Shown: in pieces, positions 1 to 64,000 of the stretch
Layout: each line of letters opens with the position of its first letter
Position numbering within the stretch: position 1 is the stretch's first letter
Sequence record: NC_052657.1
Length of the DNA stretch: 64,000 nt
Strand: one strand, 5' to 3'
Source of the DNA: Escherichia phage muut
The notes under the pieces: generated by a model
What the model saw: the letters and a program-made list of their open reading frames with translations, nothing else
Told to the model about the DNA's origin: nothing
Database searches by the model: none
Translations under genes and position numbers: made by a program

Positions 1-1109
1 AACATTTTTACTCTCTTGCATGATAATCTCCTCTCATCGTTAGTCATCTTTCATGGCAATCATCAATCACCAACATCATACGATCAATCTTAGGGAATTA
101 CAATCGAATTATCATAGGGGATTCCTATCAATTATTCTATATATACCTATTATTTTTAACACACCCCTTTGTACATAATATAGACAAATAAATATCTATG
201 CCACAAAAATTTTCTGGTATACCCGATTTATTTCGACACACCCCCTTTTCATAAGCGTAAAGTCAATAATATCAATAACTTGCCGCAAAATACTGCTCGC
301 TTGCGAGAGGTGCTTAACGCGATTTTCAGCGCCCCGCGATTTTTCCCGACCGTCCCCCTCAAATATCAATGAGAATAATTATCATTTGCATTATCATTCA
401 ATGACTTATAAGACTTTTGATTATTTTCTGAGCAAGAAAGGTACTACTCACAACAAAACAGATAAATTCTAAGTAAATCAATGGCTTGGCAAGTCTAAAC
501 ATCTATATACACCTTGCCAAATGAAATGATCTGGCGTGAAATAGTGCTACCCGTGGAAGATAGCTGATAATGATTATCATTTGCATATTTTCTATACTAT
601 AAAACGCACTAAAAATCAAGATAATTCTGATTTATTGCGCTTTTAAGAAAGTAGGCTCAACAAATAGGCTATAACTATGCTCAACAAATAACAATAATAG
701 TATGAAAAATCATTTATTCAGATATAAATAATTTTGCGCAATAGTAGTAATATTTTTCTTGACAAGAAAGATTTCTTTGTGTTCACATAGCGCCCCCTGG
801 AAGGTGGCGCATTATGATCATCAATGTCATTATTCACCATGTTTATTATTGCATAGCTTATTATTTAGCTTATATTATAGCCAATGTTCTAAACACTAGC
901 TAATAATAACGCACCGCAACAATGTAAGGGATACAATATACCATGTATATTGTTGCGCTTGCAATTGTTGCAAGCTACATAAGCACAAATAATAACTATC
1001 GGTGATGGTTATTATGTGGGGTGTGTAGTTGCGTTATTATTAGCCGCCTATGTGTCCGGCATAGGCTGCTAATGATACGCTTGCGAATTATATTTCTTGT
1101 TATAGTTAT

Positions 1110-1173
1110 TGTATGAAATGATTACCACATGAAATGGTTACTGTATGCAATGATTACTGTATGAAATGATTAG
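1110..1173. repeat. Four tandem ~16-bp direct repeats, (t)gtatgaaatgattac(t)
   Basis: Read directly: tgtatgaaatgattacc / catgaaatggttactg / tatgcaatgattactg / tatgaaatgattag in a non-coding AT-rich region. Confidence 0.6.
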
Positions 1174-1195
1174 TTAGGTAATAAATAGGAAGGTA

Positions 1196-1455
1196 AAGGT
1201 TAGATCATAAATAGATAGGATATGAATTATTTAGTAATGTTACTAACGATTTAATAGTTACTTTGTGCAATAATTCGATAGATTATAGTTATAGTTTTAA
1301 AGGTTAGATAGATTATATTTAGCTTAGTAATGATTTATATTAGTTATTGTTGTTTAATATAAGGTTATCAATGAGATAGTAACAGTAAGTTATAAATAAA
1401 GGTTAGATAATTAGTTTTAATTTAGTTAGATAACTTATTATTTTATAGGTTAGAT
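1196..1455. repeat. Iteron-like dispersed repeat AGGTTAGAT, 4 copies (about 1196, 1301, 1400, 1447)
   Basis: Read directly; spacing about 100, 100 and 47 bp in an AT-rich ORF-free region. Confidence 0.5.
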
Positions 1456-1744
1456 GGTCATAAGTTAAGAATGATTATCATTATTGCATTATGCAGCTTA
1501 TTGCATAAATAATCAGCTATAAATAAGAATGATTATCATTTAAGAGGAAAGACAAGAAAAAGGCTGTTTTTGCCAGATAGTTGCATGAAGAAATTAAAAA
1601 TAAGCGGTCTAAAACACGTTGTAAGCGCCTTATGATCTTCATGGTATGGTTGTTCATCTGCTCCTTGATTAGCTCGATACCGCGATCTATTCACTTTTTT
1701 CGGTGAACGTTTTTGATAGGTAAAAGCTATCATCTTTATTTAGG

Positions 1745-1772
1745 TAAAAAGAAAGGGCGCAATAAGCGCCCT
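1745..1772 (-). terminator. Rho-independent terminator, hairpin GGGCGC-aataa-GCGCCC
   Basis: Perfect 6-bp GC stem followed on the minus strand by TTTCTTTTT, just downstream of the stop of the minus-strand gene ending at 1788. Same stem recurs at 2908 and 7116. Confidence 0.6.
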
Positions 1773-1787
1773 TGTTTGAAATGTTAT

Positions 1788-2171
1788 TTACTGATAAGCA
1801 GGATCGTTTGTTATATCAATCCAATGAGCTAAATTAATTTTATTTTTTGCTTTCATTTTCTCGATCAAACGTTCGGCTAATGTCTCGGAACGAATATAAA
1901 CATAATCGCTAAAATCTTGCCCCGTTTCTTCGTCGATCATTTCCCTATATTCAACCTTGCCGATAAACGCATGATTCAGCGCATAAGTTTTACCCGTGTA
2001 CCAGTTGTGTAAATGAATCTCGCATTTATAATCGTCGCTATAACCTTCGGTTGTTCTAACTTCAACCAAGTCACCTTTAAACACTGATAAGCACCACATA
2101 GGATCATGATCTACAGCGCCGTTAAAATCTTTACCGTTTACAGTCGCTGCCAGGTTGATGATATTGCTCAT
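1788..2171 (-). CDS. Hypothetical early protein (127 aa)
   Basis: ORF with GAGGAA ribosome-binding site upstream of the ATG; terminator immediately downstream. Confidence 0.55.
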   Translation of the reverse strand: MSNIINLAATVNGKDFNGAVDHDPMWCLSVFKGDLVEVRTTEGYSDDYKCEIHLHNWYTGKTYALNHAFIGKVEYREMIDEETGQDFSDYVYIRSETLAERLIEKMKAKNKINLAHWIDITNDPAYQ

Positions 2172-2246
2172 GGTGATTCCTCGTTTACCGTTTAAAATTG
2201 TTTGCCCTACACGATAACTATAAATTAACAGAGGCTATAAAGCAAG

Positions 2247-2477
2247 TTATTTTTCATAGAATTTTTCTACTGTGATATTCTTCCCAGTGGGATTAGCTAC
2301 TTTCAAAATTTTATCATGTACTGGACGCCCAAAAGAATAAGATCCGTATACAGTAAACCAATAATCGCCGTCAGGCTGTACTATTACCGCCGCATATGGT
2401 ACGCCTTTTTCGTTATTGCTGACAGAATAGATCACATTGCCGTTCAGAGCCACAGCGCGTTTAATTTGTTCGATCAT
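2247..2477 (-). CDS. Hypothetical small early protein (start trimmed to internal Met, about 76 aa)
   Basis: The track ORF 2247..2555 runs through the conserved 5-prime hairpin; the Met at 2477 lies just downstream of the hairpin with an AGGAA ribosome-binding site. Confidence 0.45.
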   Translation of the reverse strand: MIEQIKRAVALNGNVIYSVSNNEKGVPYAAVIVQPDGDYWFTVYGSYSFGRPVHDKILKVANPTGKNITVEKFYEK

Positions 2478-2496
2478 GATATGATTCCTATATTGA

Positions 2497-2555
2497 GCGG
2501 GAAACCACTTCCCGCCTACGTGATACATCTTAGTATAAGGGCGATCCGGTGTCAA
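2497..2555 (-). promoter_or_regulatory. Early promoter plus 5-prime stem-loop cassette (-35 TTGACA at 2550-2555, -10 TAAGAT, hairpin GCGGGAA/TTCCCGC at 2497-2515)
   Basis: Minus-strand reading: TTGACA-N17-TAAGAT, then transcript start, then an inverted repeat ahead of the ribosome-binding site. Confidence 0.55.
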
Positions 2556-2900
2556 TAGGTGAGATTGTAAAGATTTGATAGTTTATTTCTTTAATGTTTT
2601 GTTGTTTGATAGGTGGAAGCTATCAATATATAATAAGATCGTCCGGTGATTATCTTCCCCTGCTCCCAGGTGCCGCCCGTTCCATAATAATAATCAAAAG
2701 CAGGATAAAAGGCAAGATAAAAAGCAAATTATTTCCTATGTGCTTTAAACGCTCTAAATAGTTTTATAACAGCTTTTTCATCCTGGCAAGGTGATTAGTC
2801 ATTGTTACCTTGTTTAAGCGGTTATAATCGGTTTTAGGCTGTTTTACGCCACCTTTTACGTTTATTCTTTACGTGTTACTTCCATCGTGAAAAAAGAATA

Positions 2901-2934
2901 CAAAAAAGGGCGCTTAGTGCGCCCCTTTCTTTTA
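2901..2934 (-). terminator. Rho-independent terminator, hairpin GGGCGC-ttagt-GCGCCC
   Basis: GC stem flanked by an A-run and a T-run; downstream of the minus-strand gene ending at 2942. Confidence 0.6.
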
Positions 2935-2941
2935 CCGTGTA

Positions 2942-3331
2942 TTAATATTCGTTATAATACATTGCTAACTTTTCATCAAAAGCCGATTGACGATCTGCAT
3001 ACTCCCAAAACATTTCCTGATCCTGTTGTTCGTCATCGTCCATCATATTAAATTGCGCAACCTCCTGGTAAGTGATCGCCATATTATAACGATAGGTGAT
3101 CTCTTCTGCGATGTTTTCCGGTAAAGATGATTCTACACTGTCTAACAGCATATTTAACATCATTTCAGCCGCTTTTTCATCATTATCAAAGCAGTAAGCA
3201 GACCATGCCGCATGATGTTTATTTTTCATCTTTGCAATCAAGCCGTTGACTAAAAAAGGCGCTACGTTGTTAACGATACCCTGTAAAGATTGAAATTTTT
3301 CAACGTTAGAAACAGAAACCAGGTTGCGCAT
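2942..3331 (-). CDS. Hypothetical early protein (129 aa, start trimmed)
   Basis: The Met at 3331 follows the promoter/hairpin cassette with ribosome-binding site AAAAAGGTAAA; the track start at 3367 lies inside the hairpin. Confidence 0.5.
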   Translation of the reverse strand: MRNLVSVSNVEKFQSLQGIVNNVAPFLVNGLIAKMKNKHHAAWSAYCFDNDEKAAEMMLNMLLDSVESSLPENIAEEITYRYNMAITYQEVAQFNMMDDDEQQDQEMFWEYADRQSAFDEKLAMYYNEY

Positions 3332-3355
3332 AGTATTTACCTTTTTGATTACCTG

Positions 3356-3413
3356 GCGGGAAACCATTTCCCGCCTACGTGGTAAATAGTACCATATTGG
3401 GGATCGGTGTCAA
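3356..3413 (-). promoter_or_regulatory. Early promoter plus 5-prime stem-loop cassette (hairpin GGCGGGAAA-cca-TTTCCCGCC at 3356-3375; -35 TTGACA at 3408-3413)
   Basis: Perfect 9-bp inverted repeat; TTGACA about 17 nt upstream of a -10-like hexamer on the minus strand. Confidence 0.55.
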
Positions 3414-3419
3414 TACTTT

Positions 3420-3806
3420 TTATTCAATATAAATCAAATTATCTTCACCAATGTAAGCATGCACCGATGGCATTAATTTAGCTGCATTTGTTAGGCGGTT
3501 GGCGGTGTTAGTAGTGTATATTTCAGGGCGATCCCAAAAGCCTACGCCGTGACCGTTACGGGTGAAATGTAAGTCATTCCCGATCTGGTTTGCTGTTGCG
3601 CCGTCGCTCATTGCCTCAGAGATAGCAGCATCATTGGCATCACAATAAGCCGCTACGTCATGAATGATCCGCTGATGGGCTTGATCTGAAAAATCATAAT
3701 CGTCTAAGTTATCAATAAAATTACCTTCATGATCCCTAGCTGATTCAGCAAAAATAAAGGCTTCTTTATAACCGTTGATGATTTCAATAATGATTTCTGT
3801 TTTCAT
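3420..3806 (-). CDS. Hypothetical protein (128 aa)
   Basis: ORF; its start overlaps the stop of the upstream gene (ATGA overlap), suggesting translational coupling. Confidence 0.55.
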   Translation of the reverse strand: MKTEIIIEIINGYKEAFIFAESARDHEGNFIDNLDDYDFSDQAHQRIIHDVAAYCDANDAAISEAMSDGATANQIGNDLHFTRNGHGVGFWDRPEIYTTNTANRLTNAAKLMPSVHAYIGEDNLIYIE

Positions 3807-4036
3807 GCTGTACGCTCGACAATAATAATGGTTTGCGGTATCTCGTTTTCTACTACTAACAAGGCTTTTTTCTGTGTGATAGATATTTTAACACGTTGTA
3901 AAGTAGCGGTAAAATCTTTCATTTCATTATGCGCGGATTTAGTGCAATGCCAGATCTCAGGCTTACCTATTTGCAAGCCGCGTAAAAATTCTGTTTTACC
4001 TGTCTTATTCGTGATCATTTGATTCACCTTATCCAA
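3803..4036 (-). CDS. Hypothetical protein (77 aa)
   Basis: ORF in an operon-like arrangement with 3420..3806. Confidence 0.45.
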   Translation of the reverse strand: MDKVNQMITNKTGKTEFLRGLQIGKPEIWHCTKSAHNEMKDFTATLQRVKISITQKKALLVVENEIPQTIIIVERTA

Positions 4037-4151
4037 TACCGTGGGAAGATAGGATCATGTTAGCCATAGTTGCAACCAATCCAACCGACAACGCCAGGCC
4101 AACTATTACAACCGTGAAAATTTTCTCTAACATGATTCTACCCTCATTAAT

Positions 4152-4213
4152 GGGCGTTGCCTTATTGCCCCGCCCTATGTCGTACACTTTACCAGATAAC
4201 CGCGTATTGTCAA
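4152..4213 (-). promoter_or_regulatory. Early promoter (-35 TTGACA at 4208-4213) plus imperfect GC-rich hairpin
   Basis: aaaatagTTTGACA motif shared with the other early promoters; GC-rich inverted repeat gggcg...cgccc. Confidence 0.4.
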
Positions 4214-4214
4214 A

Positions 4215-4409
4215 CTATTTTTTATAAGGGATCAGTAAACTTCTTGCTACCGCTTCACGTAAACCTTCCCTTTTTATCAGGTCTATTGTTGCAGGGTGGC
4301 AAGTAAAAGCCTTTGACCATTTTTGATCACCTGGTTTACGGGCGAAAATGTAAACTTCTCCGTCGATTTCATCCCAACGAGTATTGCTTGTTAGTTTTTT
4401 AAGCGCCAT
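4215..4409 (-). CDS. Hypothetical small early protein (64 aa, start trimmed)
   Basis: The Met at 4409 lies downstream of the hairpin at 4431-4450. Confidence 0.45.
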   Translation of the reverse strand: MALKKLTSNTRWDEIDGEVYIFARKPGDQKWSKAFTCHPATIDLIKREGLREAVARSLLIPYKK

Positions 4410-4430
4410 GCTGATTTCTCTTTTAGTTGT

Positions 4431-4488
4431 GAGCGGCACTATTGCCGCCCTACGAAATACATTCTACCCGATTTATAATTGTTGTCAA
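4431..4488 (-). promoter_or_regulatory. Early promoter plus 5-prime stem-loop cassette (-35 TTGACA 4483-4488, -10 TAGAAT, hairpin GGGCGGCA-atag-TGCCGCTC)
   Basis: Minus-strand TTGACA-N17-TAGAAT followed by an inverted repeat. Confidence 0.55.
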
Positions 4489-4489
4489 A

Positions 4490-4759
4490 CTATTTTTTCA
4501 AGCTCGACCAGTCAAAACACGGGGCGATCTCGTTAAAACTTGTACCCTGTAAAGCACATAATTTTTTAGCAATAGCCGCCGTAACCTGGCGTTGTACGCG
4601 CGGATCTGCTACTGATTGGAGAAAATAGGCGGTTTTATATGTGATCATGCTTTCGCCTGTTTCCTTGTTAACGTGGTGCACGGTTTTAGCCTTATCATCT
4701 TTTACCAGGGTGTAACCGGATTCGATGGCCTTGATTGCAACGTCCAAAGATATTTTCAT
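4490..4759 (-). CDS. Hypothetical early protein (89 aa)
   Basis: ORF with ribosome-binding site AAAGAGGTAAAT; 5-prime hairpin GGCGGGGGA-gtatt-CCCCGCC (plus-strand 4779-4799) upstream. Confidence 0.55.
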   Translation of the reverse strand: MKISLDVAIKAIESGYTLVKDDKAKTVHHVNKETGESMITYKTAYFLQSVADPRVQRQVTAAIAKKLCALQGTSFNEIAPCFDWSSLKK

Positions 4760-4806
4760 GATTTACCTCTTTATTGACGGCGGGGAATACTCCCCCGCCT
4801 TATTAA

Positions 4807-4977
4807 TTACTCTTCATCGTCGCCGTTATAGTATTCAATGCCGTTTTCATCGGTTACGGTGATGTTAACGCCACCAATAGCAACACGATCACGGGCAAAC
4901 GTCATGGCTTCATTTAAATCTTCAGACCAAAAAATATTGTGACCTTTGCGCGATACATAAAACATAGTTGGGATCAT
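4807..4977 (-). CDS. Hypothetical small early protein (56 aa, start trimmed)
   Basis: Internal Met downstream of the hairpin at 4999-5018. Confidence 0.45.
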   Translation of the reverse strand: MIPTMFYVSRKGHNIFWSEDLNEAMTFARDRVAIGGVNITVTDENGIEYYNGDDEE

Positions 4978-4998
4978 GATTTGTTTCTCTTCTGTTAT

Positions 4999-5057
4999 GA
5001 GCGGCACTATTGCCGCCCTATGTGATAAACTTTACTACGTTGTTTGCCTAGTGTCAA
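4999..5057 (-). promoter_or_regulatory. Early promoter plus 5-prime stem-loop cassette (-35 TTGACA 5052-5057)
   Basis: Same hairpin sequence as the 4431 cassette (gagcggcactattgccgcc); TTGACA upstream on the minus strand. Confidence 0.5.
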
Positions 5058-5058
5058 A

Positions 5059-5343
5059 TTATTTTTTAATGTTTTGCCCTACAAAATTAATCACTTCCTT
5101 AAGCTGTTTCTCAGTCATGATCGTGCCTGGCAATTCTTCTTTGATTTCTTCCGGTAGATAGATATTACCGCGCCAGGTTAATAAACAACCGTTTTGATCT
5201 TCGCAGATAGAATAAGAGAAGATCCACTCATTATCATTCTCAAGCTCCCAAAAGCACAAAAAATCTTCTTTCCCCAGGTTTTCAACGGTTAAACATAAGC
5301 CGCGACGTGCTGCATAGTTGGAAAGTGCTTTTGTGATCTTCAT
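5059..5343 (-). CDS. Hypothetical early protein (94 aa)
   Basis: ORF preceded by cassette (hairpin 5363-5384, -35 at 5420-5425, -10 TATATT). Confidence 0.55.
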   Translation of the reverse strand: MKITKALSNYAARRGLCLTVENLGKEDFLCFWELENDNEWIFSYSICEDQNGCLLTWRGNIYLPEEIKEELPGTIMTEKQLKEVINFVGQNIKK

Positions 5344-5362
5344 AGCTTATCTCTTCTTTTAA

Positions 5363-5425
5363 GGCGGGGAAACCATTTCCCCGCTCTATGAGATACAATA
5401 TACTACCCGTTCGGTGTGCTGTCAA
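5363..5425 (-). promoter_or_regulatory. Early promoter plus 5-prime stem-loop cassette
   Basis: GGCGGGGAAA-cca-TTTCCCCGC inverted repeat; TTGACA-N17-TATATT on the minus strand. Confidence 0.55.
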
Positions 5426-5749
5426 TCAATAATCTTCAATATTTTCTACATTGACAAAAGCATGTTTATTTTCTAAGTTTTCGCCGTACCATTGCCCCAT
5501 GTTGATTTCTGCGGTGCGCAACCAGGACATGCCGCGCTCTATCTTTTTACTTGCAATCTCGATCCGGCTTTTGCATAGTGCTTTCGCTTGCAATGTAAAA
5601 ACACTATTGCCCTGTAATGCTTCCAGGTCATCATGTGCAAGGCGATACTCTTTAAAGCCTGATTCTATCATTTCAATCGCATCAAGGAAACGAGCGCGAT
5701 GATAGAAAAAATCAGAGTTATCCAAATAAACACCGATCACAGATTTCAT
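5426..5749 (-). CDS. Hypothetical early protein (107 aa, start trimmed)
   Basis: ORF; internal Met chosen. Confidence 0.45.
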   Translation of the reverse strand: MKSVIGVYLDNSDFFYHRARFLDAIEMIESGFKEYRLAHDDLEALQGNSVFTLQAKALCKSRIEIASKKIERGMSWLRTAEINMGQWYGENLENKHAFVNVENIEDY

Positions 5750-6078
5750 AATTTTACCCTTTTGTTTGCGGCCTTTGCCGTTTTCAAGATATAGTTTAAA
5801 GCATAACAAAAAATTGTCAAGCCTTTAAAGCGTACAACTATAAAACCTATTAAAACACAATGCATAACAACATGGCTATAGTAGCAATACAACATAAAGC
5901 CATGCTTGTTTTCCTTCCTTCCTCGTATGCTGGATTTATTACGCTATATTGTACGGGAATAATTTTCATGCTGTTTCCTTAATGTCTTAAAACGTGGTTT
6001 ACAATAGAAACAAGTATACAGAAGAAAAAAGATCCTGACAATAAGATCCCGAAAAATAAATGTAAATAGGGCATGGTT

Positions 6079-6381
6079 TTACTCCTTAAAAAAATCATTG
6101 ACAATTAAACTGATAACGCCCAGCACCAGATCACCAGGTAGCGCCGCGCTTTCGTTGTTGCTTGTTTGCACTTCCTCACTAGTACCAGCATGATAGATTG
6201 CATGGTAAGCAATAGTACAATAACCTTTCGTTATTTCTTTAAGATTAATGATTAGCACGTTATTTGTTTCATCTTGAAACAATTTAGCGGTGATAGTATT
6301 GTTTTCTTTTACACTATCGACTTTTATTGATGGATCATTTACACCAGAAAAAAGAAAAAACGTTTTAGCTATGCCGTTCAT
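6079..6381 (-). CDS. Hypothetical protein (100 aa)
   Basis: ORF; hydrophobic N-terminus. Confidence 0.45.
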   Translation of the reverse strand: MNGIAKTFFLFSGVNDPSIKVDSVKENNTITAKLFQDETNNVLIINLKEITKGYCTIAYHAIYHAGTSEEVQTSNNESAALPGDLVLGVISLIVNDFFKE

Positions 6382-6428
6382 GTAGTTCTCCTTTGTTGTG
6401 TGTATCTTATAACGTGCTTTCTATGTTG

Positions 6429-6842
6429 TCAATCTTTTATCTCGGTGCATTTTGCTAGGGTATACGTTGCAAGTGCTGACACTAGTTTTTCATTGCTACG
6501 ATCTGCGGCTGTACTGTGTACTTTTTGAATACTTTTTAACCACGGCGTAAAATTTTGAGTAGTCAGCACACTGGTAATAATTTCACATGGCACATCTTCA
6601 TTTAAGCCGTTAACAATAGACTTATCTATTTTTGCCGTTAGTTGTGTAACAGCACCATAAGCGATCATGTGTGAATCCTCCATGATTTCATCGGGGATCG
6701 CATTATTAATAAGCATGACGTTTTCCATTGCATCAACGGCGCTTAATTCTGCTACTGTGGAGGATATCGCCGCGCTAGATGTTCCAACCATGCCAAAATA
6801 GATTAAACCAGCGATCAATAAGTTTTTCATTTCTTGCCTCAT
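6429..6842 (-). CDS. Hypothetical secreted/periplasmic protein (signal-peptide-like N-terminus)
   Basis: N-terminus MKNLLIAGLIYFGMVGTSSA resembles a Sec signal peptide. Confidence 0.55.
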   Translation of the reverse strand: MRQEMKNLLIAGLIYFGMVGTSSAAISSTVAELSAVDAMENVMLINNAIPDEIMEDSHMIAYGAVTQLTAKIDKSIVNGLNEDVPCEIITSVLTTQNFTPWLKSIQKVHSTAADRSNEKLVSALATYTLAKCTEIKD

Positions 6843-7021
6843 ATATGTTTTATTGAGATTATATTGTCACTATATACAACGTTTTTCAACGTGTCAATAA
6901 AAATCTTATTGCCTTCAATCCCCAGGATCACGCCGCTAGTTATGAAGCCATATTGATCACGATATCGGGCGCATAACCTTTGCCCCTGGGCTAGTGCCTT
7001 GCTTATTTCGTCTAATTTCAT
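6839..7021 (-). CDS. Hypothetical small protein (60 aa)
   Basis: ORF overlapping the start of 6429..6842 by 4 nt. Confidence 0.45.
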   Translation of the reverse strand: MKLDEISKALAQGQRLCARYRDQYGFITSGVILGIEGNKIFIDTLKNVVYSDNIISIKHI

Positions 7022-7111
7022 TTTTAAAGCTCCTGTAAAGCTGTCTAACGTGGTTTATAGGCTTATCCTGGCGTTACCATTGCCTATGGGTAACAAGCCT
7101 CTATATAAGCT

Positions 7112-7139
7112 AAAAGGGCGCTTATTGCGCCCTTTTTTG
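7112..7139. terminator. Bidirectional rho-independent terminator, hairpin GGGCGC-ttatt-GCGCCC
   Basis: GC stem flanked by AAAA and TTTTTT. Confidence 0.6.
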
Positions 7140-7140
7140 T

Positions 7141-7278
7141 TATTCGTTCCAGTATCTTTTTGTGCTGCGATCTCTTTTTGTTTTGTTCCGCTTATCGCCT
7201 TTTTTGGTGATCTCTTCGTTCCAATTTTTACGCGCCTTGCTGCGGTTGAATTTTTCGATCTGCTGTGATGCGTTCATG
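7141..7278 (-). CDS. Possible small basic protein (45 aa)
   Basis: Hand-translated MNASQQIEKFNRSKARKNWNEEITKKGDKRNKTKRDRSTKRYWNE; ribosome-binding site AAAGGAAAA; terminator just downstream. Below the ORF-track cutoff. Confidence 0.3.
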
Positions 7279-7292
7279 TTTTTTCCTTTTAA

Positions 7293-7652
7293 TCACGCCA
7301 CGTTATGCTGTTTTGCCAGGGTTACGATCATGCTTGCAATATATAACCAATAATTTTCCCGCTCACGGGTAACGGTTGTTTCTCTGCTTGTTTCTTTTAT
7401 GTACTTCCATTCAATTAACAAGTGATCGATCTCGTTATAATCAAAAGCAATATTGATTTCTGACGGTAAACCTTGTAACCAGGAGGCTATCGCCTTGATC
7501 ATGTTATGATTGTAACGTTTTTGATTATCGGGATACCAGTATTCAGAATTAAAACGGCGCATCAGTTCGGTGATTTTTTCTTTTTCGGTTGTAGTACCAT
7601 CAAAAGAAATAGCCGACAAAATGTAAGTTTTAATTGCTTTTGCTGATTTCAT
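7293..7652 (-). CDS. Hypothetical early protein (119 aa)
   Basis: ORF preceded by hairpin 7673-7693 and -35 TTGACA at 7726-7731. Confidence 0.55.
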   Translation of the reverse strand: MKSAKAIKTYILSAISFDGTTTEKEKITELMRRFNSEYWYPDNQKRYNHNMIKAIASWLQGLPSEINIAFDYNEIDHLLIEWKYIKETSRETTVTRERENYWLYIASMIVTLAKQHNVA

Positions 7653-7672
7653 AATCTTATCTCTTTATTGAT

Positions 7673-7731
7673 GGCGGGAAACCATTTCCCGCCGTTGTTG
7701 TTACTTTACTTATAAATGATGCTACTGTCAA
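7673..7731 (-). promoter_or_regulatory. Early promoter plus 5-prime stem-loop cassette
   Basis: GGCGGGAAA-cca-TTTCCCGCC perfect inverted repeat with TTGACA upstream. Confidence 0.55.
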
Positions 7732-7738
7732 GCGAATA

Positions 7739-7909
7739 TTATTTATTTTTTAACGTTAATGTTCCCAGCTTATCAGCGTGACGCAGACCAGGAAAGATCC
7801 ATTTTCCTGATTCATCTTTCACCGGGGCTTTAAGCGTAGCGCCCAGGTTGGCGGCGTTAACTTTACGTGCAACGTTGCGAGCGGCTTCACGGGTGGCGAA
7901 AGTGATCAT
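7739..7909 (-). CDS. Possible small protein (56 aa)
   Basis: Hand-translated ORF with ribosome-binding site AGAGGAAAC, downstream of hairpin 7933-7954. Below the track cutoff. Confidence 0.3.
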   Translation of the reverse strand: MITFATREAARNVARKVNAANLGATLKAPVKDESGKWIFPGLRHADKLGTLTLKNK

Positions 7910-7932
7910 GATGTTTCCTCTTCTCTTTGTTA

Positions 7933-7993
7933 GGCGGTGGGCTATTCCACCGCCTTAATGAATATAGTTTACTGATTTTAGTTATCTTGTCAA
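7933..7993 (-). promoter_or_regulatory. Early promoter plus 5-prime stem-loop cassette
   Basis: Hairpin GGCGGTGG-aatagc-CCACCGCC; TTGACA at 7988-7993. Confidence 0.5.
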
Positions 7994-8001
7994 GATTATT
8001 T

Positions 8002-8229
8002 TTAGTTTAATCCATCCAGGCACAACAAGCGATCAACGTTTAGATCGGTTAGGCTAATCGTTGGCACCTGGTAGGATTCGATGTACTCAACGCTCGACCA
8101 TTGCCCAAAGTTAGCGACCGCCCAGCTATTCAAGGAGGAGTGAAGATCATCCCCTTTCTTCTCTGTGATAACTGCTACTACCTGAGAGATTCCAACCGTA
8201 CCGGATACGCGAACAATAACGATAGCCAT
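8002..8229 (-). CDS. Hypothetical small early protein (75 aa)
   Basis: ORF preceded by cassette 8252-8312. Confidence 0.5.
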   Translation of the reverse strand: MAIVIVRVSGTVGISQVVAVITEKKGDDLHSSLNSWAVANFGQWSSVEYIESYQVPTISLTDLNVDRLLCLDGLN

Positions 8230-8251
8230 AATGATAACCTTTCTTTGATTT

Positions 8252-8312
8252 GGCGGGAAACCATTTCCCCGCCTTATGTGATAAACTATACCAGATTAAA
8301 AAACGTTGTCAA
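8252..8312 (-). promoter_or_regulatory. Early promoter plus 5-prime stem-loop cassette
   Basis: GGCGGGGAAA-tgg-TTTCCCGCC; TTGACA at 8307-8312. Confidence 0.5.
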
Positions 8313-8321
8313 CTGCTTTTA

Positions 8322-8561
8322 TTACATTCCTACCATAGCGGCGCGGATACTGGTTTTACTGAATTTATAGCCATCTGGCGTAGTATTTTCGCCCATTTCG
8401 TTAAGTAGTGACATCATTTCACGCGCGGCGTTATCTTTATTGTTGTTCACGGCTATAAATTCTTTTGCCATATTATAAAAACCTGGATCGTTATTAATCC
8501 AAAGGCTTACATTCCAATGAGTTTTATTTTTGTGACCGTTGTACATTTTAGATTTAGCCAT
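8322..8561 (-). CDS. Hypothetical small early protein (79 aa)
   Basis: ORF preceded by cassette 8586-8644. Confidence 0.5.
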   Translation of the reverse strand: MAKSKMYNGHKNKTHWNVSLWINNDPGFYNMAKEFIAVNNNKDNAAREMMSLLNEMGENTTPDGYKFSKTSIRAAMVGM

Positions 8562-8585
8562 GATGTTAATCTCTTTTTCAGTGAG

Positions 8586-8644
8586 GCGGGAACTATTCCC
8601 GCTCTCGATGTAAACTATTATACAGTACTAAGATACTTTGTCAA
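8586..8644 (-). promoter_or_regulatory. Early promoter plus 5-prime stem-loop cassette
   Basis: GCGGGAA-tag-TTCCCGC; TTGACA at 8639-8644. Confidence 0.5.
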
Positions 8645-8647
8645 TAC

Positions 8648-8923
8648 TTAAGTATTGTAAATGTCGTGAATAGTGATAAAGTTTTTACGACCGTAAACAT
8701 GTAAATCAGTATCAATGTAGTGCTTATCAAGTACATCCTCGACGCTTAACGCGGTGTCGTGAATATCTTCGTAGAATTGAGGATCTACAATCTTACTTAA
8801 ATCATCCGGCGTTAACTTATCATTAAGCCATTGAACCGCCTGGATATCTGCTTCACGTTTCCAGTCTTCCAGGTTAGTAGTCAGTACTTGTTCGATTTCG
8901 TTAGCTGTCAGTAGAATCCGCAT
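8648..8923 (-). CDS. Hypothetical early protein (91 aa)
   Basis: ORF preceded by a consensus promoter. Confidence 0.55.
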   Translation of the reverse strand: MRILLTANEIEQVLTTNLEDWKREADIQAVQWLNDKLTPDDLSKIVDPQFYEDIHDTALSVEDVLDKHYIDTDLHVYGRKNFITIHDIYNT

Positions 8924-8956
8924 TTTAATGTTTCCTTATCAGTGGTTGATGTAAGT

Positions 8957-8984
8957 ATTATACTCGTTTACTTTCTATTGTCAA
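8957..8984 (-). promoter_or_regulatory. Consensus sigma70-type promoter (TTGACA-N16-TATAAT)
   Basis: Minus-strand TTGACAatagaaagtaaacgagTATAAT read directly. Confidence 0.6.
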
Positions 8985-9106
8985 ACTATTTTATCAGGGG
9001 GAGTTTTTCGTGTGCCTTACTCCTGGGCTACTTAACGGGGTGTTACTTCGTTCCCCCGTCCTGATATGAAACATTTTACGCTTTTTATTCGTGCTGTCAA
9101 TGCTTT

Positions 9107-9472
9107 TTATAAATCTTTTTTACGTTTAACATCGCTTGCATGGCTGTATACAGCGATCCCATTGTCACGGCAAAAACGGGAAAGATACGCGCCGCGTGAA
9201 AACTCTTTACCTTCCAGGTTGATAACCTTGCTAAACTCTTCTAGGGCAACGGTATCAAAATGATCCCCGTATCCATATTGGAACGGCACGTTTACCACTT
9301 CGATCAGTTTACCGCCGATCTCAACGTCAACCATCAAAGAGAAATAAGTATTACCATAAGACTTTTGAAACCAGCGACGGGCGCTAATATGCACCGCTTC
9401 AATGCTGGATAGTTCAATTTTAGCCGTGTTAGCCAGGGTAGCATAAGCGGAAACATTAATATTTTTAGCCAT
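9107..9472 (-). CDS. Hypothetical protein (121 aa)
   Basis: ORF. Confidence 0.5.
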   Translation of the reverse strand: MAKNINVSAYATLANTAKIELSSIEAVHISARRWFQKSYGNTYFSLMVDVEIGGKLIEVVNVPFQYGYGDHFDTVALEEFSKVINLEGKEFSRGAYLSRFCRDNGIAVYSHASDVKRKKDL

Positions 9473-9618
9473 GATTTTATTCCTTAGTAACGCTTCAATT
9501 TATATAAGCATTATAGCTTACTGATTTCAGTTGTCAAGTGATTTTTTATTTCACCTTTGAGGGGGTTGCCCCGCTCTATGTGGTACATATTACGGGGCTT
9601 GTTTGCATATGTCAAGCC

Positions 9619-10173
9619 TTACACAATGCAATTTTCATAATTTTTTAAGGCTTGTATTTTTTCCTCTTCTGTCGGCCTATATGGCTGGATCTCTTCCTCT
9701 TCCAGGGTGGGCATGATTTCTTCCTCTTCCTCCTGGTCGTCCTGGTCTTCCTCTTGCGCTATGGTAACAAGTTTATTGATCTTCTCCTGGGCTTTAATCA
9801 ATTTTGCATCTAGCACCATTTTAGCGGTGTTGTATACAGTCCATGCCATGCGCTTTTCTTCGTATGCCTTATCTAGTGCGGCTAATTTAGCGGGATACTC
9901 TTCTAACACCTTAAAAGCCGGATCAATGCTATATAAGGGATTATTTTTAGCATCATCGCTTGGATCTGCGGCGCTTGCAATGTCAGCGTTACCATTTGCC
10001 AGCCAACCAGGGCGAACGGATCGCGCCTTTGTGTTGCCGTTGCTCTTTGCCGCTCGATTTCCTATCTGCTCCCCGCTATACCCTACCATGTGATCGATCA
10101 TTTCATCTGGTATTATGCGCGGATCATTAGCGTCATGCTTTACCCATGACTGGATCACATATTCACGCCCCAT
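9619..10173 (-). CDS. Hypothetical protein with acidic C-terminal tail (184 aa)
   Basis: ORF; C-terminus rich in Glu/Asp (EEDQDDQEEEEE). Confidence 0.55.
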   Translation of the reverse strand: MGREYVIQSWVKHDANDPRIIPDEMIDHMVGYSGEQIGNRAAKSNGNTKARSVRPGWLANGNADIASAADPSDDAKNNPLYSIDPAFKVLEEYPAKLAALDKAYEEKRMAWTVYNTAKMVLDAKLIKAQEKINKLVTIAQEEDQDDQEEEEEIMPTLEEEEIQPYRPTEEEKIQALKNYENCIV

Positions 10174-10435
10174 GTTCGTTCGCCTCTTCTGTTAGTAGTT
10201 TACATACCTTAAACATGCTTGCCGCATCTTTTGACGGTAGCCAGCCTATCCGATACACTCCAGGATCTGGATTAGTTATATCAGTTAGTTGCGCGTTGCG
10301 ATGATTAAAAATAGTGTAACCGCCGCCAGCACGGGGATAAACATTATCTTTAAACCTGATAGCGTATCTCGCCAGGTCGAACGTTGTAGCATGTTCAAAA
10401 GCGATCACATTATCAAAAACTTTTAGAAAAAACAA
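10163..10435 (-). CDS. Hypothetical protein (90 aa)
   Basis: ORF overlapping the start of 9619..10173 by 11 nt. Confidence 0.45.
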   Translation of the reverse strand: MFFLKVFDNVIAFEHATTFDLARYAIRFKDNVYPRAGGGYTIFNHRNAQLTDITNPDPGVYRIGWLPSKDAASMFKVCKLLTEEANEHGA

Positions 10436-10437
10436 GA

Positions 10438-10584
10438 TTATCCTCCCCAGCGTTTAAAGCCCGTTGCACGGTTGTTTTTTAGCTCTCGTTTTAGTCTCTT
10501 GCAACGGTTTACAAGTGCAAACCGTGCCGGAGTCGTAACAGTAGCGCCGTTTTTGGTGTGAATACTCATTACATATTGTTTCAT
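10438..10584 (-). CDS. Possible small basic protein (48 aa)
   Basis: Hand-translated ORF downstream of hairpin GCGGGAA-tag-TTCCCGC at 10604-10620. Below the track cutoff. Confidence 0.3.
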   Translation of the reverse strand: MKQYVMSIHTKNGATVTTPARFALVNRCKRLKRELKNNRATGFKRWGG

Positions 10585-10766
10585 AAAGTTTTATCCTATG
10601 TAAGCGGGAACTATTCCCGCTTTAAGATAGCTTATCAGGTTTTAGTGCAACGTCAACCGTTTTTTTAATCTTTTTTCATTTCTTTTTTGCTTGCTATCTA
10701 TAAAGGAAACGGCTATTATCTTTCTACCGCGCCAACCAGGGCGCACATCAAAGAAAGGGCGATACC

Positions 10767-11033
10767 ATGACAAATACCCCTTTACATCTCATGCACTCAT
10801 TGGGCTGGCAAGGCGGCACGGTGCACCAGGTAGCAAGCGCAACGGGCTTAAAGGTTGAAACCGTTCTCAACCTGGGCGATCATAAGGTGGAAGAAATAGA
10901 TCATTTTGATACGTTCGCAAATGGTTATCTATGGGCTTGCAGTGGCGGCGGGGAAAGCAAGATCCCGCCAGGGGCGCGGGGCGACATGTATTTTTGGTTA
11001 GGTGTCCTATCCTGGCAAGAAAACAAAAAATAA
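10767..11033 (+). CDS. Hypothetical protein (88 aa), the only plus-strand ORF in the early block
   Basis: ORF with ribosome-binding site AAAGAAAGGG. Confidence 0.35.
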   Translation: MTNTPLHLMHSLGWQGGTVHQVASATGLKVETVLNLGDHKVEEIDHFDTFANGYLWACSGGGESKIPPGARGDMYFWLGVLSWQENKK

Positions 11034-11035
11034 TC

Positions 11036-11064
11036 TTGACAAGCCCAGGGATCGGGCTTATACT
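11036..11064 (+). promoter_or_regulatory. Strong sigma70-type promoter (TTGACA-N17-TATACT) driving a non-coding region
   Basis: Read directly; the downstream ~100 nt carry GC-rich inverted repeats and no ORF. Confidence 0.45.
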
Positions 11065-11296
11065 GTTTTACATACAGAAGAGGAAGCGCCACCCCCACGG
11101 CGTAAAGGCGGGGCTAACATACCAGGGCACTACTGGTTGGAAGGTTGATCGCCGGTAGCTCGTCTAAAATAAATTTGTAAAGAAATGTAAAGATAAAAAT
11201 AATCGCTTGCTTTTGTTGTTGGTTATGCTATTCTTATTGTATGGCGAGGGGATACGGGAGCGCGAGACAAACACCACCCCTGCGCGTTATTCTCTA

Positions 11297-11408
11297 AATG
11301 AGAAAATTCTTATTTGGTAATGATTCTCATTCTCTTACTGAGAATGATTATCACTTACATAATTAAATGATAATGATTCTCATTTACAAATGAGAATGAT
11401 TATCATCC
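11297..11408. repeat. Cluster of five Fur-box-like palindromic motifs (AATGAT[TA]NTCAT)
   Basis: Read directly: taatgattctcattctc, gagaatgattatcacttac, gataatgattctcatttac, gagaatgattatcatccg and one degenerate copy. Confidence 0.5.
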
Positions 11409-11430
11409 GCACACCCATAAAAACACGAAA

Positions 11431-11628
11431 TTGAACTTTTCATTTTTGATTTTTCTACGGAAAAAGGCAAAAAAACTTTAAATAAACTGGGGAATTTTTA
11501 AAAAATTGAAGTTTTCATTTTCAAAATCTGGACAGAAATACATACAAAAACTTTAAATAATTTTGACCAAACTTGAACTTTTCATTTTCAAAATTTGTAG
11601 CCAAAAATCTGTAAAAACTTTAAATAAT
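11431..11628. repeat. Three direct repeats of about 56 bp (TTGAAsTTTTCATTTT...AAAAACTTTAAATAA)
   Basis: Units at about 11431-11486, 11506-11561 and 11573-11628, read directly; ORF-free and AT-rich. Confidence 0.55.
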
Positions 11629-11845
11629 TTTATCCTTTTTATAAAAATGATTTTACTGTTCTGTTATAAATAGTAGTTAAGAGATAATGTGTCTTTTAAA
11701 AGCCAGATAGCATAGTCCAACAAACAAATTAAATAATTTATTAACAGAGTACAGAATAATATTTACTCTGGATATATTATTCAGAGGGTGGATTTCCGTA
11801 CATGAAACCCACACCCCTTTTATAAAAATAAAAATTTTCAAAATA

Positions 11846-12397
11846 TCAGGAAATATCAGATTGTGTTTTTAGATAAACAGCAAGGTCTGTATGCCATTTT
11901 CCTAAAAGATTTTGTCCTTTCCAACAATCCTTGTTTTCAACATTACGATCCCACATCCCCATTTTGATACCATAAATAGAATCATAAGGGCTTGCCTCTA
12001 CGAACTCCTTATCTGCGTAAGCAATAAGTTTATTTTTGAGATCTTCATTTTGTGTGTATTTAAGATACAAACCACGTTCGACAATCTTCTCCCGTAAAGA
12101 AGTCCAGGTATCTTCATCATAATCCTTAACTAATCTACCTAGTCGCTTATAATATGCTTGTTCTTTTTCTCCTGTATATCTTAGATCTCCGGTTAAAATA
12201 GAAGATGCAATATTGTAATCATAAAACAAACATGCTTTTCTCCACATCATATATTGTTCCACACAAGTAAATTCAACATAACTTGTAATAGAATTATTAT
12301 ACTTGGGAGCTAAAGGTTCAATAAAAGATGATAGATACCAGTTGCTAAATTCATCTTTTGCCGAAAAGAAGAACACATACTTATCAGTAATCCGCAT
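11846..12397 (-). CDS. NADAR/YbiA-like (DUF1768) domain protein
   Basis: Motifs FFFSAKDEFSNWYLSSF, ASPYDSIYGIKMG and GQNLLGKWHTDL resemble the YbiA/NADAR family pattern (FF..SNF.., SP.D..WG.G, G.N.LG). Confidence 0.5.
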   Translation of the reverse strand: MRITDKYVFFFSAKDEFSNWYLSSFIEPLAPKYNNSITSYVEFTCVEQYMMWRKACLFYDYNIASSILTGDLRYTGEKEQAYYKRLGRLVKDYDEDTWTSLREKIVERGLYLKYTQNEDLKNKLIAYADKEFVEASPYDSIYGIKMGMWDRNVENKDCWKGQNLLGKWHTDLAVYLKTQSDIS

Positions 12398-13588
12398 TTA
12401 CACCTCCTTACTGTATACTAATTTGCCACCATATTGTGTAATAATTTTTTGAAGATTTTCCAAATCAGAAACACTTACTGTTTCTGTATAACCATCTTTC
12501 AACTCTCTTTTCGTTAAAATACCAGTTTTTAATTTTTTCTTTATAGCTCTTTCAGCAGCCTTACATTGTTTCACTGTGCTAAAATCATATAAACAAATAC
12601 GCTCCATAAAAAACAGATTACGGCTATTTTGAATGTTTAATCGCCTATCACTATCTTTAGCTATACCAAACTTAAGAGCAACTATAATATTATCATCCTT
12701 AACAATATTAATATATAACTGCTGCTGACTATGACCAGCACACATAGGACAACCTCGACAGCGGCTTAATAAATTATGAGCACTCCCTATCTGCTCACCA
12801 TGCACAAGACAAAGATATTTAAACTTACCTATAGAAGAGGGTTTGGTAATCCAATCTACCCAGACATACCCTTTCCCTTCTACTTCCTTTTTTACCCTAT
12901 AGGTGATCTGGTCTTCTGTATACTGATAGTTCCCACAACGACACGGAATGTACCCTCGTTTAAGGTTATTTCCTTCAGAGTAAAATTTACCATCACAAAC
13001 ACCTGCTTGAACATATTCATCATGAGAGCAAACAGGACATTCAACCATCCAGATACTATGCCTGCGTCCTTTACTCCGTGTTCCTGTGTTAGTGAAGATA
13101 GTGCCTTCCTTAAATTTCCCTGTAGAAAAGAAATCTGCAATATGTTGATCGTCGGGCATTGTTAGTGCCTTCCTTGTATTCTCCCCCCTACATTGTGGAC
13201 AACCTCGACCGCCTTTAAATTGATGAATTGCTGTACTTTGCCATCTATTCCCACAATGGCACAACAAATCAAGTTTTGTTTTATTCCCTTTCCATTCTCC
13301 AACGTACCCTAACACCTGATACCCCTTCTTCTGTGCTATCTCTTCCAAGATCGGCAATTCTGTTTCCCATGTTAACGGCTTCTTACCAGAACAGATAGGA
13401 CAACTGTTGCCGCGCTTGAAATTACTAATACTACAAGTCTTCCATTCATGTTCCTGCCTACAGCGTAGAATCATTTTCGTATCACAACCTATAAACGGTT
13501 CAACATATCCTAGGATCTCAATCCCTTTATTATTCGCAATAGGTTGACACTCTTCTTTATATTGTTCCCATGATTTTGGTGCTGCCAT
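12398..13588 (-). CDS. Zinc-ribbon repeat protein with C-terminal T5orf172 (GIY-YIG-like) domain
   Basis: Several CxxC...CxxC pairs (CPICSG, CPQCRG, CPVCSH, CRGCPMCAGH); C-terminal KFGIAKDSDRRLNIQ...DGYTETVSV matches the T5orf172 pattern (KIGxT..RR...). Confidence 0.6.
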   Translation of the reverse strand: MAAPKSWEQYKEECQPIANNKGIEILGYVEPFIGCDTKMILRCRQEHEWKTCSISNFKRGNSCPICSGKKPLTWETELPILEEIAQKKGYQVLGYVGEWKGNKTKLDLLCHCGNRWQSTAIHQFKGGRGCPQCRGENTRKALTMPDDQHIADFFSTGKFKEGTIFTNTGTRSKGRRHSIWMVECPVCSHDEYVQAGVCDGKFYSEGNNLKRGYIPCRCGNYQYTEDQITYRVKKEVEGKGYVWVDWITKPSSIGKFKYLCLVHGEQIGSAHNLLSRCRGCPMCAGHSQQQLYINIVKDDNIIVALKFGIAKDSDRRLNIQNSRNLFFMERICLYDFSTVKQCKAAERAIKKKLKTGILTKRELKDGYTETVSVSDLENLQKIITQYGGKLVYSKEV

Positions 13589-13662
13589 CTACTACTCCTC
13601 TTATTAAATCTGGCATTAATGCAAGAAAACCCGCCGAAGCGGGTTTTTATTTGCTGGCTTAC

Positions 13663-14790
13663 TTAAAACACACTTGCCAAAGTTGCACCATTGGTGATAG
13701 TTGGTTCCAGAACAATACGGAAAGAATCTTCTGGATCATCACTAAACACAACGATTTTACCGCCTGTAATAAGATCTGCTTTCATTTTTGTCGCATTCAA
13801 TGGAATTCGAGCATCGCCTTCATCATCAAAAACCACGTAAGAGCTATTAGCAAGGGCTTCTTTAGAATCTGCATCACTTGGAGATGACAAGTACACGTCC
13901 AGTGTGCACGAACCACCTAAAAAGATTGCAGGTGTGAAGTTATGCCAACTAGATACCCAGCTAACTTTCTGAAGTTTCCCATTAATAACAACACTGCTGA
14001 TATCCCATTTATTACCACCACCTAAAGAAACACCCATCATAGAGATGCATTCTTTAAAGGATAAATCAGGGTAGAAATTAAGTTCTTCTACTATACCTTG
14101 GATCACATCAAAGGACAACTCTAAACTTACATCCCAAAGTCTTTGGAAATTATCAAAGTGTGCTTTGTTATCCAGGTTTTTATCTAAATAGTCCATCATA
14201 GTTTCTAGTGAGATTTTATCATAATTAAAATTATAAAACACACGACTAGGACGATTTAAAAAGAATTCAGAGATAAAGCCACTGTTTTTAGTCAGAATAA
14301 ACAGTTTATTACCACTGCCAGTACCATCTAACAAAGTGAGAAGTGCTTCTTGATCTTGTTTCTTCTCATATACTTTATCAAATTCATCAAAAATAATCAC
14401 TGCTTTGTCTGTGATCTTGCTAATAAGTTCAATGAAATTAGCATCACTGTAGGCTTGAGTAACCATAATAGTTGGAATACCTTCTTCTACAAGGTCACGA
14501 CTAATGAGTTTGGCTAACATAGTTTTACCACTGCCCTTAGTGCCTGTCAGGAGCAAACCTGTATTTTTACCTTGTGCACTCCGGCGATGGAATGTACGAA
14601 TAACGTGATTTGCTCGTTTTTCTGTTTCACCATACAGAACATCCGGTACACCTGTTAGATTACCACGGCTTAAAAAGTAATTGCCAAGGGGATCACGACT
14701 AACAGTATAGAATCCAGGTGGAAGATAGTTAGATTCCACGCCCATATCTTTATTTACACTTACAATATCACCATAAATCGTGTATTTCAT
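13663..14790 (-). CDS. AAA+ ATPase, paralog A
   Basis: Walker A GTKGSGKT, Walker B IIFDEFDK, sensor LTKN, NRPSR; about 45% identical in the ATPase core to 30498..31658. Confidence 0.65.
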   Translation of the reverse strand: MKYTIYGDIVSVNKDMGVESNYLPPGFYTVSRDPLGNYFLSRGNLTGVPDVLYGETEKRANHVIRTFHRRSAQGKNTGLLLTGTKGSGKTMLAKLISRDLVEEGIPTIMVTQAYSDANFIELISKITDKAVIIFDEFDKVYEKKQDQEALLTLLDGTGSGNKLFILTKNSGFISEFFLNRPSRVFYNFNYDKISLETMMDYLDKNLDNKAHFDNFQRLWDVSLELSFDVIQGIVEELNFYPDLSFKECISMMGVSLGGGNKWDISSVVINGKLQKVSWVSSWHNFTPAIFLGGSCTLDVYLSSPSDADSKEALANSSYVVFDDEGDARIPLNATKMKADLITGGKIVVFSDDPEDSFRIVLEPTITNGATLASVF

Positions 14791-14801
14791 TTTAACCCCT
14801 T

Positions 14802-15239
14802 TTATTTTTGTTGAGATGAACGAATTAAATCAGCAGCAAATTCAATCAGATACACTTTTGGTGCAATAATGATTTTTAGCCAATCAAAATTCGAAAAGAA
14901 AATAACAAATCCTAAAAAGAAAAAGAAAGCACAGACAACAAGACCAACAATAGGTAAAGCAGATACTTCACCATAGCGATCTCGTGACCACAGGCATTCT
15001 TTATCTTTAATTGCTTTTACGAGGTTCCGTACAGCAATAAAAGTAATAAACATAAAGCAAATACTAAAAAGTTGCCATAAACCTGCGGATACTGCTTTCC
15101 ACACTAATAATTGATGAATTACTTCTGGAATTTGTTGTTTTCCAAACTCTACAACATCACTCATTGTTTGAATAGTGACGTTAACCATGTTCAGAAGTAC
15201 ATCAGTTGCTTTATCTGCGATTGCGTTTGTTTTACTCAT
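14802..15239 (-). CDS. Hypothetical membrane protein (about 2 TM segments)
   Basis: Hydrophobic stretches LWQLFSICFMFITFIAV and IVGLVVCAFFFFLGFVIFF. Confidence 0.5.
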   Translation of the reverse strand: MSKTNAIADKATDVLLNMVNVTIQTMSDVVEFGKQQIPEVIHQLLVWKAVSAGLWQLFSICFMFITFIAVRNLVKAIKDKECLWSRDRYGEVSALPIVGLVVCAFFFFLGFVIFFSNFDWLKIIIAPKVYLIEFAADLIRSSQQK

Positions 15240-15253
15240 TCTTTATTCCTCAC

Positions 15254-15427
15254 TTACCTTTTAAGGAAACCAATCATAATGAAGAACCACATCCAGGCAG
15301 GAGAGATAATAAAGCCAAAGAAACCGCAAATAACCGCTTTCTTAATCTCTTCCAGACAACCCACCAGGAAAAGAACGAGTGAGACTACAATCCAGATAGC
15401 CATAAATACTGTAACAAAGAAACTCAT
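15254..15427 (-). CDS. Possible small membrane protein (57 aa)
   Basis: Hand-translated MSFFVTVFMAIWIVVSLVLFLVGCLEE...; ribosome-binding site GGGAGAAAGG. Below the track cutoff. Confidence 0.35.
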   Translation of the reverse strand: MSFFVTVFMAIWIVVSLVLFLVGCLEEIKKAVICGFFGFIISPAWMWFFIMIGFLKR

Positions 15428-15447
15428 ACCTTTCTCCCATCTGTATT

Positions 15448-15699
15448 TTAAAATTCAACCACTACTTTATCGAGATGCTCTGCTTCAACTTGATCTAAGG
15501 TTAACACCTCAACTAAACCTTTGTCAATACCTAATTTAATAACATCAACATATTGTCCAAACAGATCCTGAATAGATATCTTGTGTTCGACAACAACCAC
15601 CACTTCATTTCCTTTTGTGAATTCTCTCCATACACGTCCACATTTGAAAATAAAGTCTGCTTCGTCTTCTGTTATCATTTTAGGTTTGATACTTAACAT
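15448..15699 (-). CDS. Hypothetical protein (83 aa)
   Basis: ORF; stop overlaps the start of the downstream gene. Confidence 0.45.
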   Translation of the reverse strand: MLSIKPKMITEDEADFIFKCGRVWREFTKGNEVVVVVEHKISIQDLFGQYVDVIKLGIDKGLVEVLTLDQVEAEHLDKVVVEF

Positions 15700-16250
15700 T
15701 ATAAAACTCCGTACTCCGGCTCAAAATCATATTTTTCACAAATCATATCCCAGCGTTCGTTGCCGAAGCTGCGACCACAAATTGCATCGTAAGCGTAATG
15801 CTCTGCTAACCATTTTACAACAGTGTCTACATCGTTATCAAGTGGTAATCTGAATTCTTTGCCATATCGCATACGAAGAACAAATTCATCCCCTTCTTCA
15901 AACAAGTGCATATGGCTTTTTGCATAAGAAGCCAGGTTGAAAAAAGATACCTCTTCCCAGCATTCTTTTTCCACTGCAATCCCGTGATCAACAACTAAAG
16001 CACCGATAACGCGATACATAATAGGGCTAAACAGTGCGCTTGGGCTAGGCTGCTCTTCAACTATAGACCAACCTGTTCCCTGCCAAATTTCATTTTTGAA
16101 CCATTGTTGCATGTCATTCCCTTTTTCATCTACAATGGATCGGTTACGCATTTCAAACCATTCTCCTTCGCAAAAGTATTTATGTTTAACGCGCTTGCCT
16201 TTTAACATTGCTTCTTTGGCTTCTATCCAAGTCAGATCGGTGTTTTGCAT
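15699..16250 (-). CDS. Hypothetical protein (start trimmed to Met with GAGGAGA ribosome-binding site)
   Basis: N-terminus MQNTDLTWIEAKEAMLKGKRVKH resembles a common small phage domain (DUF2829-like F.EAl.al..GkkvrR); family assignment by recollection only. Confidence 0.5.
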   Translation of the reverse strand: MQNTDLTWIEAKEAMLKGKRVKHKYFCEGEWFEMRNRSIVDEKGNDMQQWFKNEIWQGTGWSIVEEQPSPSALFSPIMYRVIGALVVDHGIAVEKECWEEVSFFNLASYAKSHMHLFEEGDEFVLRMRYGKEFRLPLDNDVDTVVKWLAEHYAYDAICGRSFGNERWDMICEKYDFEPEYGVL

Positions 16251-16369
16251 TCGTTTATCTCCTCTCATTTGTGTATGCATTAAGATTAGCACAATAAAAC
16301 AGTATGTCAATACTTGATCTGAAATTAATTTCTGGTACTCTGTGTGTATCGTAACAAAAGAGGTTAGAT

Positions 16370-16660
16370 ATGAACATCACACTAGCAACTAAGAATATTA
16401 CAGAAACTTTTGATGGTTTTGGCATTATTATTGCTGTTCATGGGCATAACGAAAAATGGTTAGCCTCTTTTGAAGAGGACAAAGAACGCAATGTACGTTT
16501 GAATGCACCAATCAAAGTTTTACACCAGGTAGGTGAGAATAAGAAACAATGGAGATCATACAAAGAGTGGAACATTACGAACGAGTTAATACACAAACTT
16601 GACAAAGTGATAAACATGTTCGACAATGCACCAAGCAGTGCAAAACGTGTTTTACTATAA
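16370..16660 (+). CDS. Hypothetical protein (96 aa); first gene of the plus-strand block
   Basis: ORF with ribosome-binding site AAGAGG; divergent from the minus-strand cassette. Confidence 0.5.
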   Translation: MNITLATKNITETFDGFGIIIAVHGHNEKWLASFEEDKERNVRLNAPIKVLHQVGENKKQWRSYKEWNITNELIHKLDKVINMFDNAPSSAKRVLL

Positions 16661-16671
16661 AGGAGAGTGAT

Positions 16672-17025
16672 ATGAAAATTGTACACGATGAAATTCAATT
16701 TGAAGAGAGTGATCTTCTTGATCTAGATGTGACACTAAGTAAACTGATCTACAATGCACTTTCTGCATATCGTGCAAAAGTGATAGCCACAAACAATGTT
16801 AAAATTCCTAGTGGGTTACTTCGTCGGATGTACCCACACACTAAAGGTGACTATCTACCTTATATGGAAGAACGAGCAGCAGAACACTGGTTAGAAATTC
16901 TTGAAAAAATGGAGTCTTCTTTTAAGGACTCAACTCCACCAGAAGAAGTTAATGAAAAACAGCGGCAAGATCGTTTAGAAGGTCGTATTTTGTTTGCTAA
17001 GTATTTCCATAATCTGTGGATGTAA
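16672..17025 (+). CDS. Hypothetical protein (117 aa)
   Basis: ORF with ribosome-binding site AAGGAGAG. Confidence 0.55.
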   Translation: MKIVHDEIQFEESDLLDLDVTLSKLIYNALSAYRAKVIATNNVKIPSGLLRRMYPHTKGDYLPYMEERAAEHWLEILEKMESSFKDSTPPEEVNEKQRQDRLEGRILFAKYFHNLWM

Positions 17026-17038
17026 TAAGGAGAAAACT

Positions 17039-17206
17039 ATGAGCGAAACCAAGAAACCAATTCCGCGCACTTACCTACACGTTGACCCTGAAATCTTCAA
17101 GGTTTTATTTGCTGAAGCCAAGAAAAGGCAAATTATGGTCAGTGATTTGATGTTAGAAATCATTACTGAAGCAGCAGAGAACATCAAACAAAAAAAGGGT
17201 AAGTGA
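17039..17206 (+). CDS. Hypothetical small protein (55 aa)
   Basis: ATG preceded by TAAGGAGAAAA; the track ORF begins at an upstream TTG. Confidence 0.45.
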   Translation: MSETKKPIPRTYLHVDPEIFKVLFAEAKKRQIMVSDLMLEIITEAAENIKQKKGK

Positions 17207-17257
17207 TCCTCATTCACTTTAGTAGCGCATTAAGCGTGATTTATAAGGAGATTTTTA

Positions 17258-18256
17258 ATGATTAAACATACAAAACCTTTTTTAGGAATAGATTATGACT
17301 TACTAGCAATCACTTCCCTGGTGATTAACGGCAAAACAAAAGAAGTAAAACTACACCATAAGATCATTTATTCTTATTTGTTAAGTTTATCTGGCACATA
17401 CCAAAAGGTAACACCATCTTTGAAAGGTATTGGTGAGCGGTTAGGAGTAGGTACAGATCAGACGGTACGCCGTCATATCAAAGATCTTGTTTCTTTTGGA
17501 TGGTTGAAGATTGAGGAAAGGGCAGGTAGCACAAATGCTTATATTGTCCTTCCTTATGAACAAGAAGCCCAGACACAACAAGAAGCTACTGTTAAAGCTG
17601 TTCCTGATCAGCTTCCCCCTACAGAATGGAAAATGTTTAAAAAATGGTATTCACCATCTGGTAATGAATACACCGCTACACTGCCAGCCGTTGAAATCTA
17701 TAGCTATATAGCTGGATTCAATGAACAAGGGCAAGAATGTTACGCTACTCAAAAAACATTAGCTAATATTGGAATGGTTAGTGATCGTCAGGTACGCAAT
17801 ATTATAAATATGTTTGTTGATATGGGAGTTCTTTCTGTAGAGACACGCCACGGTCAAACATCACTCTATAAAGCATTACCCTTTACAGAGATGAATGTTA
17901 AAAAGCAAAAAAGAGTAAAAGAAATTCCGTACACCGAAAACCAACAATCAAATTGGTGTTTTTATATACAAAAATTGGTTTCTCCGTTTTATACCTGCTT
18001 GAAAGCAGGGATTACGGTAGATATTGATCGTAGAATCAAAGAGCAAAGTAAAAACAGCATGTTTAAGCATTATCTACTTGACAGTTTCAGTGGAGATTAT
18101 GCTACTATTTTCGCTTTGGAGAAAGAAGTTAAAAAATGTTTTAACCGCTCTTTATGCTTAAAAGAGTGGCTACCGGATGGATATACAGAAACATATAATC
18201 TAGAAGATTATGAAAATATAAAAAATTTTGTTAGTGAAAAATTGATTAAGGAGTAA
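17258..18256 (+). CDS. T5orf172 (GIY-YIG-like) domain protein with N-terminal winged-helix-like region
   Basis: C-terminal FYTCLKAGITVDIDRRIKEQ...DGYTETYNLEDYENI parallels the C-terminus of 12398..13588; N-terminus LGVGTDQTVRRHIKDLVSFGWL looks HTH-like. Confidence 0.6.
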   Translation: MIKHTKPFLGIDYDLLAITSLVINGKTKEVKLHHKIIYSYLLSLSGTYQKVTPSLKGIGERLGVGTDQTVRRHIKDLVSFGWLKIEERAGSTNAYIVLPYEQEAQTQQEATVKAVPDQLPPTEWKMFKKWYSPSGNEYTATLPAVEIYSYIAGFNEQGQECYATQKTLANIGMVSDRQVRNIINMFVDMGVLSVETRHGQTSLYKALPFTEMNVKKQKRVKEIPYTENQQSNWCFYIQKLVSPFYTCLKAGITVDIDRRIKEQSKNSMFKHYLLDSFSGDYATIFALEKEVKKCFNRSLCLKEWLPDGYTETYNLEDYENIKNFVSEKLIKE

Positions 18257-18258
18257 AC

Positions 18259-18408
18259 ATGGTTATCTACAAAAATAAGTTCACTGGCTGTCTGCGTAAA
18301 TTTATTGACAAAAAAGGGTATGTTTCTGTTGACAATGGTGTTACGTGGGTACAAAATGGCACTTCAGAACAACTGATCAAGGCTTTACCTTACTATGAGG
18401 AGGTTTAA
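18259..18408 (+). CDS. Possible small protein (49 aa)
   Basis: Hand-translated; ribosome-binding site TAAGGAG. Below the track cutoff. Confidence 0.3.
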   Translation: MVIYKNKFTGCLRKFIDKKGYVSVDNGVTWVQNGTSEQLIKALPYYEEV

Positions 18409-18732
18409 ATGTCCAACAATCTGTTTAGCGTGTCAATTGCACCGCGTGTTAATATTCGCTGTCAGTTTGTTAACTTACCAGGTGTGACACATATCACTTT
18501 AGAGTATGATCCTCGTTCACAAGAGAACCCAATTACAGGCAAGATTGATTCAGCCTACGGCGACTTTCTGATGGATCACCAAGCAATCTTATGTTGTGTG
18601 CAACGCTTACAAGCAGGGTCTTTATACATCTTCAAGAAATCTGTGTTCCAGGAGATTGCTCAAGCGGTTGAGAGTGGTATGGAAACACTTAACAACATGA
18701 TCGAAGCCGCTAACAAAAAGGAGGTTTTATGA
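18409..18732 (+). CDS. Hypothetical protein (107 aa)
   Basis: ORF with ribosome-binding site GAGGAGG. Confidence 0.55.
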   Translation: MSNNLFSVSIAPRVNIRCQFVNLPGVTHITLEYDPRSQENPITGKIDSAYGDFLMDHQAILCCVQRLQAGSLYIFKKSVFQEIAQAVESGMETLNNMIEAANKKEVL

Positions 18733-18986
18733 CACTTTATCATGTAACTACCGAAGGTGATTGCGAAGGTCGTACCACAAAAGATTTAGGGTATGTCGAA
18801 GCAGATTCGCCTGAACATGCAATTAAGTATCTGCACTCTATTGGTAAGTATGCTTATTATGAATATTATATCCATGAAATTGAGGAAAATCCTATACAAG
18901 TAGCAACACCTATGGTAGAGTTGGAACATCTTAAAGCAAAAGTTAAAACTGGCAGCACATCTGGATTTAAGGGGGTAGTACAATGA
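18729..18986 (+). CDS. Hypothetical protein (85 aa)
   Basis: ORF; ATGA overlap with the previous gene. Confidence 0.5.
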   Translation: MTLYHVTTEGDCEGRTTKDLGYVEADSPEHAIKYLHSIGKYAYYEYYIHEIEENPIQVATPMVELEHLKAKVKTGSTSGFKGVVQ

Positions 18987-19252
18987 AAATTCGTGATAAT
19001 ATTGCAGACTACATTGTAACTTGTGAAGATGGTACAGACGTTTTGCTTCCGCAACCAATTGTTTGGGAGGATGGTGAAATGTACCGTATAGCTACGGAAC
19101 ATTATAAAGGTATTGACATTAAAGCTCTTTGTGCTATGCTTGTCGAAGATCAAGAATCTGATCTCTCAGTTGTAACATATCAAGATGTGTATGAAATCTG
19201 TGAAACTTTACTACAAATGCATGAAGATGGACAAGAGGTGTTTCCAAAATGA
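18983..19252 (+). CDS. Hypothetical protein (89 aa)
   Basis: ORF; ATGA overlap with the previous gene. Confidence 0.5.
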   Translation: MKIRDNIADYIVTCEDGTDVLLPQPIVWEDGEMYRIATEHYKGIDIKALCAMLVEDQESDLSVVTYQDVYEICETLLQMHEDGQEVFPK

Positions 19253-19449
19253 CAGAATGGGTAAAAGTAGAAGACCCATACGATATCCCACTAGGTGAGT
19301 ATGTGGTGGTAATGGAAGATGGTGGAAAAGGGTATTGTGAAGTGCATAAAAGTATGTCTGGTAAGATTATTGTGGTGAACCATCATTTTCACTTTGATTA
19401 CCCTCCTATTGTGGCATATATGCCTTTACCTAAATATGAAGGGGATTAA
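19249..19449 (+). CDS. Hypothetical protein (66 aa)
   Basis: ORF; ATGA overlap with the previous gene. Confidence 0.5.
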   Translation: MTEWVKVEDPYDIPLGEYVVVMEDGGKGYCEVHKSMSGKIIVVNHHFHFDYPPIVAYMPLPKYEGD

Positions 19450-19596
19450 ATGTTATTCTTTAGACTTAATATTGCTTTTTGTTTGTTTGCAAACATTGCA
19501 TTCTGGGTATTGGGTAGTGTAAAATTAGGCTACTTCTTTATTGTACTACAAGCTATTTGTTTAGCTGGTCAAATAATCACTAAGGGGCGAGTATGA
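19450..19596 (+). CDS. Possible small membrane peptide (48 aa)
   Basis: Hand-translated MLFFRLNIAFCLFANIAFWVLGSVKLGYFFIVLQAICLAG...; fills the gap between tightly packed genes. Confidence 0.3.
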   Translation: MLFFRLNIAFCLFANIAFWVLGSVKLGYFFIVLQAICLAGQIITKGRV

Positions 19597-20021
19597 CACA
19601 ACAAATCCAAGATAAATTTAATGAACTCTATCCAGCAAGCGAAAGCGGCACTCATAACGTGCGTAAATCGCTCTATAACGTCTTTAAAGCAGGATGGGAG
19701 GCTTGCCTTCAGGCTCAAGAAAAACCAGTGTCAGGGACGCGTAACGGCTTTTATATCCCGATTGTTGAAAGTGAGGAAGGATGGGGTAGCAAACATGATG
19801 GTTATATGGTAGGATTCACCATAGAAGATCTTGAAGAACGCCGTAAAGTCTTTGAGGCAGCTAATACAGAAAAGTATGGCTACTATTATGAACGACCTGT
19901 TCGTTACATTCCTGTTGTGCTTAGTCCTAAAGCTGTTGAAACAATGTCTGCAACAGAAAAAGAAAGGACTCGCCATTGTGTATGGTTTGATGATATTGAC
20001 GATTTTCGATTTGGAGAATAA
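19593..20021 (+). CDS. Hypothetical protein (142 aa)
   Basis: ORF. Confidence 0.55.
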   Translation: MTQQIQDKFNELYPASESGTHNVRKSLYNVFKAGWEACLQAQEKPVSGTRNGFYIPIVESEEGWGSKHDGYMVGFTIEDLEERRKVFEAANTEKYGYYYERPVRYIPVVLSPKAVETMSATEKERTRHCVWFDDIDDFRFGE

Positions 20022-20024
20022 TTT

Positions 20025-20297
20025 ATGAAAAATAAACACCCTTACTATCAACTATTGCATGTACTGCGCCGATTGCGCAATAAGCAGATTGAAGATTTCC
20101 GTCACTTCAAGCGTGATCGTGTGAATCGTCAATGGATGGATCATCGTTTCTTCTCTTTAACTGTACGTAAGTTCCGTGAAGAGATTAAGAAGACAGACCA
20201 GGTAATTGCAGGTGCTAAACGTGCAATCTCTATGTCAAAAATCACAGGTGTAAATCATATGTACGACTTCAAAACAGATTCTGTTGTACCTATGTAA
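20025..20297 (+). CDS. Hypothetical basic protein (90 aa)
   Basis: ORF. Confidence 0.5.
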   Translation: MKNKHPYYQLLHVLRRLRNKQIEDFRHFKRDRVNRQWMDHRFFSLTVRKFREEIKKTDQVIAGAKRAISMSKITGVNHMYDFKTDSVVPM

Positions 20298-20461
20298 AAG
20301 TATTTTGTAAAGTTTTGTGGAGAGTATTGACTTTTTCAGAAAAACATGCTACCCTAAACCTGAAAGGTGACGAGCGAAGCGAGTTAGTATTCTCTATAGA
20401 TATTGTTCCTGTCACTCATGGAGGGGCAGGAACAGAGTATATTACTGTATAGGAGAATACT

Positions 20462-20728
20462 ATGGATGTTACTACACTAAGGTTTATACTTCTCTTCTTA
20501 CTTATAGTTATAGGTTTAATTGTTATACCATATCTATATGTCTACATGTTATCTCGTAAGTATGGTTATGATCGTATACCATTTTACTATTTAATACCTG
20601 TCTTAGTTATCTATCTATTTCTCTTTTGTAGATATTGTCCTGAACTAGTTCCTGAACACTGGAAGTTAGAACCTGTTGAAGTTTACCATTGTGAATGGAA
20701 GACAGAATACAGATCTAACAGTAATTAG
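20462..20728 (+). CDS. Hypothetical membrane protein (88 aa)
   Basis: Hydrophobic segments LRFILLFLLIVIGLIVIPYLYVYML and LIPVLVIYLFLF. Confidence 0.5.
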   Translation: MDVTTLRFILLFLLIVIGLIVIPYLYVYMLSRKYGYDRIPFYYLIPVLVIYLFLFCRYCPELVPEHWKLEPVEVYHCEWKTEYRSNSN

Positions 20729-20788
20729 TTATTGACTCTATCTACTAAATAATCTAGACTCTATGTAAAATTTACTAAGGAGACTACT

Positions 20789-20953
20789 ATGCAAAACATT
20801 TCTATCACTAAAACAAAAAGATCTGTACCTAAACTTACTCACTCTACATATCCTGTTATCATCCGTAAAGGAAAAGAATGGATTAAAGATGATCATGGTG
20901 GTTATGTAGAAGTGTCAAAGCTGAAAGAAGCAGAAGTTAACTTTGTACGCTAA
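20789..20953 (+). CDS. Possible small protein (54 aa)
   Basis: Hand-translated; ribosome-binding site AAGGAGA. Below the track cutoff. Confidence 0.35.
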   Translation: MQNISITKTKRSVPKLTHSTYPVIIRKGKEWIKDDHGGYVEVSKLKEAEVNFVR

Positions 20954-20963
20954 GGAGTAGATT

Positions 20964-21245
20964 ATGACCGAAGAATTTAAGCAATGGTTTGATAAAACCT
21001 TCCCACCACATATGTGGCCTAACGAAGAAGAACGTCAAGAAGTGATGATCTACACTTGGCTTGCTTGGCGGGATGGTATCCGTAGCAAAGAAGCCCAGGA
21101 AGAGGAACCTATTGCTTACATCTTTAAACATCCAGCAGGTAAGTTGTTTTGGGCTTTAACAGATGAAAGTAATAAAGATCACAATGATGTTATTCCTGTG
21201 TATGCCAAGAACAATGTAAAGGATCAATCAGATGATAATGTATAG
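20964..21245 (+). CDS. Hypothetical protein (93 aa)
   Basis: ORF with ribosome-binding site AAGGAG. Confidence 0.55.
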   Translation: MTEEFKQWFDKTFPPHMWPNEEERQEVMIYTWLAWRDGIRSKEAQEEEPIAYIFKHPAGKLFWALTDESNKDHNDVIPVYAKNNVKDQSDDNV

Positions 21246-21564
21246 CATATGGGGTAGAATGGGCGAAGACCATGATTACTATTGTTTGAAAAGTAATGTT
21301 GAACAGACAGATGTTGATAAAATCATAAAGCACTACCTGAAAACATGGCGTGAAGTGGAGTTTAGAGAGTTTGCTATCCTCCATAGTCAAGAAGGAGAAA
21401 AGGAGATAGACATGAGTACACTAACTAAAGCAGTACAAACGCATAAAGAATATGAGGAAGCAGTTAAAGATGAAGTAAACCACGAGGATCAACTATACAA
21501 AGATATAAAGAGTGGTTGTGGGAACAAATTCGTTGTGGTAAAATCACTCTTGAGGGTTTGTTAG
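21232..21564 (+). CDS. Hypothetical protein (110 aa)
   Basis: ORF. Confidence 0.45.
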   Translation: MIMYSIWGRMGEDHDYYCLKSNVEQTDVDKIIKHYLKTWREVEFREFAILHSQEGEKEIDMSTLTKAVQTHKEYEEAVKDEVNHEDQLYKDIKSGCGNKFVVVKSLLRVC

Positions 21565-21734
21565 AATTAGAAGGGAAAGACTTAGTTTGCTTCTGCGCAC
21601 CTCAACCTTGTCATGGTGATGTGTTGGTAGCAGCGGTTGCTTGGGCTAGAACAGAGTGGGATAAAAGGCATCCTACTTACACAGATGATTATTGGATTTG
21701 GGAGGATATTTATGAAGACTACACAAGAAATTAA
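21516..21734 (+). CDS. Hypothetical Cys/His-containing protein (72 aa); track start is a TTG
   Basis: Overlaps the previous ORF by 49 nt in another frame; contains CFCAPQPCHGD. Confidence 0.35.
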   Translation: MWEQIRCGKITLEGLLELEGKDLVCFCAPQPCHGDVLVAAVAWARTEWDKRHPTYTDDYWIWEDIYEDYTRN

Positions 21735-22077
21735 CGTATTTGATCTGTCAGGTTTAGATATGGAAAAAGCAACCCTGTATCATCACGATAAAGATAACAT
21801 TACGTACATCTACATCGGAGCAGATAAATATAACATTCCTGAAAACTCCTTGGCAGTAGCGAAGAAAGGGAATATGCCTTTGCAAGAGAAGATGATTGGT
21901 TTTTCCTTTCGTCAAGATGTTAAGCTGGATGGCGTTATTGCTATCTTCCAGGTGGACGAGTTTTATATGGTTACTTTTGTCACACCAAATTTCACCAATA
22001 TCAATGGGGAAGAGGCAGCAAACGATGTTATTGTTCTAAATTTGGGTAATGCCTTAAAAGATTTAGAAAACGTTTAA
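21712..22077 (+). CDS. Hypothetical protein (121 aa, start trimmed)
   Basis: ATG preceded by GGAGGA. Confidence 0.45.
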   Translation: MKTTQEINVFDLSGLDMEKATLYHHDKDNITYIYIGADKYNIPENSLAVAKKGNMPLQEKMIGFSFRQDVKLDGVIAIFQVDEFYMVTFVTPNFTNINGEEAANDVIVLNLGNALKDLENV

Positions 22078-22098
22078 TAAACCAATAAGGAAAATATA

Positions 22099-22614
22099 AT
22101 GTTTTTTGATGCTCAATCTCCACTTGTTGACTCTGTAAGCAGAGCGGTAATATACCCAGACTTTGATGAAAGAGAAATATGGCTTAAGGAACACCACTAT
22201 GATCCAGAAAATGTCAACTGGTGTAATCTGGATGTTGGTAAGTATCCGCGAGATAAGGGCATCTTGAAATATTATGCTTGCTACACGGTGGATAACATCT
22301 ATGAATACTACGTGTTTCGTAGTTTGATTATCCATCTAAATAAATTGGGTGCTCTAACAGGGGATTCTCAATTCACTCTAGGCCACTATAAACCATTTAA
22401 AAAAGGTGGAGAGCACTTTCCAAGCAATTGGATTATACAAACATTAAAAGATAATTCTCGTGCTAGTGATGTTATACCGGACAAAAAAGAAAAGTGGACA
22501 TGGCATGAGCAAATGGAGTATATTATACAACATATGCCACAACGTGTATTGTACGAGGAAAAGTTGGTCAACCGTTGTGCCGAGTTAATACAAATTGTTA
22601 AGGGGTTTTACTAG
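22099..22614 (+). CDS. Hypothetical protein (171 aa)
   Basis: ORF with ribosome-binding site AAGGAAAA. Confidence 0.55.
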   Translation: MFFDAQSPLVDSVSRAVIYPDFDEREIWLKEHHYDPENVNWCNLDVGKYPRDKGILKYYACYTVDNIYEYYVFRSLIIHLNKLGALTGDSQFTLGHYKPFKKGGEHFPSNWIIQTLKDNSRASDVIPDKKEKWTWHEQMEYIIQHMPQRVLYEEKLVNRCAELIQIVKGFY

Positions 22615-22622
22615 GGGGAAAT

Positions 22623-23099
22623 ATGTCTAAACGTTTTGGTCGTAATCAAAAAAGAAAGTTAAGTGCTCAACTAGCAGCTTTGCAAAAAGAGGTTAACACT
22701 TTACAAAAAAGTGTTTGTGAACTTAAGGAACAAAACCAACTTGAAAAAGAGTGTATCCAGCTTACACAGGAAGTTATTGGTGAGTATTTTCCTTCACTAG
22801 TTCCTAAGAAGGTGGCTCTTAGGGAAAATCTACCTTTTACCTTGTCCTTGATGCAAGCAAATAATAGATTCCAAACTGAAACTGATGATTTGATGTTTGC
22901 AATGCATCAATTACATGGTTTAGAATATACAGCACAAGTGGATAAACTTCGTAACATGTTATATGTGCGGGTAGAAACACCTAAAGGTGAGACAGTAGCT
23001 TTTAATTATAATTTCCAACAGCTACCTGATCATATTATTGAACAAATTTTAAAACGAGATTTTGTTCCTATGCTTGTTAAACAAATTAAGAGAGGTTGA
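22623..23099 (+). CDS. Hypothetical coiled-coil protein (158 aa)
   Basis: ORF with heptad-like N-terminus. Confidence 0.5.
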   Translation: MSKRFGRNQKRKLSAQLAALQKEVNTLQKSVCELKEQNQLEKECIQLTQEVIGEYFPSLVPKKVALRENLPFTLSLMQANNRFQTETDDLMFAMHQLHGLEYTAQVDKLRNMLYVRVETPKGETVAFNYNFQQLPDHIIEQILKRDFVPMLVKQIKRG

Positions 23100-23100
23100 A

Positions 23101-25875
23101 ATGGCTAAGAAAGAGTTGAGCTTCACTCCAACAGAAGAGCAAACAGCTATTAAGGAGGCTTTTCCAGACCATCGCTTTTTAACTATCCAAGCTAAATCTG
23201 GATCAGGCAAAACGTCAACACTTTATTTGCTGGCTAACAGTACAGAAGATCGCATTCTTTACTTAGCTTTCAATAAAAGCATGGCAGAAGAAGCACGACG
23301 TAAGATGCCACCAAATGTAGAATGCCGTACATTGCATTCTATTTGCTATCAATTCCTGGATCATCGTTTACGTGCAAAACTGTCACGACCAGAAGGACAG
23401 TATGTTAACGTTGCAGGTACAGGTAGTGAGATAGCAAAGAAATTTAAGATTAATAATCTTATTGATAAACGAGGGAAAACACTTTTAACTCGTGCCATGA
23501 TTGGTTTAATGATCAAGCAAACAGTAGGTAAGTTTGAATTTTCGGATGATCCTTTTATCAGCCGTAAACATTTTCCTAGTGTACATCTTGCAGATATTAA
23601 AAGAAAAGGTATTAACGAACACAAACTAATTACAGAAGTAGTTAAGTATGCAAAACAATTGTGGCGAGAGCGCATTGATCCTAATACAGATACTTTGATG
23701 ACGCATGACACCTATGTAAAATTGTTTGAATTGTCTGGTGCTGATCTTGGTTATGATATTATTTTTGGTGATGAATTCCAGGATGTTAACCCTGCATTCT
23801 TGTCTATTTTGCGAAATGCTAAATCTGCAAAACAAATTGTGGTAGTTGGCGATGAATTCCAATGTGTGTCAGAAAACACGGTACTTAATACCGAGAATGG
23901 TCAGGTTACAATGAAAGACCTGCAAATCGGTGATAAGGTAGAGTCTTATTCTAATGGTAAAGTTACATTTAGAAAAGTAACAAATAAAACTTTATCTACA
24001 CGTACAAAAGGTAGGAATATTATTACTACTAAAGGTAAAACTTTAGATATGACACATAATCATCGTATTTGGGCTTCACCTTATGTTCTGAAAGATGATC
24101 AAATGGTGGTATATCTAATGTGGAGGAAAGATTTAGGTTTCCGAGTAGGAATTACTAACAAATTCGATGATAAAGAAGGTTTTTCTAAACTGGGGCAACG
24201 TACACGTTCTGAAAAAGCACAGAAATTATGGGTGTTGGATATTGTTGAAAATCGCGAAGCTGCTATGGAAAAAGAAATGGCATACAGTTTACAATATGGC
24301 ATTCCTACTTGTGTATTTGAAGCAAGTTCACGCGGCATTAATCAAGAAAGGATCAATAACATCTTTGAACAATTCGGACAAAATGGTTTTAAACTTTTAG
24401 AGGATAAAGATTATCATTTTGCTTATCCACACTGGCACAGCATCAATTGTGCAGTAGATGAAAGAAAAATGCTAACAGTGACTTTGCGAGCACAAGGTTG
24501 TAAAGGAACACAAGTTAGTTTTGAGTGGACAGAAAGTGAAATGCCGATCTATTCTTCACTGATTAAAGCAGGTGTAAGCGTAAGTGCTGCTAAATTGGAA
24601 GGTCGTTACCGTGTACGTAAATATTTCAATTCTTATCGTGAAGCATTGAGTTTTGCACAAAAGATCCTTGAAATAGTTCCGTTTGCATCTTTAAAAGAAT
24701 GCATGTCCTCTGTGAACAGTGCCAAATATAACTTAATTCCGGCAGCGGGTTTGTTTAAAGGCATGTCTGTGTTGGTAAAAGATGGTGATACTGTAACGGC
24801 AGAAGAGATTGTGGACATTGTAGATAGTGAGGGTATCTATTATGATATTGAAGTAGAGGATACTGCTAACTTCTTTGGCAATGAAATTCTTAGCCACAAC
24901 TGCATTTATCAATTTAGAGGTAGCTCTAATATGATGATTGAAACAGCTAAGTATGGGGCAGAACTTCCATTAACTGCTTGCTTCCGTTTTGGCCCCAAAG
25001 TGGCAAACATTGCCAATATGATTTTAAGCGATAAAGAACCTTTGCGTCATCCTTTGGTTGGTAAAGGCTTTGATACTGTAGTAGGTAGCTACAAATCAGA
25101 TGTTGTAGACTATACAAAACCTTACACTATCATCTTTCGCAAGAATTTAACCTTGCTTATGGAGGCAATGGATCGTATTGCAGATGGGGAAGAAATTATT
25201 ATTAACGTAGATACCAGGGATTTTATCTCTATGGTAGATAGTGTTAATGCTCTTCGGAGAGGAGATATTGAGAAAGTAAAACATGAAACTGTATTACCTT
25301 ACGCAGACTGGGATGAATTTGTTGAGTGTGCAGAGGCTGATCCAGATGCTAAACGCTTGTTAAACATCGTAGTTTCTGGTAAGGCGAACACTATAGCACA
25401 TACACTTAGAACGCATAGAAATTCTCCTACAGCAAAAGTCACACTTACTACAGCACACAAGTCTAAAGGTTTGGAGTGGGATCAGGTTATTGTTGCTAAT
25501 GATTTTCCTTCCAACTATGATAAAAAGACTGGTGAATGGGTAGGACTGGAAGAGGCAGAGCGAAACCTACTGTATGTAGCGCATACCCGTTGTGTTAAAT
25601 GCTTACAATGGAACACAACCGTACAGGAGATTATAGATATCAATCGTGTTGCAACAGAGAAAGTACCAACAAGCACCACTTTACCGATCAATGGTATTAA
25701 ACTTGGTGTATTTGGCGCTGGCACATCTCGAAAAACTGTAGAAAAATTTGTTGCAGATTCTTTTGATGGTAACTATAATCATGCACAAGCATATGAGAGT
25801 TGGCTAGAGGAAGGTGAAGGTGATTTCTTAGGTGAAATAAATCTTTTACCAGACATAAATAAACTGGTAAACTAA
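23101..25875 (+). CDS. UvrD/PcrA-like SF1 DNA helicase precursor interrupted by an intein
   Basis: Walker A AKSGSGKT, motif II FGDEFQDVN, motif III split as GDEFQ | intein | CIYQFRG, C-terminal TLTTAHKSKGLEWDQVIV. Start trimmed to MAKKEL (ribosome-binding site AAGAGAGG). Confidence 0.75.
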   Translation: MAKKELSFTPTEEQTAIKEAFPDHRFLTIQAKSGSGKTSTLYLLANSTEDRILYLAFNKSMAEEARRKMPPNVECRTLHSICYQFLDHRLRAKLSRPEGQYVNVAGTGSEIAKKFKINNLIDKRGKTLLTRAMIGLMIKQTVGKFEFSDDPFISRKHFPSVHLADIKRKGINEHKLITEVVKYAKQLWRERIDPNTDTLMTHDTYVKLFELSGADLGYDIIFGDEFQDVNPAFLSILRNAKSAKQIVVVGDEFQCVSENTVLNTENGQVTMKDLQIGDKVESYSNGKVTFRKVTNKTLSTRTKGRNIITTKGKTLDMTHNHRIWASPYVLKDDQMVVYLMWRKDLGFRVGITNKFDDKEGFSKLGQRTRSEKAQKLWVLDIVENREAAMEKEMAYSLQYGIPTCVFEASSRGINQERINNIFEQFGQNGFKLLEDKDYHFAYPHWHSINCAVDERKMLTVTLRAQGCKGTQVSFEWTESEMPIYSSLIKAGVSVSAAKLEGRYRVRKYFNSYREALSFAQKILEIVPFASLKECMSSVNSAKYNLIPAAGLFKGMSVLVKDGDTVTAEEIVDIVDSEGIYYDIEVEDTANFFGNEILSHNCIYQFRGSSNMMIETAKYGAELPLTACFRFGPKVANIANMILSDKEPLRHPLVGKGFDTVVGSYKSDVVDYTKPYTIIFRKNLTLLMEAMDRIADGEEIIINVDTRDFISMVDSVNALRRGDIEKVKHETVLPYADWDEFVECAEADPDAKRLLNIVVSGKANTIAHTLRTHRNSPTAKVTLTTAHKSKGLEWDQVIVANDFPSNYDKKTGEWVGLEEAERNLLYVAHTRCVKCLQWNTTVQEIIDINRVATEKVPTSTTLPINGIKLGVFGAGTSRKTVEKFVADSFDGNYNHAQAYESWLEEGEGDFLGEINLLPDINKLVN
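23863..24900 (+). mobile_element. Intein (about 346 aa) inserted in helicase motif III
   Basis: Begins with Cys (CVSENTVLNT), has a block-B-like T-x-x-H (MTHNH), ends in SHN followed by extein Cys+1; excision restores GDEFQ-CIYQFRG. No LAGLIDADG recognised by eye. Confidence 0.6.
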
Positions 25876-25885
25876 GGGGGTTAAA

Positions 25886-26137
25886 GTGGCAGGGTATCAT
25901 CTGAAGGAGATTAGCAAAGAGGAATATGGTTCTGTTGCTAAGATTCAAGAAGAGCTTTATGAACTTCAGGATGCTATTGATCAAGATTGCAAGCTGATGC
26001 AACTTATTGAGTTATCAGATATTGTAGGCGCTGTTGAAGGTGTTCTTGAACAGCATTTTCCTGATATGACGCTTCAAGATTTGATCACTATGTCGAACAT
26101 TACTAAACGTGCATTCCGCAATGGAGGTCGCTCATGA
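25886..26137 (+). CDS. MazG-like nucleotide pyrophosphohydrolase (small all-alpha type)
   Basis: EExxE...ExxD arrangement (QEELYELQD ... IELSDIVGAVEGV). Confidence 0.45.
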   Translation: MAGYHLKEISKEEYGSVAKIQEELYELQDAIDQDCKLMQLIELSDIVGAVEGVLEQHFPDMTLQDLITMSNITKRAFRNGGRS

Positions 26138-26706
26138 ATGTTGAAGTAATAGCTCAAGCTATTGATTACTATGGTCGGTTTGCACAAATGTTGGAAGTTC
26201 CATATCTCGTGGATGCTGATATACTGGCGTACACACTACCAGAAAATAAAGAGGATCGCCCATTAGGGCATCCTAACGGTAAATATTATGTAGCCAGTGC
26301 AGAACAATCTTTCCTGCAAATGGAGAAGGATGGTTTTGAATTTGCAGCAGGTAATCCTTATATGGCACTAACACCATGTTACCGTACAGAAGAAAATTTA
26401 GATGATACTCATTTTAATATTTTCTTGAAATTGGAGTTGATTGAGTTCTATCCTGATGCTACAATTGAAGAGTATGCTAACTCTATGCGCTGTTTCTTCT
26501 CTACTTACTATGGAGTTAAAACATATTTAGTACCCACTAATATTGGGGTTGACGTAGAAGATGAATATGGTTTAGAATTAGGTTCATTCGGTATAAGGGA
26601 GTCTCCAAAAGGTCATCCTTATATCTATGCAACAGGTATTGCGGAGCCTAGGGCTTCACTGGCAATAAACCGTGTTGTAAATAAGATTCAAAGCATTAGC
26701 AAATAA
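26134..26706 (+). CDS. Hypothetical protein (190 aa)
   Basis: ORF; ATGA overlap with the previous gene. Confidence 0.5.
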   Translation: MNVEVIAQAIDYYGRFAQMLEVPYLVDADILAYTLPENKEDRPLGHPNGKYYVASAEQSFLQMEKDGFEFAAGNPYMALTPCYRTEENLDDTHFNIFLKLELIEFYPDATIEEYANSMRCFFSTYYGVKTYLVPTNIGVDVEDEYGLELGSFGIRESPKGHPYIYATGIAEPRASLAINRVVNKIQSISK

Positions 26707-26718
26707 GAGGAGAATAGA

Positions 26719-27153
26719 ATGTCTATTGTGACACAAATGAAAGCAGATCGTATCTTAGCACGTACAACCGATAAGGGTGCTTTTGCTTTGTTAACTAATA
26801 TTATTGGTGAGTTTGACCTTGCTCGTACTCAAAAGGCAAATCTAAATAAATCAGAAGATGATATTATGATTAACATTGTTAAGATTGGTATTGCACACGC
26901 TAAAGAGGAACTAGACTCGCTTAAGAAAGTTAATGCCTCCATTAGCAAATGTGAGCGAGCTATGCGTGATATCACCATTCTGGAAAAATATTTGCCAGAA
27001 ATGCTATCTGAAGATGATCTTCGAGCTATTGCTGAAGAATTTGCCTTGACAGGCAAGAAAATGCCAGATATGATGAAACACCTTAAAGCAGAGTATCCGA
27101 ATCAATATGATGGAAAACTTGCTTCTACCATTGCAAAAGAAATTTTAAACTAA
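26719..27153 (+). CDS. Hypothetical protein (144 aa)
   Basis: ORF with ribosome-binding site GAGGAGAA. Confidence 0.5.
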   Translation: MSIVTQMKADRILARTTDKGAFALLTNIIGEFDLARTQKANLNKSEDDIMINIVKIGIAHAKEELDSLKKVNASISKCERAMRDITILEKYLPEMLSEDDLRAIAEEFALTGKKMPDMMKHLKAEYPNQYDGKLASTIAKEILN

Positions 27154-27170
27154 TTTAGAAGGAGAACATA

Positions 27171-28121
27171 ATGATTGCATTTTACGCTAATAAACTGGAA
27201 GTTAAAAAAGCAGCAGAAGAGATGGGTATCCTGCATATTCTTAACGAAGCAATTCACAAGAGTTTTGGTTACACAACTGAAGCAGAAATCAATGATCTGA
27301 TTCACAGTGTTAATGATTTGTTCTTCTACCCTAACTTTCTACAGCAGTTAGATGGTTGTGGATTTGAATATATGGAGCTTCATCCTGAATATACATTTAT
27401 GGAAGTAACACCTGAAGGTTTTCTGGAGATTATTCGTACTGAATATCTTGCTAAAGAGGATAAAGAAAAAGATATGGCTGAAAAAGTACAACTGACTGTG
27501 CATAATACGTGTTTCCTGGATACTGAGGCCACGGAAGAAAATATTAATTATCTGCTTTCCGTTTGTAATCCTCGTTGTCCACAACCACATTGGAAAAATG
27601 CAGATCATTATCTAATGTATTCAACTGAAGAAAACATTACTTTCTTCGATGAAAACAGTGGTATTAATGGTGCACATAAGAATTCTCCATATAGGAAAGA
27701 TCGGTTTGTAGTTGATGTAAAAACATTTACTAAACTGTTTGAGGAGTATTATTCAAAAAATGAAAGTAAGACTGAATCTTCACCAAAACCACGTTTTCGC
27801 CGACCGCGTAAACCTGTGCCTACTCGTTCTGTAAGTTATGTTCGTATCATTTACACTACGCAGCAGGTATATACTCTTAAGAACGTAAGCACTCTTACTG
27901 TACAAGAAGATGTAATTAATATTGTGCGTAATAATGTTATTACAGAGGGTATTGAGGAAAAGATTATGTCTGTTATCGATCCTAAACTTGTTATGGCAAT
28001 CATTATTAATGAACCAAAAGGTGTAACAACATTGTTCCGAAATATTCATGGTACTTGGGAAACTCAAGTTGACGGTTTGACTTCTGACGGTTGTACACGT
28101 ATTACCAAAAACCTTGACTAA
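27171..28121 (+). CDS. Hypothetical protein (316 aa)
   Basis: ORF with ribosome-binding site GAAGGAGAA. Confidence 0.55.
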   Translation: MIAFYANKLEVKKAAEEMGILHILNEAIHKSFGYTTEAEINDLIHSVNDLFFYPNFLQQLDGCGFEYMELHPEYTFMEVTPEGFLEIIRTEYLAKEDKEKDMAEKVQLTVHNTCFLDTEATEENINYLLSVCNPRCPQPHWKNADHYLMYSTEENITFFDENSGINGAHKNSPYRKDRFVVDVKTFTKLFEEYYSKNESKTESSPKPRFRRPRKPVPTRSVSYVRIIYTTQQVYTLKNVSTLTVQEDVINIVRNNVITEGIEEKIMSVIDPKLVMAIIINEPKGVTTLFRNIHGTWETQVDGLTSDGCTRITKNLD

Positions 28122-28168
28122 GATCAAGGACAATCTTACGAAAAAGATTTAAAATAAAGATCCACCCT

Positions 28169-28198
28169 AAAGCCAGCTTAATGCTGGCTTTTATTTTC
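28169..28198 (+). terminator. Rho-independent terminator (AAGCCAGC-ttaa-TGCTGGCTT + T-run)
   Basis: Perfect stem followed by TTTATTTT. Confidence 0.6.
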
Positions 28199-28210
28199 CA
28201 CGGAGGATTA

Positions 28211-30010
28211 ATGACCCAAAAACTATATGAGGATGTAATCGGATTCCTCGAACAAACATCCGAAGAATTTACTCGTGAAAATGCAAACAAACCTGCAATG
28301 ATTGTTAATACTCACCGAGACTTACTAGCAGGTATCCTAAGCAAGCACATGGCAATGACCCATATTTTACCGGAAGATCTAGCAGAATGGCATAAAAGTG
28401 GGTATGGTCACATTCACGATTTAGATTATTTACTCTCACCTCTAACTAATTGTTGCCTGGTAAATTACCAAGATATGCTTGAGAACGGTTTCCGTATTGG
28501 TAATGCACATATTGAAAAACCAAAATCTATTGGCGTAGCAACTACTGTCCTAACTCAAATTATTCAAGCAGTAGCTTCTAGCCAATATGGTGGACAAACT
28601 TGTGCACATATTGATACTGGGCTTAGTCAATACGTTAAAGCAAGTTTTAACAAAATATATGCCGATGTTGGCGATTATGATATTGCTATGCGTATGGTAG
28701 ATAAACAGGTTTACGATGCAATGCAAACTTTAATCTACCAGGTGAACACCCTAATGAGTGTAAATGGTCAGTCACCTTTTATAACAATTAGTTTAGGTTT
28801 GGATACCTCTGCTTTTGGTAGAATGATCACTAAAAACTACCTAATGGTGCACAAACAAGGATTAGGAAAAGATAGGGTAACTCCTGTGTTTCCTAAAGTT
28901 ATCTTCTTCTTGGAAGATGGTGTTAACATGAAAGCTGGCGATCCAAACTATGATTTGAAGCAACTGGCAATGGAGTGTTGTGCTGAACGCATTTATCCTG
29001 ATTTTATCTCTGTACCTTTAAACAAAGAAGTTACAGGATCTTCAGATGGTCGCGTCACAAGCATGGGTTGCCGTAGTTTCTTGTCATACTATGCAACAGA
29101 GCAAGGTGAAAAATATGATGGTCGTTTCAATTTAGGCGTAGTTTCTTTAAACTTACCTATCATTGCAGCAGAGTCCCGTGAAAAGGGCATCTTATTTACT
29201 GAACTGTTGGAACAACATATGGAGATGGCGTATAAGGCACATATGCTACGTGTTAACCGTATTAGACATACCAAAGCATCTCAAAACCCTACATTGTTTA
29301 TGGAAGGGGCTTTAGCTCGACTAGAAGCTAATGAAGAGATTGGTAAACTATTCGAAGGTGGTTATGCCTCTATTAGTATCGGTTATGTAGGTTTAGCAGA
29401 AGCTATGGAGATTTTATACCCAGGTAACACCAATCCAAAAGCAATGGGTAAAAACATCCTTCAATATATGAAGGATATCTGTGGCACATTTAAAGAACGT
29501 TCTGGTTTAGCTTTTAGTTTGTATGGAACACCAGCAGAATCCTTGTGCTATAAATTTGCCAAAGCATTAAATGATCGCTATCCTGGTTCTATTGATCGTG
29601 ACTACTTGACAAACTCTTTCCATCAACCTGTGTGGATGCACACTACCCCGTTCCAAAAGTGGGATTATGAGGAAGGTTTTGCACAAATCAGTAATGGTGG
29701 GAACATAGGTTATGTAGAAACACCAAACCTTAAAAATAACTTGCAAGCACTGGAAACTCTTGTAGATTATGCCTACAACAAAATTCCTTATTTTGGCGTG
29801 AACCAACCTGTAGATCAGTGTTTCAAATGTGGTTTTCATGGTGAATTTAAGGCAACAGCTAAAGGCTTCGAGTGTCCAAGTTGTGGCAATCATGAGGAAG
29901 AATCTATATCTGTAATCAGAAGAGTGTCAGGATATCTTTCTGCCCCTAACTCTCGCCCTTATAATAAAGGTAAAATGCAAGAGGTATTAGAAAGGGAGAA
30001 ACATTTTTGA
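28211..30010 (+). CDS. nrdD: Anaerobic ribonucleoside-triphosphate reductase (class III)
   Basis: C-terminal glycyl-radical motif RVSGYLS and zinc ribbon CFKCGF...CPSCG; size consistent; followed by nrdG. Confidence 0.8.
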   Translation: MTQKLYEDVIGFLEQTSEEFTRENANKPAMIVNTHRDLLAGILSKHMAMTHILPEDLAEWHKSGYGHIHDLDYLLSPLTNCCLVNYQDMLENGFRIGNAHIEKPKSIGVATTVLTQIIQAVASSQYGGQTCAHIDTGLSQYVKASFNKIYADVGDYDIAMRMVDKQVYDAMQTLIYQVNTLMSVNGQSPFITISLGLDTSAFGRMITKNYLMVHKQGLGKDRVTPVFPKVIFFLEDGVNMKAGDPNYDLKQLAMECCAERIYPDFISVPLNKEVTGSSDGRVTSMGCRSFLSYYATEQGEKYDGRFNLGVVSLNLPIIAAESREKGILFTELLEQHMEMAYKAHMLRVNRIRHTKASQNPTLFMEGALARLEANEEIGKLFEGGYASISIGYVGLAEAMEILYPGNTNPKAMGKNILQYMKDICGTFKERSGLAFSLYGTPAESLCYKFAKALNDRYPGSIDRDYLTNSFHQPVWMHTTPFQKWDYEEGFAQISNGGNIGYVETPNLKNNLQALETLVDYAYNKIPYFGVNQPVDQCFKCGFHGEFKATAKGFECPSCGNHEEESISVIRRVSGYLSAPNSRPYNKGKMQEVLEREKHF

Positions 30011-30477
30011 ATTACGCCGGATATGAACCTGTTGACATGCTCAACGGTGACGGTGTAAGATGCTCTTTGTGGGTGAGCGGTTGTAGCCACGGTTGCCGTG
30101 GCTGCTTTAACCAGAAAGCCTGGTCGTATAACTACGGACAAGAGTTCACTACTGAAACATTAGATCTTATCTTGAAAGATTTATCTCGACCTTTCATTAA
30201 AGGATTAACAGTTTTAGGTGGTGAACCTCTTGACAAAGAGAACATTGACACTGTAGCGTATGTTCTTGAGAAGGTAAGAGATTGTTTTGGAAACAAAAAA
30301 GATATTGTCTTATACACAGGATATCTTTTTGAAGAAATTCCAGAGAAAATTAAAAAACTGGTTGACATAGTGATAGATGGTAAGTATGATATGAATCAAC
30401 CAACAACGAAACGTTATAGAGGCTCAGATAATCAACGAATGTGGGTTAAGAAAGACAACATTTGGGAATCTGACTAA
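30007..30477 (+). CDS. nrdG: Anaerobic ribonucleotide reductase activating protein (radical SAM)
   Basis: N-terminus (M)NYAGYEPVDMLNGDGVRCSLWVSGCSHGCRGCFN closely parallels E. coli NrdG; TTG start overlaps the nrdD stop. Confidence 0.8.
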   Translation: MNYAGYEPVDMLNGDGVRCSLWVSGCSHGCRGCFNQKAWSYNYGQEFTTETLDLILKDLSRPFIKGLTVLGGEPLDKENIDTVAYVLEKVRDCFGNKKDIVLYTGYLFEEIPEKIKKLVDIVIDGKYDMNQPTTKRYRGSDNQRMWVKKDNIWESD

Positions 30478-30497
30478 ATTAAATAGAGGAGAAAACT

Positions 30498-31658
30498 ATG
30501 TTTACAGTATTCGGCAATCAAATCTTCCTGCGTCAGAAATCTGGTACAGATATTGAAGAAATTCCAGCAGGAACTTTTGGTGTAGGTGTTACTCAAAGTG
30601 GTGAGTTCTTCCTGTATCCTAAAAACGATATGGAAGTGCCTTCAGTAACATACGGTGATACTGATGATAAATCAGAACGTATTATCAAAACGTTCCTTAG
30701 CCGCAAAGGTAAAAACACAGGTGTTCTCCTTGAGGGTACGAAAGGTAGCGGTAAAACTTTGCAAGCTAAAATGCTGTCTTCTGCTCTTCGTGAAATGGGT
30801 ATTCCTACTATTTCTATCGGCAGTGCTTTTAATGGCGAAGGTTTTATCAATTTTATGTCTAAAATCACACAACCTGTGATGATTATGATCGATGAATTTG
30901 ATAAACTGTATGCTGAAAAAGATGCACAAGATGGTTTGCTTACCCTGTTGGATGGTGTTGGTGGCTACGACAAACTGTTTGTATTGACTAAAAATGATGG
31001 TTATGTATCAGAATTTTTGCGTAATCGTCCTAGCCGTATTTTCTACAGTTTTAGCTATAAGAAACTACCTAAAGCTACTATGGATGATTATCTGGCTAAA
31101 AATCTGGAGAACAAAGCCTTCTTACCAGATTTTGAAACGCTTTATAATCTCTCCGTGGATTTGAACTTTGATATTGTTCAGTCATTAGTAGAAGAACTTA
31201 ACCGTTACCCTAATGACAAATTCTCTGATGCACTTGCATTGATGGGTATCAGTATTACTGAACACCGCTATGCTGCAAAAGAGGTTAAACTTCTGAAAGT
31301 TAACGGTGTAGATCGTACAGGAGATGTTTCGTCAGATACCGATATTGACGGTATGACAGCACAAGGTTTGTTTAGCGGTAATCGTTATGTTGTAGCTGTA
31401 GACCATAAACTAGGTGAAGAGCATCTTCCTGAAATGGAAGGGATTGTTACCGTAGAAGATAAAGATGAAGAAGGTGACTACTACTGGGGTGTAGACCGTA
31501 TCTTGCTAACGTATGATGAAAAACACATTCGTACAATGGGTGGTGACGGTTATCACTTTATGTTCACCGATGATAAAGGTAACAACATTGAAGTTGTTAT
31601 TAAAAACAAAGAACGTAAAAACTACACAGAGTATGTGTTTGGTGGTCGTTCTTACTAA
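30498..31658 (+). CDS. AAA+ ATPase, paralog B
   Basis: GTKGSGKT, IMIDEFDK, LTKN, NRPSR; paralog of 13663..14790 with a divergent C-terminal domain. Confidence 0.65.
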   Translation: MFTVFGNQIFLRQKSGTDIEEIPAGTFGVGVTQSGEFFLYPKNDMEVPSVTYGDTDDKSERIIKTFLSRKGKNTGVLLEGTKGSGKTLQAKMLSSALREMGIPTISIGSAFNGEGFINFMSKITQPVMIMIDEFDKLYAEKDAQDGLLTLLDGVGGYDKLFVLTKNDGYVSEFLRNRPSRIFYSFSYKKLPKATMDDYLAKNLENKAFLPDFETLYNLSVDLNFDIVQSLVEELNRYPNDKFSDALALMGISITEHRYAAKEVKLLKVNGVDRTGDVSSDTDIDGMTAQGLFSGNRYVVAVDHKLGEEHLPEMEGIVTVEDKDEEGDYYWGVDRILLTYDEKHIRTMGGDGYHFMFTDDKGNNIEVVIKNKERKNYTEYVFGGRSY

Positions 31659-31663
31659 GTGAT

Positions 31664-31690
31664 AAAAGGAGGCGAAAGCCTCCTTTATTT
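31664..31690 (+). terminator. Rho-independent terminator (AAAGGAGGC-gaaa-GCCTCCTTT)
   Basis: Perfect stem followed by ATTT. Confidence 0.5.
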
Positions 31691-31692
31691 AT

Positions 31693-31896
31693 ATGGAGGG
31701 TATTATGGATCATTATTTTGTTTTTAAAGATAAAGTTGATACCGCAGGTGGTCACGTTGCTAAAAATGATCGTGACATTAAAGAAGTATTAGGAGATCTG
31801 ATTAACATTTTAGAACAAAAAGAGTTGCTTTTAGATAAGGATATTGCTAGACTTCTGGGTGTGGGGATAAGTGACATACAAAGATTACCATTCTAA
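31693..31896 (+). CDS. Hypothetical small protein (67 aa)
   Basis: ORF. Confidence 0.4.
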   Translation: MEGIMDHYFVFKDKVDTAGGHVAKNDRDIKEVLGDLINILEQKELLLDKDIARLLGVGISDIQRLPF

Positions 31897-31907
31897 AGGG
31901 GAAGAAA

Positions 31908-32063
31908 ATGCTTACAGATGATGAATATAAAGCTATCCAGGAAAAACTAACGGAGCTTGAAATTCTTGCTGTCAATATTAAAGATCAATCACATGCTGGA
32001 AAGTTACTACAGCAAGAGATCAATAAAATTAAGCAGATGATATTCTTTTGGACGGAGGATTAA
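31908..32063 (+). CDS. Possible small coiled-coil protein (51 aa)
   Basis: Hand-translated; ribosome-binding site GGGGAAGAAA. Below the track cutoff. Confidence 0.3.
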   Translation: MLTDDEYKAIQEKLTELEILAVNIKDQSHAGKLLQQEINKIKQMIFFWTED

Positions 32064-32065
32064 AA

Positions 32066-32722
32066 ATGACTGTTAAGCATATTTCTTTTGATGTATGGAA
32101 TACTCTTATTACTGCTAATCCTTTGTATGCAGAAGAACGCAACAAGGTTATTGCCGAGTATGCCTCTTGTTCTGAGGTAGAAGCAGCTACCGTATATAAA
32201 GAGGTAAAAACTCTCCTGGATTTAAAAGCAGAAAAAGGTATTTGTGGAACATCTAGGCATGCTTGGGAAACACTTTCTGCTCATTTGAACATTGATCTTG
32301 ATAAGGTGGATGGGTTAAAAAGAGACTGTTTAGCAATGTTTATAAAACATCCTCCAACATTAAACCCTGAACTTTGCAAGAAGTTGGAAGAGCTAAGTTC
32401 AACCTATTCTTTGAGTATTAAAAGCAATACTAATTTTGTACCTGGTAGTTTTTTAGCTGTATATTCTGGCTTGACAAAATTACCATTCGACTTTATGCAT
32501 TTTTCTGACGAGTTTTGCTTGTGTAAACCAGATCCTAGGTTTTTTAAACTCTCTTTTGATGAAATGGTAACGTTTGATCTCGCACCAGAGGAGATCTTAC
32601 ACGTTGGAGATAGTTTGATCTATGATGGAAAAGCTGTTGACATAGGGATGAAGTTCTGTCATATTATTAATCCAGAAGACTTGTTGGCTAAACTTAAAAA
32701 AGAGGAACTTATTAATGCGTAA
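32066..32722 (+). CDS. HAD-superfamily hydrolase/phosphatase-like protein
   Basis: N-terminal SFDVWNTLI (motif I-like) and C-terminal HVGDSLIYDGK (motif IV-like); start trimmed to MTVKH. Confidence 0.5.
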   Translation: MTVKHISFDVWNTLITANPLYAEERNKVIAEYASCSEVEAATVYKEVKTLLDLKAEKGICGTSRHAWETLSAHLNIDLDKVDGLKRDCLAMFIKHPPTLNPELCKKLEELSSTYSLSIKSNTNFVPGSFLAVYSGLTKLPFDFMHFSDEFCLCKPDPRFFKLSFDEMVTFDLAPEEILHVGDSLIYDGKAVDIGMKFCHIINPEDLLAKLKKEELINA

Positions 32723-33572
32723 TCAAATTCAACATTTTGCTAATACTTTTACTAACCTGAAGGAAGCAAAATTTAACATTGCAGATTATTCCAAGCTAAA
32801 GTTTGGTAGTAACCAGGCAGCAAAAAGAATGGGGCGCATTCTGGCTGAAAGTTTCTTTTCCAAGTATGAAGAACGACTGGTAAATGAAAGTTTTGTTGTT
32901 ATTCCATCTCCATATAACTATGTGAAAAATGCAGCTACAGTGTTATCTGAACATTTTGTAGATCACCTCAACTACCTAATCTCTATCAAAGGAGGTAAAG
33001 CAGTGGAGTGGGATATCGTTCATCGTAAAGTGAGCTATATCAATGATTATGGATTTCTTAGCAAAGAAGATCGTAAGGCTTTGATCGATGGTGACACTTT
33101 CTCTATCAATCGTGATTTCTGGGGTAATAAAACTCTGATTTTCATTGATGATGTTAATATTACAGGAACGCACGAAGAAAAACTTATTGAAATTTTAGAC
33201 AAAGAAGGTGTTGAAAACGATACGTTTTTCCTGTACTTTGCAAAGTATGAAGGTACAGAAGCCAATACCGAAGCTGCACTTAACTTCAACTATATCAATA
33301 ACCTGGCAGCTTTTATTAAAATGATTAAACAAGAAACTGATGCTAAATGTTTGGTTCGTCCTATTAAGTATCTAATGAGTCAAAGCGAAGTTGATTTTAA
33401 AATTGCACTTTCACAGCTTCCTTTGTATTATGTAGAACAACTGTTCTTTGGTTGCCTTGCAGAAGGCTACAATAACATTGAAAAATATAAAGAGAACTTT
33501 GATTTCCTACGTCAATTTTTTGAAAGCAACATTATCAACAAATCTAATGTTAAAGGGGATTATTATGTCTAA
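32715..33572 (+). CDS. Phosphoribosyltransferase (type I PRTase)-like protein
   Basis: PRPP-binding-like motif LIFIDDVNITGTH (compare VLIVDD.ITTGTT). Confidence 0.55.
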   Translation: MRNQIQHFANTFTNLKEAKFNIADYSKLKFGSNQAAKRMGRILAESFFSKYEERLVNESFVVIPSPYNYVKNAATVLSEHFVDHLNYLISIKGGKAVEWDIVHRKVSYINDYGFLSKEDRKALIDGDTFSINRDFWGNKTLIFIDDVNITGTHEEKLIEILDKEGVENDTFFLYFAKYEGTEANTEAALNFNYINNLAAFIKMIKQETDAKCLVRPIKYLMSQSEVDFKIALSQLPLYYVEQLFFGCLAEGYNNIEKYKENFDFLRQFFESNIINKSNVKGDYYV

Positions 33573-34281
33573 TAAAGTAATGACTTTCGGAGATCCTATC
33601 ACCAATATTACAGAAAAAGATTTTGGGCGTGTAGCAACAGATAAAGATGGTGTCTTAAGAATTCGTGTACAAGGTATTACAGCACAGGATGAATATGCTG
33701 TGTATGTTTCAGGTCTTAACTATATTGATGATCGCATTACACAAAACTTTGCACTGATCGGTGGTGTAGAGAAAATGTATTGGGAAGATGAAATTGTAAC
33801 AAGTTATCCGGCAGGTATCATTGAGGTATACGGTGATCTTTTAGCAGCAGCCGAGAGAGGCGATATAGACGCTATAGCACACTGCTGTAACTGTTTTTGC
33901 ACTATGGGTAGTGGTATTGCACCAAAAATTAAAAGCAAGTGGCCTGGTGCGTTTAAAGCAGATTGTGCCACTAAACGTGGTGATTATAAAAAATTAGGTA
34001 CGTTTACCAAATATATAGAAAACAATTTGACAATTTATAATTTATATGGACAATATGGTTATAGTCGTCGTGAGGAAGGTAAGCGTGACCTGAATTATGA
34101 AGCTATCTACAATGCGTTAGATAGTATGGGAGACGATGTTGTATCTTCAGGCGGTAAAATTGTAGGTTTACCAATGCTTGGTTGTGGTTTGGCTGGAGGT
34201 TCTTGGAGTATTGTAAAACTTATGATCGAAGAAACTCTAGTAAACAAAGGTTTAAATGTAATTGTTTACAAACTGAAATAA
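33565..34281 (+). CDS. Macro-domain (ADP-ribose binding/hydrolase, OARD1/TARG1-like) protein
   Basis: AIAHCCNCFCTMGSGIAPKIKSKWPG resembles the OARD1-type macro motif (LAHCISEDCRMGAGIA); start trimmed to MSNKV. Confidence 0.55.
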   Translation: MSNKVMTFGDPITNITEKDFGRVATDKDGVLRIRVQGITAQDEYAVYVSGLNYIDDRITQNFALIGGVEKMYWEDEIVTSYPAGIIEVYGDLLAAAERGDIDAIAHCCNCFCTMGSGIAPKIKSKWPGAFKADCATKRGDYKKLGTFTKYIENNLTIYNLYGQYGYSRREEGKRDLNYEAIYNALDSMGDDVVSSGGKIVGLPMLGCGLAGGSWSIVKLMIEETLVNKGLNVIVYKLK

Positions 34282-34290
34282 GGAGAAAGT

Positions 34291-34497
34291 ATGGCAGGTG
34301 TTTTAGCAGTATTAGGTTGTTTTATTGTTGTGTTTTTGATTGTGTTAATCCCTAGTTGGCTACTGCTTTTAGCATACAACTATATGATTGACATTATCGG
34401 CTTAGACTGGCATCATGTTCCTGTAACGTTTTGGAGTGTAGTCTGTGTGACGTTCATTCTTGCGGTACTTCGTGGTATCTTTCAATCTAACAAATAA
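34291..34497 (+). CDS. Hypothetical small membrane protein (68 aa)
   Basis: Two hydrophobic segments. Confidence 0.45.
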   Translation: MAGVLAVLGCFIVVFLIVLIPSWLLLLAYNYMIDIIGLDWHHVPVTFWSVVCVTFILAVLRGIFQSNK

Positions 34498-34511
34498 GAG
34501 AGGATTTTTAT

Positions 34512-34760
34512 ATGCGTAAAGTAAATGTTGAAGTGCTTGAAAAATTTAGAAACACTCGTGATTGTACTATCGGCAAGGTTTACGAGGCTATTCTCCTTGA
34601 AGATGGAGATCAAGTTCCTGCCCCGTATCACGCCTTTAATGGTCAAATCAGCAAAGTGGAAGGTGGTCTTGCTATTTGCTTTATTGATGACGTAGGTGAT
34701 GCTGTAGCTTTCCCTGTCATTAACAAAGAAGATAAACTTAAAATTACAGAACTGAACTAG
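34512..34760 (+). CDS. Hypothetical protein (82 aa)
   Basis: ORF with ribosome-binding site AAGAGAGGA. Confidence 0.5.
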   Translation: MRKVNVEVLEKFRNTRDCTIGKVYEAILLEDGDQVPAPYHAFNGQISKVEGGLAICFIDDVGDAVAFPVINKEDKLKITELN

Positions 34761-34819
34761 TTGACTTTCTTTAAAAACAGTTTATAGTATAAGACATAGA
34801 GCGGAGGATTGTCCTCCGC
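34761..34819 (+). promoter_or_regulatory. Promoter (TTGACT-N16-TATAGT) plus 5-prime stem-loop (GCGGAGGA-ttgt-CCTCCGC) ahead of the TerC-like gene
   Basis: Read directly; same promoter-then-hairpin architecture as the early cassettes but on the plus strand. Confidence 0.5.
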
Positions 34820-34837
34820 ATTAAAGAGGAGAAAAGA

Positions 34838-35815
34838 ATGCAACTGGGTTTCCCAATTATTGATGTGGTTGTTTTAGTGGGTATTTTAGTCTTGTCGATT
34901 TGTATTGACTTCTTTGGACACAGAGAAAACAAAGAAATTTCATTTAAATCTGCAATTGGCTGGTCAATTTTCTGGATTGGGGTATCATTAGCCTACTATG
35001 GTTTTGTATACTTCCAACACGGTGCTGATTTTGCGAGCTTGTTCTTGAGTGGGTATGTGTTGGAGAAATCTCTTTCTGTAGATAACTTAGTAGTATTTGT
35101 AGCAGTATTCGCAAGTTTTGGTATTAAAAGCACACACTTGCAGCACAAGATTCTACTTTGGGGTATTGCAGGTGCGATTGTCTTCCGAGGTGTGTTTGTA
35201 GCAGTAGGCACTTACTTGTTGAGTTTGGGCTGGTATGTTAATATCTTCTTCGGTGCTGTCATCCTTTTCTGTGCGGCTAAAATGGTATTCGCTGGAGATA
35301 ATGATGCAGAAGTTGATTACTCTAAACACTGGGCTACTCGCATTGTTCGTAAGCTGTTCCCTGTATCTGATCAGATGGATGGTGAGAAGTTCTTCACAAT
35401 CAAAAATGGTGTTCGTGTAGCAACTCCGGCTCTGGTTTGTGTGTTTGTAATGGAAATGGTTGACGTAATCTTTGCAGTAGACTCTGTTCCAGCAGTAATT
35501 GCAGTGACACAAGAACCTCTGCTTGTATTTTCTTCAATGCTGTGTGCAATTTTAGGTCTACGTGCTCTGTTCTTTGTACTTAGTGTTGCACTGAAATATT
35601 TGGTTCATCTGGAGAAAGCAGTTATCGTAGTCCTGGTGTTTGTGGGTGTAAAACTGATGTATCATCCGTTTGCAGAAACTCTGCACGCAAAAGTGAGTTT
35701 CCTACCAGCACACATTGATCCGACGATCAGTATGTATATTGTGTTAGGTACTCTTGGGTTGGGTGTTATTGCAAGTTTAATCTTCCCTGAAAAAGAAGAC
35801 CAGACTGTTGCTTAA
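34838..35815 (+). CDS. TerC-family integral membrane protein
   Basis: Multi-pass hydrophobic profile with TerC-like motifs DNLVVFVAVF and VDVIFAVDSVPAVIAVT. Confidence 0.6.
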   Translation: MQLGFPIIDVVVLVGILVLSICIDFFGHRENKEISFKSAIGWSIFWIGVSLAYYGFVYFQHGADFASLFLSGYVLEKSLSVDNLVVFVAVFASFGIKSTHLQHKILLWGIAGAIVFRGVFVAVGTYLLSLGWYVNIFFGAVILFCAAKMVFAGDNDAEVDYSKHWATRIVRKLFPVSDQMDGEKFFTIKNGVRVATPALVCVFVMEMVDVIFAVDSVPAVIAVTQEPLLVFSSMLCAILGLRALFFVLSVALKYLVHLEKAVIVVLVFVGVKLMYHPFAETLHAKVSFLPAHIDPTISMYIVLGTLGLGVIASLIFPEKEDQTVA

Positions 35816-35819
35816 TTCA

Positions 35820-35843
35820 TTAAGCCCCTTCGGGGGCTTTGTT
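35820..35843 (+). terminator. Rho-independent terminator (AAGCCCC-ttcg-GGGGCTT)
   Basis: Perfect stem followed by TGTT. Confidence 0.5.
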
Positions 35844-35854
35844 GAGGTGATCTG

Positions 35855-36061
35855 ATGGTGGTTTTACGTGTTCTTTGGATTCTGTTTGAAAATATTTGTT
35901 TTGCTCTAGGGTTGTTTTGTTTGATTTTTATCTTGACAACATATATTGATAACCATACAATTACTATCAACAGGAACGGAGAACAGATGTATTGTTTCTC
36001 TAGGGATTTTAAAAATTGTGTTGAGACTTTAAATGAGAGGGTTACAAATGAAAAACATTAA
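35855..36061 (+). CDS. Hypothetical small membrane protein (68 aa)
   Basis: Hydrophobic N-terminus. Confidence 0.35.
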   Translation: MVVLRVLWILFENICFALGLFCLIFILTTYIDNHTITINRNGEQMYCFSRDFKNCVETLNERVTNEKH

Positions 36062-36638
36062 ATCTTTTATTGTTGCAGTTGTTTTAGGTAGTGTATTGCT
36101 GGTAGGTTGTGATGATTCTGAAAATGTACAAAATCAACGTTACCAGCAAACACCAAATCAGATGGTAGATGAGCAATATGTAAATCAACCTGCACCTCAA
36201 GTTGTTCAAGCAGCACCTGCACAACCTTCAACAGTTGTTGTTCAAGGAGGCGGCAGTGGTTCTTCTGGCGTAGGTGAGTTCGCTACAGGTATGCTTCTTG
36301 GTCATATGTTGAGTGGTAATAGTGGCGGTGGTGGTTATAGAGATGGCGGTAGCAATACAACAATTATCAATAACAACGCTGCTCCTACAACTAATAGTAA
36401 AGCATATACAACACAAAAGCATAGTTTTTATGATAAACAAGGAAATACATATACAACCACTAAACAAAACACAATTAAGCAGCAAAGTGTACAAACGTAT
36501 TCACGCCCATCAACAACAAAAGTGAATAGTAATTACTCTGCTCGTAAGTCTTACTCAAGCCCTATTAGCTCTTATAGTAAGTCTTCGAAAAGTTATTCTT
36601 CGTCGAAACGTAGTTTTAGTAGCTCACGTCGTCGTTAA
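36048..36638 (+). CDS. Putative lipoprotein with low-complexity Ser/Thr/Gly-rich and basic tail
   Basis: Signal peptide with lipobox MKNIKSFIVAVVLGSVLLVGC; C-terminus KSYSSPISSYSKSSKSYSSSKRSFSSSRRR. Confidence 0.5.
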   Translation: MKNIKSFIVAVVLGSVLLVGCDDSENVQNQRYQQTPNQMVDEQYVNQPAPQVVQAAPAQPSTVVVQGGGSGSSGVGEFATGMLLGHMLSGNSGGGGYRDGGSNTTIINNNAAPTTNSKAYTTQKHSFYDKQGNTYTTTKQNTIKQQSVQTYSRPSTTKVNSNYSARKSYSSPISSYSKSSKSYSSSKRSFSSSRRR

Positions 36639-36673
36639 TAATTTAATACAGATTAAATAAGAAGGAGAAACAG

Positions 36674-37525
36674 ATGAAACTAGAAGTTGGTAAAGTATAT
36701 CGCCTGGAAGGTTGGATCTTTAATCAAGAAATTCTTGAGAAGAATAAAGATGGTTTTGAGTTTGTTGGTACTACCAAGGAAAGTATGCACAATGACGAAT
36801 ACTGTAAATTCGTTGGTAAAAATACAGGTCAAGAACAATTTTGCTTTAAGAGCGCAATCGGTGATTATGCTTCTGTAATGCCAACACCAGAAAAAACTCC
36901 GAAGCAATATACTGTCTTTGGTGTAAAACTTGAAGAACTTGTAGAACACCCACGTTTTGAAGAGTTCAAGGTTGCTGCAATGCGCAAGCATTCTGAAATT
37001 AAAATACATAATTTGTTTGATTTAGAAGATCGGTTTGATATCTTTATGTATGATCGCAGGGAAAAGCATTTTGATGCAACGACTTCAAAATTTGCTGCAA
37101 CAGAGGATATTAAAATCCTTGATGTTGATACCTTTCTTCACAATGTATCGTTTGTATTCATTCCTAAATACAAAAAACGTAGTGATCATAAACGTGTGAA
37201 AGGAACTCCTCGTAAAAAACGTACTGTAAACAAAGCAACTTTGCACTTCACTTCTGGTGATAAGTATACTCTCAAAGGGTTTGAAAGTGTTTTGTATGAT
37301 GCTGGAACGGGTAATATCAAGTTTATCATTAAGGCAACCTACAAAGGTACGGTATTGCACGAAGAGGCTGTTACACTACCTGTATTCGATATCTCTCGTG
37401 TTGAGGTACGGGGTGTTAAAGAGTCCTTCGATCTGGATTTCTTAACCACTAATGCTACTGGTTATGTTAATCTGGAAGCAGATGGAGCCTTTATTACTAC
37501 AAATTATTTAGATATGTTTGTTTAA
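36674..37525 (+). CDS. Hypothetical protein (283 aa)
   Basis: ORF with ribosome-binding site AAGGAGAAA. Confidence 0.55.
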   Translation: MKLEVGKVYRLEGWIFNQEILEKNKDGFEFVGTTKESMHNDEYCKFVGKNTGQEQFCFKSAIGDYASVMPTPEKTPKQYTVFGVKLEELVEHPRFEEFKVAAMRKHSEIKIHNLFDLEDRFDIFMYDRREKHFDATTSKFAATEDIKILDVDTFLHNVSFVFIPKYKKRSDHKRVKGTPRKKRTVNKATLHFTSGDKYTLKGFESVLYDAGTGNIKFIIKATYKGTVLHEEAVTLPVFDISRVEVRGVKESFDLDFLTTNATGYVNLEADGAFITTNYLDMFV

Positions 37526-37593
37526 TACTTAATTTGTGTTATGATGGTGGTACAGAGGTATCACCATCTACTAAAGAATATGGAGGAAATTGA

Positions 37594-38697
37594 ATGTCCA
37601 GTCCTTTTATCAGTGCCGTAAAAAGCAAACCGTCTGAAATGAGTGTATTCACGGCAACAACAGAAAAAAGTAAGTCTTTGTTTGCTCCAAGTGCTATGGA
37701 TGCAAGCCCTGTATATGCCCCTGCTGTTGCACGACCTGTACAAATGCTGCCTCCAATGTCTCGTGAAGAGATTGAACAAGTTGGTGCTGATGCAGGACTT
37801 ACTCTTCGTAACCTTAATGCTGAAGTGCTTAAACACCAGCGTTCATCTCAGGGGGATGAAATGAGTGAACGTTTAACTGCACTTATTAAGCAAGCAAAGC
37901 AACTTGATCCTAACTCTATTAAACAATCTAAAGGCTTAGGTAAACTAGTTAAGAAAGTATTAGGTATGAAAGAAGATTTGTTTGGTGAATTTGACACCAT
38001 CAATAATCGTATTGAAGGTTTGGTAAAGACACTACAAACAGACTTGAAAAAAGAAGAAGATTCTTTACGATATCTGCAACGTTTAGAAGAGGCTATTGCA
38101 AAATATGCTCTTAGCTTAAACAGGGATATAGAGCTTCTAACAGCTACTTATGAAAAAGAAGAAGTTCGCCTTAATACACTACCTGAAAATGAAGTAGAAG
38201 AGCGTCAACGTACTCGTGATACTATGGATCTGCTTGAAATTCGTATTGCAGACCTGAAAGCCTTGCGTTTACTGTGTGTTCAGATGGGGCCACGTGTACA
38301 AAGTATGCAGAAAGTATCTGCAAGTTTGATGCGATCAGCCCGTAATATTGTGAATAATGTTATCCCTGCTTACTCTGCAAACTTTTCTATGTATATTGAA
38401 AGTCTACGCCAGAAGAAAGCAGCCGATACACAGAACAATGTGCTGAATGAATTTAATGCTGCTATTGCAATGGGTAGTGATCTGGCTGCACAAAACCAAA
38501 TTGAAGCTACACAACTTGCTAATCGTCAAGTATTGGATATTGAAACATTACGTCGCGATCAAGAAAACTTAGTTAAAATGTTGGAAGAAACTAACCGAAT
38601 CAACACTGAAGCCCGTGCTGCGCGTATTGATTACATTCAAGAAGTGCAATCTCTTGAAGATGGTATGATTCAAACTGTTAAACGTGGTCTACTTTAA
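37594..38697 (+). CDS. TelA-like (toxic anion resistance / KlaB-like) coiled-coil protein
   Basis: Size and coiled-coil layout; central GLGKLVKKVLGMKEDLFGEFDTINNRIEGL...EKEE parallels the TelA family by eye. Confidence 0.45.
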   Translation: MSSPFISAVKSKPSEMSVFTATTEKSKSLFAPSAMDASPVYAPAVARPVQMLPPMSREEIEQVGADAGLTLRNLNAEVLKHQRSSQGDEMSERLTALIKQAKQLDPNSIKQSKGLGKLVKKVLGMKEDLFGEFDTINNRIEGLVKTLQTDLKKEEDSLRYLQRLEEAIAKYALSLNRDIELLTATYEKEEVRLNTLPENEVEERQRTRDTMDLLEIRIADLKALRLLCVQMGPRVQSMQKVSASLMRSARNIVNNVIPAYSANFSMYIESLRQKKAADTQNNVLNEFNAAIAMGSDLAAQNQIEATQLANRQVLDIETLRRDQENLVKMLEETNRINTEARAARIDYIQEVQSLEDGMIQTVKRGLL

Positions 38698-38710
38698 GGA
38701 GAAATATATT

Positions 38711-38917
38711 ATGAATATTAAAATTTACAAACTGTCTGGTTCTATGATTGCTGTTCAGTATGACAATGAAGATCGTTATGTTCTCCTCCAGGATGCTTGG
38801 TTAGATGATCCTAATGTATTCACTGTCCTGCGAGAACTACGCTCTGTCTATACCTATTCTTCTAAAGATGGTTTTGATAGTTCAACGATGGAATTGGTAA
38901 AAGAGGAGAATGTGTAA
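38711..38917 (+). CDS. Hypothetical small protein (68 aa, start trimmed)
   Basis: ATG preceded by TAAGGAGAAA. Confidence 0.45.
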   Translation: MNIKIYKLSGSMIAVQYDNEDRYVLLQDAWLDDPNVFTVLRELRSVYTYSSKDGFDSSTMELVKEENV

Positions 38918-39117
38918 TGAGTAAAGATATTCACTTAACTCGTGAAGAATTGCAAACCATTATGGAAGATGCTTTCATTGATGGTTGGAAACAAGGTCAA
39001 GAATCAGATTGGTATGATGCCGAAGATTTTTTGTATTATCATATGACTGCACCTGTAGACGAGCAAACACACTCTGAAACAACTTTGGCTTTAATTGATC
39101 TTAAGGCTGGTGTATAA
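38917..39117 (+). CDS. Hypothetical small acidic protein (66 aa)
   Basis: ORF, translationally coupled. Confidence 0.45.
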   Translation: MSKDIHLTREELQTIMEDAFIDGWKQGQESDWYDAEDFLYYHMTAPVDEQTHSETTLALIDLKAGV

Positions 39118-39680
39118 TGGGGTGTTTTAGTTTCTTGTGCAAAGAGTCTGGTAATGCTGCTCTTTCTACCTCTTTCGATGGCTCTCCTTGCTACCTATTT
39201 CTTTTGAAAGGTGGTAAGGTTGTCGAAGAGATGTATGGGAATTATGATAGCTATGGTAGTGTTTTCTCTAACGAAGAAGATAAACATGGCAATCGTAAAA
39301 GATTCAAGTGGTCTATGCCTTGGGAAGAAGTTTGTAATTTGATGTTCTCTTCCGATCTTGGAGATGGGATTGCTCTGGTATTAGAAGAACACTTTACAGG
39401 TGAGATCCCAACAGAAAGATCTGAAGAAGACCCTAACCAGGGTTGGGGTGATGGAGAAGAAGATCCAGATTGCTTCTTCAGCACTGAAAATAATAAATTT
39501 AAACGTGTTGACAATCCTTACCACAAAGTGCATAATACTTGCATTGAGACAGAAGAAGACTCAAAGCTAGAAATTGAAGATGATTTAGTTGTAACTATCT
39601 CTTTAAACGATTTGCAAAAAATCACTAGAGAGGCTTTCTATTTAGGCTTGAGAGCAGGTAAAGGAGAAGACAGTGCTTAA
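39117..39680 (+). CDS. Hypothetical acidic protein (187 aa)
   Basis: ORF. Confidence 0.5.
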   Translation: MGCFSFLCKESGNAALSTSFDGSPCYLFLLKGGKVVEEMYGNYDSYGSVFSNEEDKHGNRKRFKWSMPWEEVCNLMFSSDLGDGIALVLEEHFTGEIPTERSEEDPNQGWGDGEEDPDCFFSTENNKFKRVDNPYHKVHNTCIETEEDSKLEIEDDLVVTISLNDLQKITREAFYLGLRAGKGEDSA

Positions 39681-39942
39681 ATTTAATATCAAAGACGACA
39701 AATCAGATGAACCTAAATGTTTTGGAGAACTTGACACAGGTGATACATTCGTATATTATGTTGCCTATCGAGATGCTGGTTTAGATACGTTCAGAAACTT
39801 AGTGTTTATTAAGGTTAATACAAACCAAGCAATGTGTCTTAACGGTTCACAAAGAGGTCAACTTAACTGTATTTTATATGATACAGAAGTGGTAGAAGTG
39901 GATTTAGAAGTTACTAACATTACAGTCAGAAAGGAGAAATAA
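39673..39942 (+). CDS. Hypothetical protein (89 aa)
   Basis: ORF. Confidence 0.45.
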   Translation: MLKFNIKDDKSDEPKCFGELDTGDTFVYYVAYRDAGLDTFRNLVFIKVNTNQAMCLNGSQRGQLNCILYDTEVVEVDLEVTNITVRKEK

Positions 39943-39943
39943 T

Positions 39944-40738
39944 ATGTCCAATAAAATCAGTCTTAAAAAACGTCAAGAAACTCTTACTGTATCCCTGCGT
40001 AAGAAAAAGATTAACGATGTTGTTCTTCGTGTAGGTAGCGCCTTAGATATTTCGGGTAGTATGTGTGAGCTGTATCGTGATGGCACTGTTAGCGATTTTG
40101 TAGGTAAACTGCTGCCGTTTGGTATGAAGTTTGATGATAATGCACAGATTGACATGTGGGCTTTCAATAGTTCTTCTTTTGAACTGCCTCCTGCAACGGC
40201 TGATGTGTATGATGATTATGTCGGCTCTTGCATGTCTAATGTTTGCATCAACGGTGGTACTGCTTATGCTCCAGTAATGCAAGAGATCTATGATACATAC
40301 TTCGGTAGTGTACCTATGAAAAATATTACACGCGAAGTCGTTGAGTATGAAGAAGTTCCGGCTAAAGGTTTCCTTGCTAAACTAACTGGTAAAAAAGAAC
40401 TTGTAGAAGTAACACGTACTGTTGTAGAACAGGTTGTAGATACTGATGCACAAGTTGATCGTACTCCTGCAATGATTTTCTTCCAAACTGACGGGGAGAA
40501 CATGGATACTTCAGCAGTACGTAGCTTACTGAACAAACACCGCAATACGCCTGTTTACTGGTTTATGGTTGGTGTAGGTAATGCAAACTTTAAATTCCTG
40601 AAAGACTTGGCAAAAGAATACGATAATGTTGATTTTATCGGTATTGCAGATTTGTCCTTGTCTGACGAAGAACTTTACGATAAACTGCTATCTGAAGAGT
40701 TTGGTGAGTGGGTTAAAAAATTTGGAGCAAAAGCGTAA
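39944..40738 (+). CDS. von Willebrand factor A (vWA) domain protein, TerY-like
   Basis: MIDAS-like motif VGSALDISGSM; N-terminus (ISLKKRQETLTVSL) resembles the start of the adjacent TerD protein. Confidence 0.55.
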   Translation: MSNKISLKKRQETLTVSLRKKKINDVVLRVGSALDISGSMCELYRDGTVSDFVGKLLPFGMKFDDNAQIDMWAFNSSSFELPPATADVYDDYVGSCMSNVCINGGTAYAPVMQEIYDTYFGSVPMKNITREVVEYEEVPAKGFLAKLTGKKELVEVTRTVVEQVVDTDAQVDRTPAMIFFQTDGENMDTSAVRSLLNKHRNTPVYWFMVGVGNANFKFLKDLAKEYDNVDFIGIADLSLSDEELYDKLLSEEFGEWVKKFGAKA

Positions 40739-40810
40739 AAAACGCTTGACTTTGTAGAAAAGATTAGTAAAATAGACAACGTAAATTAACAACAAAGGAG
40801 ATAATAAATT

Positions 40811-41407
40811 ATGACTCAGAAAATTTCCCTGAAAAAAGGTTCTAGCGAAAAAGTTTCTCTGAAAAAGATTGCACCAGCACTGAAACGCATTCGTCTGGAA
40901 TTCTCTTGGAAATCTAACGAAAAACTGGATCTGGATGTTAGTGCTCTGATTTGCCGACACAATGCATCTGGTCTGCCGGAACTGTTGTCTCCTCGTCACC
41001 TGGTGTGCTACGCGCAGAAATTTGATCCTGAACGTTCTACTTTTGCAGGTGAAGATGTTCGTGATGGTGTAGGACAGATGGAGCAGATTGATGTTACACT
41101 GGATAATATCTCTGCTGAAGCACAGGAAATTGCATTCGTAATTACTATTGATGACGAAACGGGTAAGAAACGCCTTGGTCACGCTACCGAAGGTTTCCTT
41201 AAAATCTTCGATGATGAACGTAATGTTGAACTGCTGGACTTTGACTTCTTGGCTCCAGAACTTGCAGGTAACACCATTTGCCACGTTGCCTCCCTGGTGC
41301 GAGAAGATAGCGAATGGAAACTGAAAGCATATGGTGTGGGTAAAGCTGGGCTTGACATTTACGATGTAGTTAAAGCGTTTGGCGCTGGCGACGATTGGTT
41401 CGAGTAA
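40811..41407 (+). CDS. TerD-domain protein (TerD/TerE/TerZ family)
   Basis: ISLKKGSSEKVSLKK...LDLDVSALI...DGVGQMEQIDVTLDNI...WKLKAYGVG matches the TerD pattern (ISL.KG..V.L...DLD.S...GDDE.I.....W...A.G.G). Confidence 0.65.
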   Translation: MTQKISLKKGSSEKVSLKKIAPALKRIRLEFSWKSNEKLDLDVSALICRHNASGLPELLSPRHLVCYAQKFDPERSTFAGEDVRDGVGQMEQIDVTLDNISAEAQEIAFVITIDDETGKKRLGHATEGFLKIFDDERNVELLDFDFLAPELAGNTICHVASLVREDSEWKLKAYGVGKAGLDIYDVVKAFGAGDDWFE

Positions 41408-41414
41408 TAAATCA

Positions 41415-41440
41415 TAGCGCCCTTCGGGGCGCATATTTTA
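41415..41440 (+). terminator. Rho-independent terminator (GCGCCC-ttcg-GGGCGC)
   Basis: Perfect GC stem followed by an AT-rich tract. Confidence 0.45.
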
Positions 41441-41459
41441 AATAAAAGAGGAGAAAACA

Positions 41460-42062
41460 ATGGGTATTACTTTAGAAGGTCAAAAACTTATTCGTAGCGG
41501 CAATTTTCTTGTGGATGTTGACAACAATCAAGATTATGCTGTAGAAGTTAGTGATGTACTGTTTGATGCTTTGCAGTCTGGTTTCAATTTTGAAGTTTAT
41601 GAAGTAATCCGTGGAACTAAACTCAGAGAAACCCTTGGATCAACTAGTGATGTTTATTCTGCGATCTGGCAATATTTCGGGTTAATGGATGGTAAGACAT
41701 ACCTTACTGATAGTTATTCTGAAGATGTTGTTTATCTTGATATGGAAGAGTTTCGTCGTCTGTTCAAAAGTGAAGAAAATGAAGAAGAGGGTGAACTTTT
41801 TGAAGGAATTATTCTCGAAGGTAATGTTGAAATTGTGTACAAAGCAGGAAAAACATTCCACCTACGCGAAAACGGTAAAGCGAAAGTTGATTTTGTAAAC
41901 AAGACAGTGACAACCGAACATAATTATCTTAAAGATGGTCAACCAGCTTTTGAACGTGTAAAAATTAAATTTAAAGTGTTGTCTGCACTAGTTACGGATC
42001 AAGAACGTATTGATTTTGTAGAAGATGGTGTAGTAACTCATACGAAGGTTTACAATATCTAA
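41460..42062 (+). CDS. Hypothetical protein (200 aa)
   Basis: ORF with ribosome-binding site AAGAGGAGAAAA. Confidence 0.55.
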   Translation: MGITLEGQKLIRSGNFLVDVDNNQDYAVEVSDVLFDALQSGFNFEVYEVIRGTKLRETLGSTSDVYSAIWQYFGLMDGKTYLTDSYSEDVVYLDMEEFRRLFKSEENEEEGELFEGIILEGNVEIVYKAGKTFHLRENGKAKVDFVNKTVTTEHNYLKDGQPAFERVKIKFKVLSALVTDQERIDFVEDGVVTHTKVYNI

Positions 42063-42154
42063 CAGAGTGTAAGAGGGGGATAATCCTCCTCCACTTGCAA
42101 AACAGCCTCTTCTGTGTTACAATAAAAGTTCGTTTAACAAAATAGGAGGCAAGT

Positions 42155-42664
42155 TTGTCAATAAAAACCTTTGTCGCAATTGCGTTACTATCCTTAACTG
42201 CTTTTACATTTACACCTGTTGTGGCGCAAGCCGAAGCTGCAAACGTAAAAACTGCTAAAGTAGTTCACAAGTGTACAAAGCGTGATAGTAAAGAAAATCT
42301 ATTAGCTTGTGCAATCTATGCAGAAAGTCGTAATCAAGGAAAGCGCGGTATGTCTGCTGTTGGTAATGTAGTATTGAATAGGGCTAGAGATTCATATTTC
42401 CCTGATACTATAAAAGAAGTTTTGTTTCAAAAAGGACAATTCTCTTACACAAAGACATTCAACGTTATGGAACGTGATAAGTGGAAGGAAGCTAAGGCTA
42501 TAGCAGAACGTCTACTTTATCTCGATACGCATTTTCCAGAATTACGAATTGCATTAGATATTACAAAAGGAGCATTATACTTTAAAAAATCTACAATAAG
42601 AGCACACTGGGAAAAAGATATGGTTCTAGTGTACCGCTACAAAGAACATCAATTCTATCGCTAA
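42155..42664 (+). CDS. Secreted SleB/CwlJ-like cell-wall hydrolase (candidate endolysin)
   Basis: Signal peptide (SIKTFVAIALLSLTAFTFTPVVAQA) then ACAIYAESRNQ...GNVVLNRA...QFSY, which resembles the Hydrolase_2 family; TTG start after GGAGG. Confidence 0.55.
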   Translation: MSIKTFVAIALLSLTAFTFTPVVAQAEAANVKTAKVVHKCTKRDSKENLLACAIYAESRNQGKRGMSAVGNVVLNRARDSYFPDTIKEVLFQKGQFSYTKTFNVMERDKWKEAKAIAERLLYLDTHFPELRIALDITKGALYFKKSTIRAHWEKDMVLVYRYKEHQFYR

Positions 42665-42674
42665 GGAGATATAG

Positions 42675-42953
42675 ATGAAAGATGGCGTTATCGTTGCAAG
42701 TTATCTTGTTATTGGTCTTACAGAAGAGGATGTACATTACATTAGGAAACATTTAGAACAGTTTGCAATGATGTTCATCGAAGACGAAGACAATGTGGAT
42801 GTTTATTCAATTGAAATGATCAATGATAACGTCTATCCTTGTATAGCTTTACGAGTCGATGAAGATGTTTGGGAACGTTTTTCACGTAGTCACGATAATG
42901 TTGAATGTTCTATGGTTATGTCACAAAGCAACATACTGGGAGTGTTACACTGA
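42675..42953 (+). CDS. Hypothetical protein (92 aa)
   Basis: ORF. Confidence 0.45.
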   Translation: MKDGVIVASYLVIGLTEEDVHYIRKHLEQFAMMFIEDEDNVDVYSIEMINDNVYPCIALRVDEDVWERFSRSHDNVECSMVMSQSNILGVLH

Positions 42954-43183
42954 TGGCTGATGTTATTGAAGTTAACTTTAAAACAAAAAAGAAAGTTGAT
43001 AAGTATACAATCTTAAAAAATATTTGCGTTGTGTGCTTCAATTCTGTAATATATGACTCACGTAAGGGCGAAAATGAAAATGAACCTTACATCCAGATTT
43101 CTAAAGGTAAAGGGCAGTGTATCTGCAAAAACTGTGCTGTAGCAATTAAGGAGGTTGTAGATGAAAACCATTGGGATCAATGA
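42953..43183 (+). CDS. Hypothetical zinc-ribbon protein (76 aa, start trimmed)
   Basis: CVVCFNS...CICKNCAV. Confidence 0.45.
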   Translation: MADVIEVNFKTKKKVDKYTILKNICVVCFNSVIYDSRKGENENEPYIQISKGKGQCICKNCAVAIKEVVDENHWDQ

Positions 43184-43355
43184 TACTGGTGAAGTTGTAA
43201 AATCTTGGGATGATCTTAGTGGTATCCCTACAGATAAACTGATTAAACTGCGTGATGTTTGTCGTGATCATCTTAATGAAACATATAAAGAGTATATGGA
43301 AGCACGAGATCACAGTTTAGCTATCCAAATGGAACTCGCAAAACGTAATCAATAG
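43161..43355 (+). CDS. Hypothetical small protein (64 aa)
   Basis: ORF. Confidence 0.4.
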   Translation: MKTIGINDTGEVVKSWDDLSGIPTDKLIKLRDVCRDHLNETYKEYMEARDHSLAIQMELAKRNQ

Positions 43356-43412
43356 GTAAAACCATTTGGACTTTTTAGTCTAAAAATGCTAAAGTAATAA
43401 TACGGAGGGAGT

Positions 43413-43976
43413 ATGATATTTCACATAACTCCCTATCTTTCTGGAGATATTGGAAAAGGTATCAATGACACAATAAGTGTCTTACCAGAAGATAGTTGGA
43501 TTTGCCTAAGAGACATTGATACAATGTTTCTTCTTCCAGAACAACCTGCTTGGCTGGAATCAATTGTCCGTTCAAATCCTGATTTTGATGTTCTTGGTGC
43601 ATCTTGTAACAGATTGGGATCAACATATCAATTATTTAATAATGAAAGAAGTGAAGATCCGAATATATTACACCACATTGAGATTGCAAAAAGAGCACAT
43701 CTAGAATGGGGAAACTCAATAGAGGAAGTACCTACAGATGCTATCTTAGCAGGATTCTTTCTTCTCTTTCGTAAGAGTCTGTGGAATGAAATTCCTTTTG
43801 AGGAAAGATCAATACAGTTTGATATAATTTTCTCTAAAGCATTGCACGCTAACAATAAAAGGCTAGGTTTACTACGTGGGTTATATTTATTTCACACATA
43901 CCGTTTAGGTAATGATGATCCTAGAAAAGCTGTTTCACACCTTTTACATTGTCAAGACATGAATAAAATTATTTAA
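43413..43976 (+). CDS. Hypothetical protein, possibly glycosyltransferase-like (187 aa)
   Basis: ORF; weak resemblance only. Confidence 0.4.
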   Translation: MIFHITPYLSGDIGKGINDTISVLPEDSWICLRDIDTMFLLPEQPAWLESIVRSNPDFDVLGASCNRLGSTYQLFNNERSEDPNILHHIEIAKRAHLEWGNSIEEVPTDAILAGFFLLFRKSLWNEIPFEERSIQFDIIFSKALHANNKRLGLLRGLYLFHTYRLGNDDPRKAVSHLLHCQDMNKII

Positions 43977-43985
43977 GGAGTTATT

Positions 43986-44672
43986 TTGGAAAATACAAAA
44001 ATTGGTGTTGGTGTTATTACTGTAGGTAAGCGTCCTCTTAAAGATTATCTTGTGACTGATCCTAGTGCTACTTTTGTTGTACAGTATGATCGGGAACGAA
44101 AAGGTGTTGCATATGCTCGTAATGAACTGATGAAAAAGTTTTATGATGAAGGATATGATTACTGGTTTATTTTTGATGATGATTGCTATCCTGTTGTTCA
44201 AGGTTGGGAAACATATTTTGTAAAACAGGCGAAGGAAAATGGTTGGGATTTCTTTGGTATGCCTGAATACTTTAAAGATAAAGTAAAAGGTATTGAAGGG
44301 GAAGTGGTTATTTGGGAGCTAGGAATGTGCCAGTTTGGTATGTATTCCCGTGCAGTTATTGAGAAAGCTGGCTATTTCCGCTCATACACCCACGGCTATG
44401 GGTATGAAGATGCAGAGTGGATTCATCGCGTCCCACTGGCAGGTTTGAACCGAGGTATTCAAGGCGTACCATGTCCTATTCGAATTATGGCGTTTATCCA
44501 TCCTGATGATGTATTTGGAGACAATCCTTTACCTTTTGCGAATCTGTCAAAAGAAGAGAAAGAACAGGGGATTGGTGTAAACTGGGAACAATATAAACAA
44601 TCCCTGGAGGATCTTCGCAATGGTAAAACTTTTATCTCTTATGAGGAGGCTCAAAAATATGGTAAATCCTAA
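43986..44672 (+). CDS. Glycosyltransferase-like protein (GT-A-like DxD motif)
   Basis: WFIFDDDCYP acidic motif; TTG start. Confidence 0.45.
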   Translation: MENTKIGVGVITVGKRPLKDYLVTDPSATFVVQYDRERKGVAYARNELMKKFYDEGYDYWFIFDDDCYPVVQGWETYFVKQAKENGWDFFGMPEYFKDKVKGIEGEVVIWELGMCQFGMYSRAVIEKAGYFRSYTHGYGYEDAEWIHRVPLAGLNRGIQGVPCPIRIMAFIHPDDVFGDNPLPFANLSKEEKEQGIGVNWEQYKQSLEDLRNGKTFISYEEAQKYGKS

Positions 44673-45633
44673 TACTCCTGTACTTAAGTGTGATAATAAG
44701 TTAGGCAGTGGTTGTGATTACCATCGTATTGTAATGCCATTTGCTGGAAATACGTTTAAACCTAAGAAAGACGTTTTAGTTTTTAATAGAGTGTATTCTC
44801 GTGGATCAGACGAAGTTAAACGCCTGAAGGCACAAGGTGTTAAGATTATTGTTGATTTAGATGATTTTTATTCGCTTAATCCTGAACATTATATGGCTGG
44901 CGTATTTACTAATCACTCAAAGACTATTGTAGAGATGATTAAGTTAGCAGATGTGGTTACTGTAACAACAGAATACCTAGCTTACAAAATTCGTCATTTA
45001 AATCGTAATGTTGTCGTTATTAGAAACGCACTACCTTACGACGAAGGTCAATTTACTTTGACAAAAGACCGTTATTCTGACACGCCTATTATTTGGGCGG
45101 GAGGAGCAAGCCATGAACCTGATTTATCTCTTGTAGCTAATACATTTGATGATACGCTATTGACAATTGCAGGGTATGAAGTGTATCCTTCTGCACCTGT
45201 TGGAAATAATAGTCAGTATCTAACTACTGCGGAGTGGGTTAAAGTAAAACGTAAAATTCCAAATGCACAGTATAAACCAGCTATTAAAAATTTAGGTGAG
45301 TATATGTCTGTGTATGACGGTCACAGTATTGCAATTGCTCCTCTGGTAGATAATGACTTCAACAACTGTAAAAGCAATTTGAAGATTTTGGAAGCAGGTG
45401 CAAAGGGTCTTCCTATTATCTGTTCTCCTGTGCTGCCGTACTTCAATCCGGTAGATGCAAAGGCTGTTATCTATGCAGACTCTAAAGCATCTTGGCATTA
45501 TGAAGTTGTCAAGCTAATGAGGAACCCTAGATACACAGAAGATCGTGGTATGATGCTTGCAGAACACGTTCGTCTTAATTATAATCTTGCAGATGCTAAT
45601 GAACTGCGTCGTCAAGTTATTGAAAGTCTTTAA
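44659..45633 (+). CDS. Glycosyltransferase-like protein, tandem paralog 1
   Basis: Shares LTKDRYSDTPIIWAGGASHEPDL and NNCKSNLKILEAGAKGLPIICSP with the next gene; start trimmed to Met after GAGGAGG. Confidence 0.55.
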   Translation: MVNPNTPVLKCDNKLGSGCDYHRIVMPFAGNTFKPKKDVLVFNRVYSRGSDEVKRLKAQGVKIIVDLDDFYSLNPEHYMAGVFTNHSKTIVEMIKLADVVTVTTEYLAYKIRHLNRNVVVIRNALPYDEGQFTLTKDRYSDTPIIWAGGASHEPDLSLVANTFDDTLLTIAGYEVYPSAPVGNNSQYLTTAEWVKVKRKIPNAQYKPAIKNLGEYMSVYDGHSIAIAPLVDNDFNNCKSNLKILEAGAKGLPIICSPVLPYFNPVDAKAVIYADSKASWHYEVVKLMRNPRYTEDRGMMLAEHVRLNYNLADANELRRQVIESL

Positions 45634-45644
45634 TAAGGAGCTAT

Positions 45645-46589
45645 ATGCCTAATATTATTCTTGACACACGCGGAAATGAAAAGTATAGTGTATGTGATTT
45701 TCATAGAATCATTTTGCCATATAAACGCAAACTGACCATTAATCCTAAGCATAATATTTTTGTGTTCAATGGAGTACCAACACGTGGAAAGCCAGGTTTC
45801 CTGGCTCTTAAACAACTTGGGTTTAAATTGGTAATGGATCTGGATGATTCTTTAATTATTCCTGAAGGGCATATGCTTGAAGGATTATTTGAAAATCAAA
45901 TCCGAGATGACCTAAAATGGTTCCTTGAAAGAAGTGATCTTGTAACTACAACAACTCCGGCATTAAAGGTTGAATTAAGCCAATACAATGATAATGTACA
46001 TATTGTGCCTAACGGACTACCTTTTGATGAAGGACAGTTTGTTCTTACTAAAGATCGTTATTCTAAAAGTCCACTGGTTTGGGCGGGAAGTGAAACACAT
46101 AAACATGATTTAGCAATTCTTCCTGATTTTGGTAAAGATTTAACTTTATGTGGATTTCGTAGAGATCACGAAGAGTTGAGTAGTGCTCAATGGTTGCAAA
46201 TTAAAGAAGATATTCAACCAGATTGTGTTTATGAAGGTATTCGTCCTTATGAGTGTTATATGGAAGCATACGATGGTCATCAAATCTCCATAGCTCCGTT
46301 AGTAAATAATCATTTTAATAATGCCAAAAGTAATTTAAAAATTCTTGAAGCTGGTGCTAAAGGTTTGCCACTCGTTTGTTCACCACGAGAGAACTACTAT
46401 ACTGAAGAATTTAAAGATCTAATCTTCTTTGCTGATTCAGTTAAAGAGTGGAAAGATATTGTAGAATACTTAATCGAATCTCCTGATGTTTGTATTGAGA
46501 AAGGATTAGCTCTTGCTAAGTATGTAAGAGATAACTACAATATTGATGATTTAAATGAAACCCGCAGACTGCTTATCGAGGATTTATAA
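45645..46589 (+). CDS. Glycosyltransferase-like protein, tandem paralog 2
   Basis: LTKDRYSKSPLVWAGSETHKHDL and NNAKSNLKILEAGAKGLPLVCSP. Confidence 0.55.
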   Translation: MPNIILDTRGNEKYSVCDFHRIILPYKRKLTINPKHNIFVFNGVPTRGKPGFLALKQLGFKLVMDLDDSLIIPEGHMLEGLFENQIRDDLKWFLERSDLVTTTTPALKVELSQYNDNVHIVPNGLPFDEGQFVLTKDRYSKSPLVWAGSETHKHDLAILPDFGKDLTLCGFRRDHEELSSAQWLQIKEDIQPDCVYEGIRPYECYMEAYDGHQISIAPLVNNHFNNAKSNLKILEAGAKGLPLVCSPRENYYTEEFKDLIFFADSVKEWKDIVEYLIESPDVCIEKGLALAKYVRDNYNIDDLNETRRLLIEDL

Positions 46590-46858
46590 TGAACACTTTT
46601 GATTTTGAGTATAAACAAGATAATAAAGAACCTATTATTGTTGAAGTAGATTACTATTATGAAGAACCTAACCCTTTCTCACGAGAAAGTGATTGGGATT
46701 ATTATGGTGGTCTTATTGTTGATGGTATTAGATTTTATTCTGGTACAAAAGAACTTTTTGATATAGATATTTCCCCATCGGAAATTGTTTACCAATTTAA
46801 GAAACATATGGAAGATTTGGAAATGCAATATATTATGGAGACAAACGAATCATTTTAG
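46589..46858 (+). CDS. Hypothetical protein (89 aa)
   Basis: ORF, translationally coupled. Confidence 0.45.
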   Translation: MNTFDFEYKQDNKEPIIVEVDYYYEEPNPFSRESDWDYYGGLIVDGIRFYSGTKELFDIDISPSEIVYQFKKHMEDLEMQYIMETNESF

Positions 46859-46870
46859 TAGGAGAATCCT

Positions 46871-48643
46871 GTGTCTTATGTTGTAAATAAATATGGGTAT
46901 AACATTGATCTAAGTCAAGAAGGACATACTGGGTGTCCTCGTTGTATGAAAGGAGGGCGTGATCGATCACAAAACAATTTGATGGTATATGGCTTAGATG
47001 CCGATGAAGACCATCGAGGCGCACATTGTTTTTCTTGTGGCTTTACTATCCCTGATCAAAAATGGTTAAATGCGCACGGCGAAGAAATTGAAGAGGAGGA
47101 TATCTTGGGTAGTGAGTTTAATCCAGAAGTACATGATAAACTAAAAGCCAGCACTGGAACTAATCCAAAAGGTTATCGCGGTATTCGTGAAGATATCTCT
47201 AAGCCTTTCGGTGTACGCTATATGTACGATGAAGCTACTGGCGAAGTAATTTCAACACTATACCCTACAACTAAAGATTACAATATTGCTGGGTATAAAC
47301 AACGTATCGATCCAAAAGATTTCTCACATCCTATCGGTGAAACAGGAAAGGATTGTGATCTTTTTGGGGAGTTTAAATATCGTAACCACAGCGGTACTAT
47401 TCTAATCGTTGGTGGTGAACACGATATGCTGGCTGCAACACAGATGCTAAAAGATTATAACAAGGGTGGTAAATATCCTGTTCCTGCTGTAGTATCTGGT
47501 ACTTGTGGCGAAACATCTCTGCATAAGCAGCTTCAACATCGTTATAAATTCTTAGATCAATTTAAAAAGATTGTTCTATGTATGGATAATGATGAAGCTG
47601 GACGTGCAGCAGTTGAGAAATGTGTTAAAATCTTACCACGTAATAAAGTTTACGTGATGGAACTAACGGATGTTAAAGATCCTAACCAGGCACTAGTAGA
47701 AGGAAAAATTGATCATTTTATTGATCGCTTTTTCAAAGCTAAATTGTACACACCTGCTGGTGTTTACGCTTCTAACGTACTGTATGAAGCAGCCTTGGAA
47801 TGCCTGGAAGCTAAAATGATCACCCTTCCTCCATTCATGCGTGTTGCTTCTAATATGTTAGGTGGAGGCTTGGTAGAAGAAGAAATTACTGTTATACTTG
47901 CAAAAACAAGTATCGGTAAGACACTGTTGGTTAACGAGATTACAAAGCACATTATTCTTGCACATCCAGAACATACTCTTGGTATTTTATCTTTGGAGGC
48001 AACGTATAAGAAGTATTCTCGTAACTTACTGTCTTCATTCTTGCATATCCCTCTTCACCGTAAAACGAAAGAAGAGAAGGAAAAGATTTTAAAAGATAAT
48101 GAAGAAAAGATTCGTGATTTTTACGAACGAGAAGATGGAACACCACGTTTCTATGTTTGTGATGATCGTGGAGCTAACGTAGATGTGATTAAAGAGAAGG
48201 TTCTGGAAATGATTATTTATTTCGGAGTAACCATTCTTGTTATCGACCCTTATTCTGATTTGCTTTCTGGTATGGACGTGTCACAACAAGAGGAACTTGC
48301 GACGTGGCTGAAACGCATTATGAAAGAGTATGCAATAACCATTGTTGTAATTTCACACGTTAAAAAGTCTTCTAACAATAGTAATGAACATATTGTAGAA
48401 GATGATGCAATGGGTAGTAGCTTCCTTGCTAAAGGTGCTGGTATCACAATTGCGCTGGAGCGTGATAAACAAGCTGAAGATCCTATGGAACGTAACCGCA
48501 CATATTGCTACATTCTAAAGAACCGTGAGTTCTCAGAGACTGGTGCAGCAGGTAGTTTCTTCTATGAGATTAAAACAGCTACACTTCACGATTACGATCA
48601 ATACACAAGTAACCCAGAGAACATCTCTGCTGGTTCTTATTAA
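46871..48643 (+). CDS. DNA primase-helicase (T7 gp4-like: zinc-binding primase plus DnaB-like helicase)
   Basis: N-terminal CPRCMKGG...CFSCGF zinc finger; C-terminal P-loop AKTSIGKT; GTG start after GGAGAA. Confidence 0.7.
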   Translation: MSYVVNKYGYNIDLSQEGHTGCPRCMKGGRDRSQNNLMVYGLDADEDHRGAHCFSCGFTIPDQKWLNAHGEEIEEEDILGSEFNPEVHDKLKASTGTNPKGYRGIREDISKPFGVRYMYDEATGEVISTLYPTTKDYNIAGYKQRIDPKDFSHPIGETGKDCDLFGEFKYRNHSGTILIVGGEHDMLAATQMLKDYNKGGKYPVPAVVSGTCGETSLHKQLQHRYKFLDQFKKIVLCMDNDEAGRAAVEKCVKILPRNKVYVMELTDVKDPNQALVEGKIDHFIDRFFKAKLYTPAGVYASNVLYEAALECLEAKMITLPPFMRVASNMLGGGLVEEEITVILAKTSIGKTLLVNEITKHIILAHPEHTLGILSLEATYKKYSRNLLSSFLHIPLHRKTKEEKEKILKDNEEKIRDFYEREDGTPRFYVCDDRGANVDVIKEKVLEMIIYFGVTILVIDPYSDLLSGMDVSQQEELATWLKRIMKEYAITIVVISHVKKSSNNSNEHIVEDDAMGSSFLAKGAGITIALERDKQAEDPMERNRTYCYILKNREFSETGAAGSFFYEIKTATLHDYDQYTSNPENISAGSY

Positions 48644-48653
48644 GGAGAAAAAT

Positions 48654-49049
48654 ATGAAAGACAACGAAAACATCCTCTATGGGGTATGCCCTTCTGCTTT
48701 AGCGTATGATTATACGAAAACTATTGCTAAGTTTAAATTTCAAGACGGATCAGAATTAGAACCATACGGTTATGCTTATGGTGAACATTTGTGGTTTGAG
48801 GATGGTTGTCTATACCTTCTCATTCAAACTACCAGTGGTTTTGTGGGAGAGCTTGTAGATCGTATGTTGAAAAATGTCAGTGATAAAGTTATTCTTGATA
48901 TCACTAGTAAGGATGAAAACATTAATAACATTGTTTCCACTTTTAATGGTTTGACAGGCACTGTTAAAATTGAACGTGTAGGCTTGAGAAATACCAATGG
49001 TGTCCCTAATTGCCTTATTAAAGTACAACTAAGTGCTGACAATAAATAA
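48654..49049 (+). CDS. Hypothetical protein (131 aa, start trimmed)
   Basis: ATG after AAGGAGAAAAAT. Confidence 0.5.
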   Translation: MKDNENILYGVCPSALAYDYTKTIAKFKFQDGSELEPYGYAYGEHLWFEDGCLYLLIQTTSGFVGELVDRMLKNVSDKVILDITSKDENINNIVSTFNGLTGTVKIERVGLRNTNGVPNCLIKVQLSADNK

Positions 49050-49052
49050 CAA

Positions 49053-49073
49053 GAAGGGGCGAAAGCCCCTTTA
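49053..49073 (+). terminator. Hairpin/terminator (AGGGGC-gaaa-GCCCCT)
   Basis: Perfect stem with a weak T-run. Confidence 0.4.
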
Positions 49074-49139
49074 CAAAACAATTAATTTGTGGTACAGTAT
49101 TAACAAATTAAGACTTTAGAAATATTTTAAGGAGGGAGA

Positions 49140-51719
49140 ATGGGAGCTTTTACTTTCGACATTGAAAGTAACAACTTGCTTAATGACGAAAGTGTAGATT
49201 ACTTGGCAAGTCCATATCGTTTAAAAGATAGTTTTGCAATGCACTGTATTGTGTGCGAAAGTCATGATACTGGAGAGATTATTGCTTTCCATGATGGTGA
49301 TAAATATCTTTTCGATGGTCGTCCGTATGTTGAGACTGACGGAAAGTATGAATACCGACTGGAGGAATATGAGCATTTAGAATATACCCATTTCCCTCTT
49401 AAAGATTTTCCTGATTTTGTAAATGGAACAGGTAAATTTAAAGGTAATTCAAACTATAAAATTACCAAAGTAGTTGGACATAACATCATTAACTTTGACT
49501 TACTGGCAATTAAATTATTTTTTAAACTCAACTACAGTATTAAGTACAATACTTGGGGTAATAGTAACATTGAAATTTGTGATACTATGATCTTAAGCAA
49601 GACACTAAACCCTGATCGCTTCGGTGGTCATAGTCTGGCAGAGTTATCTAAGAAAGCTGGAGGGGATGTTAAAATTGATTTTAGAAAAAACATCCCTGAA
49701 ACTGAAAGATTTAAAACATTTGCAGCAGATATGCTGTATTACTGTATTTACGATAACAAAGCTAACACCGCAGTGTTCCGTTATTTGATGGAAGAGTGGG
49801 GTGATTATAATAAGTGGTCTGAACCATTTAACTTAGAACAACGTGTAGCTGATATTATTACACGTCAAGAGCACCGTGGCTTTGCTTTCAATATGAAACA
49901 AGCAGAAGATAATATTCGTGATCTGGATGCTCGAATGGAAGCATGTCGTTTAGAGGCAGAACCTGTGCTACCTCCTAAACCTGCTACCAAAGGTTATTTG
50001 AAATCATTCATTCCACCTAAACTACAGTTTAAAAAGAATGGTGAACCTTCAAGTAACATGATAAAGTTTGCAGAGAAACATTCTGGTGAACTTGTACAAA
50101 AAGAAGATGGTTGGTGGTTATTTGCACTAGGTAAAGAGTTTAAACTACCTATTCCAGCAGAAGAACCTATTTGTGATCCTACAGTACCTGCTACTTTAGA
50201 CGACACTACACATATTAAAAACTGGTTAGTTGGTTTAGGTTGGAGTCCATCTGAATATAAAGATAAAGATATCACTCTTAAATCTGGCACTAAGATTAAG
50301 AAAGATGAAGCACAAATGGAGAAAGCTATTCGTGACTATGTTGATCAAACGTTAGCATCTAATTTCTGCCAGGACAGATGTGATCATCTGGAGTGCACAC
50401 CAGAAACTTTGGAATGGAAACTAAGAGATCGTATTGCTAAAGCTAAAGGTCGTGGTGTTAAAGTGCTTACTAACCCTTCCTTTACAAAAGGGCAAGAGAA
50501 AGATATTTGTCCTAACTTGGAAGCACTAGGTGAAAAGTTTCCTTATGCTACGCAGATTGTGCAGTATCTTACGTATAAACACCGTAGGAACTCTATTCTA
50601 GGGGGTGGTGCTGATTGGGAAGAAGATGAAGAGGATTATGATAAAGGTTATCTGGCAGCAGTAAGGGCTGATGGTCGTATACCAACTCCTGCTGCAACGT
50701 GTGATGCAGCTACATCTCGTATGAAACATAGGTTAGTAGCAAATATCCCACGTGTAACATCTCTGTACGGATATGAAATGCGTAACTTATTTGGTGTAGA
50801 AGTTCCAAAATACTTCCAAATTGGTTATGACTTTGATTCTCTTGAGGCAAAAATAGAATCACACTACTGTTGGCGGTACGAGCAGGAACCACACGAATAT
50901 TGTAATGCTCTATTATTGGAAAAACCTAATGATGTTCATACAATGATGGCTCGACGTATTTCTGATACTATTGGGCGTAAGTTTGAACGAAGCCCTGCTA
51001 AATCTGTTAAGTATGGTATTACTTATGGTGCTCAAGCTGCAAAAGTAGCAAAAACTATAGGTAGTGATATGTATACAGGACAGCTTGTATACGATGCTTT
51101 CTGGGAAGCTGCAAAACCTCTTGCACTTCTTAAAGAACGTCTGCATGATTTTTGGGTTAAAACAGGTAAGAAATACATTCTTGGTATTGATGGTAGAAAA
51201 GTACCTACACGATCTGCACACGCAATACTTAACTCTCTGTTTCAGAGTGGTGGTGTTATTTGTGCAAAAAGAGCAATGGTTATCTACGACGATCTTATCG
51301 AAGAAGAAGGATTAGCTGTTGACTTTTTTGTTGATGACTGGAAAAATAAGTCATTCGTTCAACAAATGATTGCATATCACGATGAAGCACAGCTTGAAGT
51401 AACTCGTGATCTGGTGCATTTTAAATGGTTCTCTAAAGAATCTTTAGGTTGGACTCAAGTTGATGATCCAGATGAACAAAAGAAAATTGATAAAGAATGT
51501 TTGGATAAAGTTAATGCCTGGAAAGAAGAGGAAGAGAAACGTACTGGCAAGATTTGGGCTAACGTACATGAGTCTCCAAAAGGTGGTTGGTTTACAGCCT
51601 ACAGTCGTGCTGGAGAATTAGCATCTATCGCTGTTAATAAAGCTGGTGAGTATTACAATCTTAATGTACCTCTCACTGCTGGTTACGATGTTGGTAACTC
51701 ATGGGCCAGTTGTCACTAG
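49140..51719 (+). CDS. Family A DNA polymerase (Pol I / T7-like)
   Basis: Motif A-like YDFDSLEAKIESH, motif B KSVKYGITYGAQAAKVAK, motif C AYHDEAQLEV. Confidence 0.8.
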   Translation: MGAFTFDIESNNLLNDESVDYLASPYRLKDSFAMHCIVCESHDTGEIIAFHDGDKYLFDGRPYVETDGKYEYRLEEYEHLEYTHFPLKDFPDFVNGTGKFKGNSNYKITKVVGHNIINFDLLAIKLFFKLNYSIKYNTWGNSNIEICDTMILSKTLNPDRFGGHSLAELSKKAGGDVKIDFRKNIPETERFKTFAADMLYYCIYDNKANTAVFRYLMEEWGDYNKWSEPFNLEQRVADIITRQEHRGFAFNMKQAEDNIRDLDARMEACRLEAEPVLPPKPATKGYLKSFIPPKLQFKKNGEPSSNMIKFAEKHSGELVQKEDGWWLFALGKEFKLPIPAEEPICDPTVPATLDDTTHIKNWLVGLGWSPSEYKDKDITLKSGTKIKKDEAQMEKAIRDYVDQTLASNFCQDRCDHLECTPETLEWKLRDRIAKAKGRGVKVLTNPSFTKGQEKDICPNLEALGEKFPYATQIVQYLTYKHRRNSILGGGADWEEDEEDYDKGYLAAVRADGRIPTPAATCDAATSRMKHRLVANIPRVTSLYGYEMRNLFGVEVPKYFQIGYDFDSLEAKIESHYCWRYEQEPHEYCNALLLEKPNDVHTMMARRISDTIGRKFERSPAKSVKYGITYGAQAAKVAKTIGSDMYTGQLVYDAFWEAAKPLALLKERLHDFWVKTGKKYILGIDGRKVPTRSAHAILNSLFQSGGVICAKRAMVIYDDLIEEEGLAVDFFVDDWKNKSFVQQMIAYHDEAQLEVTRDLVHFKWFSKESLGWTQVDDPDEQKKIDKECLDKVNAWKEEEEKRTGKIWANVHESPKGGWFTAYSRAGELASIAVNKAGEYYNLNVPLTAGYDVGNSWASCH

Positions 51720-51855
51720 TATCTATTTGATTTTAAAGGAGTTTTATGTGGAACAATCTGTGATTGCCAAGGTTGTTCCGCACTTTTAAACCATTTCATA
51801 ATTAGATGTTTGAACATCTAGAATAACGCAAAGACCATAAGAGATAGGAGAAAAT

Positions 51856-52449
51856 ATGAATATTGAAGATCAAAAAGTACGAGCTTTAGAAGTATTACGT
51901 ATGTGCCAACTGGTAGATCCGTTTGCAATTGTAGCTGGCGGCGCTGTACGTGATTGGCGATTAGAGAAACCTGCGCAAGATATTGATATTTACTTGCGTA
52001 TGCCTAACCACAATACACTCGTACTAGTAGAGAAATTTTTGATGTTGGGTGTTGGTGCACGTAATGTTAAACAACTTACTAAGCAAACAGAACACACTTA
52101 TGCCGAACTACCACATTTGAAATGGGTATTTGAAGCATACTATAAAGATCTTAAGTTTAACTTTATGATCATGGAAGAAGGTGTACGCAGTGAAATCGTA
52201 TGGAACTTTGATGTAGCTATTTGCCTGTGTTACTGGGATGGTCAAAATTATGTATATCATCCAGATTTTGAATTTGCACTGAAAACTAATATTTGTACTA
52301 TTAATCACCGCTACACAGGTAAAGAAGCACACGTCCGTAAAATGGCAGAACGTTTCCCTATGTTCCGCTTTGTAAAAGACGTTTTCATTCCCAAAGAACC
52401 AGAAGTACGTACACTGGATTCATTTAACAACGAAGAATTTAAGATTTAA
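51856..52449 (+). CDS. Pol-beta-superfamily nucleotidyltransferase (CCA-adding/poly(A)-polymerase-head-like)
   Basis: VAGGAVRDWRLEKPAQDIDIYL matches the GGxVRD...DxD head motif of tRNA nucleotidyltransferases. Confidence 0.5.
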   Translation: MNIEDQKVRALEVLRMCQLVDPFAIVAGGAVRDWRLEKPAQDIDIYLRMPNHNTLVLVEKFLMLGVGARNVKQLTKQTEHTYAELPHLKWVFEAYYKDLKFNFMIMEEGVRSEIVWNFDVAICLCYWDGQNYVYHPDFEFALKTNICTINHRYTGKEAHVRKMAERFPMFRFVKDVFIPKEPEVRTLDSFNNEEFKI

Positions 52450-52492
52450 GTGTTGACAAACATTATAATTATGTGTTATTATGAGGACTTGA

Positions 52493-52891
52493 ATGACAGA
52501 TAATCGTTCTAAAATCTTAGTCGAGACGTTCTACAGTAGAGAAACTAATCGTCTTGAGCTAACTAAAAAAGATGTTGAACCTCAAGATAATACCTTTTTT
52601 ATTCAAATACTATGTCTCTTTGGTGGATACAATCGTTTAACAGTGAGAGTAGAAAACAAAGAGATATCTGAAACCACTATCACAAAACGTGAACTAATGC
52701 TACTACAGGATACAATACGAGATGTTTTGGATAATCCTGGAAAAGCAAAAGTAATTAACCTTGGTGGAGAAAAGATACAAATCCTCCATTTCGAAAGTGG
52801 TGAAATAGGATTTGGTATTGGTCTTGGTAAATACCTGTTGGAAGAAACTGACGCTACTCTTTTACGAGAGTTTTGTGTTAAAGTAATGTAA
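52493..52891 (+). CDS. Hypothetical protein (132 aa)
   Basis: ORF. Confidence 0.5.
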   Translation: MTDNRSKILVETFYSRETNRLELTKKDVEPQDNTFFIQILCLFGGYNRLTVRVENKEISETTITKRELMLLQDTIRDVLDNPGKAKVINLGGEKIQILHFESGEIGFGIGLGKYLLEETDATLLREFCVKVM

Positions 52892-52907
52892 TTATAGAGG
52901 AGAATTT

Positions 52908-53855
52908 ATGCCAGTAATTAATTCTGAAATCGACCGTCGTACTAAAAAAGAAGCATTCTGGGCTGAAGGTATCGTTGAATATGTCAAACTAGATAAGTTT
53001 GATGAAATGAAAGTCTCTTATATTAAGGTTGCAGGTCAGCCAGATAAGAAAATTGAATCAACTCACAAAGCATCCCTGCTTATTAAAGAGAAAGGTGCTG
53101 GTGCTGATGATAAAGGTGTTTGGGTTAGCCTAGGTGAAGTTAAACTGCACCCAGAACATGAAAACCTGCAAGTTAAAGATGGTGATAAGTGGATTACTAT
53201 CGAAAAAGGTGTAGAAGTAACTATGGATGTTAAACCTTCCGAATGGAATGGCAAAACATACTACAACTCCTCTAAAGGTAAAATCACTGTTCTTTCAACA
53301 GAAGGTGTTCAGCAAGCACAATCTTCTTCAAAAGGTGGAAATAAGCCATCTAATAACGAAGGTAGCAAGCCTAACTACAAAAAACGTGATACCGTAGGGA
53401 TTGAAACAGGACACGCTGTAAACGGCGCTCTGGAGCTTCTACGTGCTGGTGTGAAAGGTGATGCTTTCGACTTGGCTGGTGTGGTACAATCTGCAACTGT
53501 TACTCTGAAAGCAGAAATTGCTAAAGATCGTGGCGTTGATGTGACTGACTATGATCTTGGTGCTTCAGTTGGACACGCAATTCTTAACGCTTGTCGTGAT
53601 CATACAGGTAAAACTGTAACGGCAGAAGAGATTATTGAAGCTGCTCGTGAAGTTCTTGCTTTGTCTGATAAAGTAGCTGCTGCTATCCGTGGAATGTCTA
53701 CCCCAGTACAAGAAGTTAAGAAAGAAACTAAAAAAGTAGAGAAAAAAGAGCCAGCACCGAAAGAACCAGAACCTGTTGTTCAAGATTTCGATGATGATAT
53801 CCCATTTGCTCCTATTGGTTTGCAGTATGGTCGAAATTTCCTGCACTGTTTCTAA
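52908..53855 (+). CDS. Hypothetical protein (possible ssDNA-binding protein; 315 aa)
   Basis: Position among replication genes and an acidic C-terminal tail (QDFDDDIPF); no diagnostic motif. Confidence 0.4.
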   Translation: MPVINSEIDRRTKKEAFWAEGIVEYVKLDKFDEMKVSYIKVAGQPDKKIESTHKASLLIKEKGAGADDKGVWVSLGEVKLHPEHENLQVKDGDKWITIEKGVEVTMDVKPSEWNGKTYYNSSKGKITVLSTEGVQQAQSSSKGGNKPSNNEGSKPNYKKRDTVGIETGHAVNGALELLRAGVKGDAFDLAGVVQSATVTLKAEIAKDRGVDVTDYDLGASVGHAILNACRDHTGKTVTAEEIIEAAREVLALSDKVAAAIRGMSTPVQEVKKETKKVEKKEPAPKEPEPVVQDFDDDIPFAPIGLQYGRNFLHCF

Positions 53856-53875
53856 TAGTTAAATATTGTGTGAAT

Positions 53876-53903
53876 ATAAGGAGCCTAACGGCTCCTTTTC
53901 TTT
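53876..53903 (+). terminator. Rho-independent terminator (AAGGAGCC-taac-GGCTCCTT + T-run)
   Basis: Perfect stem followed by TTCTTTG. Confidence 0.55.
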
Positions 53904-53915
53904 GAAGGAGATATA

Positions 53916-54647
53916 ATGAGCGAATTTGTAAACAACACCGCATTAAACTACCTGCAAACCCTCGAAAGCAATAGTGTAGATTTGATTCTTACTGACCCAC
54001 CATATGCTATTTCTCGTGACACAAATTTTCAGTCTGGAGAGCCTACTGGAAAAGATACGGATAGATTCCGTGTATCTTACAACTTCGGTGATTGGGATGT
54101 TGTAGATATTCCTTACTTTAAAGAAGTATTCAAAGAAGCCTACAGGGTGCTTAGAAAAGGTGGTACTTGCATAGTTTGGTATGATATCTGGAAGATCCAG
54201 GAACTACGTGAAATCCTTGAACCGCTTGGTTTTCGTATGTTCCGTACCATCGAATGGATTAAAACAAACCCTGTACCCATCAACAGTGGTGTTAACTACC
54301 TTAGTAACGCTAAAGAGATGGCTATTGTTTGTGTTAAAGGTTCGAAACCAACCTTCAATGCTTCCTACCATAAGGGTGTGTTTGAGTATCCTATCTATCA
54401 AGGAGCAGATCGTTTTCATCCAACACAAAAACACTTGACTTTGTTTTGTGACCTTATTAATATACACACCAACGAAGGAGATGTAGTCTTAGACTTCTTC
54501 TCTGGAAGTGCAACAACACAAGTTGCGGCACTTTTAACAGGTAGAGAATACTTAGGCTGTGAAGCCGATGTAAATATTTTTAAGCAAGCGGAGGAACGAC
54601 TAAATGAGTACACTGAACAGCAAAATCACCCTGAAAGCACTGATTAA
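53916..54647 (+). CDS. DNA methyltransferase (N6-adenine or N4-cytosine, beta class)
   Basis: DPPY motif (LILTDPPYAI) upstream of the SAM-binding motif VLDFFSGSATT. Confidence 0.7.
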   Translation: MSEFVNNTALNYLQTLESNSVDLILTDPPYAISRDTNFQSGEPTGKDTDRFRVSYNFGDWDVVDIPYFKEVFKEAYRVLRKGGTCIVWYDIWKIQELREILEPLGFRMFRTIEWIKTNPVPINSGVNYLSNAKEMAIVCVKGSKPTFNASYHKGVFEYPIYQGADRFHPTQKHLTLFCDLINIHTNEGDVVLDFFSGSATTQVAALLTGREYLGCEADVNIFKQAEERLNEYTEQQNHPESTD

Positions 54648-55035
54648 CAATGGTATGAACCTGGACTCTGGTCTGTCTCCAAAGATTTCTATGGCACGAC
54701 TGGAACAAGTTACTGGTCTTCGTCAAGTAAGTAATGGCGGTAAGATTATTCGTGATGACGCTGTACCTTTTAATAAGTTTCAGATTGAACGTCATTACGA
54801 TCCTGTAACTGCAAGCCTCACTGGTGTAACTTTCTCAGGTTATCGTACTGCCGGATACCAGCGTAAAGTTGTAGCTGAACGTATTAAGAGTCGCAAACAG
54901 AAAATTGCGACATTGAAGAAACTGGTAGAGAAAGATGTTTCAGAACTTCTTAACCTGTATGAAACTCTTGAGACAAAAGGTGAAGATCATAAACTCTTCT
55001 CTAAAGAAGATGTAAGCGTAATTTTCACTGATTAA
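54604..55035 (+). CDS. Hypothetical protein (143 aa)
   Basis: ORF with GGAGGA ribosome-binding site; overlaps the methyltransferase 3-prime end by 44 nt. Confidence 0.45.
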   Translation: MSTLNSKITLKALINNGMNLDSGLSPKISMARLEQVTGLRQVSNGGKIIRDDAVPFNKFQIERHYDPVTASLTGVTFSGYRTAGYQRKVVAERIKSRKQKIATLKKLVEKDVSELLNLYETLETKGEDHKLFSKEDVSVIFTD

Positions 55036-55039
55036 GATA

Positions 55040-55072
55040 AAAGAAAAGGAGCCTAATGGCTCCTTTTTGTTT
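55040..55072. terminator. Bidirectional terminator between convergent gene blocks (AAGGAGCC-taat-GGCTCCTT)
   Basis: Perfect stem flanked by an A-run and a T-run; lies between the last plus-strand gene and the first minus-strand tail gene. Confidence 0.6.
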
Positions 55073-56957
55073 ATGTAACATTGACTGTAAATCTGACAAG
55101 AGGTGATAACACGTCATTATCAGCATCATAGTGTGCAACATCAAACACTGTTGTACCTGCTGCAAATCCATATTGTTCAACCTGATCTGCATAAGTAAAT
55201 GTGTAAGTGTTAGTATCCAGGGTTTGTTCTGTAAGAATTGCTGCTGTGAGGACGTTTACATTTCGGAAGTAATGTTTAGTATATCCTGCTGGTTCCCAAG
55301 AGACAATTGCATCTTGGTTAGCTTGTCTTACAGCGGCTCCTCCTGTTGGAACAGACATATCAACCCAAACAGGTGACGCTGATGTTAAGTCTGTACCGTC
55401 TGCTGCCGATTTAGCAAGTTTTGTAGCTGCTGTTTGATATACAGAAGAAATATAATGGATACGACCATCAATACCTTCTTCATAAACATAACCACTGTAA
55501 CGTTCAGCACCATCTACCCAAGAACCAATTATAACATCATCACGTGCTGTAGAGATGGTTCTTTGTACATTTCTGTACTTCTGCCAATCCACACCATTAA
55601 CTTCTACACCATATAAATAAGAACGTCCTAGGATCTGCCAAACAATTTTTGCTTGAGAAGCAGGAACTATTGTACGCATCTTATCAAAGATAGCTATCGT
55701 AGCATCATGGTAACGTGTAGTGTTACTGTACCTACCTGCAACAGTCGAAGATGCTGATACAGCATCATTTTCACCTTGTCCCCAAATAATTGCTTTAACC
55801 TTACTTGCATAAGGTGTGACTTTAGTGATAAAGTTAGTTAAGCATGGCCCATCTGCTGTGTTATCCAGATCATACCAGTAGTTGTCTGGTGTTCCTGTTC
55901 CGGCTTTATCATCTGCATATTTATCTGCTGCTGATGATCCAGAAGCTGCATTTAACGGAAGAACTTCAGCATTTGCTAAACCACGTTGCGTAGCATATGC
56001 ATTACGGGCTGTTGTGCTACTCATTGCTGCTTTATTTGCACCAGATAGTTCTGTAAAGTGTGCATTTACGTTATCTTGTCCAGCAAAGACAATAACTTCT
56101 TTAATGAATGAATCATCTGTAGCTATTGAGCTATTAAAGATAACGGCTGCTGCTTTGGTGCTCTTAACGCTAATTTTAAGGTATGTTGGAGCAAACCCAT
56201 AAAGAGGAATAGAGTCAGAGATATCAAAGTAGGCGTAAGTATTTGTGGTTGTTGTAGTCCACTGGACACTATTATCACTTAAATCTAATACTTCTACAGT
56301 ATAAGTATCACCATCTAGCGGATCAGTTACATCCCAAGCAACACGAACGTCTCCATAACTGTTTGCCACGGCTGTTACATTAGAAATAACAGGAATAGCA
56401 TTAACACCTAAATAAGAACTATCAGAGGCCACAACTGTTCCTTGATACGTTGCAGTACAACCTATACGGCAATTGCCATCTTTAAGAGCAGTTATTAATC
56501 CTGTAGGGCTTACAGTAGCTACTTCTGGATCTGTTGTGGTGTATGTAATTACCATATCTGGAAGGTCTTTAGCACCTTCTGGACTGATTGTAGCAACCAA
56601 CTGTTGAGTAGTGCCTACATCCATAGCCGATAGACTTTCAGTGTACACACTTAATTCTGAAGCATAACCACCAGATTGATCAGTTAAGACAGCACCTAAA
56701 TTATTTTTAGCTGTCATTATTGCATCAAAACCACCTTCGGCAACAAACTCCATCATACCACTATTATCTATAACCATTTTGGTATTATCTGAAGATGAAA
56801 AAGCTATATCAAATAACGCACCATCTTCGGGTGTAACTGTGTATGTCAGTTGTTTTTTACTACCAACTATGGCAATACCAATAGAGGAAGTAGTTATAGA
56901 TGTAGCTGTTACTACTGAAGCTGATGTTGTTGACATAAATAAAGGAATAGGATACAT
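55071..56957 (-). CDS. Tail fibre/tailspike protein with possible carbohydrate-esterase-like region
   Basis: 628 aa, Thr/Ser/Ala-rich beta-type sequence; VFAGQDNVNAHF and IWGQGENDA are reminiscent of SGNH/GDSL esterase blocks (weak). Confidence 0.5.
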   Translation of the reverse strand: MYPIPLFMSTTSASVVTATSITTSSIGIAIVGSKKQLTYTVTPEDGALFDIAFSSSDNTKMVIDNSGMMEFVAEGGFDAIMTAKNNLGAVLTDQSGGYASELSVYTESLSAMDVGTTQQLVATISPEGAKDLPDMVITYTTTDPEVATVSPTGLITALKDGNCRIGCTATYQGTVVASDSSYLGVNAIPVISNVTAVANSYGDVRVAWDVTDPLDGDTYTVEVLDLSDNSVQWTTTTTNTYAYFDISDSIPLYGFAPTYLKISVKSTKAAAVIFNSSIATDDSFIKEVIVFAGQDNVNAHFTELSGANKAAMSSTTARNAYATQRGLANAEVLPLNAASGSSAADKYADDKAGTGTPDNYWYDLDNTADGPCLTNFITKVTPYASKVKAIIWGQGENDAVSASSTVAGRYSNTTRYHDATIAIFDKMRTIVPASQAKIVWQILGRSYLYGVEVNGVDWQKYRNVQRTISTARDDVIIGSWVDGAERYSGYVYEEGIDGRIHYISSVYQTAATKLAKSAADGTDLTSASPVWVDMSVPTGGAAVRQANQDAIVSWEPAGYTKHYFRNVNVLTAAILTEQTLDTNTYTFTYADQVEQYGFAAGTTVFDVAHYDADNDVLSPLVRFTVNVT

Positions 56958-56996
56958 TTAATCTCCTTAAACAATAAGCCCCCGAAGGGGCTTTGA

Positions 56997-58958
56997 TTAT
57001 GTGCGTTTAGCAACAATAGCATCCACGTAATCACCAACACCACAATATGTTAGTTGTAGTATTGTTACTCCGTTAGGATCTGTATTAATATCACTAGAAC
57101 CAATTACTTTGTAAGATGGATCTAAAGTAACAGTACGACCCCCAGTGGCATCTTGGATAAGATAAACTATTGCAGAGAATGGTTTAGGTTTTGTGCTATC
57201 TTCGACACCAGGCCATGCTTTTATAGTAGAGTTACCAGTAAGATTCAACACATTCATGTTATGTGTTCCTGGAGGTGTCCAGTCCCCTGTAACAGATTTG
57301 TTGGTGTATGCTGTAACCTCTATAAAATTAGTTGTTACTTTTGTTGGAACTATATCTTGACCATCTACAGAACTAGTGAGTTCTTCCCATGCTCCATCTT
57401 TACGAGCATAGATTTTACCATCACTAGGTGCATCTGTGATGCTAGGTAGTGTACCTTGAGAAGTCCAGACAGTTGCAGATGTTTTTAAGAACACCTCGCC
57501 AGTGGAGATATTAAAGGCATAATCCCCTTGTTTACCATCACTAGAGATTGGATCTGTTGTTTTAACAATCCAAGTTGCACCATCCGTACCGTTAGTACCA
57601 GCGTCACCTTTCTCACCCTTATCACCTTTCAAGCTACCCATATCTACATATTCAGCAGTTTGAGTTTGTTCATCATAGGTGTAAATGTAAAGATGACCTG
57701 TATCTTCCGTCAGATAAGCATCACCGTAATTGGATGTAGGAGGAAGTGCACTTGCAGACGCAACGTGTCCTTTTGCAGTGATTGGAGTACCAGCTAAACG
57801 ACCAACATTTGTCCACTGTGTGGCTCCTTGCAACCAAACCCAAAGTTCATTATTGATCAGATAACCATCACCATCTTCTCCAGTTTGTGGTAGTTCAGAA
57901 GTGTCAGTCAGAATATCAATAATGGTCAACCCTGCACCAGTTGGCCCCGTCAAGCCTTGTATACCCTGCTCACCTTGATCACCCTTGTCTCCCTTATCAC
58001 CTTTTTCTCCTTTCAGAGAGGCAATATATTCGTCAATAGTACCAACGTTACCAGCGTTTAACCAGACTTGATAAGCTGAATCACCAGTGTTACCCTTATC
58101 TCCTTTGTCGCCTTTATCTCCTTTTGGCCCCACTATAGCGCCCATATTGATCCATTCTACACCGTTTGACACGTATAGATATGTACCAATACTCCATGCT
58201 TGAGATGTGTTTCCAGGAGATGCAGAAGGAAGATCTGAAACGGAATTAGCTGCACCTTGGTAATCAAAACCATTAGCATTGTTACCTGGCACACCTTGTG
58301 GCCCCTCTGGGCCAGGCTCCCCTTTATCACCTTTAATTGAAGCAAGATAATCTAGTTCTGTACCTTGGTTTCCTGCTGCAAGCCAAACTTGATAAGCTGA
58401 TTTACCTTCTGGCCCCTGTGAGTTTACTTTTCTCCAAGCAGTACCATCCCAAGCATACATATTCTCGCCTACAATCCATGCATCTCCTGCATTGTTTCCA
58501 GTTGTAGGTAATTGGTTGGTATTAGATAGCGTCCCTAGCAGCTTTAATGGAGCACCTGGATCACCTTTTAAAGAAGCCAACCAGTCTGTCTCAGTGCCTT
58601 GGAAACCATTGTCTACGGCAATCTGGTAAGCTGATTTACCAGCTTCTGGAATGGATTCTCTAAGATCTTCAATTTCAGCTTCAATAGCATCTAATTCTGA
58701 TTCTATTTGAGCAATGTCATCTGCATTACCCACATTTTTCCAAGCTGTATCTGAAATCCCTCCAGTAGATGTAGGAGTAGAGTTAGCAGGTACAACTTTA
58801 GGTAGAGAACCTTTCCACTGATAGTAGTTACCGTCAGTTTCAAAGAGCAATGCTTCACGAGCATCTCTTAAGGTAAAACCACTTGCAAAACTTCTACGCT
58901 TTCTATAGCGAGACTCTACCATGTCTGCAATGGCACTATTTGGACGTGTTAAAATCAC
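56997..58958 (-). CDS. Tail fibre protein with collagen-like Gly-X-Y repeats
   Basis: GDKGDKGDKGNTG, GEKGDKGDKGDQGEQGIQGLTGPTG and GDKGEPGPEGPQGVPG read directly. Confidence 0.65.
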   Translation of the reverse strand: MILTRPNSAIADMVESRYRKRRSFASGFTLRDAREALLFETDGNYYQWKGSLPKVVPANSTPTSTGGISDTAWKNVGNADDIAQIESELDAIEAEIEDLRESIPEAGKSAYQIAVDNGFQGTETDWLASLKGDPGAPLKLLGTLSNTNQLPTTGNNAGDAWIVGENMYAWDGTAWRKVNSQGPEGKSAYQVWLAAGNQGTELDYLASIKGDKGEPGPEGPQGVPGNNANGFDYQGAANSVSDLPSASPGNTSQAWSIGTYLYVSNGVEWINMGAIVGPKGDKGDKGDKGNTGDSAYQVWLNAGNVGTIDEYIASLKGEKGDKGDKGDQGEQGIQGLTGPTGAGLTIIDILTDTSELPQTGEDGDGYLINNELWVWLQGATQWTNVGRLAGTPITAKGHVASASALPPTSNYGDAYLTEDTGHLYIYTYDEQTQTAEYVDMGSLKGDKGEKGDAGTNGTDGATWIVKTTDPISSDGKQGDYAFNISTGEVFLKTSATVWTSQGTLPSITDAPSDGKIYARKDGAWEELTSSVDGQDIVPTKVTTNFIEVTAYTNKSVTGDWTPPGTHNMNVLNLTGNSTIKAWPGVEDSTKPKPFSAIVYLIQDATGGRTVTLDPSYKVIGSSDINTDPNGVTILQLTYCGVGDYVDAIVAKRT

Positions 58959-58976
58959 TTTACTACTCCTTTTATA

Positions 58977-58997
58977 AAGGGGCTTTCGCCCCTTTTT
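58977..58997 (-). terminator. Intergenic hairpin/attenuator between tail genes (AAAGGGGC-tttc-GCCCCTTT)
   Basis: Perfect stem followed on the minus strand by TTTATAAAAGGAG (T-run then ribosome-binding site). Confidence 0.45.
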
Positions 58998-58999
58998 AA

Positions 59000-61414
59000 T
59001 TAAGCATTATTGACAGTAACAAAAGTAACAGGGTTCAGAGCTTTAATTTGTGTATTCTCTGCTGTAGGTGTTACAATTGGATCTGCAATATCTATTGTGT
59101 ACAAACTATTTGTCACGTATGTAGCACGTGCTATAGTTGTCACAAGATCGCCGCCATTTGCACCTGCACCTGGAATAACAATCTTAGTACCTGCTGCTTT
59201 AGCGTAGCCATTACTAGCCCAGTTTAAAGCATTAGACTGTAGATAGGTTTGACCTGTAACAGTTGCTTTTATTTTCTCGTTGGCACTAAAGAAAGCACCA
59301 CCTACTGTAACAACATGTTTTTTACCGCTTGCACAATGAATAACTGTTCCAGTAGGGAATTCACGCCCACCTGGGAATTCATCATAAGCTGTAAAATATT
59401 GTTCAGAAATAGTAGTTAAAACTGGCCCACGATGACCTGTACCATCAACAGCAGTTGGAACACCAAAGTTATTTCCAACCTGATCGCAACGATCCGTGTA
59501 GATTTTAGCAAAAGAAACTGTTGTTTCATCTCCGCTAAGTGCTGTACATCCTACCCACTTCATATACGTGAATTGGCTGCGAGTATAGAAACCGCCACCA
59601 CTTCCTTCTCCGCTTCCATGTTGACCAATAAAGTCAATACTACGGCAACGAATATTATTAAAGGTAGAGCTAGATGGTAGTCCACGCCATTTAAAAACAT
59701 TACAATTGATATTACTAACAATTGTAGAGTTTTCCCAGGCATCTGATCCAGATGTTGCAATCTCAATTGAAGATTCTGGAATATCCAAATTCTTAATTGT
59801 AAAGTTAATTGGTGGCCCCGCATATCTGCCACTGTTAACACCCCAATCAATAAAGACCATGCGTGTTGAAACAGACGGATCATTAAGCAGATAACCAGTT
59901 AAACCATCAACTTCAAAATCTTGGCATCCGTATAATGCAACACCACAAGTAGTTAAACCTGTACCTGTTGAAACTGCTGTGTTAGGATAAACTTCATTAT
60001 CACGTATTGTGAAGTTTTTACCCATTTCAACGTGTAAACATTGACGGCAATTGTAAACCCTATTCCCAACGATACTGAAGTTACGTACATATTGTGAATC
60101 AGGAACATCAACACCATATGGGCCACTACCTGCTACACCAATACCAATACCCCAGTTTGCACCTTGTCCAGAAGCATCTACGTTAGCAATGTGGTTATTC
60201 TCGATAATCAAACCTTCAGTGTAGTGTTTTTGAACTACGTTAAGTTCAATAGCATCACCTTTGATATCGTGAATATAGTTGTTAGAGTAACGCCCGTAGG
60301 TCATTACTTCTCCAGTACCTTGTTGCAGGATCGCATATTTACAACCATACATTTCGTTGTAACTGAAGTCCAACGTACCTTCACTTGTCATTGCTTGCAT
60401 TAAGAATGCTGCTGTAGATGTTGCGTTGGAGAAGATATTACGATAGAATCGGCAATCACCACCTAACATCTTAACATAACATTTTTCAAAGCGAACGTTT
60501 TCCATCCAACAGGACACAGTAGAAATCATTGTTCCACCGTTACCAGTGAATGTACCTCCATACCAACGAATACCAGACATAGCAATTGAGCTTGTGAATC
60601 TATAATTCTTATCTGCACGTACTTGAATGTTATTCGTGTTAGCGAAAGTAATGGTTTTTAAAATTGCTTGAGTATCATCGGTAACTCCATCACCAATTGC
60701 ACCAAACTGCTCAGGCGTTACAAAGTATTGAGCTTGTAACAGGTTGCCTCCAGATGGAAGACCAACCATTGCTGCACCAGTGGTAGATGACAAAAGGTTT
60801 TTCTCTACGTAAGAAGTAGAGGCTGTTGTTTTACCAATAAAAGCAAACAATTTGTTAGGTAGACCAGTAGACGGATCTAAACCTAATGGTTCTGCCAGAA
60901 TAATTTTACTATCTTTGATAGTAAATGCTTCACCTTGAATCTGAATTACACCGTTAATGGTGACAATAGCATTATCAAAGATATAAGGAGGACTGATTTC
61001 TGTTTCGTATCCTGTAGCACCTTTAAAATACCAAGGATACACATCTGAAGCTAACTGTTCAGTTTTAAGAGCGTACAGAGTCCAGTTACTGTCTCCTACA
61101 GGTGTACCCTGCATAGGTACAGGGTTCGCAGTAGTGGCAGATGGGGCATAATAGTACCCACTCAAGATACCGTTTTCAAAATAACGTAACTGGTTAAATA
61201 CAGTTTCAGTTGATCCTGCTGACCAAGCAACAGGACTCTTAAAGAAGAAGTTATCAACAAGTGCTTTACGCAGTGTAGGTATTAAACCTGTTTCGGTTTC
61301 TACAGTTGCTGTAGCATCTCCATTAATAACATCATGCATCTGGTTAGACGAGAATATAACCAGATCAACACCTTGTTCTAGTGTCGTAGCAGGATATGTT
61401 GGAAAATTCGCCAT
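59000..61414 (-). CDS. Tailspike with pectate-lyase-like right-handed beta-helix (putative depolymerase)
   Basis: FGAIGDGVTDDTQAI motif typical of the pectate-lyase superfamily; 804 aa. Confidence 0.65.
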   Translation of the reverse strand: MANFPTYPATTLEQGVDLVIFSSNQMHDVINGDATATVETETGLIPTLRKALVDNFFFKSPVAWSAGSTETVFNQLRYFENGILSGYYYAPSATTANPVPMQGTPVGDSNWTLYALKTEQLASDVYPWYFKGATGYETEISPPYIFDNAIVTINGVIQIQGEAFTIKDSKIILAEPLGLDPSTGLPNKLFAFIGKTTASTSYVEKNLLSSTTGAAMVGLPSGGNLLQAQYFVTPEQFGAIGDGVTDDTQAILKTITFANTNNIQVRADKNYRFTSSIAMSGIRWYGGTFTGNGGTMISTVSCWMENVRFEKCYVKMLGGDCRFYRNIFSNATSTAAFLMQAMTSEGTLDFSYNEMYGCKYAILQQGTGEVMTYGRYSNNYIHDIKGDAIELNVVQKHYTEGLIIENNHIANVDASGQGANWGIGIGVAGSGPYGVDVPDSQYVRNFSIVGNRVYNCRQCLHVEMGKNFTIRDNEVYPNTAVSTGTGLTTCGVALYGCQDFEVDGLTGYLLNDPSVSTRMVFIDWGVNSGRYAGPPINFTIKNLDIPESSIEIATSGSDAWENSTIVSNINCNVFKWRGLPSSSTFNNIRCRSIDFIGQHGSGEGSGGGFYTRSQFTYMKWVGCTALSGDETTVSFAKIYTDRCDQVGNNFGVPTAVDGTGHRGPVLTTISEQYFTAYDEFPGGREFPTGTVIHCASGKKHVVTVGGAFFSANEKIKATVTGQTYLQSNALNWASNGYAKAAGTKIVIPGAGANGGDLVTTIARATYVTNSLYTIDIADPIVTPTAENTQIKALNPVTFVTVNNA

Positions 61415-61755
61415 TAATTTTTGTCCTTACTTTGTGTGCGCTTTGTAATCTCCTCTAGCATTAATTGAACAGGAGCATTTTTTAAATCCATTATTTTTTC
61501 AATCTTCTGTTCTAAGGCAGTATTATTTGCCATTAATGTAGAGTTGATCTGGTTAAGCATTTGAGCAAGTTCTGCTTTGGTAGCATAAGTGGATTCAACA
61601 AACACCAACTTCTTTTCTAGTTCGCGGTATTTGTCTTCCATTTTATCCAAATCACTTGCCATATCATCTATCTTCTGTTTGAAGACCACCCAGATTACGC
61701 CAATAAGAGGGATAATCGCCTCTTTAGCGATATCCCATACTTCTGTTAGCTCCAT
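61414..61755 (-). CDS. Hypothetical membrane/coiled-coil protein (113 aa)
   Basis: One hydrophobic segment (IIPLIGVIWVVF) followed by a charged coiled-coil. Confidence 0.45.
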   Translation of the reverse strand: MELTEVWDIAKEAIIPLIGVIWVVFKQKIDDMASDLDKMEDKYRELEKKLVFVESTYATKAELAQMLNQINSTLMANNTALEQKIEKIMDLKNAPVQLMLEEITKRTQSKDKN

Positions 61756-61764
61756 ACATTGCCC

Positions 61765-62316
61765 CTATTTCTTAGGTCTTGTAGGCCAAGTTATATTAGG
61801 TGCATCTTCAACGTTAATTTGAATTAATGTTGCACGATAGAGTTTAACTTTTCCTAACCAATCTTTTTGTTCTTCAGATAAACCTTGTAATTCCTCTAAA
61901 TCTTGAATCGCAGACACTTGATTCGTAGCCCAAGTTAGCTCCTTTTCTAACTTAAGAGTAGCATCTTCAATAGCAAGATTATTGTGAGGAACAAACTTAC
62001 CTTCAACATATTGCCAAGAGCCAATATTACTTTCATCTTCTATTTTATCTGGTACATTATATGTAACTAAAATAGATTGTCCGGCAGGGAAATAGGTAGT
62101 AACATCTTTAGTAGCACCACGTACAATATTATTATCATCTAAGGTAATAAAATAAGCATCTGGATATTCTACCATCAAAGTTTTTTGAAGCTGATACCAG
62201 TCGTTACCATCTTTGTCTTGCAAAAAACCACCACCAACAGAAAGATAAAGAATATTTTCTTCTGTTAATTCTGGTTCATACAATTCAAAACCTGTAAAAA
62301 TAACGTCTTTTTTCAT
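61765..62316 (-). CDS. Hypothetical tail-associated protein (possible tail fibre assembly protein)
   Basis: Position between tail fibre genes; no diagnostic motif. Confidence 0.45.
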   Translation of the reverse strand: MKKDVIFTGFELYEPELTEENILYLSVGGGFLQDKDGNDWYQLQKTLMVEYPDAYFITLDDNNIVRGATKDVTTYFPAGQSILVTYNVPDKIEDESNIGSWQYVEGKFVPHNNLAIEDATLKLEKELTWATNQVSAIQDLEELQGLSEEQKDWLGKVKLYRATLIQINVEDAPNITWPTRPKK

Positions 62317-62325
62317 AGACTCTCC

Positions 62326-63309
62326 TTACGAAACGTTGGTTACTGTTATCCAGCTACCATTAATATAATATTGTAGCGGAGCTGACCAATACCAAGCACC
62401 ACGAAGTTCTTTCTTGTCACCAAAACCCCAACCTGTGATCACGTGACCAGCATAGAAACGAGACTCAGACACACCAGCTTGGATACGTGTTCCAAGACGG
62501 ATAGCAGACACAACAGAAGAAACTCTATTGTTAATGCTATTAATTTGGCCTTGCAAGTTACTATTAACGTTGTTAATATTATTTTGCAGTGTGCTTTGCA
62601 ATGAGTTTAGTCTGGAGTTAAGATAGTCTAATCTTACAAGAGCATTACCATTACCAGTATCTTGACCAGAATTAGAACGAGGGTTGTCTATTAAAACATA
62701 ACCTGCATCATATAAACGGACTGCACAAGATGTTCCTCCAGTTGATGGGTTCATTCTATAAATATAGAGTTGACCACCTGCACCTGGTTCAGAGGACATA
62801 TTACCTACTGTTTGTCCGTTGTAGTTTCTAAAAAATAATGTTGCAGGATCTGTAGCACCTGTACCACAGGTATAAATATCGCCTGCATAGATAGCACCAC
62901 CATTATCACGCTTAACAAGGACATTCCCTACAACTTGGTTTGATGTTGCGTCTGTAATGTTAGCTGATAAGTGATTATGGCTGTTATCTACGACTTGAAT
63001 AGATAATGTTACAGCAGCATTACCATTCCATGTAACTTCACCTGTAGCATCACCTGCCATTGTAATTTTAGTACCGACTATAGGAAGATATGTAGTAGGC
63101 AATGTTGGGAAGAATTCATCTTGCATATAGCGAATCCAAGACCCAATATTGTTTAAGATCCAGTTCATTTCTTCACAAGTCATAATCTGACCAAAGTCCA
63201 TACCAACATTACGGATGGTTTCTTTTGGTCTAATCTTGTTTGTGTTTCCCGTTCCTGGGAGGGTTACTGTTTGTGTCGCCCAGTCAGGGTAGTATTGTGG
63301 CTTTGCCAT
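62326..63309 (-). CDS. Tail fibre protein (Gly/Asn/Thr-rich)
   Basis: Composition and context. Confidence 0.5.
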   Translation of the reverse strand: MAKPQYYPDWATQTVTLPGTGNTNKIRPKETIRNVGMDFGQIMTCEEMNWILNNIGSWIRYMQDEFFPTLPTTYLPIVGTKITMAGDATGEVTWNGNAAVTLSIQVVDNSHNHLSANITDATSNQVVGNVLVKRDNGGAIYAGDIYTCGTGATDPATLFFRNYNGQTVGNMSSEPGAGGQLYIYRMNPSTGGTSCAVRLYDAGYVLIDNPRSNSGQDTGNGNALVRLDYLNSRLNSLQSTLQNNINNVNSNLQGQINSINNRVSSVVSAIRLGTRIQAGVSESRFYAGHVITGWGFGDKKELRGAWYWSAPLQYYINGSWITVTNVS

Positions 63310-63322
63310 TAAGAGTAACTCC

Positions 63323-63952
63323 TTATTCTATTTGAGCTATCAGCATAGTCATTCGCCCTGTATCATCTCCTTCAGCCTCTGTGTAAAGAGAACCTAAACC
63401 ACCTATACCATGAGGTGGAGTTGTGGCATAATAGGAAGTGAAACCAAAGGCTGCACCCGCTTTCGCACCTAAGCGATAACTACTTAGGATCGGGAAAACG
63501 TTAAGTAACTGTGCTACTGCCTGATCGGATTGTAGACACAAATTATAAAAGAATACGTCGAATGTTTTATTTAATCCAACGTATGTATTAATCGTTTCTT
63601 TTTCTGTTCCTGTAAAACGAGCGAACATATCAATGATATCATCTCGCGTACCAGAAGACGCAACACGATAAGCCCTGATTTTTAATATTGTACGATACTC
63701 TTCATCTGTAGCACCATTTCTTTCCATCCCCATCTCTTCACCAATAAGATCTAAATACTTACCAGTTGCAGTAGAGATTAAGCGGTGTTTGGCAAGATAG
63801 ATCATTGCCTGATCTATCTTTTGTTTTTCGCTAGAAATGATATAGAGTAGTTTGACAATGTTCGGAGAAGATTTAAAATCTTCAATCAGTAGGTCTTTAA
63901 CATCTTCATTGATACTATCCCACGTTGTCACATGGTCAACACTCACTGCCAT
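63323..63952 (-). CDS. Hypothetical structural (baseplate/tail) protein
   Basis: Context only. Confidence 0.4.
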   Translation of the reverse strand: MAVSVDHVTTWDSINEDVKDLLIEDFKSSPNIVKLLYIISSEKQKIDQAMIYLAKHRLISTATGKYLDLIGEEMGMERNGATDEEYRTILKIRAYRVASSGTRDDIIDMFARFTGTEKETINTYVGLNKTFDVFFYNLCLQSDQAVAQLLNVFPILSSYRLGAKAGAAFGFTSYYATTPPHGIGGLGSLYTEAEGDDTGRMTMLIAQIE

Positions 63953-64000
63953 TTTTAGACTCCGTACTCGTAGGAAATATTATCAAGGTCAAAGGATGGT

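What the first reader, a model, noticed from the sequence alone, without database searches (positions are those of the whole stretch)
42155..42664. Signal-peptide-bearing SleB/CwlJ-like hydrolase as lysis enzyme, with no adjacent canonical holin recognised
The protein has a cleavable-looking signal peptide and Hydrolase_2-like motifs and uses a TTG start. A secreted endolysin would not need a holin for export, and no obvious holin lies next to it. Candidate small membrane proteins are elsewhere (34291, 35855, 20462, 14802, 15254).
Basis: partly seen in the sequence, partly recalled or inferred. Interest (0 to 1): 0.35.

Follow-up and report, generated by a model that had tools for sequence, protein, structure and literature searches.

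The report
Exported SleB-like second wall hydrolase
This gene of a phi92-like E. coli phage encodes a small cell-wall-cutting enzyme with a secretion signal; it is real but already annotated, and it is most likely a second, accessory wall hydrolase rather than the phage's main lysis enzyme.

Summary
Window 42155-42664 (+) is a real 169-aa gene with a TTG start behind an AGGAGG ribosome-binding site. It has a classic Sec-type signal peptide (predicted cut AQA|E after residue 26) and an intact SleB/CwlJ catalytic domain: Pfam Hydrolase_2 at 72 bits against a cutoff of 27, catalytic-motif Glu57, and SleB as the only significant PDB fold match. No membrane protein lies within about 6 kb.

The window is a phi92-like coliphage (Justusliebigvirus), and the protein is Phi92_gp170, already annotated as 'endolysin/cell wall hydrolase'. 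A signal peptide and toxicity in E. coli have been published for a homologue.

The 'lysis enzyme' reading is only partly supported. Outside the window, phi92 carries a signal-less T4-type lysozyme (gp061) and spanins. In four unrelated phage lineages the exported Hydrolase_2 protein sits among replication genes, far from a separate canonical endolysin.

The gene has its own conserved hairpin plus sigma-70 promoter cassette and a weak TTG/GTG start kept across four genera. A distant homologue (PAK_P3 gp151) is not a late-specific transcript.

Best reading: an accessory, Sec-exported lytic transglycosylase placed in the periplasm ahead of lysis. Its real role remains untested. Already known; low to moderate interest.

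The parts
42155..42664 (+). Gene for the 169-aa exported SleB-like hydrolase (= Phi92_gp170), stop codon included
   Evidence: ORF and sequence. 99.4% identical to Phi92_gp170 and to many Justusliebigvirus proteins. Pfam Hydrolase_2 at 72 bits.
42155..42232 (+). Signal-peptide codons 1-26 (MSIKTFVAIALLSLTAFTFTPVVAQA, predicted cut before E27); TTG start codon at 42155-42157
   Evidence: Rule-based n/h/c anatomy. The -3/-1 small-residue rule and Pro at -6 are conserved in homologues. rV5 and T5-like homologues have short classic signal peptides. TTG is conserved in 7 of 7 orthologues.
42335..42658 (+). Hydrolase_2 (SleB/CwlJ) catalytic domain as matched by Pfam, aa 61-168; the fold model is confident over most of aa 38-169 (low-confidence loop 85-99)
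42323..42325 (+). Codon of Glu57, the predicted catalytic glutamate (motif Y-A-E-S-R)
   Evidence: Aligned with the Glu of SleB's YGESRGE motif. Invariant in 20 of 20 close homologues. A Y-x-E-[AS]-R-type motif is present in 141 of 151 family representatives.
42272..42310 (+). Segment bounded by the codons of Cys40 (42272-42274) and Cys52 (42308-42310), the only two cysteines of the mature protein
   Evidence: Invariant in 20 of 20 close homologues. The H-x-C...L-A-C pattern just before the catalytic Glu occurs in 32 of 151 representatives, including most of the closest ~20 listed. A periplasmic disulfide is inferred, not shown.
42144..42149 (+). Shine-Dalgarno AGGAGG, 5 nt before the TTG
   Evidence: GGAGGC is conserved in all 7 orthologues.
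42095..42123 (+). Sigma-70-type promoter-like element: TTGCAA (-35), 17-nt spacer, TG-extended TACAAT (-10)
   Evidence: CTTGC and TG-n-TA-n-A-(A/C)-T are conserved at the same spacing in 7 orthologues at 61-99% protein identity. This exact type occurs once in the window. Function is inferred.
42073..42091 (+). GC-rich stem-loop (GAGGGGGA-TAA-TCCTCCTC) directly upstream of the -35 element; a terminator-like insulator after the upstream gene
   Evidence: Present with compensatory sequence changes in all 7 orthologues. There is no T-run, so it was not called by the terminator scan. rV5, Seunavirus and PaP1 have a canonical terminator hairpin right before the RBS.
42171..42275 (+). Stretch of unusually high nucleotide (synonymous-site) conservation inside the 5' part of the gene
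   Evidence: 93-98% nt identity to Phapecoctavirus against 60-75% for the rest of the gene. dS is 0.13-0.22 for codons 2-26 against about 2.0 for the rest. The same trend holds in 7 orthologues. No supporting RNA structure was found.

Best explanation
The gene encodes a small (16.8 kDa mature, pI 9.7) SleB-family muralytic enzyme, most likely a lytic transglycosylase using Glu57. It is made as a precursor with a cleavable Sec signal peptide and delivered to the E. coli periplasm.

It is an accessory, second peptidoglycan hydrolase of phi92-like phages, not their only endolysin. The canonical, cytoplasmic T4-type lysozyme (gp061), the spanins and the likely holin lie elsewhere in the genome.

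The gene is transcribed from its own sigma-70-type promoter, which sits behind an insulating hairpin. It is translated inefficiently from a conserved TTG codon, so a small amount of enzyme is placed in the periplasm before lysis.

By analogy with known exported endolysins, it would be restrained while the inner membrane is energised. It would then join wall degradation when the holin collapses the membrane potential.

**Shown here:** gene, domain, fold, motif, export-signal anatomy and its conservation, genomic context, and the conserved expression signals.

**Inferred:** cleavage by signal peptidase, enzymatic specificity, timing, disulfide formation, restraint and activation, and the contribution to lysis.
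For: - **Identity.** Searches give the Hydrolase_2 HMM match, the SleB-only sequence and fold matches, and the aligned catalytic Glu. Purifying selection is strong (dN/dS 0.08).
- **Export.** The n/h/c anatomy includes AQA|E and Pro at -6. The c-region is variable but obeys the -3/-1 rule in 20 homologues. rV5 (..LSLPVVA|A) and T5-like (MKAALLLVAALTFSFSSQA|S) homologues have h-regions too short to be membrane anchors. 141 of 151 family representatives carry an N-terminal export signal. The mature part has an even number of Cys residues. The CB7 homologue is published as having a signal peptide and as toxic on expression in E. coli.
- **Accessory status.** phi92 gp061 is PF00959 with the T4 E motif and no signal. 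The Rz-like spanin gp118 is near the terminase. 'Two endolysins/lytic proteins' are reported for BME3/PVP-SE1 and Phapecoctavirus. T5-like phages have an M15 endolysin next to the holin plus a remote SleB-like ORF in the early region. PaP1 has a gp072-gp073-gp074 endolysin-holin-spanin cassette 33 kb from its SleB-like gp029.
- **Link to lysis.** In Seunavirus and Certrevirus a 57-65-aa two-TMD holin-like ORF directly follows the gene. In Seunavirus and rV5, rIIA/rIIB come next.
- **Expression control.** The hairpin, -35 and extended -10 cassette is conserved in 7 orthologues. TTG is kept in 7 of 7, with GTG in rV5 and TTG in Seunavirus.
- **Framework for restraint and activation.**
Against: - No experiment on this protein or on any phage Hydrolase_2 protein was found. 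The searches turned up only annotation-level statements and one 'data not shown' toxicity remark.
- A sigma-70 promoter and the PAK_P3 data fit an enzyme acting during infection at least as well as a terminal lysis enzyme. PAK_P3 gp151 is already transcribed at 3.5 min, with late/early log2FC 0.62, not significant.
- The two-TMD partner seen in Vequintavirinae is absent here, and no homologue was found in the window or in phi92.
- Signal-peptide cleavage was judged by rules only. The 19-aa h-region is long enough to act as a membrane anchor.
- How a freely soluble periplasmic muralytic enzyme would be kept harmless in a Gram-negative cell is not known.
Confidence: 0.5

Rival explanations
1. 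Infection-phase wall remodelling rather than lysis. The exported hydrolase works during the latent period as an auxiliary enzyme. It might loosen or turn over peptidoglycan to support cell enlargement or envelope changes, or release wall precursors. Terminal lysis is left to the canonical endolysin.
For: - The gene sits among replication and nucleotide-metabolism genes in four lineages.
- It has its own sigma-70-type promoter.
- PAK_P3 gp151 is transcribed from 3.5 min and is not late-enriched. The PAK_P3 authors proposed it as an auxiliary metabolic gene that explains the accumulation of wall precursors.
- A canonical endolysin is present in each lineage.
Against: - In Seunavirus and Certrevirus the gene is followed by a holin-like two-TMD ORF and by rIIA/rIIB.
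- The homologue is toxic when expressed alone.
- The PAK_P3 homologue is only ~30% identical and has a membrane-anchor-like N-terminus like PaP1's.
- No direct evidence exists for any remodelling phenotype.
Confidence: 0.25
2. One reading: this is the phage's principal endolysin, exported by Sec, so that no holin is needed to release it.
For: - Databases annotate it as 'endolysin'.
- It has an export signal and an intact catalytic domain.
- The homologue is toxic in E. coli without any holin.
- No holin has been positively identified in this phage group.
Against: - A signal-less T4 E-type lysozyme is encoded elsewhere in the genome.
- In PVP-SE1 the other enzyme, gp146, is the experimentally characterised endolysin (from my own knowledge of Walmagh et al. 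2012, not checked here).
- T5-like phages and PaP1 keep full canonical cassettes alongside their SleB-like gene.
- The weak start codon and non-late expression signals are unusual for a main endolysin.
Confidence: 0.12
3. SAR-type or membrane-anchored enzyme. The N-terminal hydrophobic segment is not cleaved but tethers the enzyme to the inner membrane until depolarisation releases it, as in P1 Lyz and phage 21 R.
For: - The h-region is 19 uncharged residues, 42% of them Ala/Ser/Thr.
- The PaP1 homologue has an N-terminal TM segment with no obvious cleavage site.
- A two-TMD pinholin-like ORF is adjacent in Seunavirus and Certrevirus.
Against:
- An A-x-A-type site with Pro at -6 is conserved while the surrounding c-region residues vary.
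- The rV5 and T5-like homologues have h-regions of only about 11-15 residues.
Confidence: 0.08
4. Virion-associated entry lysin or superinfection-exclusion factor. The enzyme either rides in the particle to pierce the wall at infection, or alters the periplasm or wall to block competing phages.
For: Early-type expression signals and a periplasmic location would suit an exclusion factor.
Against: - A Sec signal peptide is not expected on a virion protein.
- CB7 virion mass spectrometry reported only one structural protein (CB7_55) encoded outside the morphogenesis region, so CB7_83 was not among those reported.
- No exclusion phenotype has been described.
- The catalytic site is fully conserved, which is not needed for a simple blocker.
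Confidence: 0.05

Closest known systems
Phi92_gp170 and its annotated orthologues (phAPEC8-type Phapecoctavirus 'cell wall hydrolase', PVP-SE1 gp243, rV5 ORF2 'SleB', Pectobacterium phage CB7_83)
   Same: The protein is 99.4% identical to Phi92_gp170. It shares the same architecture (signal peptide plus Hydrolase_2) and the same genomic module. For CB7_83 the signal peptide and toxicity in E. coli are published.
   Different: Nothing substantive; this is the same gene. Compared with the Vequintavirinae versions (~35-40% identity), the phi92-type gene lacks the downstream two-TMD ORF and rIIA/rIIB. It has a promoter-like element instead of a terminator abutting the RBS.
Bacillus SleB (spore cortex-lytic enzyme; PDB 4f55, 4fet) and CwlJ
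   Same: Same catalytic domain family and fold, with the catalytic Glu motif conserved. SleB is also made with a signal peptide and is a lytic transglycosylase that depends on that Glu.
   Different: No N-terminal PG-binding domain: only about 20 residues separate the signal peptide from the catalytic domain. The host is a non-sporulating Gram-negative, so the substrate cannot be muramic-lactam cortex. Only ~23-24% identity over the structural alignment. It also has a clade-specific Cys pair before the catalytic Glu.
Lys44 of Oenococcus phage fOg44 (signal-peptide exported endolysin, 'e-endolysin')
   Same: Cleavable Sec signal peptide on a phage muralytic enzyme. Export is holin-independent, and the proposed mechanism is accumulation outside the membrane with activation on loss of membrane potential.
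   Different: Lys44 is the phage's endolysin, sits in a lysis cassette and acts in a Gram-positive host. Here the enzyme belongs to a different catalytic family, in a Gram-negative host, remote from other lysis genes, alongside a canonical endolysin. Its activation behaviour is untested.
SAR endolysins (P1 Lyz, phage 21 R)
   Same: Sec-dependent export of a Gram-negative phage muralytic enzyme. Cysteines lie close to the catalytic residue, which resembles the disulfide-caged regulation of Lyz (resemblance from memory, not tested).
   Different: The N-terminus looks cleavable rather than like a Gly/Ala-rich releasable anchor. The catalytic family differs, and there is no adjacent pinholin in this phage.
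Remote 'SleB-like' ORFs of T5-like phages (e.g. AKFV33 ORF81, SP3 gp079) and of Pakpunavirus/Nankokuvirus (PaP1 gp029, PAK_P3 gp151)
   Same: Homologous Hydrolase_2 domain (~30-35% identity) with an N-terminal export signal. They are located among early or replication genes and coexist with a canonical endolysin-holin pair.
   Different: ATG start codons, different Cys patterns, and a PaP1-type N-terminus that looks like an uncleaved anchor.

Membership tests
Pfam Hydrolase_2 (PF07486; SleB/CwlJ catalytic domain) | Sequence match to the family model above the curated threshold | tested here: met
   72.1 bits against a cutoff of 27, E=6.5e-20, profile positions 2-100 of 100.
Pfam Hydrolase_2 (PF07486; SleB/CwlJ catalytic domain) | Conserved catalytic glutamate in the Y-x-E-[AS]-R motif | tested here: met
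   Glu57 aligns with the Glu of SleB's YGESRGE motif. It is invariant in 20 of 20 homologues, and the motif is present in 141 of 151 representatives. That this Glu is the one essential for SleB activity rests and on my own knowledge of the 2012 structure papers, which could not be opened.
Pfam Hydrolase_2 (PF07486; SleB/CwlJ catalytic domain) | SleB-type fold of the catalytic domain | tested here: met
   Foldseek against PDB: 4fet and 4f55 are the only hits with E<=0.001, with probability 1.00 and target TM-score 0.68-0.71. Model pLDDT is 73, with a weak loop at residues 85-99.
Pfam Hydrolase_2 (PF07486; SleB/CwlJ catalytic domain) | Muralytic (lytic transglycosylase) activity | not testable with these tools
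   Needs purified protein, sacculi and muropeptide analysis.
SleB proper (spore cortex-lytic enzyme) | N-terminal peptidoglycan-binding domain preceding the catalytic domain | tested here: not met
   Only Hydrolase_2 is found by Pfam. The mature N-terminus is about 20 residues long before the domain begins. SleB's two-domain layout is described.
SleB proper (spore cortex-lytic enzyme) | Acts on muramic-lactam-containing spore cortex during germination | tested here: not met
   The gene belongs to a virulent coliphage, and the host makes no spores. The conclusion follows from context.
Signal-peptide exported endolysin (e-endolysin, Lys44 type) | Cleavable Sec-type signal peptide | tested here: inconclusive
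   The anatomy and its conservation fit: n/h/c regions, Pro at -6, A-x-A, and short h-regions in rV5 and T5-like homologues. However, no trained predictor or experiment was available.
Signal-peptide exported endolysin (e-endolysin, Lys44 type) | Is the enzyme responsible for host lysis at the end of infection | not testable with these tools
   Context argues that it is at most one of two enzymes. This needs phage knockouts.
Signal-peptide exported endolysin (e-endolysin, Lys44 type) | Held inactive outside an energised membrane and activated by depolarisation | not testable with these tools
   No data exist for this protein.
SAR endolysin | Uncleaved, weakly hydrophobic Gly/Ala-rich N-terminal TMD that can exit the membrane | tested here: not met
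   The h-region has no Gly, is 42% Ala/Ser/Thr, and is followed by a conserved small-x-small site. Homologues have h-regions too short for a TMD. The judgement is rule-based.
SAR endolysin | Cognate pinholin or holin encoded next to it | tested here: not met
   No forward-strand TM ORF lies in 42300-43500, and the nearest TM protein is about 6 kb away. A two-TMD ORF is adjacent in Seunavirus and Certrevirus, but it has no homologue here.
Canonical holin-endolysin-spanin lysis cassette | Clustered with holin and spanin genes | tested here: not met
   The neighbours are TerD-like, vWA-TerF-like, small soluble ORFs and glycosyltransferases, with no lysis PHROGs. The spanin lies near the terminase, outside the window.

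The most novel reading that the evidence does not exclude
Exported Hydrolase_2 enzymes may form a distinct functional class of phage protein rather than 'second endolysins'. They recur in at least four unrelated virulent phage lineages of Gram-negative hosts: Stephanstirmvirinae, Vequintavirinae, T5-like Demerecviridae, and Pakpunavirus/Nankokuvirus. In each lineage they sit apart from the canonical endolysin and among early or middle genes.

Under this reading, a periplasmic lytic transglycosylase is deliberately produced in small amounts (weak start codon, insulated promoter) during the latent period. It would remodel or partially open the wall, for example to prime the sacculus for rapid lysis, to feed wall turnover products into phage metabolism, or to exclude competitors. 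The conserved Cys pair next to the catalytic Glu would serve as a redox or disulfide switch.
Probability: 0.2. Interest if true: 0.55.

Novelty: already known. Interest (0 to 1): 0.25.

Why it matters
As an annotation the finding adds nothing. The gene is Phi92_gp170, labelled endolysin or cell wall hydrolase in dozens of records, and its signal peptide has been noted for a homologue.

What remains open is modestly interesting. Several large virulent phages of Gram-negative bacteria carry a canonical endolysin plus a separately placed, exported SleB-type hydrolase, and nobody has shown what the second enzyme is for.

Settling that would clarify how lysis is organised in phages without a lysis cassette. 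This group includes therapeutic candidates such as phi92-, rV5-, T5- and PAK_P-like phages.

It would also show whether a soluble muralytic enzyme can sit safely in the Gram-negative periplasm. Finally, it would tell enzybiotic developers which of the 'two endolysins' is worth expressing.

Tried and rejected
- **Conserved RNA structure.** I looked for one to explain the synonymous-site conservation at the 5' end. RNAalifold on 7 orthologues gave only -7.3 kcal/mol with a positive covariation term, so this was rejected as an explanation. The constraint stays unexplained.
- **Relocated holin partner.** I searched the window and all of phi92 for a relocated homologue of the Seunavirus 57-aa two-TMD ORF. 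BLASTP and TBLASTN gave only compositional noise, with best E of 0.005-0.3 on short hydrophobic stretches.
- **Promoter class.** I asked whether the gp170 promoter type defines a class in the window. The exact pattern occurs only once. The near-consensus promoters in the early region at 3.8-9.6 kb are a different, stronger type.
- **Lysis functions in neighbours.** PHROG scans of nine neighbours returned only families of unknown function.
- **Experimental work on phage Hydrolase_2 lysins.** None was found beyond annotation-level statements.
- **SleB structure papers.** I could not open the two 2012 papers to quote the catalytic residue number.
- **Cys40-Cys52 distance.** Model coordinates are not exposed, so I could not measure it.
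- **Lipoprotein reading.** Rejected: no lipobox follows the h-region, and the first Cys is residue 40.
- **Virion-lysin reading.** Rejected on the signal peptide and on the CB7 virion proteome.

Full report
**What is there.** Window 42155-42664 (+) is a 169-aa ORF that starts with TTG, 5 nt after an AGGAGG Shine-Dalgarno. The first in-frame ATG is codon 66, downstream of the catalytic motif, so TTG is the real start.

The protein matches Pfam Hydrolase_2 (PF07486, the SleB/CwlJ catalytic domain) at 72.1 bits against a curated cutoff of 27. It also matches PHROG 938 'endolysin'. The only solved structures with detectable sequence similarity are the SleB catalytic domains of B. cereus and B. anthracis. 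Glu57 lines up with the Glu of SleB's YGESRGE motif.

An AlphaFold model (mean pLDDT 73) is confident over most of residues 38-169, with a low-confidence loop at 85-99. It has SleB as its only significant PDB fold match (probability 1.00, target TM-score ~0.7). The catalytic glutamate is essential for SleB's lytic transglycosylase activity.

**Where it comes from.** Ten kilobases around the gene are 98.5-99.5% identical to many Justusliebigvirus genomes (phi92, VivaForever, Nernie, alia and others). The protein is Phi92_gp170 apart from the translated start codon (99.4%). Records call it 'endolysin', 'putative cell wall hydrolase' or 'hypothetical protein'. The window corresponds to the reverse complement of roughly phi92 84.8-148.6 kb.

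**The signal peptide.** No trained predictor was available, so this rests on anatomy and conservation.
- The N-terminus has a short basic n-region (MSIK), a 19-residue uncharged h-region, Pro at -6 and A-Q-A|E.
- In 20 close homologues the c-region varies (AQA, ATA, VYA, AKA, VHA, ALA, AYA, VEA) but keeps small residues at -3/-1. That is the pattern expected for a signal-peptidase site.
- More distant homologues have unmistakably short signal peptides: rV5 MKIKIFAIILSAFLSLPVVA|A and T5-like SP3 MKAALLLVAALTFSFSSQA|S.
- By a simple rule-based classifier, 141 of the 151 best family representatives from a 1.84-billion-protein library carry an N-terminal export signal.
- SleB itself is made with a signal peptide.
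- The h-region contains no glycine, unlike SAR domains.
- Buttimer et al. reported a signal peptide for the Certrevirus homologue CB7_83 and toxicity on expression in E. coli, as data not shown.

I conclude that export is very likely and that cleavage is likely but unproven.

- phi92 gp061 is a 166-aa, signal-less Phage_lysozyme (PF00959). Its [24 protein letters not shown] motif resembles the T4 lysozyme N-terminus as I recall it. It sits next to the PhoH-like gene whose PVP-SE1 homologue is gp147.
- phi92 also has an Rz-like i-spanin near the terminase and an 88-aa two-TMD membrane protein after the endosialidase gene.
- Papers on this phage group state that they carry two lytic proteins: a lysozyme, and the SleB-like hydrolase in the replication module.

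The same duality appears in unrelated lineages that carry a homologous exported Hydrolase_2 gene.
- T5-like phages have an M15 peptidase endolysin next to the holin and a remote SleB-like ORF in the early region.
- PaP1 has an endolysin-holin-spanin cassette (gp072-074) 33 kb from its SleB-like gp029.
- In rV5 the gene follows a MoxR ATPase and overlaps the start of rIIA.

So this protein is best described as a second, accessory wall hydrolase.

**Links to lysis nevertheless exist.** In Seunavirus, the ORF right after the SleB-like gene encodes a 57-aa protein with two TMDs and a basic tail, followed by rIIA and rIIB. In Certrevirus, a 65-aa class II holin candidate overlaps the gene's end.

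In this window no such partner follows, and no homologue of it exists in the window or in phi92. The nearest membrane proteins are about 6-8 kb upstream, beside a TerC-like gene.

**How it is expressed.** Aligning the upstream region of seven orthologues (61-99% protein identity; two phage records and four metagenomic contigs) shows a conserved cassette:
- a GC-rich stem-loop whose arms change in a compensatory way;
- immediately after it, an invariant CTTGC (-35-like) and a 17-nt spacer;
- an extended -10 (TG-n-TA-n-A-A/C-T);
- GGAGGC, and then TTG.

TTG is the start in all seven, in Seunavirus too, and rV5 uses GTG. Only 3 of 49 nearby genes use TTG. In rV5, Seunavirus and PaP1 an intrinsic terminator abuts the RBS.

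These features point to deliberately low, sigma-70-dependent expression, not late-only expression. The only transcriptome touching a homologue agrees. PAK_P3 gp151 is transcribed at 3.5 min and is not late-enriched (log2FC 0.62, adjusted p 0.34). Its authors suggested an auxiliary role in wall degradation. That homologue is distant, so this is supportive evidence only.

**Mechanism proposed.** The precursor is exported by Sec and cleaved after Ala26. The basic 16.8-kDa enzyme probably forms a Cys40-Cys52 disulfide in the periplasm. The Cys pair is invariant in the close clade and lies just before the catalytic Glu.

By analogy with exported endolysins such as Lys44, the enzyme would be restrained while the membrane is energised and would act when a holin collapses the membrane potential. 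It would then assist the cytoplasmic T4-type lysozyme.

The steps from cleavage onward are inference. A remodelling role during infection is the main rival. A virion role is unlikely, given the signal peptide and the absence of CB7_83 from the reported CB7 virion proteome.

**An unexplained detail.** The 5' part of the gene (42171-42275) is 93-98% identical at the nucleotide level to Phapecoctavirus, against 60-75% for the rest. dS is about tenfold lower in the signal-peptide codons, and the trend holds in seven orthologues. No overlapping ORF and no convincing conserved RNA structure explains it. Selection on codon choice or mRNA accessibility in a signal-peptide-coding region is a plausible but untested reason.

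**Verdict.** The feature is already known and annotated. It is a SleB-family catalytic domain but not a SleB orthologue, since it has no PG-binding domain and no spore context. It works like a signal-peptide e-endolysin but cannot be filed as the phage's endolysin. The unanswered question of what the conserved second, exported hydrolase does gives it low-to-moderate interest.

Noticed in passing
window 42171-42275: The signal-peptide-coding and following codons are conserved at synonymous sites. Nucleotide identity to Phapecoctavirus is 93-98% against 60-75% for the rest of the gene, and dS is 0.13-0.22 against about 2. There is no overlapping ORF and no convincing RNA structure.
   Followed up: partly
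L010 (Salmonella phage KE22, Seunavirus) 2489-3019: The deposited CDS for the SleB-like 'endolysin' starts at an internal ATG (2636) and so lacks the signal peptide. The conserved TTG at 2489, behind GGAG, gives MKIKALLLATACAFSLTTTPVLA|KEN... This is a start-codon mis-annotation, caused by the non-ATG start.
   Followed up: yes
L010 3024-3197: A 57-aa ORF with two TMDs and a basic C-terminal tail lies directly between the SleB-like gene and rIIA/rIIB in Seunavirus. It has holin or pinholin-like topology and is annotated as hypothetical. No homologue was found in the window or in phi92.
   Followed up: partly
window 34838-42062: A Ter-type stress-module cluster lies immediately upstream of the hydrolase: an 8-TMD TerC-like protein, a TelA-like 'tellurite resistance' protein, vWA-TerF-like, TerD-like, and a 200-aa ORF of unknown function. 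Metagenomic relatives keep the order as far as their contigs reach: TelA in one contig, and vWA-TerF-like, TerD and the 200-aa ORF before Hydrolase_2 in two. A functional link is unknown.
   Followed up: no
window 15254-15427 (-) and 14802-15239 (-): Adjacent 57-aa and 145-aa ORFs, each with two long hydrophobic stretches read by eye (= phi92 gp219/gp220), lie upstream of an AAA ATPase gene. They are among the better holin/antiholin-like candidates in the window by size and topology, but nothing ties them to lysis.
   Followed up: partly
window 34291-34497, 35855-36061, 36048-36638: Beside the TerC-like gene lie a 68-aa two-TMD protein, a 68-aa one-TMD protein and a 196-aa predicted lipoprotein (…VLLVGC lipobox). 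All belong to PHROGs of unknown function.
   Followed up: partly
window ~3800-9600, minus strand: An array of near-consensus sigma-70 promoters (TTGACA-N16/17-TATAAT) sits in the spacers between small ORFs, as expected for the immediate-early region of the phage.
   Followed up: partly
one search hit list (MG065639, MG065645, MG065656, MG065689; also OR584014, OK210077): Records named 'Campylobacter phage A150/A145/C3/A110a' are 98.7% identical over 10 kb to this coliphage. A 'Pseudomonas phage PsgM04F' and a 'Serratia phage KKP_3264' also fall in the same subfamily. The host labels may reflect contaminating coliphages or unusually broad host range.
   Followed up: no
window 49140-51719 versus phi92 96335-99649: The DNA polymerase I ORF is 859 aa here and in VivaForever, but the phi92 record annotates a 3315-nt gene. 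This suggests an insertion (intron, intein or homing endonuclease) or a different gene model in phi92.
   Followed up: no

Follow-up and report, generated by a model that had tools for sequence, protein, structure and literature searches.

The window analysed here, a stretch of 64,000 nucleotides from Escherichia phage muut (NC_052657.1), belongs to a phi92-like coliphage (Justusliebigvirus), and its positions 43000-47000 are 100% identical to phage vB_EcoM_ZYD. The original prediction placed four glycosyltransferase-like genes at 43413-46589. All four open reading frames are present on the + strand, and the glycosyltransferase identity was upheld for each of them. Annotations of these genes already exist in public records, and the cluster has been discussed before as part of a known phage. 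Together with the reading frame that follows them, they are arranged as follows:

GT1 (phi92 gp166): 43413..43976, + strand; 187 aa, soluble, minimal GT-A-fold glycosyltransferase
GT2 (phi92 gp165): 43986..44672, + strand; 228 aa, TTG start, soluble GT-A-fold glycosyltransferase
GT3 (phi92 gp164): 44659..45633, + strand; 324 aa, GT-B (GT4-like), paralog of GT4
GT4 (phi92 gp163): 45645..46589, + strand; 314 aa, GT-B (GT4-like), paralog of GT3
ORF matching phrog_4240 (E 8e-35): 46589..46858, + strand; 89 aa, between GT4 and the primase/helicase gene, overlapping the GT4 stop codon

The four glycosyltransferase genes are co-directional and closely packed, and each is preceded by a strong Shine-Dalgarno sequence: GGAGG 5’ of 43413, AAGGAG 5 nt 5’ of the TTG at 43986, GAGGAGG 8 nt 5’ of 44659 and AAGGAG 5’ of 45645. 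For GT3, public records use a longer ORF from 44620; the start at 44659 is preceded by a better ribosome-binding site and agrees with the N-termini of the paralog and of the homologs. An ORF of 85-89 aa occupies the position equivalent to 46589..46858 in the divergent relatives L010 and L011, and it is uncertain whether this ORF is part of the cassette.

Directly downstream of the cassette come the genes for the primase/helicase and the DNA polymerase; this part of the phage genome is devoted to replication and host takeover and is separate from the structural region. The cassette also adjoins a Ter/vWA/PRTase/HAD/macrodomain gene block, with genes for TerD, vWA-TerF and a secreted cell-wall hydrolase upstream. 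Since no intrinsic terminator was found from about 41.4 kb to 48.6 kb, the cassette is probably co-transcribed with the primase/helicase gene. A promoter scan returned 34 sigma-70-like sites compared to 27.3 +/- 5.4 expected, which is not above chance, and we therefore refrain from inferring the timing of expression. The DNA methyltransferase gene that had been predicted at 53916 was confirmed as an ORF at 53916-54647, whose counterpart in the annotated relative EmilieFrey is a Dam-like methyltransferase; the phage encodes both Dam- and Dcm-like methyltransferases.

Two GT-A and two predicted GT-B glycosyltransferases

Each of the four proteins has a match in a PHROG glycosyltransferase family (E 1e-79 to 1e-149), none of them is covered by an NCBIfam model, and transmembrane segments were detected in none. 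GT1 matches phrog_14179 (E 5.5e-113) and has no Pfam match. Its AlphaFold model (pLDDT 93.8) retrieved from the PDB, by Foldseek, the GT-A enzymes LARGE1, the Listeria TDP-rhamnose transferase RmlT and LH3 with TM scores of 0.45-0.5; the models of GT1 and GT2 match GT-A enzymes only, with a Foldseek probability of 1.00 and TM scores of 0.4-0.5. The D34-x-D36 motif of GT1 is unchanged across 26 sequences, and D34, D36, T37, N66, R67, H161, Y163, R164 and H176 are invariant. At 50% identity, the GT1 family divides into 1229 clusters, and fusions to other glycosyltransferase domains or to Methyltransf_24 are frequent in it. Some homologs of GT1 and of GT2 pass the Glycos_transf_2 or Glyco_transf_7C thresholds, and searches of PDB sequences with single proteins and with profiles returned nothing for either enzyme.

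GT2 matches phrog_2456 (E 3.5e-79). With its AlphaFold model (pLDDT 89.5), Foldseek found STIV A197, COLGALT1, WrtF and TarP; TM scores of 0.71-0.72 were reached against viral glycosyltransferase-like proteins, and the fold neighbours include GT25/GT2-like proteins of megavirus, tupanvirus and pithovirus. The acidic FIFDDDCYP motif to which the original prediction had drawn attention proved to be conserved: D64-D65-D66 is invariant in 17 homologs, and E141-D142 is likewise an invariant pair. The sole Pfam match of GT2 is TAGT (PF20691), with 22.1 bits compared to a gathering score of 27.5 (E 1.6e-4), and aligns residues 26-79 to profile positions 47-100, i.e. 54 of 205 positions. This match recurs in 11 of the 17 family members, with a best family E-value of 1.5e-4, and the N-terminal region of GT2 is weakly similar to both TAGT and phrog_842. 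Family members also match Glycos_transf_2 and Glyco_transf_7C. Membership of GT2 in the TAGT family was rejected, as the score is below the threshold and a quarter of the model is covered.

The proposed paralogy of 44659..45633 and 45645..46589 is evident: over 324 aa, the two proteins are 41% identical (E 4e-83), and they share unchanged stretches such as SNLKILEAGAKGLP and LTKDRYS. Both proteins match phrog_7162 (E 3e-149 for GT3, 2e-145 for GT4). GT4 matches Pfam Glyco_trans_1_2 with 26.8 bits, over the gathering score of 25; GT3, to which it is 41% identical, is under the Pfam threshold (18.2 and 14.8 bits). In their family, Glyco_trans_1_4 is matched by 22 of 28 members and the N-terminal Glyco_transf_4 by seven, and MshA and TreT were weakly matched (E 0.006-0.03) when PDB sequences were searched with a profile. 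GT3 and GT4 retain all invariant residues of the family, because both are rows of the alignment (A3) from which these residues were read. Judged by sequence, GT3 and GT4 are GT-B enzymes of the GT4-like type (Pfam Glycos_transf_1 clan).

Altogether, these data show that the four products of the cassette are soluble glycosyltransferases of the Leloir type. Two are minimal GT-A enzymes that have DxD metal and nucleotide-sugar binding sites and are unrelated to each other, and the other two are paralogs of the GT-B type. As the HMM and structure searches led to glycosyltransferase families and GT-A folds, and not to other protein families, the gene identification stands, while the DNA acceptor that had been inferred for these enzymes falls, as detailed below. 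The acceptor cannot be read from GT-A/GT-B similarity. An acidic pI (5.1-5.6, compared to 9.05 for the T4 beta-glucosyltransferase) was computed for three of the four enzymes, and isoelectric point and hydropathy are weak hints in favour of the best guess given below.

Likely sugar donor and gene neighbourhood of the homologs

The same genome that carries the cassette carries a complete dTDP-L-rhamnose pathway (rmlBACD). In EmilieFrey, the four enzymes were called by NCBIfam equivalog cut-offs, with 442 bits for RmlB (cut-off 365), 471 for RmlA (361), 260 for RmlC (156) and 254 for RmlD (224); in ZYD, the four rml genes are annotated at 114767-118028, outside the window. The rml operon and the cassette share the same phage groups, namely the phi92-like and phAPEC8-like phages and their Klebsiella relatives. 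The resemblance of GT1 to Listeria RmlT, which exists at the level of the fold only, is the sole hint of dTDP-rhamnose use. The donor is likely a dTDP-sugar and not UDP-glucose.

Distant homologs of all three enzyme types reside within or beside the head and packaging modules of other phages, or in mycobacteriophage cassettes of a type that is reported to glycosylate virions. In Cellulophaga phage phi18:2, the C-terminal half of gp39 is a GT1 domain, and the gene lies between the portal/MuF and the prohead protease/capsid genes, adjoining a Methyltransf_24 gene. A 36-kb metagenomic phage contig carries a GT-A gene of the GT2 family (E 1e-19) and a GT-B gene of the GT3/4 family side by side, immediately 5’ of the terminase, portal and capsid genes and on the same strand, and a second contig has a similar layout. 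Among 50,697 phage genomes, homologs of GT2 outside this phage lineage were restricted to about 350 glycosyltransferases of mycobacteriophages and Gordonia phages. GT2 is homologous to the mycobacteriophage cassette members TChen gp98 (HMM E 6e-23) and I3 gp250 (2e-21), and in the cluster F phages examined its homologs are found in the right-end cassette, in the place of Che8 gp108-110. Furthermore, a Burkholderia homolog of GT3/4 directly follows the gene for an adhesin of the intimin/invasin type, a hint of a protein acceptor. The neighbours of a gene in distant phages carry little weight as evidence on the acceptor, since DNA methyltransferases and morons adjoin terminase genes too.

Candidate acceptors of the glycan

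Our best guess, put forward tentatively, is that the cassette builds a rhamnose-containing glycan on an acceptor other than DNA, probably a virion protein. Acting in sequence, the four enzymes would assemble a short glycan of up to about four sugars, rhamnose included. This glycan would be attached not to DNA but most likely to phage structural proteins of the head or of the tail and fibres, giving rise to glycosylated virions, an outcome like that reported for cluster F mycobacteriophages, in which capsid and tail tube are glycosylated. It is conceivable, if somewhat doubtful, that the phi92-like and phAPEC8-like coliphages in general decorate their own virion proteins with such a phage-made glycan. 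In the literature consulted, no report of sugar on virion proteins of phi92-like phages was found. Ser/Thr-rich C-terminal tails were considered as a proxy for acceptor proteins and dropped, as they did not correlate with the cassette: the EmilieFrey sheath ends in ...NSQNSNSSTVSS, a Ser-rich C-terminal tail, phAPEC8 has the same cassette without a sheath tail of this type, the major capsid, decoration and tube proteins did not stand out in this respect, and the capsid protein of the L016 contig is devoid of a Ser/Thr-rich tail.

A remodelling of the host envelope is an unlikely alternative to virion proteins. Rhamnose or other sugars would be transferred at the cytoplasmic face onto the LPS core or onto undecaprenyl-linked intermediates of O-antigen, ECA or other surface glycans, and the altered surface of the infected cell would, for example, block superinfection or keep progeny phages off the debris. 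GT2-like GT-A and GT4-like GT-B enzymes combined with Rml proteins are the usual toolkit of LPS/O-antigen loci; however, a flippase, a polymerase and a membrane anchor were not found, and none of the four enzymes has a transmembrane segment. Among the structural neighbours are wall-polymer transferases (TarP, RmlT) and polysaccharide synthases (heparosan synthase, K4CP), and the TerD, vWA-TerF and hydrolase genes upstream of the cassette are envelope-related; homologs in other phages, on the other hand, are located in head and packaging modules. Phage entry has been published to need surface glycans and LPS core, but known phage glycan conversion is the work of temperate phages, this phage is strictly virulent, and one lytic cycle leaves little time for fresh glycan to appear at the surface.

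We regard it as improbable that the acceptor is a host protein, a non-structural phage protein, an RNA or a small molecule. Such a reaction could be the Arg or Ser rhamnosylation of a translation or defence factor, the inactivation of an antiphage compound, or the production of a glycoside metabolite connected with the Ter, PRTase and HAD genes nearby. The position of the cassette beside the Ter/vWA/PRTase/HAD/macrodomain block and the many host-takeover and NAD-salvage genes of this phage are consistent with such a role, but four transferases and a dedicated sugar pathway exceed what the attachment of one sugar to one factor requires, and the context of the homologs does not point to a particular small molecule or RNA.

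The original prediction favoured T4-type glycosylation of DNA as a protection against restriction, and a rhamnosylation of DNA had already been proposed by Olsen et al. 2020. According to this idea, rhamnose or another sugar would be attached to a hydroxylated base, perhaps at sparse or sequence-specific sites. It would fit the location of the cassette, which lies just upstream of the primase/helicase and DNA polymerase genes much as b-gt lies among the replication genes of T4, the partial and weak TAGT match of GT2 and its family, and the presence of Dam- and Dcm-like methyltransferases. Phi92-like phages that are 98.5-98.7% identical over the cluster have nevertheless been published as ‘exceptionally susceptible’ to RM systems. 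In the published raw plating data, EmilieFrey formed no plaques on EcoRI, EcoRV and EcoP1I hosts, for which it has 70, 100 and 114 sites, respectively, by the apparent reading of the published table’s columns. Moreover, Pau and PATM were reported to be BREX-sensitive (about 7 logs) and are outside the set of phages sensitive to BrxU (GmrSD), a modified-cytosine nuclease. A hydroxymethylase, which the original prediction had not seen in the window, was not found in a wider search either: phmmer with T4 gp42 as query retrieved no ThyA-family ORF from the 1295 ORFs of the window and of a 98.6%-identical relative’s complete genome, and the thymidylate synthase of this relative is ThyX-like. A TET/JBP dioxygenase is not among the annotations, and neither GT3 nor GT4 matches the Pfam AGT or BGT families at E<=1. 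Kinship to the T4 beta-glucosyltransferase was rejected, as hhalign of the GT3/4 family against T4 BGT gave a probability of 1.4%. A nucleoside analysis of phi92-like DNA was not found in the literature; the 2026 Durham Collection paper covers BrxU-sensitive phages only. Because near-identical phages are restricted, virion proteins are a likelier target than DNA, and glycosylation of DNA by the cassette is very improbable and not supported by these data.

Relation to known glycosylation systems and implications

Virion protein glycosylation has its closest precedent in mycobacteriophages, namely in Che8 gp108-110 and in the allelic cassettes that other cluster F and C phages carry (Freeman et al. 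2023, as cited in PMC11256854). Like the phi92-like cassette, the mycobacteriophage cassettes are multi-gene and encode small soluble GT-A enzymes, and that of Che8 lies outside the structural module. Methyltransf_24, the partner of the GT1-domain family, recurs as the methyltransferase domain in glycosyltransferase gp108 of Che8. When all four proteins were compared by blastp with Che8 gp108-110, the best E was 0.35, and direct homology was rejected; homology is limited to the allelic cassette genes in other mycobacteriophages. The phi92-like cassette further differs in its Gram-negative host, its virulent myovirus background, its two extra GT-B paralogs and the dTDP-rhamnose pathway of the phage itself.

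The DNA glycosyltransferases of T-even phages are likewise phage-encoded soluble GT-B (AGT, BGT) and GT-A (TAGT) enzymes encoded among replication genes, and the beta-glucosyl-HMC alpha-glucosyltransferase of T2/T6 belongs to the TAGT family to which the N-terminus of GT2 is weakly similar. In contrast, for the phage with the cassette neither a hydroxymethylase nor resistance to restriction was found, and the donor is likely a dTDP-sugar instead of UDP-glucose. Bacterial glycosyltransferases for LPS, O-antigen and wall polymers that operate with RmlABCD (WaaG/MshA-like GT4 enzymes, Listeria RmlT, and also the phage-encoded TarP) share the folds, the donor pathway and the combination of GT-A with GT-B. 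The phage enzymes are much smaller and are devoid of extensions for membrane association or acceptor binding, and, unlike the bacterial loci, the virulent phage has no Wzx, Wzy or initiating transferase. Giant viruses (Mimiviridae, chloroviruses) also encode a nucleotide-sugar pathway together with several glycosyltransferases, and rhamnose pathways encoded by the virus serve the glycosylation of their capsids and fibrils. They are viruses of eukaryotes, and their likeness to GT2 is at the fold level only.

For the phages concerned, the ‘rhamnose-modified DNA’ of Stephanstirmvirinae that is repeated in the literature is an unsafe basis for predicting escape from restriction. If virion proteins are indeed the acceptor, glycosylated virions would be reported for the first time in phages of Gram-negative bacteria, and for the first time in a phage that supplies its own nucleotide-sugar pathway. 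The GT-A and GT-B pair and the GT1 domain family, which has no Pfam model and more than 1200 clusters, would then mark such systems in many uncultured phages. Phi92-like phages have host ranges among the broadest of coliphages and are under consideration for therapy. A glycan coat, if present, would influence how antibodies recognise the particles, how stable they are in the gut, and their pharmacokinetics, an argument already made for mycobacteriophages. It would also extend virion glycosylation to phages with Gram-negative hosts.

The cassette and its surroundings in phi92-like phages

Four plus-strand ORFs, each with a strong Shine-Dalgarno sequence, make up the cassette in the arrangement of the original prediction:

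43413-43976, + strand, GT1, 187 aa
43986-44672, + strand, GT2, 228 aa
44659-45633, + strand, GT3 (begun at 44620 in public records)
45645-46589, + strand, GT4

The annotated GT3 start, which creates a 53-nt overlap with GT2, is probably too long. We prefer the ATG at 44659 because a GAGGAGG ribosome-binding site lies 8 nt upstream and this start coincides with the N-termini of the paralog and homologs.

In database nucleotide comparisons, positions 43000-47000 were 100% identical to Escherichia phage vB_EcoM_ZYD and 98.4-99.7% identical to about 50 further phi92-like phages (Justusliebigvirus, Stephanstirmvirinae). Phi92 itself is one of these, as are EmilieFrey and PaulScherrer of the BASEL set and Paula and PATM of the Durham set. 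The four ORFs are the counterparts of phi92 gp166-gp163. The cluster is already known: many public records annotate its genes as glycosyltransferases (the BASEL records distinguish two “putative glycosyltransferases” from two “putative disaccharide synthases”), and earlier papers contain the proposal of DNA rhamnosylation as well as its clash with restriction sensitivity. ZYD is a Justusliebigvirus, although its record places it in Vequintavirinae/Vequintavirus. Several unannotated “Campylobacter phage” records with C. jejuni as host (MG065639, MG065689, MG065656, MG065644 and others) encode proteins 99% identical to those of E. coli phi92-like, phAPEC8-like or rV5-like phages, and mislabelling or contamination is the probable explanation.

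The stretch immediately before the cassette, 39944-41407 (+), codes for vWA-TerF-like (PF10138, E 1e-38) and TerD (PF02342, E 5e-28) proteins. The Eryne record labels both counterparts “HNH endonuclease”, at odds with the Pfam result, and divergent relatives add TerC, TelA and Band_7 within the same block. The 169-aa protein of 42155-42664 (+), with a TTG start, an apparent N-terminal signal peptide and a SleB-type cell-wall hydrolase domain (Hydrolase_2, E 6.5e-20), is predicted to be a second, secreted lysin-like enzyme, whose gene is remote from those annotated as endolysin and spanins. Three genes upstream, at about 32-34 kb and in the same transcription direction (EmilieFrey bas61_0068-0070), encode a HAD-like hydrolase, a phosphoribosyltransferase (“Zot-like toxin” in the Eryne record) and a macrodomain protein. 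Together with sirtuin, NAMPT and PRPP synthetase genes outside the window in the same genome, they suggest NAD or ADP-ribose-related counter-defence.

Enzyme classes

The predicted glycosyltransferase identity was confirmed by very strong matches of all four proteins to PHROG glycosyltransferase families; transmembrane segments were found in none of them. GT1 matched no Pfam or NCBIfam model. Its AlphaFold model (pLDDT 93.8) gave structural matches to GT-A enzymes only, including LARGE1, LH3 and RmlT, a TDP-rhamnose transferase from Listeria, and a D-x-D is invariant in the family. When 1.84 billion representatives were searched with the family profile, 1229 clusters at 50% identity emerged, of which 950 reached E<=1e-10. 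The domain occurs free-standing (~180 aa) or fused with other GT domains (GT2, GT25, TOD1_MUCI70) and sometimes Methyltransf_24; about one third of the top matches are ~400-aa fusions with a TOD1_MUCI70-like domain, and one triple fusion includes Methyltransf_24. The ~180-aa GT1 domain defines a large GT-A family lacking a Pfam or NCBIfam model.

GT2 showed no sequence kinship to GT1 on comparison. Its model (pLDDT 89.5) has a GT-A fold resembling STIV A197, COLGALT1, WrtF and TarP, with TM scores of 0.71-0.72 against viral GT-like proteins, and within the acidic motif FIFDDDCYP, singled out earlier, DDD is invariant in 17 homologs. GT3 and GT4 proved to be the expected paralogs (41% identity over full length, E 4e-83, with identical blocks in common), and both keep all family-invariant residues. 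From profile matches they are assigned as GT-B, GT4-like enzymes: GT4 exceeds the Pfam Glyco_trans_1_2 threshold, 22 of 28 family members match Glyco_trans_1_4, and weak matches to MshA and TreT came from a search with the family profile.

Putative sugar donor and the case against DNA as acceptor

The EmilieFrey genome (98.6% identical) carries rmlD, rmlC, rmlA and rmlB outside the window, all four products scoring above NCBIfam equivalog cut-offs; the ZYD annotation lists an identical set. The operon and the cassette are found in the same groups: phi92-like phages, phAPEC8-like phages and Klebsiella relatives. The pathway was pointed out by Olsen et al. (2020), who suggested that hydroxymethylated nucleotides are rhamnosylated. 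Maffei et al. (2021) named it “putative dTDP glycosylation machinery”.

The original prediction had favoured T4-type, anti-restriction glycosylation of DNA bases. The phenotypes of near-identical phages speak against this. Maffei et al. described phi92-like phages as “exceptionally susceptible” to RM systems, and in their raw data EmilieFrey plated at 2.7e7 pfu with the vector control, against zero plaques on EcoRI, EcoRV and EcoP1I hosts, its genome having 70, 100 and 114 sites, respectively, by our reading of the table columns. BREX restricts Pau and PATM about 1e7-fold, and both are absent from the phages hit by BrxU (GmrSD), an enzyme cutting a broad range of modified cytosines (Picton et al.).

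The original prediction had seen no hydroxymethylase in the window; with T4 gp42 as phmmer query, neither the window nor the whole genome of a relative yielded a ThyA-family ORF, and the annotated thymidylate synthase of EmilieFrey is ThyX-like. To our knowledge, all known DNA glycosyltransferases require a hydroxylated base. No kinship of GT3/4 to T4 beta-glucosyltransferase was detected (hhalign 1.4%), the AGT and BGT Pfam families gave no match at E<=1, and a TAGT match of GT2 was sub-threshold and spanned one quarter of the model. On these restriction, BREX, BrxU, hydroxymethylase and homology results, the evidence says that the acceptor is not DNA, at least as regards bulk modification. 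We consider DNA a very improbable acceptor overall; sparse or sequence-specific modification may occur.

Homolog neighbourhoods and the proposed acceptor

Synteny of the cassette extends to divergent relatives, where it invariably comes directly before an 85-89 aa ORF, primase/helicase and PolA; one relative has a sugar-nucleotide epimerase/dehydratase inserted. In Cellulophaga phage phi18:2 the GT1 domain makes up the C-terminal half of gp39, whose gene lies within the head module, between portal/MuF and prohead protease/capsid genes, and adjoins a Methyltransf_24 gene; a Methyltransf_24/TylF domain also occurs in the Che8 glycosyltransferase gp108. On a 36-kb phage contig, adjacent GT2-family GT-A (E 1e-19) and GT3/4-family GT-B genes stand directly upstream of, and on the same strand as, terminase, portal, protease and capsid genes. 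In two further phage contigs a GT3/4 homolog is accompanied by a GT-A and sugar-modifying genes, in one of them again just before the terminase. Outside the phi92-type lineage, GT2 matched glycosyltransferases of mycobacteriophages and Gordonia phages, about 350 in all; the cluster F homologs examined occupy the right-end cassette position held by Che8 gp108-110. Glycans on capsid proteins are reported for cluster F phages such as Che8 (PMC11256854, citing Freeman et al., 2023).

Because of this head-module context, virion glycosylation is the leading hypothesis, and a virion protein is the most likely acceptor, though we hold this tentatively, from homolog context. Several proxies for a protein acceptor, among them similarity to Che8 gp108-110 and Ser/Thr-rich C-terminal tails of structural proteins, failed. 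A host envelope glycolipid or undecaprenyl-linked glycan is an unlikely acceptor, and another protein, RNA or small molecule somewhat less likely still. Outside phages, a Burkholderia dolosa contig (JAIMDN010000082, 3025-8440) encodes a 411-aa GT3/4 homolog (35% identity) directly downstream of two genes, one for an intimin/invasin-type inverse-autotransporter adhesin (IAT_beta, Big_1, Invasin_D3), the other for a 571-aa protein without Pfam match, and may be an adhesin-glycosylation locus. A 41-kb metagenomic phage contig (28% GC), which also encodes a UDG domain fused to PolA, carries a glycan-synthesis island (7980-15873) downstream of a sigma-factor-like gene. The island encodes a GT3/4 homolog together with a GT2-family GT-A and another GT-B, as well as an RmlD-like epimerase/dehydratase, a DegT aminotransferase and a radical SAM/SPASM enzyme.

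Altogether, the data establish the classes of the enzymes and their paralogy, the presence of a rhamnose pathway and its common distribution with the cassette, and how near-identical phages respond to restriction. This analysis adds the fold-level classes of GT1 and GT2, the recognition of a large Pfam-less GT-A domain family, a recurring GT-A plus GT-B module, and the head-module context that puts virion glycosylation first among the hypotheses. In the most likely mechanism, the four enzymes would use phage-made dTDP-L-rhamnose in assembling a short glycan, the acceptor being something other than DNA.

Follow-up and report, generated by a model that had tools for sequence, protein, structure and literature searches.

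The stretch of DNA analysed here (the window) comprises 64,000 nucleotides of Escherichia phage muut (NC_052657.1), and is 100% identical to Escherichia phage vB_EcoM_ZYD (ZYD) and 98.8% identical to phage phi92. A small nucleotidyltransferase (NTase) gene lies in it together with genes and signals of a replication module, as follows:

49140-51719, plus strand: family A DNA polymerase gene (Pfam DNA_pol_A, E 3e-13; PHROG 17, E 1e-111)
51841-51855, plus strand: ribosome-binding site AGGAG with spacer, the AGGAG ending 6 nt 5' of the NTase ATG
51856-52449, plus strand: muut NTase gene, ATG start, 197 aa, orthologue of phi92 gp158
52453-52482, plus strand: predicted sigma70-like promoter (TTGACA-18-TATTAT with TG), found by a consensus scan
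52493-52891, plus strand: gene of the function-unknown PHROG 16560, a downstream neighbour conserved in Stephanstirmvirinae
52908-53855, plus strand: gene of an SSB-like replication-module protein (PHROG 4477) with an acidic DDDIPF motif near its C terminus, given as context

A first-pass annotation of the sequence had drawn attention to a 197-aa reading frame with the motifs GGAVRD and DIDIY next to the DNA polymerase gene. Both observations were borne out, since the motifs occupy residues 28-33 and 42-46, respectively, and the NTase gene begins 136 bp 3' of the polymerase ORF on the same strand. In RefSeq, the phi92 record has the identical AGGAG ribosome-binding site before gp158 and already labels the product 'nucleotidyltransferase'. 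Moreover, codon differences between the NTase genes of close relatives comprise 20 synonymous versus 4 nonsynonymous changes, indicating that this is a real gene under purifying selection. The polymerase gene upstream serves as context for the NTase, and a functional partnership of the two products is putative only.

The predicted promoter, which starts 4 nt past the NTase stop codon and ends 10 nt before the next gene, agrees with the consensus at 11 of 12 positions and was the best match of the scan within 48.9-55.2 kb. This arrangement suggests that the genes 3' of the NTase could be transcribed separately. In the product of the SSB-like gene (phi92 gp156-like), which is annotated as SSB in some records, the SSB-type sequence DFDDDIPF was found 15 residues before the C terminus and not at the tip. 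Further downstream, a GC-rich hairpin of 11 bp that has T-runs on both strands (55043-55068) lies between the convergent genes 54604-55035 (plus strand) and 55071-56957 (minus strand). Judged from its sequence, it is likely a bidirectional terminator at the border of the replication module and the tail genes.

We also noted variation around the polymerase gene. This gene is uninterrupted in muut (859 aa), and the corresponding region of phi92 (6141-9455 of its locus) is about 736 bp longer and carries one 3315-nt CDS; the annotation of other relatives shows either an HNH endonuclease there or a 'polymerase part I'. Such differences suggest a mobile insertion in the polymerase gene, either an intein or a homing endonuclease, which some close relatives have and others lack. 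Just 5' of its helicase and polymerase genes, phi92 carries four consecutive predicted glycosyltransferase genes (gp163-166; locus 414-3590). Finally, the ZYD record (PQ110661.1) is labelled Vequintavirinae/Vequintavirus, yet is 98.8% identical to phi92, a Justusliebigvirus of the Stephanstirmvirinae.

The short NTase family and its relationship to Gad2

The muut NTase matched PHROG 1614 'nucleotidyltransferase' with an E value of 2e-34. An exhaustive HMMER search of proteins clustered at 50% identity yielded 991 cluster representatives at E<=1e-3, nearly all of which are stand-alone proteins of 175-230 aa (median about 200 aa) that match over residues ~3-175. In sets of 127-152 family members, residues G28, G29, W34, D42 and D44 were invariant, and Q6, A10, A27, A30, R32, D33, Y82 and K162 were conserved in more than 90% of the sequences (K162 in 95%). 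Further conserved features of the muut NTase are F118-D119...C123 and H135-x-D137-F138. Thus, the GGAVRD...DIDIY motif is no chance match. Indeed, A27-G28-G29...D42-I-D44-I fits the signature of the pol-beta superfamily, in which hG[GS] is followed 9-13 residues on by [DE]h[DE]h.

Cultured phages that encode a family member include Stephanstirmvirinae (phi92, phAPEC8 and Klebsiella phage KP13-26), several groups of Vibrio phages, Aeromonas phages and Pseudanabaena phages. The homologue in Vibrio phage ICP1, gp223 (PHROG 10174 type; locus 4959-5372), has only 137 aa, which correspond to the N-terminal half of the NTase domain. Since two ORFs are annotated under the NTase match in several ICP1 records, the data suggest that the ICP1 gene is split or decaying. 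An N-terminal module of ~80 aa ('MKFRV..EH...IQ..LF..GY.W...'), in one or two copies, was seen in the proteins P0062, P0158, P0075, P0036 and P0161; no Pfam domain was matched in the N-terminal extensions of longer family members. Several records named 'Campylobacter phage' (MG0656xx) hold an NTase gene that is 99% identical, and are probably mislabelled coliphages.

The precomputed Pfam match for a cluster representative 99% identical to the muut NTase, as well as for relatives, was PF26128 'Gad2'. Gad2 (Gabija anti-defence 2) has 400 aa and is encoded by ORF159 of Bacillus phage SPbetaL7. Knockout of gad2 rendered SPbetaL7 sensitive to Gabija, and co-expression of a homologue from a Brevibacillus laterosporus prophage blocked Gabija (10.1101/2023.05.01.538930). 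Gad2 has an AlphaFold-predicted NTase domain, and the SPbetaL7 protein was toxic to cells (10.1101/2023.05.01.538930). The published list of homologues includes forms of 214-228 aa, one of which carries the sequence GGSLRD (10.1101/2023.05.01.538930, Supplementary Table 10). According to a 2026 review, how Gad2 works has yet to be elucidated (PMC12904381).

We compared the muut family directly with a set composed of the verified Brevibacillus sequence and eight homologues (Supplementary Table 10), and took the SPbetaL7 sequence from GenBank OQ921347.1. In hhalign, the family profile aligned with the verified Brevibacillus Gad2 at 93% probability (E 3e-7, 113 columns) and with the nine-sequence Gad2 alignment at 97.6% (E 3.7e-12, 118 columns, muut residues 19-151). 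BLASTP of the muut NTase against Gad2 gave 24% identity over 117 residues. On these sequence comparisons, the muut NTase is classified as a stand-alone short NTase domain of the Gad2 family, which is a better assignment than that of a CCA enzyme.

Fold and active site

The AlphaFold2 model of the muut NTase (41-sequence input, mean pLDDT 88.2, pTM 0.83) adopts the alpha/beta NTase fold and no unrelated one. It shows seven strands, the chain ending after two extra head strands and two helices. Two extra strands are also found in the class II head, with a strand order of 3-4-5-2-1-6-7 (PMC11646218). The closest solved folds were those of tRNA CCA-adding enzymes and PAP I. The earlier view of the protein as a pol-beta-type NTase with a CCA/PAP-type head fold is thus upheld by the model.

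Searches by sequence gave a more restricted picture. A PDB sequence search with the single muut NTase returned nothing significant, and the family profile matched the PDB at E 0.004 over ~40 residues, covering motif A only. With hhalign, the family aligned with E. coli PAP I at 52% probability (51 columns, with only the N-terminal helix and motif A alignable) and with E. coli CCA at 21% (24 columns, motif A only). Of the head models that the first-pass annotation had recommended for an HMM search, Pfam PolyA_pol (PF01743), again on motif A only, reached 19.1 bits against a cut-off of 23. The NCBIfam CCA/PcnB models remained below their cut-offs as well (NF009814, 15 bits versus 290; TIGR03671, 13.9 versus 281).

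The muut NTase also differs from class II CCA-adding enzymes and PAP in its motifs and domains. Motif B (RRD) is cut to a single D: the muut segment reads W-N-F-D119, with both arginines gone, and position 119 is P, D or S family-wide. The sequence 'FDFTIN' of Gad2 shows family descent from class II motif B (RRDFTINA) with loss of the arginines. The EDxxR of motif D appears not to be conserved; no ED pair was found, and K162 is a possible counterpart of the Arg in a forced alignment of low confidence. The neck, body and tail, which bind the tRNA/RNA primer, are absent, the chain stopping where the neck begins; class II CCA/PAP proteins with these parts have about 370-470 aa. Moreover, the median pI of the family is 6.3, unlike what is seen in autonomous RNA-binding polymerases.

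We then considered the catalytic carboxylates, whose loss would have spoken against the first-pass annotation. The DxD pair (D42, D44) is in place and invariant; the third carboxylate on the strand beside it was not found. Strand beta5 (residues 99-106) adjoins the DxD strand; class II enzymes have a Glu on it, as seen in 'IIEVATF' of PAP I and 'EEYALAR' of E. coli CCA, whereas the muut NTase has Asn102 there. Across family sequences, this position holds Gln (84%), Asn (12%) or Asp (3%), and it is Gln in eight of the nine Gad2 proteins. Since the forced global alignment to class II has low confidence in beta3-beta5, Asn102 is placed at the third-carboxylate position by topology and hairpin spacing, and its equivalence is accordingly presumed from the model. 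An amide at this position would cast doubt on ordinary two-metal catalysis.

These features raise the question of whether the protein might be a nucleotide-binding pseudoenzyme, which would bind an NTP or a nucleotide signal via motif A, without transfer, and act as a sensor, sponge or inhibitor. The amide in both the short family and Gad2 is consistent with this notion, as is the ~59% conservation of E93, the other candidate acidic residue. However, G28, G29, D42 and D44 are strictly invariant and R32 and D33 nearly so across ~150 diverged sequences, a pattern typical of active NTases. In addition, an amide is still able to ligate Mg2+, and D137 of H-x-D-F may provide a third acidic group. 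We consider a pseudoenzyme very unlikely.

tRNA genes and genomic context

From the motif, the first-pass annotation had proposed that the protein could repair or tag tRNAs, for instance to counter host anticodon nucleases. CCA addition cannot mend anticodon-loop cleavage, and the distribution of tRNA genes did not favor this proposal either. No tRNA gene was found within the 64-kb window. The ZYD genome has 16 tRNA genes (three of them tRNA-Met) at 141.5-144.7 kb of the record, ~100 kb from the NTase gene, and CCA is encoded in all 16. A complete 47-kb Zobellviridae genome with the NTase gene contains no tRNA gene at all. A role of the NTase in maturing the phage's own tRNAs is excluded by these observations. 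Across the family, a tRNA gene was located <=8 kb from the NTase in only 7 of 51 loci, and the NTase gene is thus not linked to tRNA genes.

The ZYD tRNA genes adjoin genes for a ribose-phosphate pyrophosphokinase and a nicotinamide phosphoribosyltransferase, an NAD+ salvage pair that is possibly a counter to NAD-depleting defences.

A broader version of the proposal is that of an RNA/tRNA 3'-end nucleotidyltransferase, which would perform CCA repair or A-tailing or, in a MenT-like manner, tail host tRNA or RNA during host takeover. Such an activity would agree with the closest solved folds, and the label 'tRNA nucleotidyl transferase/poly(A) polymerase' is given to relatives in some records. 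It would also agree with the toxicity of family members to cells, which applies to SPbetaL7 Gad2 and to Emajogi gp22. In phage 4MG (Vequintavirinae), a 474-aa Gad2 homologue directly follows a cluster of 25 tRNA genes and precedes the terminase gene (locus 187-8425). The one setting in which a CCA-related role would be plausible is an uncultured 148-kb phage contig (L013, 11155-14622), where CCA is not encoded in 10 of the 11 tRNA genes and a family NTase gene is situated 2.6 kb upstream of them. However, 23 of the 25 tRNA genes of the 4MG cluster encode CCA, as do all of those in ZYD, and the 47-kb phage has no tRNA gene. The missing body and tail, the lack of conservation of RRD and apparently of EDxxR, the scores of the PolyA_pol, CCA and PcnB models below cut-off and the neutral to acidic pI of the family all argue in the same direction. 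tRNA/RNA 3'-end activity of the muut NTase is therefore unlikely in general, whether as repair or as host-directed tailing, and we give this explanation little credence. The labels 'tRNA nucleotidyltransferase/poly(A) polymerase' on such genes are probably wrong.

We then examined the neighbourhood of the gene across lineages. The NTase gene of phi92, phAPEC8 and KP13-26 is preceded by the DNA polymerase gene, in part with small ORFs between them, and is followed by the genes of PHROG 16560 and the SSB-like protein. In addition, ORFs were called in 80 IMG/VR loci, the neighbours were clustered and their representatives were identified with Pfam. A primase/helicase gene was found <=8 kb from the NTase in 62 of 85 loci, and a family A DNA polymerase gene within the same distance in 47 loci. 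Also recurrent nearby were genes of a putative polymerase of a second type without a Pfam match, of ATP-dependent DNA ligase, and of FEN-like and SSB-like proteins. After grouping of the NTases at >=45% identity, 24 of 31 lineages had one or more replication genes <=8 kb away, indicating that the gene resides in replication modules. No immediate neighbour was conserved across the 31 lineages. In a Zobellviridae phage, the NTase gene overlaps a 5'-3' exonuclease gene by 14 nt.

Similar positions are known for other small NTases, since those of T7-like phages lie beside primase/helicase and DNA polymerase genes (PMC7693777). Emajogi gp22, a small NTase in the same kind of position, was cytotoxic at high induction.

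This context would also fit an accessory enzyme of replication or nucleotide metabolism with no role in defence. Such an enzyme could add untemplated nucleotides to the 3' ends of DNA or primers, or could convert or mark nucleotides, and the anti-Gabija activity of long Gad2 would then be a derived speciality. The residence beside primase/helicase, polymerase, ligase, FEN-like exonuclease and SSB-like genes and the overlap with the exonuclease gene both support this explanation. In class II enzymes the RRD motif reads the ribose 2'-OH, and its loss is compatible with the use of dNTPs. On the other hand, no immediate neighbour is conserved across lineages, and the near-neutral pI argues against autonomous DNA binding. 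Moreover, anti-defence genes are also found in phage replication modules, so that position does not discriminate between the two roles, and anti-defence is the only experimental phenotype in the family. We consider an accessory enzyme without a defence role possible, though rather unlikely.

Proposed role and comparison with known systems

Gabija is among the most common bacterial defence systems. The explanation that we favor, tentatively and with a probability of roughly 40%, is that the muut NTase, expressed with the replication genes, acts as a counter-defence enzyme of the Gad2 type and protects phage DNA from Gabija-type defence by nucleotidyl transfer. For this protein we infer all three of its elements, namely, catalytic activity, action against Gabija or a related system, and the acceptor. 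Compared with class II enzymes, it retains motif A (GG...DxD) for NTP/Mg2+ binding, a fragment of motif B and possibly one of motif D, whereas the body and tail have been lost. The enzyme, produced along with the replication proteins, would use its GG/DxD site to bind an NTP and would pass the nucleotide to an acceptor. As acceptors, DNA 3' ends or a defence protein come into question, as does a nucleotide product by which GajA would be kept inhibited. As a result, replicating or linear phage DNA would be shielded from the Gabija-type nuclease-helicase, as with the 400-aa Gad2 of the Bacillus phage. In a current proposal (PMC12407980), Gabija acts on the ends of linear DNA where RecBCD does not cover them, and a counter-measure located in a replication/recombination module would therefore be sensible.

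Some observations speak against this proposal. The anti-Gabija phenotype was obtained with long Gad2 proteins (~400 aa), to which the muut form, lacking the C-terminal region, is only 24% identical. Moreover, gad2 of SPbeta is situated in an anti-defence locus outside the replication module, in contrast to the muut NTase gene, and the long form of 4MG lies beside a tRNA cluster. Since the mechanism of Gad2 is itself unsolved, homology carries over the phenotype and not a mechanism.

A bolder variant holds that the short replication-module form is the ancestral and commonest form of Gad2, and that its site of DxD plus amide nucleotidylates an unusual acceptor, thereby hiding DNA from end-sensing defences. 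Examples of such an acceptor would be the 3' termini of linear phage DNA and a DNA-end-sensing host protein. The short form does account for ~1000 clusters at 50% identity and occurs in myoviruses, podoviruses and marine phages. Although we judge this variant distinctly unlikely, it would, if true, reveal the mechanism of Gad2 and a new chemistry for a domain derived from CCA enzymes.

Other phage pol-beta NTases have been implicated in counter-defence. The MNT-like phage NTases of Ho et al. (BCP1, Av05) make competitor cyclic dinucleotides, and in this they resemble the role proposed here for the muut NTase. Their clade has the signature GS-x-AY[GAN]T-x4-SDxD plus NP-x-h2-[DE], in contrast to AGGAVRDW...DIDIY in muut. 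The identity of the muut NTase with this group was rejected, since the signature is absent and a PADLOC search of the muut NTase gave no hit. A close structural or sequence relationship to the NTase toxins MenT and AbiEii was likewise not found.

Stand-alone head domains are known from other sources as well. The 'CCA-adding enzyme head domain' of S. pneumoniae (NP_344798.1; PDB 2la3) is a bacterial protein with 10% identity to the muut NTase, and no common Pfam family was detected for the two. The same fold (E 1e-7 to 1e-6) was shared in BFVD by numerous viral proteins of ~165-215 aa, which come from T7-like phages and giant viruses. Head-only NTases like these, among them those of Pectobacterium phages PP2 and DU_PP_II, Dickeya phage Ninurta, Pseudomonas phage phiNV3 and Emajogi (gp22), occur in T7-like phages, other phages and giant viruses; they have a predicted fold similar to that of muut, and some are annotated as members of the Gad2 family. 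These small NTases were not recovered by tblastn with family members and thus represent more distant lineages.

The closest comparison is with Gad2 itself. Gad2 and the muut family are both phage encoded and have in common AGG, D-h-D-h-[YF], a Gln or Asn in beta5, FD..(V/I)C and H-x-D-F. In Gad2 proteins, the beta5 Gln is seen in 'LQIQLI' and 'KLQMIHF', and the other elements read FDFT(V/I)C/N and H-E-D-F; the phi92-type proteins have FDVAIC and HPDF. Motif A differs, being GGAITSLF in Gad2 and the class II-like GGAVRDW in muut. With 197 aa versus 400 aa, the muut protein corresponds to the NTase domain only and lacks a C-terminal region of ~230 residues. Residues 171-400 of Gad2 had no counterpart anywhere in the 64-kb window, and the possibility that the PHROG 16560 neighbour or another window gene represents the missing C terminus was rejected, the downstream gene being unrelated. 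Synteny between the long Gad2 gene of 4MG and the short gene of phi92 was likewise rejected, since the two loci differ; Vequintavirinae have the long form and Stephanstirmvirinae the short one, and the two forms appear to be mutually exclusive.

The muut NTase gene had a nucleotidyltransferase annotation before, and its product belongs to a named Pfam family, so that what is new is a short, replication-module member of that family and not a new kind of protein. It presents the Gad2 NTase domain as a minimal protein of ~200 aa in the well-studied coliphages phi92 and phAPEC8, and thus as a small and tractable model. The descent from a class II CCA/PAP head, the loss of RRD, the apparent loss of EDxxR and the conserved Gln/Asn at the third-carboxylate position provide handles for experiments, and the position of this short Gad2 relative in the replication module hints at its substrate.
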